Shown: positions 1 through 64,000, counted from the stretch's first letter. The stretch is 64,000 bases of DNA from Catajapyx aquilonaris (GCA_000934665.2 JYFJ02001230.1:1-64000), one strand, 5' to 3'. Notes: generated from the letters alone by a model not told the origin. A program made the numbers and translations.

Positions 1-323
1 CTAGCTAGTGTAAGCAACAGGAAATTACAGGGGATTTTTTTGTTGTTGCCTCTCTTATCTTCACTATGCTTGTGTAATGAGGAAGTTGAATCAGGAATGT
101 TTTTCGCACTTCTCACGATATTATATTGCAGAGTCACTATGCCTGCAAACTCTTGCAAATGGGAAACAGACCTCACCACTTATTATCCTTATCATGCAAT
201 GGGATCCATTCTAAATTGGTCAAGCACCATAAGATTGCCATGTTTCCAAATTTAAAATCTGCTCTTGATAATGCTACAAATTTCATAAAAAAGGGGGGGA
301 TACCTCTTTGGAATAGGACAGTA

Positions 324-1022
324 CCCTGCATTAATGGCCATGCACAGATACCGCCACCTGGCCGAAAACGAGCAGAACTAGGCGTGGTTGGCTGCGTCCA
401 AAATACATGGACAGCTCCAGATATCGCGGTGAATAATTCATACGCTTGCTATGAAGATGTATCATAGATCATGTATTTATGGGATGGATTATAAGTCCAC
501 TGTGATTCCAATCAATGCATTGAGGTTGTGAACAACTTATAACACAAACCATGCAAATTAATGAATACCCATTAAATTAAATGAATACCCAGAAGCCCAG
601 AATACCCTTACTCATCCTTATTAAATAACTCCTGAATTAAAAAGTGAAATGATGGGAGAAGAGTGATGCTGTTTACACGCACTCTAAAAAGTCCCATACA
701 CAGCCACACATTAACAGGAGACAGTAATAATATTAATACTTTAATAGGCATTCGAATGATCTGCGTAATAACTGGTTCACAACTTCAGTGCATTGATAGG
801 AATCGCAATGGCTTTATAATCCATCCCCTGAATACATAATTATATTCATGATCCATCTTTATAGCAAGCGTTTAAATCCATGGTTTAAATCCACCGCTAT
901 GTCTTGAGCAGTCTCGTGAGTATAGCCTTGAGCTGTCCAAGTATTTTGGACGCAACCAACCTTGGGTACTTCCGCTCGTTTCCACCAGATGGCGGTGTCT
1001 GTGCATGGCCATTAATGCAGGG
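324..1022. mobile_element. Fold-back MITE with long (~230-270 bp) diverged TIRs and TA TSD (Tc1/mariner/pogo-like)
   Basis: About 321-560 is the reverse complement of about 750-1025 (CCCTGCATTAATGGCCATGCACAGA... / ...TCTGTGCATGGCCATTAATGCAGGG). TA flanks at 322-323 and 1023-1024. Confidence 0.8.
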
Positions 1023-1240
1023 TACTGGACTAGGGAATGTTCTCCAAAGTTTTGAAATGTATCCCTAGAGTGCATAGAAGTTATGAACTCTAATATGCAA
1101 TCTTTTCCCAGTCTGGTACATTACTCAAATTATTAGTGTGAATTCATATAAGTCATTATTCCCCCCTCCCCCCAAATGGACTTCAGGATGGGATCATCCA
1201 TATTACCCTTGACTGCAAACTGTAGTAGTCTTGTCCAAAG

Positions 1241-1882
1241 ATGTTTCTATGTATACCATACATTCTCATGAGCCAGGAGGCTATGGTTTCCGTTCGAGCC
1301 TCGTTGACATCAACTATACTCCAAGCCTTGAATAATACAACTCGCTATGTGCACTATTTGGACTATGAGCCTGTAATTGATCAAAAATACATATTCCAGC
1401 TTAACTTACCGATTAAATTTGTGAGAATGATTATCAATTTAAGAAACTTTTCACCCTATTTACTAATCGATGGTTTTAAGTTGGATTTTAATAACGAATT
1501 TACTGCTATTGAATGCGTTTGGTGTGATCAGAGCACTCCTTTCTCAATTTTTCATGTGTTATATGAGTGTCAATATTTCCATGCAGCAAGATCTGAACAT
1601 TTGGATAACCTACCCCGATACCCTCCTGATAAGTTGCATTTTTTGTTTTATGCTCCAGTGAAGGAAGACATCTATTCCCTGCATGCCTTCTTCCGACAAC
1701 TGATCAAGCGCATTGGCACCTTCCATTCTTGATGTATACAGATTATGTTTTCTTGCTATTCTTGTTCTTCTCTTTCTTTTTTCTGGCTTTTCACACAATG
1801 TTTTCTCTGTTTATGTTATCTTGTAAGGGAGAGGAGCCCCCCTATAGGGCTTAGGCCCACAACGGGGTACATAATAATAATA
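1241..1882 (+). mobile_element. 5'-truncated non-LTR retrotransposon (ORF2 C-terminal zinc-knuckle-like remnant, 3' UTR stem-loop, (TAA)n tail)
   Basis: ORF 1241-1732 carries CxxC...H...C (ECVWCDQSTPFSIFHVLYECQYF), typical of LINE ORF2 C-termini. It is followed by a T-rich UTR, a CCCC..GGGC-loop-GCCC..GGGG hairpin (1837-1867) and ATAATAATAATA. The 5' boundary is uncertain. Confidence 0.65.
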
Positions 1883-1964
1883 TTTTAAAAAATACATTCT
1901 CATGAGCCTGTACCGTGGATCCACACATAGAGGCATTTTGGACAAGTACTCAGTACTTAACAGG

Positions 1965-1985
1965 TACCAACAAGAGCTCTTGGTA
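1965..1985. repeat. Palindromic motif (C)CAAGAGCTCTTGG, copy 1
   Basis: TACCAA-CAAGAGCTCTTGG-TACCAA. The same core occurs at 21347 and 22633. Confidence 0.8.
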
Positions 1986-2166
1986 CCAAATGGAAACTGC
2001 ACTTGGATGTTGGCTGAAAGTGCTCTGCAAATTTTACCACATTATACAGGATGAGTAACTTCTAATTTGACAGTCATGTCACTTTTGCGCATTACACTTT
2101 CAAAATATTAAAGTGGTACTTGAACAATCTTGACAAGGATCCTTCAAACAACATGATTCTACATAC

Positions 2167-2223
2167 CGTAGCCAGGCATTGTTGAAATCCTCTTTTTTTT
2201 AAAACTGTCAGTCAGTAGGCAGC
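2167..2223 (-). CDS. Probable first coding exon (M-P-G-Y...) of an unidentified gene divergent from UBE2C and running off the left edge
   Basis: Minus strand shows a strong acceptor (TCTCTCTCTCACTTTGCAG), then ACAATGCCTGGCTACG|GTATGT. An upstream non-coding exon donor G|GTAGGT lies at 2519/2518 in the GC-rich promoter region. Confidence 0.45.
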
Positions 2224-2619
2224 CTGCAAAGTGAGAGAGAGAGAGAAAATTCCAGTATAGGTCAACACATTCAACATGAGAAACTACACTATTTGTAACC
2301 CAACAGATTAAAGCATGCATAGACAACAACTGCCCCATCATGTAACTTTATTAGCACACTGTGGCTCCACATTATGCCTTACAATGGCAGTCATGTAACA
2401 CTGAATCAACATTACACCTTCGCCGACCTTTGCATGACCCCGCCCTTGACCTATCGCCCTGCCATGATCTGCCGCACTTTGTCCAACTGGTCCAACCCTC
2501 CAACACTGCGAAACCTACCCTTCCTAGAGAGGAGACAGTTTCCCTCCTTGGAACGGAGACGCAAGCAGACGACACCTTCTCTTCTTTCCTAGCTCAGGCA
2601 ACCAGCGACCCTCGCAGCA

Positions 2620-2970
2620 GGAAGAGTATTGGCGCATCTAGGCAACGGCCATGTTGGAACAGGCCAGGACAATCGACGATCGCATCAACGGCCAATTGCA
2701 TTGTTTGGGAGATCCCCCGCCGAGGGCAGCACTTGCCACATTCCCTCCTTGGATCCGATTGGCCAAACGACCACTTTGAACGTTTGAATTCTCTCCCATC
2801 ATCCGCCAGAGTCCCGCGCATATCCCCCCCACCCCTACCACCCAGCCAGCCAGGAGCCAGCCCTGCTCTCGCCTCTCTCCAGCCCGCACGGGGACCCGCC
2901 TCTACCACCACCGCCACCAGAGAGACCATCCTTCGCCGGCCTTAGCTGCACATTTGTCCTTGCCAATCGG
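2620..2970. promoter_or_regulatory. GC-rich (likely bidirectional) UBE2C promoter with CCAAT boxes and CHR-like TTTGAA motifs
   Basis: ATTGG at 2628, CCAAT at 2692, ATTGG at 2758 and CCAAT near 2963. Tandem TTTGAA at 2775 and 2783. Confidence 0.45.
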
Positions 2971-3006
2971 GGACCCAAGGAGAAGAACCGAGCCCTCGCT
3001 GCTGCG

Positions 3007-5300
3007 ATGGCTCAGAACGTGAACCCGGAGATTGGAAGCGACGAGACCAGCACCTCTGGAAAGATGAGGGAGGAGACCGCTGCCCTCTCCAAGGACTCGC
3101 ACTCGGTCAGCAGGAGGTAACTGTTCTTATTCTCGCCCTCGTACACACTGGGTGCCTTCCAGGTGTCTACATACTCACGATTTGTCTTGACCTCATTGCA
3201 GGCTGCAGCAGGAGCTCATGACCCTCATGGTGAGTTGCATCTGGCCACACAGGCCATGTGAAGTTGCCGCGGGGCAGATGCTGGTGGGGTGGTTCAGGGG
3301 GGAGTAATAAATTCATACTGGGTTTCTGTTGCAGATGTCGGGTGATAAGGGGATATCAGCTTTTCCTGAAGGGGAGAACCTCTTCCGGTGGATTGGAACC
3401 ATCCATGGGCCAGCTGGAACGGTGAGTATTAAGTGTTGCATGTATAGGGAGCGGGAGGCTGCCAAGCATCAAGAAAGCCTCACGGTGTGATATGTTAGCA
3501 CAAGCAATCGAAGCAACCTGGGCGCACATTGCCTTTTGGGGTAACAGGACATTTACTGCCATGTCGTCCACCAAAGGATCTTTTCCTCATCGTTGGCAAA
3601 GTTGGCCCATACAGCAACATAAGTTAGCAAGCTTAAGCTAATTACAAGTCTCCCAATTTTTCTTGTTGATATTGATCACTAGAGCAAATAATGTTGAATA
3701 TTATTGTTGCATGATGTGTACATTGCAGTACCCAATCTAAATAGAAAGAAATGCTATGTTATCTGCAGTCAGTGACAAGTTGCATGAACACAATCATGCT
3801 GAACACCAGGAAAAGATGGGGCCAAAATTACTGCTGAGGCACTGCATCTTTGCAAAGGTTGGACGGAAAGTTCTAAGTGACTGGTACACGGTGATTTGTC
3901 CAAAAGTAATAACTGGTAAGACCTGGGAAACGCCTTGCTGGGCAAGTTTGACACAATCATGGTTACATGTCACTATGTTTAATCATAAGAATAATGCTGA
4001 TCAGGAAGTGCAGTGCTGCTCATTTAGTACAGATTAGTGACAGTAAATGAAACTCAAGAAATAACTATGATCTGGAACTGATGTACTGTACTAATTGTGT
4101 CATGATCATATGAGTGGCTGAGAAGCAGAGTGGTTCATGTCGAAAAAGATAGTTTTGAGATAAATGCATGCAAAGTTCTAGGCTTGCCTTTGCAGCCATG
4201 GTAAAAGTAAGTCTCATTAACTTAATAATTTGATAGCAAATATTACAAACGTCTTTAGGCCAAGTTACAAAACAGTTGGGCATGGGGAATGCCATGCAAG
4301 CGACAACCAAAATTGCCGAATTTCGACGTGAACCCCTCTGCTTCTCAGCCACTCGTATGATATGGGCATGTTCCAAATGGCCGTTATATTGTTCATTCAC
4401 TTTTGCACTGCACTGAGTGTTCTAATTGTCATAATTAACTAGTATGAATGTGGCATAGTGATTCATAACATTGTCAAGTTGAACCAATTACACATTTCTC
4501 AGTCCTCACTGCTCATCTCATTTGGACATGTCACTGCTTACCAAAATCGCTACCTCATTGAAAACTTTCTGCCCAAACTTTACAGGCTTGTGGCACTGGC
4601 TATAACTTTTACAACCAAGGGCTACAGGTCTTTTTGACTCGGAATGGCGTCACGTTTTCCAAACACCCTGTGTACCTGAACAAAGCTCATCTGACCCCCA
4701 CTTTACCTTACTCCCACTACATACCCCAAACCAATGTGGTAAGTGACCTGGTCCTCGTGAAGATATGGAGGACACTAGTCACTTATGGTGCCTGTACACC
4801 TTAAATTACAATGAAGGTACACATAATCTGGACTGACACTTATTGATTTACAGGTGTATGAAGGTCTGACGTACAAACTGATGATGGAATTTCCAAGCAG
4901 TTATCCATACAAACCTCCAAATGTCATCTTTACTGCCCCGATGTGCTTCCATCCAAATGTGGACCAGTCGGGGAACATTTGCCTTGACATTCTCAAGGAC
5001 AAGTGGTCTGCTCTCTATGATGTCCGAACCATCCTACTCTCCATCCAGTCCCTGCTTGCAGGTAAAATCATAAGAATTTTTTCCTCTGCCTAAGCCTGAA
5101 TGTTCACTTTGTAGGATCAGAGTACTCTGACTTTGGAGAGGCACATTGTAATCCTTTTGAACGTCTTCTTCTTGTGTCTAATTTCAGAGCCAAATAATGA
5201 TAGTCCACTCAACACAGCCGCTGCTGAAATGTGGGCAAACCAAACTGCATACAGGAAACACCTGCTAGAAAAATACAAAGAGTGCACCGATGACAAGTGA
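3007..5300 (+). CDS. UBE2C: Ubiquitin-conjugating enzyme E2 C (vihar/UbcH10), 5 exons: 3007-3116, 3202-3229, 3335-3421, 4854-5061, 5188-5300
   Basis: Spliced translation MAQNVNPE...[35 protein letters not shown]...[47 protein letters not shown]. All junctions are GT-AG and in frame. AATAAA at 5698. Confidence 0.96.
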
Positions 5301-5737
5301 TAGCAATGCAGACAGGAGTTCTAACAATTGCTGCCAAAGAAGCTGCAGGGAAGAAAGAAAAAAACACAGTTTTTTCTCTCCTGTTTTTCCTTTTTTGTGT
5401 GGGATTTGTTGGGCGAACTTGAAGCACCAAGTGCCATATGAGCCATGGGGCCATTTTAATTATGATTATGATTTAGGATGGGAATGAAGTTATTTATTGT
5501 GCATTTGTTCATTCCAGGCTCATGGCATTGATGTACATGGGTGTCCTTCATTTGAAGGGTGAGTTGTTTTTGACTTGCCGCTTCTAGTGATATGTGAAGT
5601 TTAGTGCATGTTTTTTGTGGGGGGGAAGGGGGGGGGGGGGAGATGACCCAACCTGTAAGGTTTTTAAAATGATATTTTATACTAGCATATTTCAAGCAAT
5701 AAAATGCAACCCTGTATCTAAGCCTAACATAATGCAT

Positions 5738-8044
<2,307 letters not shown>

Positions 8045-9342
8045 CTGCAAATAAGGTACACTTACTTGTAACTATCAGAGTGTTTCAATGCTATTTTTTA
8101 TGTTTTTGTGAATTATGCAGCATTGTATTATTTTAAACTTTACTTACTAGGATCTTGACTGAGTTATAGCTGTCACCATACAAATATTGTGTATACATTC
8201 ATAAATATTTTCCAATTGCGTAATCAAAATATTTCAGGGAATATCTAGTTGATTTCACTCATTTGTAAACTTCATATTCATATTTTCTTTCAATTTCAAA
8301 TAATTCTGTATGTGAAACTGACTCACAGTGGCATTCATACGTGAGAGTAAGATGTTTCTTCTGGTTGGAAAGCCAACGACTAAAGTGATTCTTGCTATTG
8401 TAATGTATTCAGCTTTAGAGTAGTGCAGTACTGACCTCACCAATTTTTAGATGTTAGTCACATTGTTGATGTTGTTGAAGGCCATTGTTCCCCACTACGA
8501 CGTCAGTGCTGCTCTATGGCTGAATGCATCACAATCATACGCCCTTCAGTTCACTCTGCATTGTGTTGCAGGTACTTTTTAAAATAATAAAGTTAAATAT
8601 TGAAAACAACCACAGCAATGCTCTGTGGCATCAGCTTCAGTTCTCATTTTAAAGCATATGAAATGCGAGTCATGTTTCACTTGCTCTGCAGGGACCTGGT
8701 TCTAGAATAATATGAACAGTACCTGTTCAACCAACTGTGCAGAAATGGTTTAGTAATATTTGCATTGAATTTTATCAGATTGCAGCATTGTTATACTGTT
8801 GCCACTCTTCCATCCATTCACTATGTATACACAAGAATATGCTGTAGCTGGAAAATTGAGATGTATGTGACAGATTTTACAAGTGTTTGTTTTGTACTGT
8901 ACATCACAGCTGTGAGTTCCCTGGATAGTGAAGTTAAAAAGACGCATCATTGATATCTAAGAATGATTTCAAGCATAAAACAAATAATGTTACATTACTC
9001 TGCTAGTGTTTTGAAATTATGTATCATTTCATTTTGTGGATATCTTATCAGTTTTGATTCATAACTTATACCTATAACTGGTATGTACACAATTTATTGT
9101 TACTGTGCTATGCACACTGTACAGGGTTATTAAGTGGTAATAACTGGTATTTATTTTGTCATCATACATGCTTCTTGAATCAAGCATGACAATTAGTTGC
9201 GGTTAATAACATCCAGGCAAGAAATTTGTTAGCACACATTCAACTCCGTACAAGAAAAAAATGTGACTTGGGCTTCATAAAACCAAAACAATGACAAGGG
9301 GGAGAAGTGTATGTACTGTATATTTTGGCAGCCAAATGACCA

Positions 9343-12300
9343 TCACACCTCGTTTATTTCTGTTGCTCCTTCCTGCTGACTACTGGTGTCTGGTGCTTCT
9401 GATGAAGAAGAAGTAGGTTCTTCAGAAGGGGGTGGTGGAGGCTCACTGCTGCTAGAAGCTGGACTTGTGCTTTCACTTGTTGCAGGAGGAAATCTTGGCT
9501 TATCTCTAGTGCACCACTGTGAACCCTTAGTATTTTGCACAATCCAGTCAACATAATCTGTGCAGAAAGAAAAATACAAATAAAGAGTGTTAGGGCCAGT
9601 TATAGGAACAAAAGTAAACTGTATGAGTAGTTTACACACATAAATGAAACATGTTCATACATTCCCCCTACGGCATCCCTATCCCTAAGCATACTTACCA
9701 TTAACTCTGGTGTAAACACCTGACTTCCCTTCTCTGCCACAACCAGCACCCCATGACACAATTCCAATGAGTGTGTACAGGGTGTCCTTATCTTTCGTGA
9801 TAAGTGGTCCTCCAGAGTCTCCCTGACAGGCATCCTTTCCTCCAGTACGATTTGCAGCACACAGCATGCTATCAACAATCATGTCTGGGTATTGCTCCTC
9901 ACACTCATCATTCTCAATGACTGTCACGTCCACCTTCAGAAGTTTCTTGGAGAGGGATCCTCCTGTTAGAAGAAGTGGGAGTCAGTATGCACATAATATT
10001 ATGTGATGCACATATTGCACGCACATTAATATTTCATAAGGAACATGTTTTGACCTTCAGTGGTGGTTCCCCATCCAGCTGCAATAGCAATCTCGTCAAC
10101 GTAAGTTTCCTCTGAGTTTGAAAGGCAAGCGGGGAAGAAAGTCTTCTGGTCCAGTGCAACCGGAGTGCTGAGTTCAATCAGTGCAATGTCATTTTCCACA
10201 TTTTTAGGATTGTAGCCAGAGTGAATTATTAATCTCTTGGGTTTGATCACCGTGGTTGGTAAGACGGTCTCTCCTTCTTGCATCAAGTCATGTTCATTCA
10301 AGACCACCTCCAGTCTACGGGGATTCATCCTAAATGGAAAAGTGGAGTGAGTCATCAGTTTTCCTGTGCAGTTGTTGCGATCATCCTTACCCTCTGACAC
10401 AATGGGCTGCTGTGACCACATATCTGCTATTGATTAATGTTCCTCCACAGAAGATGAACCTATGAGGCGAATTTCCCCCAGGCAATAAGAAATCAAATAT
10501 GGACTTGGTTAGGGCTAGTCCCACAGTCCAGGGGAACTCATTAGGATCTGTTGGTTTCCCACCTACTATCTTCATCTCGGTGCCTTTTACACCACATCCT
10601 GAAATTAGTCACAAATATTACATTGATGTATGTGGAACGTGTCAAATATCCTTACGGCAATTGGGGACCAATTCTTCTTTGCTTAATCCTAAATATGTTC
10701 CTTCCTGCACTTCTTCACCTGCTTCGTCATTTACTACATCATCATTTACTGGTTTTTCAGTTCCAGACGACGAATCTTTAAAATCAACGTCTTCCTGGAA
10801 ATATCAACAAAATGTACAGAGTCCATAGAAGTGATAAACCAAAGACATTGCTTATTACAATACCGTTGTGAGAAGTATAAATAAACAAGGGAGGGTCATC
10901 CGGTTACCCCATTGACCCTGCCACCCAGTTGGCACCTGACCAATAAAGGCCGCCACACCCACCTTTAAGCGACTATTGAACTCAGTTCCCATAAGTGTTT
11001 TTTCTTGGGTCGTCCTTAAGGGTGATCACCTTAAATTCCTTCGCAAAAAAATAGTACCTGATTTGCATATCAGAATACTGGCGGGCAATTAATTTTTCCT
11101 TCTCTCAGATCATTGGCCCTAGGTGAGACAAGACCGGTTTATTGGCCGGTTGGCCCTGAGATATTTTCAAGGTGGCCGCGGTAAAATTAACCAAGATGTT
11201 GACATCGGCTTATACATAAGATTTTTTTGTTGTCGTGGTCAGCCTAAGTGTTATTACGGAATGCTCATGTGACAAAACCTGTCTCGATCACGATCGCGAT
11301 GCAGGACCAGAAGAGTGTTATTTTAAATTCCGATATGCACTGTATTTGCACTCATGTAATTCTAATCCTTCGTAAATGCGACACAGTGAATTTTTTGGTA
11401 CTTCCAGTTAGTGTAGGCTACGATTTAAACAGTCCATTGGACGATGTTATGAAATAATGAGTCAACACACATGAGACATTTTTGAGAAAATCAAAAGGGC
11501 TTTGAAGGTCATACCTGTGAAATTAATTCAGTGTTCTGTAAGGTCATTTATGACAGAAGTATGAAGATTTCACCAGCGTGATTTTAACTGATTGAAGTAG
11601 GATCCTTTAGGTATATGTTCCTGGGCTTATCTCAATTTTGACATTTTTGTGGGTTGACAAATTATTGCATAACATCGTCCATGCAGACCATTCATGAGTG
11701 AACTTTTCGGTCATTTGTGGCAGAAGTATGCAGATTTCCCTGCCTTGATTTTAACTGAATGAAGTACTACCCTTTGGGTGTATGTTCCTGATGGGCTTAA
11801 CTCAATTTTGCCAATTTTGTGGGTTGGCCCATTTTTGCGTAACACCGTCCAATTGGGCAATGACATATGCTGCTGAGAATATAATATACATATTATATCC
11901 ATTATTATTTTCAAAATTATGCAATAAACTTTAATCAATATGGTCAATGATATAAACCCGACCGTCACCTAAAAGGACACAAATATTGTCTGCCCATTTA
12001 ATCGGTATAAAATAATTTTAATTCTATATAGCCCCGACTCTTCCTTACACCCCTGAAATGTACGGAAGGTAAATTTAAAAAAAAATAAAAAAATAACACA
12101 TGTATTCCTCTTTACATCAACACAGGTGGCGCATTTTGTACTCTCACGTATTACTCCCGATTTTCTCGCCCAATATACTTGGCAAAATATACATACAAAG
12201 AGCATCGGAGGCTCAACCATGACAATGACCTACAATAAATGATACCATATAAGCTATCATATAAATCCCGAATAATTAATATAATGTTCCAAAGTGAAAT

Positions 12301-12420
12301 GCATGGCAAGTATCTGACCTGTTGCTCTGTAGTGGGATAGTCGGTGGTCGGATGTCCCTGGACAGCGAAGAGAAGAAGCAGAAGAGAGCATGCGAGCGTC
12401 AGTTGATGGAAGGCCCTCAT
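9343..12420 (-). CDS. Trypsin-like S1A serine protease, copy A; exons 12420-12319 (signal peptide), 10794-10656, 10598-10391, 10329-10055, 9962-9699, 9557-9343
   Basis: Signal MRAFHQLTLACSLLLLLFAVQG, acidic pro-region, C-R-C-G...K|IVGG, TAAHC, ENDIAL, GKDACQGDSGGP, and an S/P/E-rich C-terminal tail. Confidence 0.9.
11438..11851. mobile_element. MITE with a duplicated right arm
   Basis: TGGACGATGTTATGAAATAAT (11438) is inverted at ATTATTGCATAACATCGTCCA (ends 11681). The ~100 bp right arm 11582-11681 is repeated at 11749-11851. Confidence 0.6.
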
Positions 12421-14624
12421 CCTTGGTCCCCCAAAATGTTCCCTGTTCCTTCCAGCGGTTGTGGAGGAATGGTCCCGGAGACTCTCCGCGAATCCTTTTC
12501 AGGGAAGCGCTCCTTACACTGTTGCCATTTTGCTAACTCTCCATTGGCTTCTTGCACAGCATCCGTCGAACCACGCAGACCATCTGGGAGATTCGTACTG
12601 CATAAATTTGTGAGAAATTAAAATTAAGCAGGCTAACCCAATTCATCAGTAATGATTGTGAGATCAAGAATAATTTTCGCCTTTCTAGCAAGACATAAAC
12701 AGTCCTGAATCATGCACTCCCAATTTTTCATGTAGCCTACAATTTATTTATTTATTTATTTAACCCCGTTTTTGATTGCAGGGACCTCGATTTTTCATAA
12801 TAATCCTTATTCGCCAAAGTGTGCAATTAATGATTGTATTCCTTTCATATATTTTTTTGTATTTCCTAGTAGCATATAAATCACATTAATTGTGTATTCC
12901 GAAGCCGAGCAAATGTTCATATGTGTCAGAGAGAGATGGAGATGCACTGCAAACACACACCACTAATATTTTAGTGTCTTCAATATAATTACCAATGGTA
13001 AGGGCATGCGTTCGTAACATTGAAACTGTCTGAAGCAAAGAGGGTTCGTCAACCTCCACTGTCCATTTTCTTGATTGCATAACACCTGGTCACACACTCA
13101 ATATTCTTAGTACAAAAACCTGAAGGTCGCCAGTTTTCATCCAGAAGGCCACCCAGGGCACTTAGGGACTGTCTGCTTGTCTGTTGTCCCATCTTTCGTA
13201 CCAAGCCCTTTTTTTGTTGTGGTTGTTGCATTATAGCCTACCAATTAAGCAAAATCCATGTTGTGTTATCGGGGATGGATATGCCAATTTCCACAGGGCG
13301 ATTTGCATTTAGAGGGCATTGAATTTAATTCCCAGAAGACAAGGATAAAAGGCCAGGAAACTCGCGCAAGGTCACTCTCCTGCCAAACTGGTTGCCAACT
13401 GCCAGGCAAATTCTTCCACCTTTTGCCACATGTGTCATTGACCTTCTGACTTCACCAAAATATGCACTATTATTATCCATACACTTTAAAAATACGTTTC
13501 TGTACTGCAGAACCTTATTGGTTTGTTGTAACAACTCTGCAATATTGAAAGATCCATGACAAAGGTATCCTATATGGCTCATGGACTGCTATGGGTCTTC
13601 CAGTGAATTAAACCAATAGTACCTCACATTAATGTGTGTTTGGCAAATTATGGAAAGTTTCAGATTTGAATGATGAATTGTGGTTGTAGTAAATCATCAT
13701 CACTCAAACTAGAATATACACAAAGTAGAAGGTATCAAAAACTCAGGCACAGCATTTTGCATAAACATGCATAATAAGAGGAATAATAAAATGTCAAAAC
13801 CTTGGATTGTCTTGAGATACAGTATAGGGACATATGCATGCGTTTGGGGGGTACTTGAATTCCAAATATGTATGGATGAAGGTCAGGAGATATAAAAGGT
13901 CACTGACACCAGATTCTGCAGAATTACATCAATATGCTCTTGAAATTATATCCTTGTGTACAGAATGGAGAATTTTGTGTTATTGACCATCTAAACACAA
14001 ATACTATAGTCAAAGATACTGACTATAGTTAAAAACTGTCCTCCCTCGTTCATCCACTGACTGCGAGTTGGAATGCAACTATAGACTCCTGCTCCAAACG
14101 CATATCAGATGAACTCAGCATTCCCCAAAACTTGCAGAAGCAGTCACTGAGCCAAACACAGGGGTATAGAGGTAGCTGGGAGATTATTGACTCATGACTG
14201 CTTCTGCTTCCTCCATCCCTGCCCTTTCCACACTCTCCTCCTGCTCCTCTCATTTGCCAATAAAAGTTTCAGATATATATTGACCTATTACTGTGTTACT
14301 TGTCCTCTTCAAGAACTAATTTGGAAATAATGGCAATATTTATTCAATTATTATTTGCTTTTATATCACCTTTCCTGTCTTCTTTTTAAATTGTTCTCCC
14401 AGGATGGGGTTTCTAACATCCGAAACTTCACCTTGCCAACACCAAGCTAGTCCACTACCCCATGCTATGCCTGTCACCTCTTCTTTCAATTCTTCTCTTT
14501 ATAAATCATAAGCTCAATGATCATAAACATTGAAAGCAGAAGAAAATCATGGGAACACAGAGACAACTCATCAAAACACTCTTGACATGAGTTCTGGCCC
14601 ACCTGATCCAGAAACTGAATTTAA

Positions 14625-14914
14625 GGCTATTTTTCACACGAGGCCATCATGGCAGCACCGCCAGGTCTTTGCATTGCTACAAGTGGGGCCTTTCACACGT
14701 GGTGGTTGGCAGCGCTGCCCACGCAATGCCAGAAATGCTGGTGGCGAGCAGGGCGACTTTCGGAGCTCCCAGCCTCTGCCAGCTGGCCGCGCCACCATGT
14801 GTTTCCATTGAATCATATACAGTCTTTCACACGAGACGCTACATTTCTTGGGGCCAGGAGTGCCGCCTAATTTATGCGGGAGCACTGCCATGGAGGCCTC
14901 ATGTGAAAATACCC
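14625..14914. mobile_element. PIF/Harbinger (Tourist)-like MITE
   Basis: ~35 bp imperfect TIRs GGCTATTTTTCACACGAGGCCATCATGGCAG / CTGCCATGGAGGCCTCATGTGAAAATACCC, with TAA on the left flank. Confidence 0.6.
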
Positions 14915-15068
14915 TATAAGCTTGAATGTGACTTACACTACCATGTTCTCATTGTTGCACCTTAGGTCCTGCTATGAACACAAAATCACACTGAAATAAC
15001 ATGAAGATAATGGATGACACTTTATTAGCATTGTGAATTATACATATACAACTAAATATTAATAGTTT

Positions 15069-18000
15069 TTATTCAGCTTGTGAAATATTTTGTTCTGGGT
15101 CAGGAACACCAAGCAACCAGTGTGTATTCTGAAAAAAAAAAAAAAATCATAATCATGGTCTTAGAATACTAAGGTCTGGACACTCCCTCTTATCGCCTGC
15201 CGGGGCGTTTTGCATGAGGTCCTCACTTGAGAGCGCCATAAGACCGCTTTTCACGCTCTATTATGTGGCTACCCCACAGGACTACGCTGAACTAAGGTAG
15301 CAGAGAAGCCGCTACATGTGGACCCAACATGGCCACCAGCGAACATGTTGGGTTCCCCAATGTAGCGCTTCCCTTTTGTACCTATAAAGTTCGGCGTAGT
15401 CCCGTAGGGTCACCACAAATAGAGTGTGAAAAGTGGTCTTATGGCGCTCTCAAGTGAGCACCTCATGCAAAACGCCCCGTCAGGCGATAAGACTAGATTG
15501 TAGGGGTAGTGTCCAGGGGCTGTTCAAAAATGTTCCACGTACATATGGGGACAAAAGTTTGACTTTGTTATGTAGGTCAGACACCTTCACAAACTATTGG
15601 GGGTGTTCATCATATTCCAAGCTACGCAAAAAAGAAGGCTTGGAAGAATGTGTGAAACTTTCTTTGCACAGGAGTGGATCAACAGACGAAGTATCAAACA
15701 TCTAAGGGCACAGGGAAGGATCGAAAATGTCGTGTGACTGGGTCGGTTTGCCATGTGGCGGGAGCAAAAACCAGACATGTATTGATCTGTGCCAGTATGA
15801 GGCAGCTCTTATTCAATTCTGTCTTCTTATAAAACCCTCCTGCATTCACCACCCAGTGTGGCAGTGCCCTAAAATACCGTGAAAAAATAACTGACACTAG
15901 CCACCTCTCCTACCTTTCCATTGGAATCAATGATAAGCAACATGCTCATACTGCACACAATTCTCAATATAGTGACTCACCAGCTTTTCCGCCCTTTTTT
16001 CCAGTAATCCATATGCATAGTGATTTAGCTGTGAAAGTAGACATTGTAAGTAAGACTGCATATTTAGCTAGGCATTGTGAGGCAGCCAAAATACTAACAG
16101 CAAATCCTGCTGGGATAGCGACACCTTGAAACCGGTGCAAACGTCCATTCTGAGTATTCATGTGGTGAGCCTGATAAATCGTGTTTATATTAGTGTAAAA
16201 AAAACACAAGAAATTATGAAAATAACTTAAGCTTACAGCAACAATACTGCAACGTCCAAGGAAAGAAGTATTTGACATCATGGGTCCTTTGCTGATATCA
16301 ACATGGTCTCCAATGCGGTAGAGGGTAACAGTGTTACCTGTAAATGGCAATTTGGTTTTAGGTTTAGCAGTTAATAAAGTTTACATACCAGTAGTATATA
16401 TTTTTGCCACACACATATCTGCTAACATACAACATCGCATGCTTAAACCATCCTTGTAGGGAGAATTAAGTGAGCTTCCTACTGTAATATGATTCATGAC
16501 ACTAGCACAAAATAGTTACAAATTGAATAGGCCTATTGTAAATCATACATGATTCAATACATACATGGCAGATGGCAGCATGGATGAGCTGAACTGATGG
16601 TAAACCCAGAGCAAGTTGTCGATTCATATCATACACATGGGAATAATCACTTGCTCTGGATTTACACTGGGTCATGCAACTGACCCTTAATCCATGTTCT
16701 TCATGGATAATTTTAAAATGGTTCATTTATCACTTTAATAATATACAGTATATTCACCTTCAATAAAAAATTCATGCACTACATACTGATAATAATTAAA
16801 TAAACATCACCTGAATTGGACTGCCCTGCAATAGAAGGTATCTGCTCCTTCTTAAACCTGTTGTTCTGAAACATGTGCAGGGCTAAACTAGCATCAACTT
16901 CAAGCCTCTCAAATTGAAGTTCTGCTCTGGCCAAGCGCAACATTTGTGCTGACAAAATCCTCAGTTCTTCCTGAGAACAACAATGAAAATATAATTTGTA
17001 CTCTTCTCAAGTTACAATAGATGTTGTAATCCATGGCATAACTAAAACGGTAAACCCCCTAAGAGGGCCTTTCGGCCCTTGCACGGGGTATCTAAAATAA
17101 CAACAACAACAACAACAACTGTAAACAACTTACAAACGTGGGCTTCCAGTCTTCTATCTTTACGTCCACATCATACACAAAACTCCCGCTCCGGACTGAG
17201 AAACAAAAAAATCACAGATGAAACATTTGGTTCACCAATTTCCATGGCTTTTGAATAGTGCCTTTAAAAAATAACATTCGATGAATCGTTACAAAATTGG
17301 ACACCTACTGTTGGGAGAAGGAAAACTGTGTAGCTCCACAAAAAATTGGTCAAGAAAGGCTTGCTCCACAGTGGCTCCTAGCATGAAGCTGCAGCTCCTC
17401 CAGAAAGCTCGGTTTACTTGCTGAGAATCAGGGCTTCTGAAGTGGAGCAGACGCAGGGTGCAATCTGATTCCAGGGGCCTGTGCATGTCCCACAATTCAC
17501 CATTGACCTCTGCCAAGACATGGCGTTTCATAACTGCCTCAGACATGTCTGGGGAGAAACAGTCAATACATTATGGTGAACACACTGTAGCAATGCACTT
17601 TCTAAAAACTCTGAATTCACCAGGATGCATGCATACATAGCTGTGAGAGAGCTGTTTCAAAGTTATTTCCCTGCCGATTGCAGGTTGACAAGCAAGCCCA
17701 GTAGAACAATAATTTGTCCTCCAAAAGATCCGAGTCCCAGTACATCAACAGCTACTATAAAAATGTCTTACGCTGAGCACAGTTGTAAGGAGTTGAAATG
17801 TTCTTGTTCATGAGCAAGGTGACATTTTCAGGCTGCCCCTCGTAGTGCACCTGCACCTTCTCAATCCTTCCCACTGCCTCCCTCTGGCGTGTCTGCTCCA
17901 GGGAAAAAAGCTTGGAGCAGTGCTTCCGAGACTCCTCATTCGTCCAAGGAGTCGGGCTGTCTGAAGGGGTTGTAGGTGGAGTGCGAGGCTTCACTGGGGC

Positions 18001-18205
18001 ATGCAGCTCCTCTCGTATTTGAGCCACCTCTTCAGCTGTCGGTTGCAAGTAGCGACTGAAGCGAAAACCACCTGGAGAATAAGTCGAAGGTAGTAAGTCG
18101 CACTCACATACTGAGCTGTGACAGTGGGTCGATCGGGCGGTGCAGTGGTGTATAATACCAGTACATTACCAGTAAGCAAGGCATGTTACAGAAAATACCG
18201 TTCAT
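15069..18205 (-). CDS. MRPL39: Mitochondrial ribosomal protein L39 (TGS/ThrRS-like); about 9 exons, first exon (ATG AAC G) tentative
   Basis: LFSLEQTRQREAVGRIEKVQV...LLMNKNISTPYNCAQHMSE...LWDMHRPLESDCTL...VNRAFWRSCSFMLG...SGSFVYDV...LYRIGDHVDISKGPMMSNTS...RFQGVAIP. Last exon 15128-15069. Confidence 0.92.
15176..15516. mobile_element. Fully palindromic fold-back MITE in the last mRpL39 intron
   Basis: About 15188-15330 is the near-perfect reverse complement of about 15345-15492 (TCTTATCGCCTG.CGGGGCGTTTTGCATGAGGT...). Outer CTGGACACT/AGTGTCCAG. Confidence 0.85.
17055..17119 (+). mobile_element. Extreme 3' stub of a LINE/SINE (stem-loop plus (CAA)n tail)
   Basis: CCCCCTAAGAGGGCC-TTTC-GGCCCTTGCACGGGGTA followed by (ACA)n. 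Same architecture as 1837-1882. Confidence 0.55.
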
Positions 18206-18756
18206 GTTGCTGTGAGCAACCAAATATTTCCAGGATCATGTTTCATGGGATGTGGCAGTGCACTTACGCCTGGGCGGGTGGGCGACAGGCTCGATCCTCC
18301 TGCTGCATTGGGCGACCGCATCCTGAAGGCGCTTCCTCCATGCGACACCCGCCATCTTTCCCTCCTCCTGCCTCCCTCTGTTGGCAACACTGAATTCATC
18401 CCCTCTTCTCAGACCGCAGGTACCGCAGGGGCGAGGGCATAATTATATCCGACATACAATTGCGGCATGTACTTCCGACGATCCTTTGGGCACCACAGCG
18501 TGCAGCGGTGTGTGACCTGGTCGTGTCCAGGTGACCCGTTGCCATGTGAACTGCCCCTCCGCAGTGTCGCCAACGACCGAGTTGGCGGTCGGTGTAAACA
18601 ACATGGTGGTGCATTCTGTGTCGATAATAGAGCAGCACCATTTAGGTGCGGGTAGAAGCAGCGTAGAGCAGCACAGGGGAACCGCCCTCTGGTCACGCTA
18701 GATTGATCACTCGCCCTGTGCACAAGAGGAGGTCGCCGCTAAGGCTCACTACCAAC

Positions 18757-21700
18757 ATGGTAATGCACCAGACCGCTCAGGCCCTAGCTCGCCCATGCAT
18801 CCACCACCCACACTGCTTGTGCTTACATTTACGCCCAAGTAGCAGTTCCTTGAATTATTTCAGAACATTTCATGAACATGCCATTATATTTCAGGGTATC
18901 AGCCAGAGGGACTTGCGTAGAGCCTTAGGGCAGAGCTCTGTCAATTCCGTCGAGTCGAGCGATGAGTCCATCTTGGATGCCACTTCAATCCGCCCTTATG
19001 CCGTACCCACGGAAATCCCGCAGAACCTGCGTGATATTGCCATCAAAGTGCGTGGTTGTCTCCAACTGTGTTATTGCAGCTGTACCAAGCTGTACTCTCA
19101 GGCACTTATATACACACTACTTTTTTTTGCAGGGAAGTGAGGCTATCAAGGTTGGGGTGAAGCCCCTGAAGGCAGGGGACTCCACGGGTGTGATTGCCCC
19201 TCCTCCCAGCCCTCCACCAGGATGTGACGTAATGCGCCTCCCACCAACACGAGCCCCCAAAAAGCAGTACCTGTATCACCGGGATCGTGTCAGGCAGATG
19301 ATTCTTCCACAAAAGAACAATGGCGACCACCCTGTCATCATCTCCCAAAATGAGTATAAGCGCCTCATGGAGACAGCATCGGTATGCCGTCAGCAACGAT
19401 TTATTATTCATTACAAAGTTTCAAACTTGCCACATGTTCAATGAGAATGTACTCACAAATGCCTCCTGGCCATTTCTGAATGGGGTTATGTTAATAATAT
19501 GCAAACTAATGGTGCTAGCTGCTAGCAGACAGTTTGCAGAAATTGATCCTTGAACACGTGATTGTCTAGAGACTTATTGGGTTTCACTAGCAGGTTACCC
19601 GGCGTTGCCCGGGTATGTTGGGGTGCTGGTAAAGGTAGGGGTACATATACAGTATATTAGGAAGTTTGTTTGTAAAAATTTCCCTTCCATACACTCGAAA
19701 CTCGATATGTCTTAAAATAGGCCTTATAAGTTACAATCACACCCCCACCTTGTTCCATATGTTTGCTCTAAAGAACTTTAGAAATGTACGTACAGCTGCA
19801 TGGTGGAAAATTTTGTTTTCAACACGGAGTAATATTTGTAAATACTGTATTATTTTATTGTATTTACTTTTGTCTGGAAGTCTATTTTCAAATCCCACAA
19901 AATCCCGGAATTACCATAAGATATGAACTCATGTGAGGTGGCCAATTAGCGTAATTGGTGGATGCGTTGAATTTACGGCGATAGTTTAACTTGCTAGGTA
20001 TTGTTGCATAAGAGCATTTAGTAGGGGAGACGAAGTGGTGCTGTGGAAATGTGCCCACAGATCTTAAGGTCCCGGGTTCGATCCCAGCCCGGGGTTCCCC
20101 CCTTCATCTCGTGCAGAGTTGGGTCGTCTCTGGCTTCGTTTCGGGTGGAATCTCCTCAGACTAATCCACCCGGGGGAGTTCACAAAATGTACCCTTTGAG
20201 AATTGCACTTGCACCTTAGTCACTCTGCCCATGGGCCTGGGCGCTACGTCAAAAATGTTCCATCAAGACGAAATAAAGGTTCCCTCCCTGCGGTACGATG
20301 CAGGGAGGTAAATAGCCATATTTTTAAAAAGGCATTTCCATGGGAATGCAAATTGATATGTTGTTATTGATGTAAGAAGTGAGATGATTCGGGAATATGT
20401 GTGTTGTGGGAGTTAGGTTCATTTTCGGAAGTTGAAACATGCGGCGTTAGATTCCTTGGAAAAAGTAACCCCCGATATGCTAATTTAAGGCGGTGTAGGG
20501 GCCTTCCCCTGGATTTCTATAAGGGACAAACAAACTCACAAACAAACTAAAATATAGATTAAGATTTTGCAGATTTTAAAAATTGCTGATAGTTTGTTAT
20601 TACAGGGATATGTTTATTTATTTATTTTTATTTGTTTACACCTTTGCTACCCACCAGGGCAGTAGTTTCCAACCAGAGGGTTTTTTTTTTTTTCAATATC
20701 TGTGTAAATTGAACCATTTTTGCAGCCTTATGTGCAATGTATGTTTTCTGGAAATGGGCCAGTTGTAGAAGGGGCCGGGGGGGGGGGGGGGGTCGCACAT
20801 TTATGGAAACATGTTTAGGGGGTTGAAGTAGGTAAAAGGTTGGAAACCACTGTGCTAGGGGTATAACAGGGATATGTCTCTAAAGCTAGTAGTAATGGGC
20901 GTGTTATACCAAGCAGGATACTACCTGAATACTGTAGAATAATTGAGGTGTTGACATGGGAAAGGAGGCATATGTCACAAAGATAAATGGGTCTGAAAAA
21001 AAAATACTATCCTACATTTAAATGTTAAACTGGTAAACTGCTTTTACTTTGATGTTTCGTGACTTTGTAACAATATCCAACAATAAGAAAGCTTTTGTGT
21101 AAATATCTGCTTCACGGTGTTCTCAAAACTGTTTTTTTTTTCCTCCTAGCCCCTGTAAAAATAATATTTTTGTGACTTACACCCTTTCCCATGTCAATAC
21201 CTCACTTGATCATCAGGTAGGTAAATGGAAGTAAAGATTTACAGCAATAGACCCCGGAAACAACGGACCTCAAAAATCAGTCTGCTATTTCCGAAAATCT
21301 CTTATAGCCGAAGCTGTTATATCCTGAGTAAGCTGTATAGCCTTATTACCAAGAGCTCTTGGTATTACTGTCAGTATCCCAGCACCAAATACTATAATGG
21401 CTAATGTATGACCATGAATAAGTAGCACCTGCAGGTATGGATACACACAAATTAAACAGCTTCACAAACTTTGTTATTTGAAAGTTTCACATTCAAATTT
21501 CTTTTGACATGAATGTGAACTAAGATTTTTGTGTGTATACAGTGATGTACAACTCTCTGCAAGTGTAGAAATACATAAGAAATAGTCAATTTTTAATTAC
21601 GACTGCCAGCGTGTGGTTTAGTGTTATTGGCTAATAAAGGAGCAGGAATATTACAGCTCTACTTTTCCCACTCTACAGGTACTGACTGAGGAAGAACGTC

Positions 21701-23901
21701 GTGCCCTTGAGGAATGGCGCAAGGAGGCAAAAGACAAGATGTATGATCAGAGTCGCAATCGCAAAGAGGAGCTGCAGAACATGGACAAGATTCGCCTGGC
21801 TCAGCACCACTTTGCTGCTTCTGACGTCGCAGAAGAGGATAGAGTGGAGCGACAGGCCACCTTGGACCGGAGCCGGCGCCAGCGCCTGGAAGACACGCAG
21901 GAGATGCGCCAGCTAAATCGTTGTATCTTGAATGCCAAGTGCATGGCTATCCGTCAAGCTCAGATCCAGGAAAAGCAGCTGCTGCAGAAGGAATGGGACA
22001 AAGAGCAACGAAGGATGGACATGCTGATGGAAGTGACTCGGCAGAAGGCCATTGCCCGGCAGCAGAGGGAAGAGGAGGAGAGGAAGGCCAAAGCAGCTGA
22101 GTTTGTGGCTGAAATCAGGTGCCAGCAACTTGAGCTGGAGTTTAAGAAAACTCTGGAGGCTGGAAGAAGGGAGCAGGAGTCAGCCTTCATCCGGAAGCAG
22201 GAGGCCCAACGGATGGAGGATACTATCAAAGACAGAGAAAGACAGGAGAGGAGGAGATTGGCCGTAAAGGAAGAGGCCATCCAAGAGGGAGAGAAAATGA
22301 AGAGGAGGAAGGCAGCACTGAAGGAGCAGGAGAGGCTGGAGAATGCCAAGGTTGGTGCATTACTGGTAGCATTGATATTCTGTCTAGGCTGACCTTGATA
22401 TGAGGAAAATATACAAATTATTTTTGGTTTCTGCCCAAATTCCTGCAGCTTGGTTTTATCATTCCAATGTGCAGATATGGTGTGGAGTCCTCAGCCATAC
22501 CTTAGCAATGTATTATAGGGTCATCCTAAACTGGTTCATACAATTTTATTGATGCTGAGATATTGCTTACAGCAACAATTAAAATTGTGGAAAATAACAT
22601 TAAGCTTATTATGTTGTCATGATGTAGTACTGTACCAAGAGCTCTTGGTAGTACATGTTGTCACTCAGTGAAAGTGTTTTGTTTGAAAGTGACTTGTAAA
22701 TAGCTTGATGATTATTATTTTACACACTTGATGTACCAGTAGTGCATAGTTAGTATACGTATAGTATAATTATAATATTCTTTCTGTGCCATCCACAGGT
22801 GGCTGAGTGGATGCGGCTAAAGGCCGAAAGAGAGGCTGCCATTGAGGCTGAGGCAGATCGGCAGCGCAAGGAGAAGGAACGCCAGGTGGCACGTCTAGGG
22901 ATGATGCAGCAACGTGAGATGGACCTTCAGGCAGAAAGAGATGCCCTTCGTGCCCAACGCATCCAGGAGCAAGTGGAGAGGGCGTGGCGCAAGAAGGAAA
23001 GAGAACAATCTGAGGCCAGGAGGAGGACACAGAAGGATCTGAAGGAAGCCAGAGAGGCACAGGTTAGTGTGCTACAAACAAAAGTTGCGGTTCATTGGTC
23101 AAGTTAATTAGGCAGTGTACACAGGTGAATCTGATTATTCCATCAGGAAGATTACAGTTACTTGTTGATTTCTTAGATCATTAGCATATGTTGCTGATTG
23201 TTGGGGAGGGTTTTAATTTAGCTCACGGATCACTTGCTCTTTGACTCATGTGCATTTGTTACATCGGTTACATTCATTTGTCTTATCTGGTAAACAGTTA
23301 ATTTTAGTTTAACTCATGGGAACAACAACAATTAAACGTCTTACAGATTCGGGTGCGCAATTATTGCCTGGGGCTGGAAGCAAACCGGGAGAGGGAGGAT
23401 TTTATGAGGATCTTGGAGAAGCAGAAGATAGCAGTTGAGGCCGACAAGAGGAAGGAAACAGAAATGCATAGAAGGAAGGACATGTTTGCTAAGGCAATGC
23501 GCCAGCAAATTGTGGAGAAAGCTGACAATTTGCTGGAGGAGAGGAGGCAAATCTTTTTGGATGGGGAAAAGGCTGCCAAGGAGAGGAAAGACAGAGAGCA
23601 AGCCTTGGATGACCTCATGTGCATCAAGCTCCAGGAGCTCAAGTAAGTTTCTGGAAGCATCTGCATATGCTACACCCCAATGAATGTCTTGGAGGGGGTA
23701 TAATTATGCAGGTGTATAGTGCATACCCTGCCAAAATGTTCTCACGACACAATTGGTCGTCATGGATTTGGAAATCTACAGGGTAACCTGCAGTAATACC
23801 ATTTGTATTACAGGGAACTGCAACTCCCCGACAAAGCGATTGTTGAGATCAAGAGGTGCATGAAGAAGGCAGCACAGGAGAATGAGAGGGCTGAATACTG
23901 A
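18757..23901 (+). CDS. CFAP45: Cilia- and flagella-associated protein 45 (CCDC19); exons ATG 18757-18759, 18895-19047, 19133-19381, 21679-22350, 22799-23062, 23347-23642, 23814-23901
   Basis: E/R/K/Q-rich coiled coil with LNRCILNAKCMAIRQAQIQEK and QAERDALRAQRIQEQVERAWRKKE, matching CFAP45 signatures. Splice phases are consistent. The start codon is tentative. Confidence 0.85.
19587..20564 (-). mobile_element. Non-autonomous Helitron (Lep1/HINE-like)
   Basis: Minus strand: 5' TC followed by a (GTTT)n microsatellite, 3' hairpin CCCGGGCAACGCCGGG and terminal CTAG. Inserted between A and T, no TSD. Confidence 0.75.
20020..20331 (+). mobile_element. tRNA-derived SINE nested in the Helitron
   Basis: B box GGTTCGATCCC (20075-20085) in a T-arm-like context. 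3' hairpin CCTCCCTGC...GCAGGGAGG. Possible GCATTT TSD at 20014-20019 and 20332-20337. Confidence 0.6.
20660..20852. mobile_element. hAT (Charlie-like) MITE
   Basis: TIR CAGTAGTTTCCAACC / GGTTGGAAACCACTG. Degenerate 8-bp flanks CACCAGGG / TGCTAGGG. Confidence 0.7.
20945..21203. mobile_element. MITE with GAG...CTC termini and 4-bp AATT-like TSD (Sola-like)
   Basis: TIR GAGGTGTTGACATGGGAAAGG / CCTTTCCCATGTCAATACCTC, flanked by AATT / ACTT. Confidence 0.7.
21242..21335. mobile_element. Short degenerate pogo/Tigger-like MITE
   Basis: TA-CAG...ACCCCGGAAACAACGG at the left end and GCTGTTATATCCTGAGTAAGCTG-TA at the right end. TIR match is weak. Confidence 0.35.
21347..21364. repeat. Palindromic motif TACCAAGAGCTCTTGGTA, copy 2
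   Basis: Perfect 18-bp palindrome. Context TATTA-CCAAGAGCTCTTGG-TATTA. Confidence 0.85.
22633..22650. repeat. Palindromic motif TACCAAGAGCTCTTGGTA, copy 3
   Basis: Perfect 18-bp palindrome. Context TAGTACTGTA-CCAAGAGCTCTTGG-TAGTACATGT. Confidence 0.85.
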
Positions 23902-24838
23902 GTGGATTTCCTGTACAAAATTCAAACCCAATATGTTTATGTGATTTTACAGCACAGCTTACATGGGCAAGAATATATGTTGCACAAACAGGTCTCAAAA
24001 CAAGCACATACTTGGGAATTTTAATAAATATTTAGGATATTCACATGGTCATAATTTCCTTTCCAATTTCTGGAGCAATATGCATATTAATTAATTACAT
24101 ATTTTAGTGAGGTTCTTGTGTACCACAATCAGCGTAATTAGTAGGTGATTTTCAAATTGGATTTCAATCGTTCAACCGTTATTTCTCAAGTCGCTTTTAA
24201 CACAACCGCTATGCTACATAGAGCCCAATAAGCGCACTTTAAAATTAAACCCGTGTTTAGACGAAGTGCGGATGCGATTGGCTGGTTGGGTGTACTCCGT
24301 GTCAGAATTGACCAATGAGGAATGGGTAGGTCAATCGCATGGAGACCATATGCCAGAACCGATGTGCCTAGTGGACAGATGGGAATTCGGTGTAGTTGTT
24401 TTTTTCTTTTTCTTTTCACGGTCCGAGGTGTAGTACGTGACGGGGAAGAAGGAAGGAAGTCAGTCTGAAGGGGCAGGAGAGCGGCAACCAGGAAGACAGG
24501 CAGACAGACAGCAGGCCGAGGAGCAGGGTCCGACGAATGGGTCAGGCGGGCTGGGAATGGTGGTGGTGACCCTCACAGCTGCTGCAGCTGGCCATGGGGG
24601 TGCAGACGCCCGCTCCGACCACGCCGACGACCGGGGATCAGGAGTGAGGACCAGGGGGCACTCACGCTCAGCATCCACATCACCTGATCTCGGAACAGAA
24701 ACCGCTGTACGCCGCCGTAATTACATCGGGGATCGTTCGTTGCAGTGGGTGCAGTCCACACTTATCTCTTATCACAGACCCACGCACACGGAGGGACACA
24801 AGACTGGTTGAGAGTGCCACAGCTGCTGCCCTGTCAGG

Positions 24839-27800
24839 ATGTCTGGATTCATAGCGCTCAGCAATGGTTTCCCTGGGAACAACGGACTGGTCCCAGAGAT
24901 GGAGCATGTCATCTCGCAGCTGGAGAGGGGGACTGTTGTTACCAAGTTCTTCTGCCACAAGAGGCCGGAGAAGCGCACCCTTGCCATTCGCAGGGAGACC
25001 AGGCTCATCATCTGGCAGAGTGCAAGGAGCAATAGGAACACCTATGAGGGAGCAGGTAATGCCAGCCGTTGCATACAACTACTGCACCATTAGGACGCAA
25101 AAGTTTGGTGTGAATACGTCAGTACCACCTACTACATGGCTTACTAGGAGGAAAACTGGGTGGAGACCTAGCATAAAGTTTGTAGAGTGTGGTATTCAAG
25201 GTGAAAAACAACATACTGTAGTATGTCATTTGGCTGGCAGCGTCTGTACTCTCTGGCTCAATGCAAGTCATTAATGTAAGCAGGGAGGAATGTCGGGGAG
25301 CAACCATTAAAGATGATGCTACGATGAAAAGGACATGGGACAAAATGTATGGGCCAGTGGCCTTCCATTTTATTTGCCTGAATATTGGATATGTTGTAGC
25401 CCAGACCGTCCTGGTCAATGTTAGATAGAGACATTTCGAGGTAGGACCCAGTCCCAAAGTAAGACCTACAGGGAGCGTGCTAATATAATATGGGGAGTAG
25501 TTACTACTCCCCATATTACCTTCTGAGGTCATTAGCATGCTCCCTGTAGGTCCTACCTCGAAATGTCCCTATCTAACATTGATCAGGACAGTCTGGGCTA
25601 CAACATATCCAATTTTCACGCAAATTGAACGGAAGTGTCATGTCCTTTCCATGCCGCTGAGACGGAAGAGGCCACCCACTCAACAGCTTTGTTTTGTAGA
25701 GGAAAAGATCATTACTTTCTGAATGCTCCTCACATGGAAGGCTAATTTCTGCTCATTATTTCATGTTTGGTTTTTCACTCACAATTTTACTTGCCACACC
25801 CCTCATGCTCAATTCCAGGACCCGTGTAGTTTTCATTCCTGTAAAACATGCAGGTTTGGTATAATAAATGGTAGCATCTTTTTCACAACTACTCTCTAGG
25901 AAAAATAAGTTACCGTAAAAAGTGATGAACAAGTTTTGATTGAAAAGTTGGCCTCTAAAAATCATGCAAAAAAAACTTGATTTTGAGGGTGCGATCCATT
26001 TTTCTGAGACCTGTCAAGTAACCCCCAGAGGAAGTGGTCAAAGTCAGAAGAAATTTATTGGCTGCTGCAGGGAGCTCTTCAGGTCAGTAGTATTGCAAAC
26101 AACACTGCAAACCCAGGTTAATTATGCCAGCACACCAGGTATTAATTTTTTTAAGGGCCAATAAACGATGTGATGTGTCTTTTCATCTTGGGATTGGACC
26201 AGGTTCATGAAACTGTTGATGTATGGGGTACACAATTAACTGTCTCCCAGCATATTTGAATAACAACAGCCAGGTGGTGGTGGCAGCCCACCTATTTACA
26301 ATTCACCTTTCCAACAGATGCCTTTGCAATGTAAGTTGGACATTGACATGTTGGTGACAGATACAAGACAAGAAAGTGCCAGTATTGGTACTTGATCACA
26401 TTGCATTTGCATTGTTTGTGAATGTGATGATAGCAGTGGCAAGGTTGTCTGGAGGTGAGGTTGCCACATAAAGTGCACTGAATCATTCATCTCATTTCCA
26501 CCAGTGCTTCCAACCTGGAAGTGTCTCCCCAGCTAGCACATGACAGCTTTCAGGAGGATTTTGACCACTCACCCAGGGGTTACCCATCTGTTCTGAGAAA
26601 AATTGTTTGAATGATTGGAACATAGATTTTTCTCCATATTGTAAATTATACTGTATAATAAGAGAACATGTTAATAGAGTGCATATGTGCATTGTCCCTT
26701 TAAGGGCATGGTATTTAAGGGCATGCTGTAGGCTACTCTAAGGATGAGTAGTTCAGACTAGCTACTCTGGGAACAGTCATTATATTCAGTGTTGCCTATT
26801 GTATACTACACTTGTGATATCAACTTGACTTTCTGATCATTCAGAGGGTTGCGGGACTTGACCCATGATAATGATGATCATTTCTATACCCGTCAATTAA
26901 CAAAATCCATGGATCAAGGAATATGTTGTGTTTGCACTCATGAATGGTTGGATTAAAATTCTTTTTGCAGTTGACTTGCGAGATGTGCAAGAAGTGCGTG
27001 TTGGAAAGAATTCCAAGGACTTCGAGCGTTGGCCTGATGACACCAAAAAAGTGGAAACCAACAAATGCTTTGTTATTCTCTATGGATCTGAATTCACCCT
27101 GAAGTCCCTCTCTATTGCAGGTGAGTCTCTTCTGGTCTTGTGACGTTGCATTCAATAATTGCAATAATTTTCTTCCAGCTTTGTCATGGAAAGAGTGTGA
27201 ATTGTGGGTTAAAGGGTTGAACTACCTTGTGCTAGATACAATCAAGTCTTCGTATCCACTCCAGCTGGAGAGATGGCTGAGGAAGAAATTTTACAACATG
27301 CAAACTCCTCAGGACACGTAAGTTGCATTTCAAATGGTTTAAACAATAGCCATCAATTTGGAATGTCACCCCTTTCAAAATCTGAATTCCATTCTTCATG
27401 AAAGCATAGCACATTATTTTATATTGTCAAATTGGGTAATGATGCATACTCTGCTGATGGGAAAAATGCACAATTAACCCTTAACTACGTAGGTGGGTGA
27501 AACACCTTTAACTACGTAGGTGGAGCCTGAGAGGCTCCAACGGTATATTTAAATTTCTGCTTATCAACTAAATTGTTATATTGGACTTTTCACATACAGA
27601 AAGTGCAGTTCAGATCATTAGGCTTCCGATAACGTAAGAATCACACGCTGAGTCAGCATATTCCGACAGGGAAAAATTTTTAATTAAAAGGTTACATCAT
27701 GTGTTTGAGCCGCTCAGGCTTCACCTGAGATATAGAGCCAGAGCGGTTCCAGGAGGGACCTGTTCCTCGTTACGAATTTTTTTTAACCAAACAATAGGGA

Positions 27801-30800
27801 CTAATTTTTTTTTTCTTTCCTATTCATGCTTAGGAAGATTTTTCTGACGAAGTCACGGAAGGACAGGGGAAAATAAAATTCAATGAAAAAGTTACATGCG
27901 TTTAAAGAGTGCTTGGAGCCTCTCAGGCTCCACCTACGTAGTTAAGGGTTAAAATGTTTAATAATGAAATCTATTTTTTGGACAGGGTAACATTGAAGGA
28001 ACTCAAGGCATTCTTTCCACGTGTGAACTGCAAAATTCACATGGCAAAGCTTCGAGAAATATTCCAAGAGGTTGACACAAGGCGTACTGGGGAGCTTGGA
28101 TTTGATGATTTTGCCACACTTTACTGCAATGTTCTCTATGATGATACTGTAAGTTAACGTATCCTGCTAACACCATAATGTTATAAAAATATTTTTATTT
28201 CCTAGCTCTTCAATGAGAATTTCAAGCCATTCTCAGCAAACCAAAAGACTGTCACACTGCAAGAATTCAAATCCTTCCTAGTTCAGGAGCAGCACGACTC
28301 TTTAGGAAATGACGAACGAGATGTGAGCCGCTTTCTACGCGAATACCTTCAAGACCCTGCACGTGATGTTCAGGAGCCTTATCTCACTACTGGAGAGGTT
28401 AGCAAAGCGTAGAAGTAAAAGTAATTCTGTTCTAGAACTGCCCTTCCAAGCGTGATTTTTAAACCTTATTCTGTACATTCACATAAGTACAGCCATGCAT
28501 TATGCTTTCTAATATAATAGTTTTGGTGTGGTAGAAGTATTTGGGACTAATCCATGCATTATGGTTACAATATCAGCTGCATTTTCAAAACAAGTAAACA
28601 TGGGCATAATAATTGTACAAAATGGCATCAGTTTTGCCATGCACAATAATGTTGCAATGCATGAAAAGTAGGGCAGAAATGTATCTAAGTGCCTATACTG
28701 TTCAGATTTGTCGGTGTTTGTAGGTGTTCAGGTTTACCATTATGTTAAGCTTTTGTTAAGCTGCAGTTTAGTTATTTCTCCTCTTCTTCCAATACAGTTC
28801 CTGGGATTCCTATTCTCAAAGCAGAATGAAATTTGGGATCATAGCAATGACCAAGTGACTCAGGACATGAATCATCCTCTGTCCCACTATTGGATTTCTT
28901 CCTCCCACAACACCTACCTGACAGGAGACCAGTTCTCCAGCATGTCTTCCACAGAGGCTTATGCCCGTTGCTTACGTATGGGCTGTCGAAGCGTTGAGCT
29001 GGACTGCTGGGATGGACCGGATGGGATGCCTTTCATCTACCACGGACACACCCTCACCAGCAAGATAAAATTCATGGATGTTGTAAAGACCATCAGGGAG
29101 CATGCCTTCATCACTTCAGAATATCCGCTGGTGCTCTCCATTGAGGACCATTGCTCCCTCCCACAACAGAGGAAGATGGCTCAGGCCTTCCAGGATGTCT
29201 TTGGGGACCTGCTGTTGTCCCAGTCGTTGGACAGGAATGAAAGGCAGCTTCCTTCTCCACATCAGCTCAGGAGAAAAATTTTACTGAAGCACAAAAAGCT
29301 GCCCGAGGGAGTAGATGAGGCATCTCCCCTCCTGAGGAGTGAAGATTGTGAGTGGAAATTTCATTTGAACATATCAAGACACATTCAGTTTGAGACACTA
29401 ACGTGTAAGAAGAGTATTCACAAAGGTTTTTTAAATCAGACCATGAAGTCTACTGAATGCTATACAATACACAGGTGCAATATTTTTGACATTGCATCAG
29501 GGAAAGTTTTACAGTTGGAATACCTGCCTGTTTATTTTCATGCACATAGGTTATTGCTTCATAGTCAGGGAAGAAGCTTTTTGGATGCCCCACATACTGG
29601 TGGATGTATTATGACCTATTCTCATATCTGTATGGAGACAACTTTTTGTCCATTCCCTCACCTATTTGTGTCTGGGAACCATTTATATTGCAAGTGCTTC
29701 AGTGACTACTGCCAAATTCCCATTAGAAAATAGGCATGGTAACATGCAAAAAGTTGCCTACATAAACAGCCCATGAGGAATGTACGTTATTTTTTGGGAA
29801 CTTTTCCCAAAGCATGGAAAGTGTGTTAGTTCTGTAATTAGGAAAGGAATATCTAGTATGGTAATTTAAATCTTGGACCCATTTTCAAAGAGATGCATAA
29901 TTTCATATGTAAATTACCATGAAAGAACAGTTTGTGCTGCATATCTCCTTACTGAAAGAGACTTTTTTTTTGACCTGCCAGTGAACGAGATGGACTTGAG
30001 CAACTCTGTAAAGAATGGGATAATGTACCTGGAGCACCCTGTGGACCATGAGTGGAACCCTCATTATTTCGTCCTGACTCAGGACAAGCTGTTCTACACA
30101 GAGGTGCACAATGAAGAGGAAGGAGAAGCAGAAGAGGAGGGGGAGGAAGGGGAGGGAGCAGCTGGAGGTGGAGGAGGTGGGACCTTCCAGAGGGGGAGGG
30201 AAGGTGTTGCAAATGACGAACTCCACTTCAGTGAGAAATGGTTCCATGGAAAGCTGCAGGGTGGAAGAGAGAAAGCCAAGGAACTGCTCCAGCAGTACAG
30301 CTACCTGGGTGATGGAACTTTTTTAGTGCGAGAGAGCGTGACCTTTGTTGGGGACTACTCCCTCTCCTTCTGGAGACAAGGAAAGGCTAACCACTGCCGG
30401 ATCAGGTGGAAGCCAGAGTGGGGGCAGGTCAAGTATTACCTTACCGAGTCATTCACCTTTGACAGCCTCTACAGTCTCATCATGCACTACAGGACACATC
30501 CTCTAAGGAGTCAAGTGAGTGTAAAAATACTTATCAATTGTAACATTTTCTGGAAACCACAATCATTTTCGTTCTAAAATCAACTGACACAATTAATATT
30601 TTGGAGTGCTACTTTCTCCTGAAATGTATTCTTAGATGAAGCATGTTATCACTTTCAGTAATGACGGCATTAAGCTCACAAACAGGGTGTCTCCTTGATT
30701 TTAGGAATTCTTCATCACTCTTACTGAACCAGTACCCCAACCCCAACGCCATGAGAACAAAGAGTGGTACCATCGTGAGATAAGTCGGACCGAAGCGGAA

Positions 30801-33799
30801 GACATGCTCAAGCGTGTCCCCTTTGATGGTGCTTTTCTAGTCCGTCCCAGTGAAAAGGGACACAGCGCATATGCCATCTCATTCAGGTAGTGTTTAGGCG
30901 CACTTCATATTCCTTCAATGGAGCCTAGTGTATATTATTATTATTATTTTAATAATGTCTCACATATTCCCACTCGTACTTAAAAATCAACAAATAATTT
31001 TAATCATTTGCAAATGTATGCATACTGTTCATCAATTCAAAGGATTTCCCTTCTGCCGATTCCCTTAACAGTGTGAATCAGTTGTAATGTACAGAAAACG
31101 AGAGAATGTTCTGACGTCATCGTTTCTTCCATTGTTGCTTTTTGTTGACACTGTTTACTCATATTGTTCCGTGGAAACCTTGATGACGTCAGATCGTTCT
31201 CTCATTTTCCGTACATTAGATTTCCTCATTTTAGGCCATAAATCATTTAAAAATTCCAAATTACAGAGCTGAGAAGAAAATCAAACACTGTCGGGTGAAG
31301 CTAGATGGGCGCCTGTACGTGCTTGGAACAGCCCAATTTGAGAGCCTGGTGGAATTGGTAGCTTTCTACGAGAAACATCCACTCTACAGGCGCATACGCC
31401 TCAAGTACCCAGTGAATGATGAGGTTATTAGGCGAATGGGAGACCTTCCATATGTTGGAGCTACTCCAGAAACCTGCTACCTTGACCTTAGCTCTAGGGT
31501 AAGTTCAGTTTTATGCTACAAGATAATTATCTTGTGTTGTGCTTCTTGTGTTGCTTTGATGTCAAAAGTTGATTGATATTGATGTTTAATAGCAGAGTGC
31601 AACAGTCACATGCTGAACATGATTTGTTATTATTTTCACAAGCCAAACTGGGGATGTGCTGCCCTACAATGAATATTTTCTAAACAGGTGACCGTGAAGG
31701 CTAAATTTGACTACCAGGCACAACAGGATGACGAGCTGTCTTTTTGCAAGCATGCCATCATTACCAATGTCACAAAGCAGTCTGGTGGGTGGTGGAGGGG
31801 TGACTATGGTGGGAAGAAGAATCACTGGTTCCCTGAAAATTATGTTGAGGAGGTAGAAGTTAGGGAAAATGGCGAGGATGTAAGTTTTGAGTACAGAGAA
31901 GAGAGGAGGGGCAGGCTGAACTGCAATGCTGCCTAATTAGGCTCAAGAAGCCTACGACATCCACTGAAAGGCTCAGAACTTTTTAAAAAGTAGCCTCACC
32001 AGAACAAATTGAAGCCAGCAGCATTGCCGTATGGCCTGGGCATTCTTCTTTGTTTCAGTACATTTCTCACAAGCTTATGCAGTAGTTTGGAACCATTTTA
32101 CAAGAAGGGAAATATGCATGCTATGCAATAACAAATTATGCTAGTGACTGGCATGTCCATGTAGGGAAATTAACGTTGGTGGAGGCTTAGCGCTTCTTGC
32201 ATGGAATATATGACAAGTAAAACTTGAGTTCTTACCCTGCAATTGCATGTTATGCATTGCAGTCTGGTGACTCCTGGCCACTGGGCACACTCCAGAAGGG
32301 GAGTCTGGACATAGTGGGAGCTGTTGTGGAGATGTTCCAGGCTGACCGGCCTTCTCTAGAGTGGACCCTCCAGATCCAATCTCCAACTCAGTGCAACCTC
32401 TTTGTAGTAGCCCTTCGTGCTCGTGAAGATGCTGTGGACTGGCAGGCCAAGATTCGGGAAACAGCGCAGATGGCCTCAGACCGTGAAAACCAACACAAGG
32501 AGATAGAGCGAGAGAAGCGCATTGCCAAGGAGTTGTCCAACCTCATTGTTTACTGTCGCTCAGTAATGTTCAGTATGGACCATGTCTTACAAAATGGTCC
32601 ACTCTTCTATGAGATGAGTTCCTTCTCAGAAACGAAGGCAGAGAAGCTCATCTGCCAGCAGGAGCCCCAATTCTTCCTGCACTACCACGAAGTCCAATTC
32701 AGCCGTGTGTACCCAAAAGGGCAGCGAATTGATTCCTCCAACTACAACCCCATTCCTCCGTGGAATGTGGGTTGCCAGATGATTGCCCTCAACTACCAAA
32801 CTCCAGATCGCCCCATGCAGATCAACCAAGGCAGGTTCCTGGCCAACGGAGGGTGTGGATATGTCCTGAGGCCTCAGTGCATGTTTAAGCCAGGGTATGA
32901 CCCCTATGACCGAACAACATTGGTTGGGGTCGACCCACTGGTGCTTTCAGTGAGAATCATGGGAGGAAGACACCTGGCCCGTACAGGGAGGTCCATGGGA
33001 ATGCTCTCTCCCTTTGTAGAGGTAGAAGTACTTGGAGCAGAGTATGACAATGGGCAGAAGAATGTCACTCCTGTCATATGTGAGTATCTACAGTTCTCAT
33101 GACCAGACCTATGATCTGAGGGGGGAATCATCTAGAATCTAGATCACAGCATGATGCAAGAACTTAAGATTGTTTGTTTGCTAATCAAAATCACGCGTGA
33201 AAAATATGTTATGTGCAATAAATTACTTTTTCCACCTCAGCTGACAATGGCCTGAGTCCAGTGTGGAACGAGACGTGGGACTTCACAGTCTACAACCCAG
33301 AGTTTGCCCTCCTGCGTTTTGTGGTGTTTGATGAGGATGTGTTTGGAGAGTCCCAATTTGTGGGTCAGGCCACATACCCTGTCCCATGCCTGAGGCCAGG
33401 TTACCGCTCTGTGCCTCTTCGCAATGGATTCAGCGAAGAGCTGGAGCTGGCCTCTCTGCTGGTGCACCTAGTGCTGCGCAACCCAAGAGAGGAGGATGAG
33501 GAGATCCGAGCTCTGCGGGACAGGCTGCCTGTCTTGCAGGCCCGGGCAGCACAGAGCCAGGCCCAAGGCAACCAAGCGCATGCACAGGCAGCCAGGCAGC
33601 AGTTCCAGGAGGCAGAGGCACAACTCAGGGGGCTCATGGAGGACAGAGTGTGAGTTGATTTACTTTACTTCTGAACCTACCCAATCAACTTAAAATGGCC
33701 TTGTTTTGTAGGCAAAGGCAACAAAAGCAACCACAACGATGCCCATCAGTGTCGGGGACTTCCAAGAGCACTCCCAGGCCAACATCGCAAAAGAAGTGA
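24839..33799 (+). CDS. PLCG1: Phospholipase C-gamma (small wing); about 13 exons; PH, EF-hand, X, split PH, SH2-SH2-SH3, Y and C2 domains
   Basis: [16 protein letters not shown] and [12 protein letters not shown] (X box), WFHGKL...FLVRES (nSH2), [15 protein letters not shown]...WWRGDYG (SH3), [15 protein letters not shown] (Y box), [10 protein letters not shown] (C2). Junctions are GT-AG. Confidence 0.97.
25324..25652. mobile_element. Palindromic fold-back MITE in PLC-gamma intron 1
   Basis: Arms ATTGGATATGTTGTAGCCCAGAC.GTCCTG.TCAATGTTAGATAG... are inverted around a perfect central hairpin TAATATGGGGAGTAG-TTA-CTACTCCCCATATTA (25486-25518). Confidence 0.85.
27478..27948. mobile_element. piggyBac-like MITE
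   Basis: TTAA TSDs at 27474-27477 and 27949-27952. TIR CCCTTAACTACGTAGGTGG / CCACCTACGTAGTTAAGGG. The inner TIR extends through GGAGCCTGAGAGGCTCCAA. Confidence 0.88.
31085..31218. mobile_element. Small MITE (~134 bp)
   Basis: ~36 bp TIR TAATGTACAGAAAACGAGAGAATGTTCTGACGTCATC / GATGACGTCAGATCGTTCTCTCATTTTCCGTACATTA. Confidence 0.7.
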
Positions 33800-35703
33800 A
33801 AGGAGCAAAATAACTTAAATCTGTCATAGCTGTCTCACACTTCGAGGTTTCATTTGTCAGGTGGGAAATTGTCATGATGGCATACATGAAGTGAAACCAT
33901 TTTGAATGGAACCAAATGCTACCCTTGATATAATTGGGATGATATTGCTGCACTCATAAATACAGTGTACTCCCTCTATCAATGAATTGCAAGGATTCAA
34001 ATTTTAGTTAGCGCTAAGAAATTTTACCACATTTTTGAAAGTGTACTTTTTACCTACCGGTACTTATCTATTCTCTGCACATAGCAAAATTTTATTTGGA
34101 AATTCTAACCCACTTCCAGACCACCTAGAAAACTGAAAATTGCAGTGCTGACGACTCATTAGCTCAATCCCCAGGGAAATATCCCAGAACTGCAATTTTT
34201 TTGCATTAGGACTCCCTTTTTCAGATTTTGGTAGATAACACTCTCTAACCTCCAGTGCCATCTGTTACGTATGGGAACTGCTAATAGACTTCTGTGCTGG
34301 AATGTGATTAAGGCAGAAAAATAAGTAGTCACCCACAGAGAATCCACACTTGGAATGTACTTGGGCAGCTTGTGTCACATGCGAGTGAAAAGATAGTGTA
34401 AGACTGAATAATTCCCCATTGACAGCAACCCTAATGCAGCAAATATGGCTGTCCCCACTTGGCATTGTCTCCTCCTCCCACCTCAGACTCCTAAACCCGA
34501 TATGAATTGATTTGTTGATTGGTTACGCAACTATGGCTATCTGAAGATAGAAAGGTGGGACAGATGGAAGCAGAAACGAATAGAAAAAAGGAGAGAGGAA
34601 AGACTGGCATCTGCCTTAGACTGTCACCTACCCAAAGCCTGTCCCACTTGGGAGACCCTGCTATTAGACAAAGACTTGATCACCAGATATGGAAATCCCA
34701 TCCAAAAGTTTCTATTACATCCCAAGTAAATGCCTGTTGACATGTGTAGAAAAAAAGTCAGGGACCAATTCTGTTGCACGGCAGTGTTCCCCTACCCTCC
34801 ATCATCGAAGTAATTTTAACACTATTTATGTGGTATTTCTGGCAGTGATTAATCCTGTCTCCAAGAGGCCTCTTATGTTGGCTAAAGATGGAGTACACTG
34901 TATTGAGTTGAGTAGCATCAATGGTGCCCTTCATGTCACAAACATGCAGACCTGCTACATAGCCTAGACCCAAGAGTCTGCTTACCTAAGGTTTGGAGTT
35001 TGGGGACCACGTCAGATATGATGACTACAACTGCAGGAAACTTCCATCTGTGACCAGCTGCTCTCTTGATGTCCTCGATAGGCCTGTATGCACCAATTGA
35101 GCTGCTGGCAACCAGTTCTGGTGGGGAGACAGCCGGTTTTGGCACATGCAAATGGGGGAAGAATAGAAGAAATCTGTGAATTTGGAAATTTTCTCCACCC
35201 AAACAAAAAGCATTCAGGGGCAGCCAATGGTTGGATATTATTTTCACTGACGACTTCCTTCCATTCTTTCCCTGCAGGTCTTAAAACAGCTAATTAAATG
35301 TTCTTGCAAGCAGCCAGAAGTGGCGCATGCAGACATCAGTCTCCAAGCCAAGCTCAGTATGAGGCAGCTACCTTCTTGCAACTAAAAACGCACACTCCCC
35401 TCCACCTTGTCAGAAAGGAATGAACAAAGCTAGCGGTAATTGTTCCACCAGAATGACCTTGTGGGACTTCATATCACTGTAATATTTAGCATGTTATGAT
35501 TCTAATGTAAGATAATATCTCCTCTCCCTATTATCATTTCCATAAAGAGTATTAGACACAACTTCCTTCACTGTGCCTTGGCACTATATTTTATCCGAAA
35601 AATGTAACTGATGACAATATATTTATAATGACAATCTACCAATCACACTGAAGTTTTCTTACTACGAACAGTCCTTCCACTCGCCATAACCAGACCAGTT
35701 GCT

Positions 35704-36369
35704 TCACTTCTGGGCACTGTCCTTATCATAGCCCATCAGTCGGTTGAAATCTGCAGGGCTCTTAAAGTACTGCTCCATCAGGACCATCTTTGCCCCCTCT
35801 GCTGTGCTATACGTTGACATTTGCCATGGTATCACACCCCAACCCTTTTCTTTTCGCACCTCCCCAGCTCTTGTCATCACATGCCGCTTCATGGCTGGAA
35901 CTAGGCTGTAGAAAACAGCCCGATACTCGTTGCCATGACGGTACATCCTAATGGGGTACCGCATCATCAAGCGCGTCACTGCAATGCAAAGTCCTGCATA
36001 TGCTGACAGCAAGATGGCAGTCTCTGTTGGGGTTCCAGCCATGTAATCCACTTTTTCCTCCTTTGTTACTGTTGGTGCCTCATTGTTGCTCGGCGGAAAG
36101 GGGAAGTACTCGGGGTAAAACTTCTCAGCAGCAAGAATCCCCATGAGCACCAGTGATACGTATGTCAAGCCTTGACTGAAGGCAAAATATAATCCCATGG
36201 GTGCTTGGTATACCATCTGGTAGTCAGGGGGGAGTCGGTCTTTCAGTCTGATAGCATTCAACCTGGCATTGTTCCGAAACAGTGCGTTAGTAGCCGCCTC
36301 CGAAGACTTGCGGAAGAACTGTCCCAACAGCGGGCGAGGGCGGCACAAGCAACGCAACAGGAGCGACAT
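35704..36369 (-). CDS. Mitochondrial inner-membrane protein of the TMEM70/TMEM186/TMEM223 family (TMEM70-like), intronless, 221 aa
   Basis: Arg/Leu-rich N-terminal presequence and two hydrophobic segments. Motifs MVYQAPM, RYPIRMY..NEYRAVFY and F..PADFNRLMGYDK resemble TMEM70 (LIYTGNM, GYVIRLY..TYKAITY, FPNREDYIHLMGYDK). Confidence 0.75.
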   Translation of the reverse strand: MSLLLRCLCRPRPLLGQFFRKSSEAATNALFRNNARLNAIRLKDRLPPDYQMVYQAPMGLYFAFSQGLTYVSLVLMGILAAEKFYPEYFPFPPSNNEAPTVTKEEKVDYMAGTPTETAILLSAYAGLCIAVTRLMMRYPIRMYRHGNEYRAVFYSLVPAMKRHVMTRAGEVRKEKGWGVIPWQMSTYSTAEGAKMVLMEQYFKSPADFNRLMGYDKDSAQK

Positions 36370-36374
36370 CCTTC

Positions 36375-36557
36375 CTACTTGAGGTCGTCGTCGTCGTAGA
36401 AGTCGGTATCAAATTCATTGAAGAAGTCAGAATGGACAGCCTTCTCATTGGCGGCCAGATCCATAAGCAGACCTGTGGAGGACCCAGTCTCATCCATATC
36501 CATGTAGGTCCCTGCACCCTCTGGGAACATCTCATCCACCACCAAGCTTGGCTTCAT
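36375..36557 (-). CDS. COPS9: COP9 signalosome subunit 9 (CSNAP/MYEOV2), 60 aa, single coding exon
   Basis: [60 protein letters not shown] closely matches the COPS9 consensus. Confidence 0.95.
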
Positions 36558-39500
36558 GGTTGCACCTGCAGTTGGATGGTCTCCCGTGTTGTCTCTCTCC
36601 ACTGAAGGATTGTCCTACAGGAAGGTTCAAGTTATTTTTAAGAGGCGGCCATCATGAATGTGCAATGATTCATCTTCAGCGTGACTGTGAACTGCTGAGT
36701 GATGAACCAAGTGTTCGTCAACCTCTTTTACCTCCAGCGAACCAGTCAGCCTCGCTCTTCGTTCCAGCAGGGTTCCAGGCAATTCTGCAAAAATGTGCTC
36801 AACCCGACCACACCAGACTGGTCGCCATAGGGATCAGAACAGCCGCTGCTCCCCTGCAGCGCTGGCATCACTTGATTCAACTGCGACTTTTTTTCTGCTC
36901 CTAGTAGTTCGCCACGCCACCACTTCCCTCGCTCCAGTCAAAAGTGGCCTCTGGAATATTACTGTTGCATTAACATCTACTGTTCTAACCGCGGTTCTAA
37001 CACATGCTGCCAATAATTAGCTATGAATTAATTGGCAACAATAGCAAGGAAAAATTCTCCGATCATGCTCTACCTTCAATGCTGCAACTGTGAATATTTT
37101 AATATCGTAATTAAGAATGAACTTGAAAATTATGCAAATTTATTGGCTTGCTATTAATTGCAGGCACAAATTACACAATTCAAGAGCGTAGAATCTGTAA
37201 CTTCAAAGGTGCATTGCGTTTCTCGAGTAGCTACGTACACAAATAAAGCCACGCTCTCTCGCTATTGCTTTCCGCATCATAAGATATAGCCGTGATTAAT
37301 TTCAGAGACATTTTGCCAGGTAAGACCAAGCCTCTTTATGCTTCTGATGAGGACGATATATCACCTAACCGCCTACATATATATATATAGCAGGGTCTCC
37401 TGGTGTTTGCACAAAAGCAGACGTTACATGCCTGTAGCGTGTCAAGTAGACTAGAGCAAGCACAGTTGAGCGAAACTTTACACTCCGCTGCAGATCATGA
37501 ACGTAATCCCCTTCAAAAAAAAAAAACTCGCTTGTAAAAGTTCATAAAGCAGGTCCCGGCAAAGTTCAAGTTAGCGTGAATCAAAACGGAGCCTAAGCAT
37601 AATTATAAGTTTAATATGATGCCCACATTCTGTAACTTCATGATGACTTTTTGCCCTTTAGCCTTGTGTAATATCTCCACAAATTTATTTGGAATATTTG
37701 GTGATAGACTAGGGTTACGCTTAAATTGTGGTTGTGTTTTATTTCATTTATTGTCATCTATTTATGTGTAATATTTTATGACGCTTCAATTGCACCTCTT
37801 GATAGGGAAAATAATGTCTTGATGGTTTGTTTGCTTTCTTGCTACATTTTACATGCGTACGCAATTAACAACAAAGTCTTAAAATGTCCAGTGTCCACCC
37901 CTATAGTTAATCGTCTCATCGCTTCCGAAGCACGTTCCCCGTAATCTTGACGCCGCCGCAGGAACTGACTTTCCATGACTTTGACTCCTGGTTGGCAGAT
38001 GCATTGACCTCACTATTTGATTGTATAGCATCGTGTCTCACAGTCAGACGCATATTCAATAACGGCTGTCTAGAAATTGAAACTATATTCCATACAATAT
38101 TGAGGAAATAACAATGGCATTCGATACCCTTTCCATTCATATTATGATGAACCTGAATTTTTGGAGGGAAAAGGAGAAGCCTTTGTAAAGCACCCTACGT
38201 AAATATCTGCGATATTTATACGACACCTTCCCACACAAGCACCAGGTGATTTTATGCGCCTGGGTGTTACGCTGAGTGTTGCATATTTGGCAGGATGATG
38301 ATTTTTTCTTTTTTTCAGAAATTAGATTTTTTGGCATATTCTCACTATAGAAAACTTGTGGCAACAATTTGGATTTTGATCGCTGGTTTTGTAATGGCCT
38401 ACTAAATAATGATCAGTATGGAGAAAGTTGTAGCCGGGCACTTTCGTTCCAAAATTAACCATGCAATCAACAGCAAACGCTGGCGAGGAATGGAGGAGAA
38501 AATTAAATAATAAAATTTAATAACTCCGACCTCGCACGTGTAATGGCATATTTTTTTCAGGCGATACAATGATACACGGCAAATATGATGAAGCCTGCAG
38601 ACTTCGTCTGACTGAAGTAGTTGGTATCAAGTTGTGGCAGTGTTACATTTTTTTTTACATCAGCCGGAAACTTACCGGGATGTAGAAAATATGAGTTTTG
38701 ACTTGTAATTTCTTACTTATTAGGCCATATTCCATCGAGGTTTATTATAATTATGACAGTCGCAATGACAAGGACATGTCTAACAACGTACAATTTACAT
38801 CACATTATTAACTTAGATGCAGTAATGTGACAGCGAAGTTGCGATTATGGAAATGAGTTTGGGACACCAGGAACAATAATTAGCTTATACCTATATATAG
38901 GGTAAGTCATACGCCTGAATAGGATTTTTCATTGTGTTTTTATGAAATTACTGCGAAAAAGATCAGAGAGTGTAGGTGGCAACTAGCCATAATCTGATTC
39001 GATACTCGCATTACAACTGATCCAAAAAAAAAAACAGTCGCTTCTAAAACATTGTAGTCTTTCCACGCCTACCTTCTTGTATATTTTAGGCTTTAAGTAC
39101 AGTGTTAGGACCTTCCTTCATATTTTATTCCCTTGTCAAGACAAGCAAGTGACATTGATAGTATTTTACAGAGAGGCAGCTTTCTCCTGTCTTCTCTCTT
39201 TTAAAATACTAAGCAGAAGCCAACGCACTCCTGCATGTAAAGTGATGATACTATAAGAATGAATATTTCAATCTAGGAATCTCAGGACAACATGCAATAA
39301 CATCGCATTCACATCAATGGAATCTTCTACTCGAATAAAGATGCAATATGTAGAATAATACTGTATGGTATAATTCGAGTGGAATTAAATTCGCGGTTAA
39401 GTTATTCCATGACTTATTATCTCCCTCCACATAATGTCTGAACCACGCCCACTCTCATCCGATAGCCGAGGCTAACACATTGTAAGCCCTTTTCTCGTCC

Positions 39501-40729
39501 TTCTTCTCGTTGCCATGTGTTCCAAGTACCTTATATTGCTATCCGATCTGGTGTCTTTCTCGTGAAGTCTCGGCAGTGTACATAAACGGATCTTTTAAAT
39601 CCACACACCGTGAAAGTACATCCTTGTCAAGCAAGCCTAATAACCAGCCCAAACTCATGCACCATGAAATTAATACGATTAGATAAAAAAAACGAAGCTG
39701 ATATGCGCTCGATTCCATATGTTAACCCAACCCAATCTGCAACGATGTACCCCTTCCATATCGATTCGAAAAACATCTGCAGCATTGTAAAGATTTTTTT
39801 TCCCCCGGGAAGACATAGACACAACCCGCGCACGTATGTTGTTCAAGAAAACAGCCATTTTTTCCCCTGTATTAATTATACTTTCCTTCCTCATCGCTTC
39901 CCACCAGAGTAAATTTCACCACAGGGGAACCCGTTGCAAAGTTCTTCTTAAATCATATTAATATGGACGTTATACTTCCAAAGCAGGGGTTGAATCAATC
40001 TATCTTTGGACAAGAGGTTCATTAGAGGCCTAGCAGGAGGTCTCTTTAAAAGAAATGGCTCTAGCGTCACGCATTGATCTGCAAAGTTTATTTGGGCAAC
40101 AGGTGGCGAGAGAGAGGACTAGAGGACTTGGTTACCACCCCGCTTTAAAATCCGCTTTGAAAATGACCGCATGTCTGCCTCTCAGAAAATGTCAACAGAT
40201 TCACAAAGCTGTGTCAAATACAGAGTGTCAACTGTATATAAAAGACGGTTTGAATTTATTTGCAGTACATTCGTTTGCATGTGACAATCTCTGTGTCTAT
40301 TAATGGCAACGTTATATCCGAAAAACTACAACCGCTAAAGGCCATTAACAGGTACCTGTACGGTAATGTTAACATGTATCATTACTTCACTCCACATTAT
40401 TTTACATGGCGTCCATTATGGACTGCGGCTTCTGTAAAACATGACTCTTTTTTCTCCCCGCTTTTAATCACTTCAATTAGGCTAATGCAGTGTGAAGTTG
40501 CATTGCATATCTGCTGATGTGCCGTCCAACTGGACCGTTCCGCAACTAGAGATAAGTCCTACAAATTACATGGGCCCCATTCCCAGAAGACAACACGCGC
40601 TGGGACAAATCCGACCTTGTGACAACATCGTGATTGACACGGGATCAAAACTATTGTAAATTGTTATTCCTAACAAGTCCATCCGAAATGTATGGCCCGA
40701 TGACTTTTGACCTCACCCCCTCACGAAAT

Positions 40730-40971
40730 CCCACGTCACCACAACACCCCCACTCCGGATCACCTGTTGCAAAAGGCCTTATCCGATCTGATGGGCCAAC
40801 CAGTAGTGAGTGAGCCCAACCACCTACGTGCGCAAGAGATGTCTCTCCTCCGGAGCACCCCCTGCTGATATAAGGCTAAGGGCATCCCAGCGGGCATCGC
40901 CACAACACCGCGGGCGAACACGGACACCACCAGCCTGACAACACCCTGAGGAGCATGTCTTCTGGGTAGGT
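40730..40971 (+). promoter_or_regulatory. Candidate promoter and first exon of the HanSolin gene
   Basis: CRE half-site CACGTCA (~40732), TATAAG (40869), GC-rich leader, and ATGTCTTCTGG|GTAGGT (40955-40965). The donor is phase-compatible with the acceptor at 51202. Confidence 0.45.
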
Positions 40972-43900
40972 GACACCCACAATCGGTTCAGTTACGACTG
41001 TATTGGCCTACGGTCTCCTGATTTGCGACAACTCCAGGAATTTGATCAGGACATAGTAAGTACATCTGGTTATTTTTGCAGCGATGTCTGTAGGGGACAT
41101 AATTGGGACAGTGCAATTAATATGGGGGAAACGTCTATTGGTTTTATCAGAAGCGCGACAGGAGTAAATTCAATTGTGCAATGCAGGGTGGGGTGTAATT
41201 GAATTTAATGTTTGGAAAACTTGCATCAAGGTTGGACTATCATCTAATAAACAGGCTTGCAGGTATTCAGAGTGTGAGTAAGTGGTTCTAAAATGCAGTG
41301 TGGCAAAATAGAGTGCATACCATGACCTTTAATCGCTTTAATTTCACTTTTTTTGGCACGTGCAATTATGTGAGATGCCTATTCATTACCTAAATAATAG
41401 CGGTAGTCAATATGTCGGTACTCATTAGTTTTTAAAAAAGAGTGACATTTAATCAATTTCCATTCATGTTATTTTCGCATTTCTTTCACTCTCGCACAAT
41501 AAAAAGTCAGTGTATATCGATCATATCGTTATTCAATAATGCGTGACCTTACATTTCCGGGAAAACTTTTCCAGTTGCATATACAAAGCTGACAGCTCAT
41601 GAAATCAATCATCCAGTAGTAAGGCCCGATAGTAGGCGTCTTTTAAAATGATTTTAAAATGTCGTAACAATTTTTTTATTCTTCCATCACTGCAATATCA
41701 AGATTACGGCTTACTTCCACGGTTGAATATTCTTCCGGAAATCGAGCAGCAAATATTTCCGCCCATTGAAGATGAGCCATGTATCGAATCCATCAGCACC
41801 CACCACTTCTATGGTACACCTCAGCTCTTCAAAATCCGCTCTTCCATTAGGCGGAAGGTGGGCGTGCAAAAAAATAGCAAACTGGGAAAAAAAAATCTGC
41901 ACGAACAGAGTTCGAAACTTTGCATATCAAGCTTTGTTGCTGCGGAATTATTCTCGCTTGAAGCCTTAATCCGGTGACCAGGGCCCACGTCCATTTGCAA
42001 TACACACATCATTTGGCTAATCCTAAATGGGAGCCAAGTTTGTCCCAGGCTACTCTACTTACCTGCTATGTACTCCACCTCTTTTTTTTATACACTATAT
42101 ATTTAATTAAAACGCAAGACTGACGTTGGAAAGAAAAAGTCGGCAGAGCTTGAAATTGGAACAGTGGCCAAAATGGACGCGTTTTTTGTGCACACTCTGT
42201 AACGTGGGCTGTACTTTCCCGCTGGAAAAACAGCCGTTAAAATGTAAATCACCCAAATGAGGATTTAATAAGAGACTAAGTAAACATCTTAGCAGCTACC
42301 GCTATCAGAGTAAATGTCGGGATTATGCCAGAAGGGCAATTGCATAATCATTTTACAAATGCCATCAGGGGCATTGTTCTGAATAATGGGAGTCATGCCT
42401 GGGATTATTGCACAAAAGTGAGGCGCATTTTGATTCTCGGATAAAATGTGCACTGATTCAATTAATTACGTATAGCTATAGTCGAAATATTTTAATTAAA
42501 TCACAGGCGCCTATCGATAGCGTGCAGATGCATTGTTTGCCAATTATGCACTGGGCTGCTGGCAGTGAGCGAATATTGCATTATTAACGTAGTGTGAATT
42601 AGTTTCATTAGCTACATTTTTTTGCATATGTGTTATATGCTAATTTCATGTCATAATTTGTCGGTTTGCATTAAACAAGTCTTAATAACTATACGATTAA
42701 GGACGAAACCTCTTCCCTTTTTTAAAGCACTCGCACTTTTTTGCCAACAAAACCGCAATTCCTTGACCCAACATAAACTGCCAACCTCATTATCGCACAC
42801 CTCATTAAACTCCAGCCTGGCAAGACCGTAGTCACGCAGTAATCGTCTCTCACACAATTTCACAAGTTCGCATTAAAATAAGTACATGAAATTACAAAGA
42901 CGCGATCTCATGGGAAATTCAAGTCGTATAGGCTCAGATCGATATAAGTAAAACGCGTTTCAATCCCAAAGGGGCTTGATATTATGAGGGGACAAGATAA
43001 AGTGTACATTTCTGCACATTTTGGCCTCTCTTTTTATTCTGGAATATATTCAACCCTTTGGTATATGTACACAATGCCCGTAACGACCATTGTAGCCTTG
43101 GGGTGTCTTGTGTATACTGGACTTAATTAGTGCGACTTGCGGGTTATGTGGGATGTTAAAAACGCCAGCTCAAATAACTACAGGTAACCAATACCCAAGC
43201 GCGTTTGCTTTGTGTTGATTTTGCGCCCATGTCAAGTTCTGGGTTACTAAATCAGACTGACACTAACTTCTTCATTATCTTTGCGCTTCAACTCTCATTC
43301 AACTGATCAAAAGGGCGGAAAGAAATTGCCTTTACAAACAGACAACATTGTGCAAGTACATAGCCAATTAAAAAGTAGTCGACTTTGTTGGAGTAACTTT
43401 TAATAGGCAGCAGTTAGCGCAACTATAGACAGTAGTACATAAAGGGTAATTCAGTAACGCACTGTTTATCAGGCCAATAACCACCGGTAACTGCCGCATT
43501 TATAAAGGTTGTAAACATGCAAAGTGACTATTTGCTCATAAATCACTATCAAAGCCGTTTTACATAATTTTGCAATCCATCCGTACAATAATGAACATCC
43601 GCTAAAAGCAAAACCCATTGGCGGATATCGGAACGCACAATCCCCCACAAAATATAAAACTGTCGATTCAAATAATTATCCCACAAGTTTATACGACCCG
43701 AATGAGTAGCCTATGAAAGTGTCCAGCAACACATTGTTGGGTTCCCGTTTTCCAGGAACTCCAACACAATGTTGGGTCGTAATCCTTGGTGTCGGTGAGC
43801 CAAGTCAGAGTCGGGGATGAACCGGGATCAGGAAGCTCAGGAATTAAGTTCAGAGTGGCCACCATGTTTAATTAAATCGGACTTAAAGGTCTGTTTCCGT

Positions 43901-46900
43901 AATCGCTTTTCCGGGCTTGCTTCCTGCTTTCCTAACGATTGTTGTCAAAGCCTCTCTTCTCTGGGTCTCCATCTGCATGCCAATCAGAAACCGCCGTATT
44001 TCCAGACACCTTTTGGCAGGGATTAATTTAATTAATCAGTTTAGCTTCCTCAACTATAACGAGCTTGTATACTTAGCTGGCTGGTATTACTATCGGCGCT
44101 ACGTCAAAGAGTTTACGACATTCGCGTATTCATGTATCAATCGCAGGTAGCTGGATTTCTAAATTAAATATATTTATGTTAGCCAAACCTAACCATATTC
44201 AAATTGAGCAAGATCCACCTCTTTGCACAGCAAGTCTAAAATTACATCTTTCTCCCAGAAATCGTTTAGAACAGTCCCCTACTAACCCAAAGTGTTCCAT
44301 TAAAATGTTGACTCTTCCCAAACAAGCCGAGTAGTAGAAACGATGCCACGGAGGATCCCACGACCATCCCCCGCCTTGCAATGGCACTAATTACATAACG
44401 AAGGATTCCTCCTCTTAATGCCCTCGGTGAATGATTTGTCACGTGCACAGGAAAACCTGGGCTCTTTGCGGCCTGCTTAACGTTTGTGGACAAACTTGAC
44501 CACTTGGGACTAAGTAGGCGGGAAGATGGACTAACCTTTAACACTTCTCATGTCCGGTAATGCCTAATGAGGTTTTCATTACCGGGTGTGACACTCATCA
44601 TACTTTGTATGCGATGGACGTTTTTTGCTTGCGTTTTGGATTAGTTGGGATTCGCATTAACAAGTTAGCATTTTTTTGAGGTGAAATTCATTACAAGTGC
44701 TGGTGTAGGGACTTGTTGACACGGAGTCGTGTATTATGCAATGGCTTTTTATATGTCAGGTGCTGATGGGTATTCGCTTTATGATTTTGGAATTTCCGGA
44801 AACACGAAATTATTGATATATTTTTTTCCCCAAATTGAGATAGTGTCACATACTGTATGTGCGAAAATGTAGGCGTGTCTATAGTTTATTGTTGTCGTGT
44901 GCCATGAATAATTTCATTGCTCAGTATAAGCAGAACGCTGTGGGTGGTGGGTCCTAATCTAGAGCCTGGGGTATAGTGCCGTAGTGCTCAGTTACAGTTT
45001 CCCGCTCCGCTTTTTATGAGGCACATCATTAATTTTAGCTACCCTGCACTGTTCAAAGGGTCTGCAAAATACTGTATATTTTTCTAGCTCTTGTCATATC
45101 CGTATCTGTCAGCAATAAAATATTATTATATCTCGCATATGCTGTATGAAGCAGTGTGTGTTGCATCAAATAATATTTTGTATCGCATAATTTTGCAAAC
45201 TTGGAAAAATTGCTTATCCTTGATATGTGGAAAGTCCTGCACATTTATAATCATAAAACTGCCCATGCACTCATAGGTCTATCTGATAAGCATATGGACG
45301 TGCGAAGTAGACTTTTTCCTAATTATGAGCGTCATGTACTGTAGGATCAATAACGGCTGTTGTCAATGTTCGTATTCGTAACATCCCGTTCATTTATCAT
45401 TACATGAATATTATGCATAATGGGCCAGAACTGAAATGAGAAATTTGGACAATGATGTCTTTTCAGAATATATACAGTGTCTTTTTGGCCCCAGGTAGGC
45501 CTAATGGCTTTGTGGAACTGAAACAATGCAAGTTTACTTTTGAGGTAAAAGCAAGAGTTTTGTACGATATTACTGTAGAAAACGGCCTGTGGGTGGGGTG
45601 TGAGATAAAAATTACTGTCGAGACAAGGGAGTGATATAACTGCCCGCAGACCAGCCGAAGTGTAGTCACCCGCTCTGTGGACTTAAAGAACCAGAAGTAC
45701 GTCACAGCACTATTGTTTGCCATCCTTTTACACGCATTCTTGTCAAACAACGGTAAAACATAAACACACAAGCTTTGAACACACAAAAATGGGACCTCGA
45801 TTTTAGCAAGTTTTTTTAGAGTGTCACTTTTGAGCATTTGTGACATTTCCGTTGTTCATTTTTGCAAAACCCAATTCGGCCAAACAATGCAGATTTTGGA
45901 GCCCCCGCATGCTAACAATAGCGCTAATGCCCTAAATAAATTACGTCAATGTGTAAACCTTATCTGGTAATTACATACGGAATCCTTCCACCAAAACCAC
46001 AGTTCCTCTTAATGAGAGCACTGAATCAAAACCTCCGAGTGTTCCCACAAGCTGAGAGATGTCCCACAGACAAGAAAAGAACGTGACCTGAATATGGTCT
46101 CCCGCATAAGGCAGATCGAGCGAATGATCTCGATAACTCCCAAGACACGGTTTTGCGAATTTCAACTTTTTTTTGCAATATAAAGGCCTATATAGTTTAA
46201 GCCCAGTCCTGGACTGAATGCTCATAATTTCAGTTTTGAATTTGTGGAAACTTCCTGAGATGCTGAGTAATACCACCCAGGTCGTTTCTAACTAGGTCGT
46301 CTGGGTGGATAAAAAGTGACATTAAAACTGCTTCACTACCTGCAGACTTTAGGTACGAATTCTATCCAAATCTGCAATCGATTCTTGTGCAATCATGCCT
46401 CCCGAATTCAATAGAATCAACTTTAAAGGAACTGGTTCACTTTGAAGTCCCACACTGCTACATAGTAATGAATAGTGCACATACACAACTCCATTTTCTG
46501 ACAGTTTTCAGAAACTTTTTGGTAATCTTTAGACGATGAGATGTGCAGAGTCACAGTTCAACTGATACCTTTAACCTTTGACACCAATATCTAGCACTAT
46601 AGGTCATTGCTAACGATGCTGGCGGAAGCCATCCTATCATATTCCACTTTGTATTGTACAGCATATTTCCCGGAAATGGAAGTTCAGTGACTGAATCCGT
46701 ACATTTCAATGTTAGGGCTAAATAAAGATCGCATAGTTCCCATGTCTGCATAAAATGGCAGTAACGAAATCAATTCGTTGAATGTCATCCTTTGCATGCC
46801 AATTCCAGACAAGGCTCCAAAAAATCATCGAAAATAAGTTTGTGGGACGAAGTCCCCCAAGTGCCATCAATACCCACCTTTTTGTGGAGTAGAAGCAAAC

Positions 46901-49900
46901 ACGGTTGGGCGACGTTGTTCAACTTTATGATATTATACGGCGAACCTGATCGCCCAATGTGGCCATAAATAAAACAGGGCATTGGACTTTGTCTATAAAA
47001 CACTAGTTCCGGTTATTCGTGGACCAAACTGCCCATTACTTTTCAGCAGATGGTACGCTGTGTCAATATAATACAAACCAGGTATATAAATAGCGAAGAA
47101 AATGATGTTATCCTTAATTCGGTATCACAATAGAACTCTTTCAGAGCGGAGGAGGAATATTTAAATAGGGCACTACAGTCTCTCGAAAATCCAGCTTCGC
47201 CAAATATTTTTCTACCCTGGCTCATGGGGACAGTCAACTCTATTTCCTTTTACGCAGTTTGCGCTACGACGAGACTCTGTTTCGAAACAAATTTTACGTG
47301 TTCTGCTCCATCTTGCCCTACTGTATTAAACAAATCCCTGTGCACACTGTATGATACACATGGGACAGAAAATAAAGGCAGTAAAGGCTGTTTTTTTACG
47401 TCGTCGTAAGAACTCTTCCGCTCCAAAATTCAGCATTACGTCAGTAATCTGAACCTCCTTAAAATTGGAGGAAGCTTCAGTAAAATATTTCTGTGCAGTA
47501 CATTAATGGTGATTGCCCTGGAGTAATTAAATGAGGCTCATTCAGATACACTCTATGCTGAATCCCACGCGTTCTATAGATATGACGCCTCTGGCCTCTA
47601 ACAGCGTACGAATAAGTCACGTTTATGACCGACAAAGTCGAGTTCAGAAGTGATGCAATTAGTAAAGCTTCCTCCTACCCCATCCTCCATTGAGCACAAC
47701 CAGCAAAAGATTATAATCTTCCAGAGGAGTCTTAATACCTGTAGCAGGAAGCCCAACATCAAACTTGACTTATCTGCCGCGAAGGCAAAAGGAAGGATCA
47801 TTAAACCGTCGCTGTGATCATTAAAGGGTTTCCCTTAGTGAATAGAGCGAGGCTTTGCCCCTTCTCTTCTCAGTTTGAGGGGGCAGCATCTGCAGAGGCT
47901 CTTGTCAAAGCCCGAATGTTTCTCCGGTTCGTTAGGGGCCAACGAGGCAATTCCAACCGACAACACAACCCACGAGACAATAGACTCGACCACACACAAA
48001 GGGACTTGTCCAAATATATTTCAAACACTAATTTTTCCACCACGCCACATCATAGGACAGTTAATCCTAACTTGTGCTGTACAATTCCAAACCCTGCAAG
48101 TCCGAACATGTCACGCATGTTGGGCGCAAATTCCGCAACGGCCTCTTGCGTAATGAAATCAAAGCTCGCTAGGAACGTGTGTCCTTTTGGTCGACCTCCA
48201 TTTCTATATACACTATAGAAGAAAAGAACTGCTCCCATCTCTGTTTTTAATTGGTCGTCAAGAGCAAAAAAGGCCAACCAAGGGCGGTTAGGTACGGGCA
48301 GTTTCGTGCTGACCACTGCTATACCCCTGCATGCTATGTGGTCAGTATAAGTCCACTTAAACGACGGTTCATTGTCCGTCCTGGAAAGCAATATGATATG
48401 AAATTGGATTGGGGACTACTCCTGATCTAATTAAGGCGATCCGGTGACAGAACACGACGGTGGACAAATTCGAGTCTCGTATATTGCATCCTGTACTTTA
48501 CTCAAAATATCTTAAAAGGCTAGAAAACTATCGTGGTTTCTGAGCATAACTTCATTTCCTTCTCGTTAAGTAAACTACGTCGAGATAACCGACAGTGCCC
48601 AGTATTTGCACTGGCAAAACAAATGTCTCGCAAATTTGCACCGTGGCAAATATCATTACAGGTGTATGATACCTGATAGACATTTAATGTCATTAAACTG
48701 TCATAAAGTAAGGCATTGTTAATATACAGTATTTATAAGAGTGGGCGTTATGAAGATGATAATAAAAATAGACTGGTTTTCGCCATGAAAATGTTTAATG
48801 TGGCTTAAAAATAGTATTTCACTCCGCTTAGCATGTGCAGATTTCATTATTTTGAGCCAGTGAAAGCTACATATTTTTTTGTAATGTAGTCTTATTTTAG
48901 ACTGCACTTTTTGTGATAGAAGCAGATAAATGGACCAGACCAGCTATATGCTGTTGTTTACTGCAAATGGTGAACCCTAGAAAATAGAATTTACGCCGGC
49001 TTACACCTTTGGTCAAAAACGAGGACTTAGCACAACCATCAGTATAATATCAGAGGCGGAAATGCAGTAAAAAATATGGCATAGGCCTATAAGAGTAATA
49101 CCATCATTAGTTAATCAGGTGCACGAGGGCAAAAAAATCTCTGAACTATGGCTCGGCATAGAGGTCAGTTATAATCTTGCCAGGGATTGATTTCTCAATG
49201 TACTTATTTTTAGCTACACATAAAAATGCGACATGAGGCTGAATAAAATTTTATTCCCAAGATGAAAATTATTAATATATATTTTAGTAGAAATTCCTCA
49301 TTAATTGCACACGCTCGTAAAGGCAATGGCACTGAAACATAAATAAATGCCATCGTGTAACGGTAACTAATAATGACGCAATTTCATAAGATGCCATAAT
49401 AATACCAATCAGCAATGACGTATATGTGCAAGGCTTCGGGAAAAAACCGAATGTTTAAAATAACAAAACTAACATACAGGTAATGATGGCAGATGGTACT
49501 ATTAGCATGCAAAATATGGCACTTGATCGTCATTGCGCATCACAAAATAGAAGTCAGCAATTTAAGAGCAAGTGACGCAGAAGAAGGCATGTGATTACCA
49601 AATGTCAAGTCGTCATCATAATAACGAGGCCCCGCCAATTTCCTTCTGATTTCCCAAAATCTTTTGTTATTCCCTCGGAATGATGATAAAGCCATTCGTC
49701 AATCCTGTCTCTAAATTGCCCTCCTCTTCACAACATCCCCAGTTCGTTGACTCCTCCAGAAAATATTCTGATCAAACCAACTTTGTCCAGTTTACGACTT
49801 TTGACCCAACAAGTTCATTTATCCTAACGACGTCTTCCTGCTCTCCTCCAATTAACGAATCAATCTCGACGCTAATAAAGAAACGAAGATGTGATATACA

Positions 49901-51202
49901 AGCAGATTTGCACAACTGTTTAGAATACCTGATTACTTGCATTACATTACTTTTGCATTACATTACTAGAAAGAAAGTCTGGCCCTGACCTTTATAGAAC
50001 CGGATGAACATGGAAGCAGCAAAGGTTGCAGATATTTAGGATGTGTGCCACATCCTGTTTTCCTAAGTCAGTCCTAAGTCCATTATAAGACATATCATTT
50101 AACTTGCCTCTAATGAGTAATTTAATAACGCGAGATTACGTAGGAGTAAAATTCGACAGCACTTCCCACACCGCATTTGTGGCCATAATTCCCAAAAGAA
50201 AGGAAAAGGCTTCATTTCCGGATTTGCTGTTCTTGACGCAAGACTCTTTAGAGGCTTATGAAATTTTTGCAAATTTTTGTAAAAAAAAATAACTTAGCCA
50301 TAGGTTGATACATGCGCCATTGGTACACTAAGCAACAGGTAGCCCCAAATGTACCGGCATGACACCCCGTCCCAATTGATTATTTCCGGGGACACACCAT
50401 AAACGGCCAAGAATGGCCCGCTAAAACCATCCGGGCCTGCCAATTAAACAGGAAGGGGGCCACCCACCTCCGGTATAATTAAAAGACTTATCCCAGGGTT
50501 AATCCGCCCTTAGCAGGCAATCCCCACCGGCCCCGAATCCCGTGCCCGGAACCCCGTCTCTTGGCTTATCCCGACCCCTGATCAAATGCCTCAATTACCG
50601 CCTCCTTGCCCGGACTCAATTAAATCCGGGCTGTCATCTCGGACACCACGACATGTCCGTTTCCTATCGGATATCGATATCTTCAATTCTGATGGAATTG
50701 TTATGGTTACGGGGCCGGTTTCTAATCCGGAACAACCGACGTGCTTGCAAAATAAACCCGCATCACCCGAAGGATTTTTTGGTCCGGTTCTTCGATTAGG
50801 TGTGCAAACACTAGATACTAGTCCGGAATTGAATTTTGCGATTTGACGTTGTTTGTGACCTATATGTTCTTAAATGAAATGTAGCGGAAACTTGCTATTC
50901 AAAAATGACCACCCAGTGTGCACCAGTGTGGGCTTGCATATAGGGGCTGAAACAATTCATCGTTGATGCTGGTACACGATCTGTTGACTACATTCAGGCT
51001 TTAGGATGGGCCTAAAAGCATCGAACCTGTTGTTTGGAAGTATAAGTTGCCATCTGTCACCTCTCCCACAGTTTTCTGCAGGCTTTTCGATTGATCCAAT
51101 AATGCAGGCACTCAGAGGCCCGCTCCAGGCATTACCATTGGCGGGACCAATTTTTGGGCAAGCCGCTTTCGTACTTACCTTTTGTTGTGTCTTTCCCTGT
51201 AG

Positions 51203-51638
51203 CAATCAGGCCATCAGGATGCGACGAGGCGACAATCTGGCGTGGATGCTGTTCCTGTGGCCACTGATCCTCCTGAGCAGCAGTGGTGATGCCACCCCGT
51301 ACCGCCAACACCAGCTGGGCACCTGGGCCGGGCATCGAGGGCAGTCAGGGGTGGCAGGGTACTTCGTGGTACATCCAGCTCTTGCGAAGACCAGGATGTG
51401 GTCATCTCCGGAGCCGGTGGTCCAGGAAGAGGAAGATGATGATGGGGAAGAGGTGCTTCAGCAGGTGAAAAGAAGGGCGCCCATCAGCAAGAAGGCGTTC
51501 AGCCTGTTCGCGAGGGTTAAGCCCTTCCAGATGTTCCAATTGGGCTCTCCTGAGACGGACTTCGTCTCGGCTGTCACCCGGGGCGCACCCAAGGTACGGC
51601 AGCTGCGTCCTGTGGGTCAACCTCTGCGGTGGGGGTGA
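51203..51638 (+). CDS. HanSolin-type neuropeptide precursor (GQPLRW-amide); ATG at 51219 or in an upstream micro-exon
   Basis: Signal peptide (WMLFLWPLILLSSSGDA), acidic spacer, KRR and KK cleavage sites, and mature AFSLFARVKPF...DFVSAVTRG...RPVGQPLRW-G-stop. Acceptor TTTCCCTGTAG at 51202. AATAAA at 51877. Confidence 0.85.
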
Positions 51639-52229
51639 AGAAGACCACTGCGATAAAACAACCACTCCTCTTCCTTTCTCTGACCCTATGTTGTCATTCT
51701 GCGGTATGTTTCTCTTACATTTGATGATTCACAATGCTTCAGACTTGACCTTGGCCACATCCAGGATACTGTGGTTTTGGCTGCTTGTCCTCAGCGGTAA
51801 CGGAAAATATGTCGATGTTGTTATATAAACTAGGTTTACCCCCGTCTATCCCCTTTTCCTAGGCAGGAGTATGTGGAATAAAAATAAAGTACGTGATTAT
51901 TTTAACCTGCACGTCCATTGACTTATATGTCTGCGACCATTGTGTTTCACGGCATGAAATTGAGGCTGAGAAATATTCAGGACTGACAGTAGATTTATTT
52001 TGAGATGTCAGCAAATGTCCAATTAATGATTATTATTTTGTAATTAAATAGAGCTTTATGTCACTACTGATTCAAATGCCAACTGTAGTAAAAAATATGC
52101 ATTTTTACCACCAAAATATAATCTGAATTGTTACATCCTTCCATGCCTCTTATGAGGAGGAACAATATTTTTAATTTAATTATTGCCATATGTTCAATTA
52201 CGAATTATCTACAATTTACAGATATGCAG

Positions 52230-52371
52230 CAGGGATGACCAAACTATAAGTGCACTATCCATCGAGCTCATGTCCTTAAAATTAGCATAATTTTGGAAAA
52301 CAAATAATAAAAACTTGGTCCACTTCACCTAGGTATATTCACGTGTGCTCATTGCAGCTTGGCCATCCCTG
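52230..52371. mobile_element. hAT-like MITE
   Basis: TIR CAGGGATGACCAA / TTGGCCATCCCTG. No clear TSD. Confidence 0.5.
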
Positions 52372-55300
52372 CATAAACAAAGGTCCATCTCTCAACTAAT
52401 GTCACAACATGCTGTGAGTTTCTGTACCACTCTTTATTTATTTGCCAATTGATACGAAAATAAATATTGTTTTCCGTAGAAAAAAGCACCACTTGTGAAC
52501 CCCGTAATTACATGCTACTATGTAGTACACAACATCCTTTCCCACTAATGTTGTCACCTGTGCCACTTCTGTATTAGTTGCTTCATGTCCCATTAAAGAC
52601 TGCTCAAAAAGCCTCCCGTTTTGGTCAAGGTTGCACAGCTTCGTCGAGGTACTGCCTGATTCATGTGCTTGACTACAGGTCGAAATAATTAGAACTCATA
52701 TTAATGAGAAACTAGACAATCTCCTATTGTGATGACGCCAACCCAAGTTAAAATTATTTTTGAGGGCAGGTCCTTTTGTGCGATTCTCATAAGACTCTTT
52801 CAAAAGAACACTAGAGAAAGCAACAATGAGGCACCCAAATGACCAAATTCCTAGAAACACACACTTACAGTTACCTCTCTCGTTTCATTCAACTTAACTT
52901 CAGCACAGCTTCAAATGAGAAAACAGAAAGGTGGAATATTTGGTGGGCACATCTAAGGCATTGAATGGCGACTTCTTCTGTAATAATGAGGTTAGTAAAT
53001 GAAATTAGCCTATGTCACAACGTCACATGCATGTCCACCTGGTCAGGAAGAGCTGTGGAGAGGGCCTCTCTCCTGTCGCTCTAATTTGGGGTAATTTAAG
53101 GCAACTCCACAGATCCAATTATTTCTCTTCCTGGCCGTGTAATTACACACTAACAAGTTTTGCAACCATATCTTAAAATGCTACCGTTCCAAGAATAACT
53201 TATGCAGGAGGATGTTACTCCCTTCTGCGTTCAGGTATAGACCAGGGCCTGCATCTAAAATCCATTACTGAACTATGTATATAGCAAGTGCATCCATCGA
53301 AGTGATAGTCCCAACTACTACTTGTTGCAGTATTGTGCAATACAGAATAGTGCAGTTGCATGACACAACCTGGAATTAAGAAGCGAATCTTCAATAAATC
53401 ATGGGTAATATATCCAATAACGATATTTTTATCAAATACTGAACCTCATAAAACAGATCTGCCAATGATCAAAGATTTACAATTATGAAATGATTTTTTT
53501 TTTTTTTTTTCATTTTTCCAGCTTCAGCTCTACATTATCTCACAGCTATATTCCTTGTAGAGAAAGTTTCAAACTGCACCTCACTCTCTGCCAAAGACCC
53601 TGAAATCTAATTACACACCTCAATCAATCACGTACTGTCTGGGGGACACAAAATACCTCCCAGCAGTACCCCCTCTTGCGTTTCCCAATGGCTTGAGCCA
53701 AGAGGTGTATCTCCCCTAGTTTTCTGAATGCACTCATTAGTCTCAATTCACACTCTGAGTTCCAGCTACCTCATCCCAAGCTTAATGTCATTTTCGTCTA
53801 TTATTGAGAAATGTACACTTTCGATACCTTCCTTCTAGATCTGGTTCGGCGTAATTGCAGACTTCTTGGGGTCCTCACTCCGGTTTCAGAAAGGGACACA
53901 GTTGGGATCTTCCCTCCCCCACATCCAGATATATGCCTCTAAATTAGCAATTAGCAATGGCAGTAACTGAGCACATAAAACCAATTATACAACTCCCACA
54001 CTGTGTCAAACTGCTCCAGATGTAACAGCAGCTGGAAATGTGAAAATAACAAGAAATTTTAGACACTTTCTCGTCATCGCCTACGTTAGCATGTTTTCAC
54101 CTTCGAGCTTCATTAAAAACTTCCCTGACCCCCCCAACCTGTAAATAAATCTGTAAAGTGGGGGTGCTGGGTTCATTAATCCACGGGGTCAGTCACCTTC
54201 TGAATAATTTATTTGTAGCTATTTACATAAATGTGTATTTGGCTGTGTTGAGAAACAAAATGAGATTAGGCAATGAATATATAAAAACACATCACATTCA
54301 AAACCACACTGGTCCTTTTGTTTGGACAATGGACATTTCCTGCAGATTATGGTAGCGCTAGTCCACAGCAAGACGATCGGTCAACAAGTCACTGCCAAAC
54401 AGTACAGGTGATATGCAGCACTGCTTGTGTGTGATGTATGTTATTACAGTATTTAGTTCAGTAAAGTGGAATGAAGTTCTATTATCATTGCCCATTTACA
54501 CATCGTGACGATGTATCTGTACAAATCAGGTGAACTGCAAACTATACGTATATATTTTTTGTTCCTAGGTTGGCTTAACCAGGTTATTTTAAAGCAACGT
54601 ATCCAAAAACATCGGTGCTTGTAGCCTCTCCAAATATGTACCCAACTCTTAAAGATGTGGCAAAATCTCAATATGGACACTGACTTTGCACTAAAAATCT
54701 TATAGATATACAGTACTAACAAGTAATAAACATTGGGAAGTATCAATTGAATTTGTCTTAGGCCTGCTATCCTGAAGGTGACATCCAATTGGATGGCAAT
54801 ATTAACAGATGCAAAACCTACATGATCACAATCATGTGAAATCAAAGAGCCATTATAGCTGACTATCTATGCAGATATCTGTGCAATTATAATACTCACC
54901 TAGCTATCATAAGGTACGGGTTACAAAATGGTAACATATACAAACAGGGTGAAAAATCTATCATGGCTCTGTTGCCAAATGATGATGTTTGATATATCCT
55001 GTGCTCATCCAGTTTTCCTAGCTAGCAATTTCACGGCAATCCAGGAAAGTGATATTGGCAGTTGGTTAATTACACGTGGAAACAAATGCCAGTCTGTTTT
55101 GTTCAGTCAGATTTTTGTTCAGGTGCATAAAGAAGAAAAACTGGATTCGATCACAGTCAAGCAAAATTACCAATTTAACAGTCCTTATTTTTCTTGGTCA
55201 ATGAAGACATTGCAGAGTATCAGTTACTCCCTCAGGCAACTTTTCTTATATACCAAATAATTGACATGATAAATCTGTCATCACATTTTGTAGCTGTCAT

Positions 55301-56259
55301 ATAATCAGTGCAAAACTATTGTAGCATATTTTACAAATGACAGTTTCTGTGGTGGTCAAGATGGATAAGTAGGTAGCTCATTTTTCAACAAAAGATATTA
55401 CAAATGTTCAAAATTTTCAACGACTGCTTATGCGCCCTAGTTACTTACAACTATACAACTATACACTCATGAACCTATTAGTACATGGCACAAGTACAGT
55501 ACTGTAGAATGAATAAGTATGCAGGCTTTTATACAATGAACTATTTTTAACCCAAGTGCCAGTACCCTACTGCCGTTTTCAAAATTGAGTATATCATATG
55601 TTTCGACATAATCTTTTAAATTTTTAACAAAATTTCTTGCTCGTGAAACAAAAATTATTGTCAGTGTGTCATTGTGAAACCAATTCATTATTTATCAATT
55701 TGCACGAGTCATGTCAGTATGTTATCCAGGTGTTAATGACTGCTAATAAAAATAATTAATACATCAGCTGCAATTGTAATTGCCCCCGATTCCACTCTGA
55801 CAACAGTCAAAGTACCTAATAATTGCTTACTCAATGTATTGACGACATACATTCATGAAAGAAACATATCCAAAATTTTGAATTCCAGATTAGCCAATCT
55901 GAATAACTTGTTAACTCTCATCTAATTTCACGAGGCAATATACGAGCACTTGATCATGTCACAATCTCAAAGTTATACCAAGCTTAACATTTCCATGAGG
56001 TCATGAAAAGCAAATAACAGGTGAACGCGTACAACAGTCTAACACTCGCACATGCACATGTACAAATCATTCGGTGAATCTAAAAAATATCTGCAGGTCC
56101 ACTATATTCTCAACCCTGTGTGTAATACTTATAATAGAGTGAGACTCCTTGGCAGAAAGAAAAGATGGGGGCAATGCGTCTGGTGGGAAAACCAATGGTT
56201 GGCATGGTCAAATCTTGTTCCCATGGAAAATCCTGGCAATACTTACACTGTGGCCTCAA

Positions 56260-59200
56260 CTAATGCATCTGAGTCATCTCCTTCTCTTCTTTGACTGACT
56301 CCTTACGTGTGCTCTCCTTGGCCATTGCATCTTTTTTCAAATCATCTCTGCTGAGGCTCTCTTTACGGATGGAGTCTTTGAAATTGCTCATATCCTTCGA
56401 AGAATCCTTACGGGTCACCTCCTTGAACGGAGTGAATGTCTTCCAGAGCCAGTGATTCTTTGAAGTCTCAATTTCCGATATAGCCAAGTTCAGCTGGTGG
56501 GTCAGGTCCTACATAATGTAAAGAGGAATTAGTGATGACCTTAACTAGCACTTGGCTTTACAACTCATTCATAAAACTTCCATGCAGGGGAATCGAGGGG
56601 ATGTGACATTTGTAGGCTGCATCTGTCACACAGGCAAGTCTGACTGCAGGTTAGGGCAATGTTGATCACTTAATTGGGGAGATGAGGTCTCACAGTGAGC
56701 AAATTAAATTGTGCAAAGTTTTTCTTTAAAAAAGGGCACTGCATAACAGCCAGGATATGATTAACTCATAATGAAAAAATAATCTTGCCTCATTTCTGCA
56801 CTCTGACTCTGCAAGAGCTACTTTGGTCTGTGCCAGTTCCAGCTCCAGATCCTGCATCTGCTTAGCCAGGTCGGTGTCCTCCACTTGACCTCCCTTGTTC
56901 TTCCCTAGCTTGTCCAGAAACCCACCTCCACCCTCCTGGGAGAGCAACTTTGAGCATTCCTGACAGCTAGTCATCTGGGACTGAGGAAAAGATGATCCAA
57001 TTGAATATAACTCCTCAAGAAAGAGGAGGTAATGCAATTGAAACACATCCAAGTTTACCCAGTGATGCAGAATACCAAACGATCCAGAGTGAAAAGTTTG
57101 TTCCCAAGTCTTTAAGCAAACTGAATTTCAGGCTTACCCTGTATGCATTGATGGCATCACGGCCAGCATTTTGCTCATCCTCTAGTCTTCGACTTAATTG
57201 GGAGCATATCTGAAAGGTGTGCAAAGGTCTGGGTTAATTAACATAAAGCACATACAGAGTACATATTACTTCACCTGCTTGTATTCACTAATAATGGCTG
57301 TGTTCCTCTTTCCTTCTTCTTCATTGCGCTGAACTTCCTTCTGAAGAATTTCTTTCACCTAAAATTTAAGTAAATCTGCATTACTACACCAAGTAGCAGT
57401 TACTGATGGTGCCATTCCTCTTCTTCAATTCCTTTCAGTGTTTTTATACATCTAGTGATAAAAGGTGTGAAATGAAAATAACTATGAAATAATTTTGAAG
57501 TATGTCACGCTCCTGCACAGTTCTGCATAACTTAAAATATTTCATGTCATTAAAATTGAGGCGCTCAGAGGAAGAACAGCATATCCCAACCGGAGTGCGT
57601 TTTGAGAAAAGTGGCTTTTTATGTTTTGCTTCATCATCCAGCTAAAGCTACGGACAAAGTTTACAAGTGGGATATGTGAGCTTTGACGTGTCCCAATTAA
57701 TTTGGTACTTGAGCACATGAAAGGTAGAAAGAAAGAAAGAAGGAGAGTACAACAGCACTACAAACTCAAAATTGGAGGTCGGTTGGGATATGCCGTTCTT
57801 CCTCTGAGAGCCCCAATTCAAATATAAAGCTTGTAACCTAATCCATGTAGTAAGACTCACCAACACTGCTTCCCTCTCCAGCCTCTTCTTCTCTTCTTCA
57901 GTCTCTCTGAGAAGGGCTTTCACACTCTGCAACTCTTCTGAGTAAGCATCTGCCTTCTCTTCTGCCTGCACCTTCCCTGTGACCAGCTCTTTGATGAGGA
58001 CCTCTAGCCTCCCGTTATCCTCCATCAGTCTCTTGTTGTCCCTGGTCAGACGAGTTTCTGGATCGACCTGGTTGCGTTCCTGATCTGCTCATGAACATAA
58101 TAAAATATCACTCTGACCTGCTCTATCAGCACTGTCGATTTGTATCTCCCATCACATGACACTCACCTTTGATAAGGAGATATTCCTTCTCATATTTCTT
58201 TAGTTTCTTGACTTTCAGGCTGCAGGCCAGTTTCATTAAGTGCTTTGCGATGTCCTCATGTCGGTACTTCTTGGGCAGGGACACTCGAAAGTATTTCAGA
58301 ATTCCTTCAAAGTCCAGGGCCAGGAGATCTTTTTTTGACATCTGGAAACGTATGGAATGATGTCACAGTGAGCAACATGAATTATTCAAGTGCAGTGTTT
58401 GTTATGTACAACAATACAAGCAAAATTCATACTAATACTGTACAAAGAGTTGACTTCAATTTAAGAAGCAACCTGATATTTTGCTGCTTATCATGAACAG
58501 GGACACTGATTGGCTTAATGCTGTATTAATATTAGAGATCACTAATCATCCATTCATTCCAAATAATTATTGCATGTGTCACACACCACACCAATATAAA
58601 GTGGAAGGCTGTGGTAGCCTTCACTGCTAGTCTATGAATCCTTGTTGTATTACAGTGTCTTGTGCCGAATTACTTGGTTAGTAACTCAAGCCATGCAAGA
58701 GGTGACATTCAAGATATTAATTTGACAGCTAATTTGATAGCTAAATCCATGATAAATATAGCACATCTGACTGAGAGATTCAAGTGAATACATAGAATCC
58801 TCGACCATATCATGATCACCTATTTTTATATTTTTTGATTGTTTAGAAAATGCCCTAAAAACTTGATGCACTGAATGGACATGCTACACATTTGAGGTAC
58901 ACCACCAAGGATATGAAGTACTGCATTCAACCAGGCCTGCGAATGAACATCACTTTCAGTGCATTATGTAATGCAGCAAAGAATAGAGCCATCAGCTTTT
59001 ATTGCACATTGTCCATCCACTCTCAGCACAATATGTGAGTCAACCTTAAATGCAGAGTGCAGAGATGCAGAGTGACTACTTAGTGCCATTCATAACCCAA
59101 ACAAACTTTCATATAGCTATGTAATGACAAGCTGTCCATAAGGCATACAAAAAAATAATATGCAGATGTAGTTTACAGGACTATTTTAAAACAATCACCC

Positions 59201-62200
59201 TTTATAAGTGCAACTGGAGCAAATTGCTAAGGTATTGTTCAAACAACACGTGTTTAAATGATGCTGATTCTAAACCTTATCTTATCATGTAATGAGGCAA
59301 CAGAGGCCATTAATCACTCCATAAATCCTTTGCCATCATTCTGCAACCCCCACAATTCTGATATCATGTGGGCTGGTACACCTGTTGACAATAATTAAGC
59401 CCACAGCTCAAATATTGCACCCAAACCAGCTTAAGCAAAGTTGAAAATCAAACACCAGGTGATCACACACTCCAGGTTGGTGATGCCAAACCTGGCCAAG
59501 TAGAACATGTTGATGCAATAGCACTTCCCCTCAGGTATTACAAACTTATTTACAAACCTAATGTTCTATGGCCTCCACACTGATATATGCAGAATTTCAT
59601 GAAGTTCTACAGCAGAAAGAATGACATATTTTATTTATGGAAATGTGCATGTCTGTTTCCACAAGTGGCAAACCTCTAAGGGAAATCTGCTGGATATCAT
59701 AAGTATCACTGGCAATGTTTGTCAACTATAAATAACACTCTTCTGTCTCTTTGCATCTTGACAAATTATTCAGCAGGTGGTGCAACAACTCAACTTGAAT
59801 GACATCAACTTTTTTACTGTTAACGTAAATGTAACATGCTTAGCTGTAACAGCTATGGTGATGCCATTTGAAGCTTAAACAAATCAAAGTAAAGCACCAT
59901 GTCATTTCTTGCATGAATCATTGAGGGATAGTATTTTTTAAATGGTGACAAGGTATTTTTGCACCCAAGAGTCTCAATATGAAGAAAACTTTAAAATGGC
60001 GTGAACACCTCCAGATTGGATCCGCTGTGCAGAAACCAAGTGCCTTGACCGAAGCAAGTGCTTTGCATTGTCAGATTTTGCCCCCATGTAATATACAACA
60101 AACTAAAGAACTACAGATTGCTGCCAGAGCAAGTAATGTAATTCAAAATCATTTTATGAACTACTCTTAGGTCTACTCACCATAAGTAATGCCAAGCCGA
60201 CTTGGAAGAGAGTGTCCATCCCTTGCAAAAGGAAGACATCCAAGATGTGAAAGACAAGAAAGAGAGGGAACTTGGCTGTGAAGAGTGTCAGGAACCATTG
60301 TGATCCATACATGTGAGATTCAACTCCCAGATCCACAAAGTGCATCCACAATTCTGGAATTTGCTCCTGTGAAAAAAAGGATGACGAAAAATCAGCAGGA
60401 TTCTATTGCATTGAATACCAAAGCAAAATGTCAAAAAACCCAATGGCTTAAATTAGAACTTGAAAAGTGCAATCACAAGCACAATAATTTTATAAATATG
60501 TGATTACCATTGGTACTACTTGTCACACAAAACATAATTTATACACAAATGTAACTGACCTCCATGAGTTTGTCCAGCTGATACAGCTTCATGTGAAGGT
60601 TCTCAAACCCATCTTTAAAGAGATCCCTGAGGCCATAGTCGTACATAATTTTCACCATGACACAGAAAGCTTGCTCTTCTGGCATCTGTAATAAAGTAAC
60701 CCATCTCACCTTCTAGATCTAAATTGATAAGTCCATTAACTTACATGAAGCAACAGGGCTGCCCCAAGAAAACTTAGCCCTTGGCAGTACCCAACTTCCA
60801 TGTCATATACAGCATAGGCTTTGGATATCTTGTAGAGTGAGTCCTGCCCAACACCTCCACTTTCCTTGAAAAAGTCGTTGGCTGGAAAAGTGCGATTGAT
60901 GTCCCTAAGGATGATCTCCTCTGAGCTGCACTCCTTAGCCAGGAGGGTGCGGTACATCTCCATCATGTCAGCTTCACTCTCACAACAAACAAGCCTCTGC
61001 CAGACCTCTCCTCTCAGGGCTTCAGGAATACCTTGCTTCACCAGGGGAGGCAGCTGTTTTGGACGCTGAGACAAATTCTGCTGCCATTTGGCTAGAACTT
61101 CTGCCCATGACACCAGCTCCACTGCAGAACAGTCTTTTGACACCTCCCCCATTCCACTCTGCATTGGTTCATCACTGTCTGTAATAGCCAAGAAACTAAT
61201 GGTATTGAGTGAGGCAGAATGTGCAGTTATTATTTATCCACAATCTATTTATTCATCCGTAATTAGGCCATGATAAGATTATTGTATTTATAATGTTTCT
61301 TGAGTCTGCATAAACACTAAATATGACATGCTGCCTTAAATTTGATTCTGATGCTACTAAAGATTTAAACATTAGAAAAAGTATGACATAACGTATTATG
61401 GAAGGAACAGTGCTGTTAGTATCATGCCTAAAAATGCTTCAACAGTACCATAACTCTCACCAGATTCATCTTCATCCTTAGGGGTATCCATGGACTGTGC
61501 ACTGGGAGATCGAATGAAGTTGGCCAAATTGAGAGCCAGGTTCACTCGGTTGCGATCTATCTCACCTGCAGTCTCAATGTTTACCACGTCATAACCCTTC
61601 TCGCTAACAGTGCTCTCTGGCAGCTGGAAACCAACAATAATCGTAACACATGCCAACTGTTAGCAGACTCTCTATAAATTATATAACACATCACACTGCA
61701 CTACCAGGTGGGAAGTGAAGGTCAAACAGCATGTAAAGCATTGATTAGCCTTAAATATTCATTTAGATAAGCAATAAAAAAATAAGGTAGAGTCAGTGTT
61801 CTGTGTCTTTGGATTGAGAGAAACTATTGCTTCCATGCGAGCTATCCCACCTTCTTCAGCTGCAAAGAGAACTGCTGCACAAGTTGCCTGCGCCCTAGGT
61901 ACCAAAAGCGCTCATTCTGAGGGTATATCTTGGCTCGGGTTTCTATAGTAAATCGGATGGGCTCCTGAATTCCACGTATAACTAGGTCCACAGCTATGGT
62001 CATAAAAACTCGTGCATCCCTTGGAGTCTCCTGGTTAAGGACTTCAAAAGTTGGATCATTTGGGTCCCAGTGACCCCAAATCACATATGACTTTCTTTCT
62101 CCAGCTCCAGTTCCCATTGATATCTAAACATTTAGATGAGAAGAGGCGAAGGAATGTCAAAAAATTGAAAAGAGAACTAAATTAGGCATCATATAACTAA

Positions 62201-64000
62201 CACATATCCATAATAATTACATGAACACAACTTCATCCTACTGAAGCGCTTGTCAACTGCAAGTGCAACTACCTCTGAATGCATCATAAATGCAGTACTT
62301 GGAGAGTGCAATATTTTGACCACTCTCCTTGAAGGCACCACAATGTGGTTGCTCAGGGAGCAGTCTCAGTATTTCTTAGGCCCTTGCCACACTAGGGTGC
62401 AAAATCAATCCGCGACAGAATTTCCGTCGTGAAGATTCCGCCTAGTGTGGCCAGGCCCTTATACATCCATTTTCTAAATTTAAAATGCGTACATTTTTAA
62501 TACCTCCTAACTTCTGCCTAATGTTCAACTCAAATTGCACTCTAATACTACTGTATTCTCCACCACATTTCCAACTTTCTACATAAAAATTTCTGACAAA
62601 AATCTGACTCTGACTGAGGAAAAAAGCGACAGAAAATAAACCTACCATTTCAATTAGCTGCATATCGCTGTGCTTGACATTGCGACCAGGGCTGACAAGT
62701 AAGCCAAAGCACCTCTCAATGATCAAGTCATGAGTGTTTTCAGACACCTGTTGGACTGTCAGCACCAACTTTTTCTCCAAGCCTGTCCTCAGTTTGAAGC
62801 AACTGCGATCTTTTGGTACAGCACTAAAGTTCCCCTGTAAGATGAACCATAACTTATATTAAACTACCACACAATATGAGCAAGCCTTATGTATTCACCT
62901 TCCCATCGTCTTCACGTATTTCCAGAACCACTTCAAACATGAATACTTCGGAACTAGGCTGGTTGCCATTCTTCTGCTTCTCTGCCAGTAAGTTCTTTGA
63001 TTGAAGCTTGGCCTCACACTGGAATGCCTTCGCAAAGCACGAAAATACTCTCCCAACCTGCAATAAAGTATACCCTTACAACACTGCCATGACCTTGCCT
63101 TGCCTATACCTACTGCTTCAGGAATGTCGCATCGGAACACATGGCACTGGAAGATGGCTGACTCCTGGGTCTCCCCATGAGAACAGGTAAAAGCAAAGCA
63201 GCCTTCCTCTGTGGAATTGGCTGCTCCCCTCGCAAAAAACAAAATACGGTGGATCTTGAATCTAGTCATTTCTGTCTGGGTTGATGCATCATAGAGGCTG
63301 CAAAAAAGCACATATTAAAATAGCCATTAAGGAGAATCTATTCATATTAAAATTCAGAATTAATATATGCATAACAATAACAATGTAGCCCAAAATGGTT
63401 GGATCTAAATAGTTTATATCATTCTTTTATTTGTGAGATTAGCATTGCACAACTAATGCGTGTTTTCTAAGGCATAATTGCCAAAGCAAATTGGCTGACA
63501 AAACTGGACCTTGATTTGTTTTTAAGTATCCATAAGTGTTGCTTTCCATGTCATGTATTTAAAAACCAAACGCTTTTTTTTGATTGGCAAATAAAAGTGC
63601 AAGTAACATGTAAGTATGGGTTTTAAAAATAGACGCTGCTGTGTGAATATGTGGCACAGAGGTGTACACTCACATTACTGATCCTTCAGAAATGCTTGGA
63701 ATAGAGACAGCAATTTCAATGGCGTGCTCAGATGCCTGCCCAGCAAGCAGAGCTATGTTGCGCTGAATTTCCCCCTCGCTCCTCGGGGCATTTATTGTGG
63801 CTGCTCCCAAGGATCTTACTCTGTGGAAGATGGTGCATTCCTCCTGCATGTCTGGCATTGGTTTCTCTGCATGAATAAAAAGGTGAGGAATCAAGTATCA
63901 GAGTATCATGTCACATGCAATTCAGCAAATATTTGCAGCCCAATGGAGTCATTTTACAAGGGAACAGAGTCCACCTGAGCTTTGCCGTTTCTTCCTCCCA
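56260..64000 (-). CDS. RABGAP1: Rab GTPase-activating protein 1 (GAPCenA/RABGAP1-like: PTB, kinesin-like, TBC and coiled-coil domains); 5' end lies beyond the window
   Basis: IHRILFFARG...FQCHVFRC (PTB), CFGLLVSPGRNVKHSDMQL, GIPEALRGEVW...ILRDINRTFP...VGYCQGLSFL and SQWFLTLFTAKFPL (TBC), LELELAQTKVALAESECRN. Stop at 56260-56262. Confidence 0.95.
57558..57814. mobile_element. MITE with GRG...CYC termini and AATT TSD (Sola-like)
   Basis: 35-bp TIR GAGGCGCTCAGAGGAAGAACAGCATATCCCAACCG / CGGTTGGGATATGCCGTTCTTCCTCTGAGAGCCCC, with AATT on both sides. Confidence 0.8.
62379..62458. mobile_element. 80-bp Tourist/Harbinger-like MITE
   Basis: TTA TSD at 62376-62378 and 62459-62461. TIR GGCCCTTGCCACACTAGG / CCTAGTGTGGCCAGGCCC (16/18 match). 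Confidence 0.75.

What the first reader, a model, noticed from the sequence alone, without database searches (positions are those of the whole stretch)
35704..36557. Operon-like dicistron: COPS9 stop, 5 nt, then the ATG of a TMEM70-like mitochondrial protein
Seen: on the minus strand the COPS9 ORF ends ...AAG TAG, followed by GAAGG and then the ATG of a 221-aa ORF in another frame. There is no room for a poly(A) signal or promoter between them, and both ORFs are intronless. Known: COPS9 is the small acidic signalosome subunit, and TMEM70-family proteins are mitochondrial OXPHOS assembly factors. Inference: one mRNA encodes two unrelated proteins. COPS9 contains several internal ATGs, so leaky scanning is unlikely. 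Termination-reinitiation is more plausible, or an alternative acceptor that uses the stop codon's AG (CTCAAGTAG|GAAGGATG). A conserved protein would then act as a functional uORF coupling CSN and mitochondrial biogenesis.
Basis: partly seen in the sequence, partly recalled or inferred. Interest (0 to 1): 0.78.

Follow-up and report, generated by a model that had tools for sequence, protein, structure and literature searches.

The report
COPS9 and mitochondrial-type gene share transcript
In this arthropod, the tiny signalosome subunit COPS9 and a distant relative of the TMEM70 mitochondrial assembly factors sit 5 bases apart in one exon and are covered by one RNA contig, a new example of the two-genes-on-one-message layout already common in flies.

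Summary
On the minus strand a 60-codon COPS9 ORF (36557-36375, Pfam MYEOV2, E 1.4e-29) stops at TAG. GAAGG follows, then the ATG of a 221-codon ORF (36369-35704).

An RNA-derived contig of run X1 runs from a spliced 5' leader exon through both ORFs with no break and no mismatch. COPS9's ATG is the first AUG on it. No AATAAA or ATTAAA lies anywhere between COPS9 and 400 nt past the second stop.

The second protein is real. It is 58% identical over its full length to one other protein and has 125 relatives, the named ones insect "uncharacterized" proteins. It has a presequence-like N-terminus, a two-helix hairpin and a confident fold. It is only a distant relative of TMEM70/186/223: Pfam gives 12.5 bits against a cut-off of 22.

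The pairing is not general. None of 73 loci with COPS9 relatives has such an ORF nearby. This COPS9 also lacks both introns seen in many relatives.

Eight AUGs between the two starts argue against leaky scanning. Short-range reinitiation and an undetected monocistronic isoform remain open. No evidence links the two proteins functionally. Verdict: a new member of a known kind, of moderate interest.

The parts
36732..36813 (-). 5' leader exon 1. The 5' end is only the end of the RNA contig, not a mapped TSS. It contains no ATG.
   Evidence: joint 36613->36731 with 82 nt on the far side (record 5); no ATG upstream of the COPS9 ATG in the exon1+exon2 model.
36615..36731 (-). 117-nt GT..AG intron in the 5' leader
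   Evidence: table 5: skips 117, CT..AC on the + strand, cut +1; donor ctggag|GTAAAAGA, acceptor ...CTTCCTGTAG|gacaat, py 0.65.
36558..36614 (-). 57-nt leader part of exon 2, without ATG. The COPS9 start context is gcaaccATGa (A at -3).
36375..36557 (-). COPS9/CSNAP coding sequence, 60 codons plus TAG. It is intronless and has the acidic F/D-rich C-terminus.
   Evidence: ORF. (PF15004, E 1.4e-29). (165 relatives, all 120 listed carrying PF15004; 13 invariant columns kept).
36370..36374 (-). 5-nt intercistronic spacer GAAGG
35704..36369 (-). Second cistron of 221 codons plus TGA. It has a presequence-like N-terminus, two hydrophobic helices (about 60-81 and 117-137) and a C-terminal beta domain. 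It is an arthropod family distantly related to TMEM70/TMEM186/TMEM223.
35590..35632 (-). Cluster of variant poly(A)-signal-like hexamers after the second stop: TATAAA starting at 35627, AATATA at 35623 and 35590, GATAAA at 35595. This is a candidate 3' end only, not mapped.
   Evidence: no AATAAA or ATTAAA anywhere in 36560-35300 on this strand.
33712..33799 (+). Last coding exon of the convergent PLC-gamma gene, with its stop at about 33797-33799. Its 3' UTR runs towards the dicistron, and the same RNA contig covers both.
   Evidence: joint 33649->33712; record 5 lies on 33773-36613. (translation). (PLC-gamma identity).

Best explanation
This is a genuine, lineage-specific dicistronic transcription unit of an arthropod. 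One promoter upstream of about 36813 drives a transcript with three parts: a short leader exon, a 117-nt intron, and one large exon. That exon carries COPS9 (the ninth, acidic subunit of the COP9 signalosome), 5 nt of spacer, and a 221-codon gene for a probable mitochondrial inner-membrane protein of an arthropod family distantly related to TMEM70/186/223.

Shown:
- The anatomy.
- The identity and intactness of both ORFs.
- An RNA-derived contig running unbroken from the spliced leader across both ORFs.
- COPS9's AUG as the first AUG on that contig.
- No canonical poly(A) hexamer before the end of the second ORF.
- Absence of the pairing in other COPS9 loci.

Inferred origin: an intronless COPS9 copy came to lie in the 5' leader of a resident gene that is an old neighbour of PLC-gamma.

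Inferred translation: most ribosomes translate COPS9. Some post-termination 40S subunits stay on the mRNA at UAG and start again at the AUG 5 nt downstream (short-range termination-reinitiation). This would give a low, COPS9-dependent output of the second protein.

My odds:
- A processed mRNA carrying both ORFs exists: about 0.8.
- Reinitiation is the main route to the second protein: about 0.4.
- An undetected monocistronic isoform is the main route: about 0.4.
For: -: 5-nt spacer, different frames, so no space for a promoter or poly(A) site between the ORFs.
- COPS9 matches PF15004 at E 1.4e-29.
- run X1 behaves as RNA. All 8 joints are GT..AG (or the complement), and nothing is laid on 37015-40620. 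Record 5 (2923 nt) lies on 33773-36613 with 0 mismatches and 0 gaps, then skips 117 nt to 82 further nt upstream.
- no AUG before the COPS9 AUG on that model. Eight AUGs lie between the two starts. No AATAAA or ATTAAA in 36560-35300. The first TATAAA/AATATA/GATAAA hexamers lie 77-114 nt after the second stop.
- the second ORF is 58% identical and 76% similar over 221 of 222 aa to P0001, with the same Met start.
- 125 relatives.
- presequence-like N-terminus (10 R/K against 2 D/E in the first 45 residues), two hydrophobic helices, AF2 pLDDT 86.1 and pTM 0.77.
- 0 of 73 COPS9 loci have a relative of the second ORF, so the arrangement is derived.
- 33 of 73 loci show a donor right after codon 47, and 23 HSPs end at codon 23-24. 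The window has neither intron.
- intronless COPS9 copies exist in other animal genomic contigs.
- the second gene's relatives and PLC-gamma sit on a contig or chromosome of identical length in 4 of 4 insects where both were listed, including a 134,410-nt Agrilus scaffold.
- PMC4528330 (passages read): 159 dicistronic pairs are annotated in D. melanogaster.
Against: - A de Bruijn contig is not a single molecule. Overlapping transcripts would assemble to the same contig: a COPS9 mRNA ending further down plus a second mRNA starting inside COPS9. The tool itself warns of this.
- No raw reads, 5' ends, poly(A) sites or ribosome footprints were available.
- X1 is not on record as RNA.
- Reinitiation after a 60-codon ORF with only 5 nt to reacquire initiator tRNA is considered inefficient in the standard scanning model (my knowledge, not tested).
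- No calicivirus-type UGGGA motif lies in the leader, COPS9 or spacer. The junction is no more structured than shuffles (z +0.2 to +1.4).
- In flies only 45 of 159 dicistronic loci lack monocistronic alternatives for both genes (PMC4528330), so an alternative isoform is a priori likely.
- No 3' UTR or poly(A) remnant of a COPS9 retrocopy is left (5-nt spacer), so the retroposition origin is unproven.
- Whether P0001's species has the same arrangement could not be checked.
Confidence: 0.5

Rival explanations
1. The two genes share DNA and perhaps a promoter, but the second protein is made from its own monocistronic mRNA. This could arise from an internal transcription start inside the last about 48 nt of COPS9 (after the last internal ATG at 36418). 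It could also arise from splicing of the leader exon to an AG at 36378, 36375 or 36371. The dicistronic RNA would then serve mainly for COPS9.
For: - Contigs cannot separate overlapping transcripts.
- In D. melanogaster 114 of 159 dicistronic loci have a monocistronic alternative for at least one gene (PMC4528330, passages).
- The AG of the stop codon sits in GTAG|G. Two of the 8 RNA-supported acceptors in the window also read GTAG.
- Eight upstream AUGs make translation from the long form inefficient.
Against: - No joint other than 36613->36731 was reported on this gene, though contigs drop rare variants.
- The candidate acceptors have polypyrimidine fractions of 0.41-0.47, at or below the weakest of 8 real acceptors (0.47-0.82).
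- No loose end near 36370-36420 is among the 6 of 10 loose ends shown.
- No promoter evidence could be obtained.
Confidence: 0.33
2. The pair is an operon in the nematode or tunicate sense. A polycistronic precursor is resolved by spliced-leader trans-splicing at TAG|G, giving two capped monocistronic mRNAs.
For: - The stop codon's AG directly before the downstream leader resembles the spacer-less operons of tunicates (my knowledge, not tested).
- Four of the 10 loose ends were not shown.
Against: - The neighbouring PLC-gamma is most similar to insect proteins (60-63%; chelicerates 56-58%, an ostracod 53%). Spliced-leader trans-splicing is not known in insects (my knowledge).
- No loose end at the junction is among those shown.
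- COPS9 would lack any poly(A) signal.
Confidence: 0.03
3. The downstream ORF is translated by internal ribosome entry on the dicistronic mRNA.
For: FlyBase curators considered IRES use possibly common among fly dicistronic genes, because most do not fit scanning rules (PMC4528330, passages).
Against: - The only sequence available for such an element is the COPS9 coding region itself, which is constrained as protein.
- Folding of 81-201 nt around the junction is not more stable than shuffles (z +0.18 to +1.44).
- Cellular IRES claims are widely disputed (my knowledge).
Confidence: 0.08
4. The second ORF is not expressed as protein, either as a decaying gene or as a chance ORF in the COPS9 3' UTR.
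For: No direct translation evidence was obtained.
Against: - The reading frame of 221 codons is intact.
- It is 58% identical and 76% similar end to end to P0001, with a conserved start.
- It has 125 relatives and a confident fold, pLDDT 86.
Confidence: 0.03

Closest known systems
Dicistronic genes of Drosophila melanogaster as annotated by FlyBase (159 pairs; PMC4528330, passages read)
   Same: - A processed arthropod mRNA carries two non-overlapping, mostly unrelated coding sequences.
- The downstream start cannot be reached by simple scanning.
- Alternative monocistronic isoforms are often present.
   Different: - This particular pair was not found in print. COPS9 or MYEOV2 together with bi-, di- or any '-cistronic' gave 0 papers. 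The main supplementary list of the FlyBase paper could not be searched.
- The upstream cistron here is a deeply conserved housekeeping subunit, and the spacer is only 5 nt.
sloth1/sloth2 bicistronic gene of Drosophila (PMC9681215, passages read)
   Same: - Two ORFs lie on one transcript with a 5-bp intervening sequence.
- The products act in mitochondria (complex III there; a probable OXPHOS-assembly-type protein here).
   Different: - sloth1 and sloth2 are paralogous small peptides. The downstream one is reached by leaky scanning past a weak Kozak context.
- Here the proteins are unrelated, the first AUG has A at -3, and 8 further AUGs intervene. Leaky scanning therefore does not fit.
Viral termination-reinitiation (calicivirus VP1/VP2, influenza B M1/BM2; recalled, not read here)
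   Same: The stop of the upstream ORF and the start of the downstream ORF lie within a few nucleotides. Downstream synthesis would depend on ribosomes that have just terminated.
   Different: - No UGGGA (TURBS motif 1) lies in the leader, COPS9 or spacer.
- No unusual structure is predicted.
- This is a cellular mRNA, and the mechanism is untested.
TMEM70/TMEM186/TMEM223 family (PF06979; bioRxiv 10.1101/697185, passages read)
   Same: - Asymmetric hairpin: a short N-terminal matrix part, two transmembrane helices and a C-terminal tail of about 85-100 aa.
- The Pfam alignment falls on the C-terminal half of the profile.
- The nearest ESM Atlas clusters carry these names.
   Different: - The score is below Pfam's cut-off (12.5 against 22 bits).
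- Only 3 of 125 relatives pass.
- Which of the three paralogues, if any, it is orthologous to is unresolved.
- The named relatives are all annotated 'uncharacterized'.
Polycistronic nuclear genes of green algae (PMC7896298, PMC11291117; abstracts in the search listing only)
   Same: A single capped mRNA encodes two or more unrelated proteins.
   Different: There leaky scanning is the reported mechanism. The AUG-rich COPS9 ORF here speaks against that.

Membership tests
COPS9 / CSNAP (Pfam PF15004 MYEOV2) | Full-length match to the family profile above the curated cut-off | tested here: met
   102.7 bits against a cut-off of 27, E 1.4e-29, residues 1-58 on profile 1-57 of 57.
COPS9 / CSNAP (Pfam PF15004 MYEOV2) | Small size (about 57-60 aa) with an acidic Phe/Asp-rich C-terminus. 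The papers read say CSN9 incorporates into the complex by binding CSN3, CSN5 and CSN6 and that conservation concentrates in this Asp/Phe-rich end (Rozen 2015, as cited in PMC6399477 and PMC4860701, passages). | tested here: met
   60 aa, ending ...[17 protein letters not shown]. All 13 invariant and 20 near-invariant columns of 31 sequences are kept.
COPS9 / CSNAP (Pfam PF15004 MYEOV2) | Stoichiometric incorporation into the COP9 signalosome | not testable with these tools
   Needs biochemistry.
TMEM70/TMEM186/TMEM223 (Pfam PF06979) | Match to the family profile at or above the curated cut-off | tested here: not met
   12.5 bits against 22, E 0.15 (residues 122-214 on profile 63-157 of 157). 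I therefore call it a probable distant relative, not a filed member.
TMEM70/TMEM186/TMEM223 (Pfam PF06979) | Homology by transitive links to accepted members | tested here: inconclusive
   One search gives 125 relatives. PF06979 is at or above the cut-off in 3 of the 125 (P0120 22.3, P0032 24.9, P0095 25.6 bits). It is just below in 3 more (P0001, P0017, P0037). These come (38 scanned at E<=0.01; 87 scanned at E<=0.001). No other family recurs. In one search the nearest ESM Atlas clusters are auto-named TMEM186, TMEM70-family and TMEM223 (scores 0.96-0.94), but the recognition value of 2144 is below the tool's 2300 mark.
TMEM70/TMEM186/TMEM223 (Pfam PF06979) | Asymmetric hairpin topology: N-terminal presequence, two TM helices and a longer C-terminal matrix domain (10.1101/697185) | tested here: met
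   10 R/K against 2 D/E in the first 45 residues; hydrophobic segments at about 60-81 and 117-137; helices 59-84 and 114-137, followed by a beta domain at 139-196, pLDDT 86.
TMEM70/TMEM186/TMEM223 (Pfam PF06979) | Mitochondrial inner-membrane location and a role in OXPHOS assembly | not testable with these tools
   There is only indirect support. The whole-length fold matches are accessory chains of ciliate complexes I and IV. Whether those chains belong to PF06979 was not tested. A profile search of PDB sequences found nothing at E<=1.
Dicistronic mRNA (FlyBase sense) | One processed transcript contains both complete coding sequences | tested here: inconclusive
   one RNA-derived contig bridges leader exon, COPS9, spacer and second ORF with 0 mismatches. 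A contig does not prove a single molecule.
Dicistronic mRNA (FlyBase sense) | Both ORFs are conserved protein-coding genes | tested here: met
   (COPS9). (second ORF).
Dicistronic mRNA (FlyBase sense) | The downstream ORF is translated from the dicistronic form | not testable with these tools
   Needs ribosome profiling or reporters.
TURBS-type termination-reinitiation | Stop and restart codons within a few nucleotides | tested here: met
   UAG, 5 nt, AUG.
TURBS-type termination-reinitiation | Upstream UGGGA motif complementary to 18S rRNA (feature recalled) | tested here: not met
   no TGGGA in 36614-36370, and a single TGGG at 36486. It may work like reinitiation but is not a TURBS-type element.
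Spliced-leader operon | Non-genomic leader joined at the downstream gene's acceptor | tested here: inconclusive
   none of the 6 loose ends shown lies near 36374, but 4 were not shown. Contigs drop rare forms.

The most novel reading that the evidence does not exclude
The second protein can be made only by ribosomes that have just finished COPS9. That would be a cellular, TURBS-independent termination-reinitiation event after a 60-codon, AUG-rich ORF with a 5-nt spacer. It would tie the output of a mitochondrial assembly-type factor to translation of a signalosome subunit, created recently when an intronless COPS9 copy was captured in another gene's leader.
Probability: 0.25. Interest if true: 0.65.

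Novelty: new member of a known kind. Interest (0 to 1): 0.4.

Why it matters
Dicistronic mRNAs are common in flies, but how the second ORF is translated is mostly unknown. This locus is an unusually clean natural test case.

- The first cistron is a deeply conserved 60-codon protein with a good start context.
- Eight AUGs block leaky scanning.
- The restart codon lies 5 nt after the stop.
- The arrangement seems young, being absent from all other COPS9 loci examined. The ancestral (separate) and derived (fused) states could therefore be compared.

If reinitiation is shown, it would extend coupled termination-reinitiation, known from viruses, to an ordinary animal mRNA. If an internal start is found, the locus is an ordinary case of overlapping transcription units.

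The finding also flags a widespread arthropod family of 'uncharacterized' proteins as probable TMEM70-superfamily members.

Tried and rejected
- RNA runs: no RNA holder is listed. The single holder X1 is of unknown kind. I treat it as RNA-derived only because of its intron-skipping contigs.
- Parts of the stretch without cover are not used as evidence.
- Whole-genome search for a second COPS9 or other family members: no genome is held for this window. Within the 64 kb each gene is single-copy.
- Same arrangement in P0001's species: its DNA could not be fetched. No COPS9 hit had a Logan contig of 1205 nt among the 120 of 165 listed. This is uninformative.
- Earlier findings of the scan: nothing on this genome, this sequence or COPS9.
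- FlyBase supplementary list of polycistronic genes: 12 files searched for CSN, signalosome, TMEM, MYEOV and 'small wing' with 0 hits. File 1 could not be searched, so a fly precedent is not excluded.
- PDB sequence search with the family profile: 0 hits at E<=1.
- The bacterial-type promoter/terminator scan is irrelevant for a eukaryote and was ignored.
- Literature on Tetrahymena chains and TMEM70: nothing useful.
- Readthrough or a fusion protein is rejected. The ORFs are 188 nt out of register, that is, in different frames.
- The 82-aa +1-frame ORF 36535-36287 is treated as a by-product of the COPS9 sequence. Similar overlapping ORFs occur in L017, L018 and L020.

Full report
**Observation**

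On the minus strand a 60-codon ORF runs 36557-36375 and ends ...CTC AAG TAG. Five bases (GAAGG) follow. An ATG at 36369 then opens a 221-codon ORF that ends with TGA at 35704. The two ORFs are in different frames, so readthrough cannot fuse them.

**First cistron**

The 60-aa product is COPS9/CSNAP.
- Pfam PF15004 (MYEOV2) scores 102.7 bits against a cut-off of 27, E 1.4e-29, over the whole profile.
- A word-indexed search found 165 relatives. All 120 listed carry PF15004.
- In an alignment with 30 of them it is 66-76% identical. It keeps all 13 invariant columns and the acidic Phe/Asp-rich C-terminus.
- The papers read say CSN9 joins the complex by binding CSN3, CSN5 and CSN6, and that conservation concentrates in this C-terminal end (Rozen 2015, as cited in PMC6399477 and PMC4860701; passages read).

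**Second cistron**

The direct Pfam hit to TMEM70/TMEM186/TMEM223 (PF06979) is below threshold, at 12.5 bits against 22, E 0.15. The protein is nevertheless real.
- One protein (P0001, 222 aa) is 58% identical and 76% similar from the same Met to the end.
- A full HMMER scan of 1.84 billion representatives gives 125 relatives at E<=1e-3, of which 35 are at E<=1e-10.
- Twenty of these were looked up. The nine that carry names are insect proteins labelled 'uncharacterized', 'hypothetical' or 'unnamed'. They come from Coleoptera, Hemiptera, Hymenoptera, Diptera and Orthoptera.

Its link to the TMEM70 superfamily rests on several weaker lines.
- PF06979 reaches its cut-off in 3 of the 125 relatives and is just under it in 3 more. 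No other family recurs (38 scanned at E<=0.01; 87 scanned at E<=0.001).
- The nearest ESM Atlas clusters are arthropod clusters auto-named TMEM186, TMEM70-family and TMEM223 (0.96-0.94). The recognition value is below the tool's comfort mark.
- The sequence has a basic, acid-poor N-terminus (10 R/K against 2 D/E in 45 residues) and two hydrophobic segments at about 60-81 and 117-137.
- An AlphaFold2 model built on 86 family members is confident (pLDDT 86.1, pTM 0.77). It shows a helical hairpin followed by a beta domain.
- This is the asymmetric hairpin described for TMEM70/186/223 (10.1101/697185, passages).

Fold searches point the same way.
- Foldseek's only hits at E<=0.01 are accessory chains of Tetrahymena complexes IV and I.

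I therefore call it a probable mitochondrial inner-membrane protein and a distant relative of the TMEM70 superfamily. The paralogue is unresolved. It is not a formal Pfam member.

**Transcript evidence**

One public run (X1, kind not on record) holds the stretch. Its contigs behave as RNA.
- All 8 joints on the 18-kb stretch are GT..AG or the complement.
- Nothing is laid on 37015-40620.

Record 5 (2923 nt) lies on 33773-36613 with no mismatch or gap. It then skips 117 nt (36615-36731, GT..AG on the minus strand) to a further 82 nt (about 36732-36813). One RNA-derived contig thus joins a spliced leader exon, COPS9, the spacer and the whole second ORF.

On this model several things follow.
- No AUG precedes the COPS9 AUG, whose context is gcaaccAUGa.
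- Eight AUGs lie between the two starts. Four are in the COPS9 frame. Four are in the +1 frame, and their ORF overruns the second start.
- No AATAAA or ATTAAA occurs anywhere from COPS9 to 400 nt past the second stop.
- Variant hexamers (TATAAA, AATATA, GATAAA) cluster 77-114 nt after that stop.

The lower part of the contig (33773 to about 35600) is explained by the convergent PLC-gamma gene. Its last coding exon starts at 33712 and its stop is near 33797.

One caveat is important. A contig does not prove a single molecule, and overlapping transcripts would give the same contig.

**Is the pairing general?**

No. A scan of metagenome contigs with a COPS9 alignment returned 73 loci.
- A profile of the second-cistron family (126 sequences) found nothing in any ORF of at least 50 aa in these loci. 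There were 0 hits at E<=1e-3, and the best E was 0.54 with filters off.
- I picked 15 transcript-like contigs. Fourteen have a complete COPS9 ORF near the 5' end, and none is followed by such an ORF.

The arrangement is therefore lineage-specific. Whether P0001's species shares it could not be tested.

**Origin (inference)**

- In the genomic loci of relatives the COPS9 coding sequence is split. Thirty-three of 73 loci have a GGT/GGC donor directly after codon 47, and 23 HSPs end at codon 23-24. Barth et al. also note its 'very small exon sizes' (PMC4860701). The window's copy has neither intron.
- Intronless COPS9 copies with a conserved 3' UTR-like tail also occur in genomic-size contigs of other animals, beside intron-bearing copies. 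Retrocopies of this gene therefore arise readily.
- Relatives of the second gene and PLC-gamma sit on a contig or chromosome of identical length in 4 of 4 insects where both were listed, including one 134,410-nt scaffold. For COPS9 and PLC-gamma this holds in only 1 of 4.
- This suggests that the second gene is the old resident next to PLC-gamma and that COPS9 is the newcomer in its leader.
- Against a simple retroposition, no 3' UTR or poly(A) remnant remains in the 5-nt spacer.

**Host**

The PLC-gamma exon is 60-63% identical to insect proteins, 56-58% to chelicerate ones and 53% to an ostracod one. The window thus comes from an arthropod without a close relative in the database. That makes spliced-leader trans-splicing unlikely (my knowledge: it is not known in insects).

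**Mechanism**

- Leaky scanning is effectively excluded by the 8 intervening AUGs and the A at -3 of the first start.
- No UGGGA motif is present. The junction is not more structured than shuffled controls (z +0.18 to +1.44). There is thus no sign of a TURBS-like or IRES-like element.
No such joint was reported.
- This leaves two live options with about equal odds. One is short-range termination-reinitiation on the dicistronic mRNA. The other is an undetected monocistronic isoform that starts or splices inside the last about 48 nt of COPS9.
- Fly precedent cuts both ways. D. melanogaster has 159 annotated dicistronic pairs (2.5% of genes share a transcript), but only 45 lack monocistronic alternatives for both genes (PMC4528330).
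- The closest described layout is sloth1/sloth2, also with a 5-bp spacer. There leaky scanning past a weak Kozak context was shown (PMC9681215).

**Novelty**

The kind is well known in arthropods. This pair was not found in print. COPS9 with 'bicistronic', COPS9 with 'dicistronic', and MYEOV2 with any '-cistronic' each gave 0 papers. The FlyBase master list could not be searched.

There is no evidence that the two proteins are functionally linked. The 'CSN-mitochondria coupling' idea remains speculation.

**Verdict**

This is a new member of a known kind, with interest of about 0.4. Its main value is as a clean natural substrate for testing reinitiation in animals.

Noticed in passing
window 28000-33799 (+): PLC-gamma ('small wing' type) gene with 7 RNA-supported GT..AG introns of 57-400 nt. 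It carries PI-PLC-Y and C2 domains. It converges on the dicistron, and one RNA contig (33773-36613) covers both 3' regions, so the 3' UTRs probably overlap or abut.
   Followed up: partly
L005, L006, L012-L014, L016 versus L024-L029 (metagenome loci): Intronless COPS9 copies with a shared 3' UTR-like tail (one of them, L016, lacking the start) occur in genomic-size contigs. Intron-bearing COPS9 genes (exons about 1.9 kb apart) also occur. This looks like processed retrocopies of COPS9 in other animals.
   Followed up: partly
L011:131-1514: A transcript-like contig has COPS9 followed 146 nt later by a 351-codon repetitive ORF (MSDKSPLSDKST...). It could be another COPS9-led dicistron or just a low-complexity 3' UTR ORF.
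   Followed up: no
(contig lengths): Relatives of the 221-aa protein and PLC-gamma share a contig or chromosome of identical length in Agrilus (134,410 nt), Nilaparvata, Eretmocerus and Anabrus. This hints at old microsynteny between the two genes in insects.
   Followed up: partly
33 of the 73 metagenome loci (e.g. L026, L038, L048, L059): The COPS9 intron after codon 47 often begins with GC rather than GT (ggcaag...). This is a recurrent GC-AG donor at a conserved position.
   Followed up: no
window 34527-34566: Three RNA contigs break away from the window sequence here (loose ends on both sides), inside the shared 3' UTR region. This could be a repeat, an alternative 3' end or an allele.
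   Followed up: no
window 6891-7433 (-) and 10029-10433 (-): Exons of two trypsin-family serine protease genes (PF00089, E 4.6e-26 and 1.4e-9).
   Followed up: partly
window 21622-23646 (+) and 60739-61233 (-): A trichohyalin-plectin-homology coiled-coil gene (PF13868, E 1.1e-19) and a RabGAP-TBC domain gene (PF00566, E 3.7e-19).
   Followed up: partly
window 36746-36868 (-): A 40-codon ATG ORF lies just upstream of and overlapping leader exon 1. It would be a uORF only if transcription starts further upstream than the RNA contig's end (about 36813).
   Followed up: no
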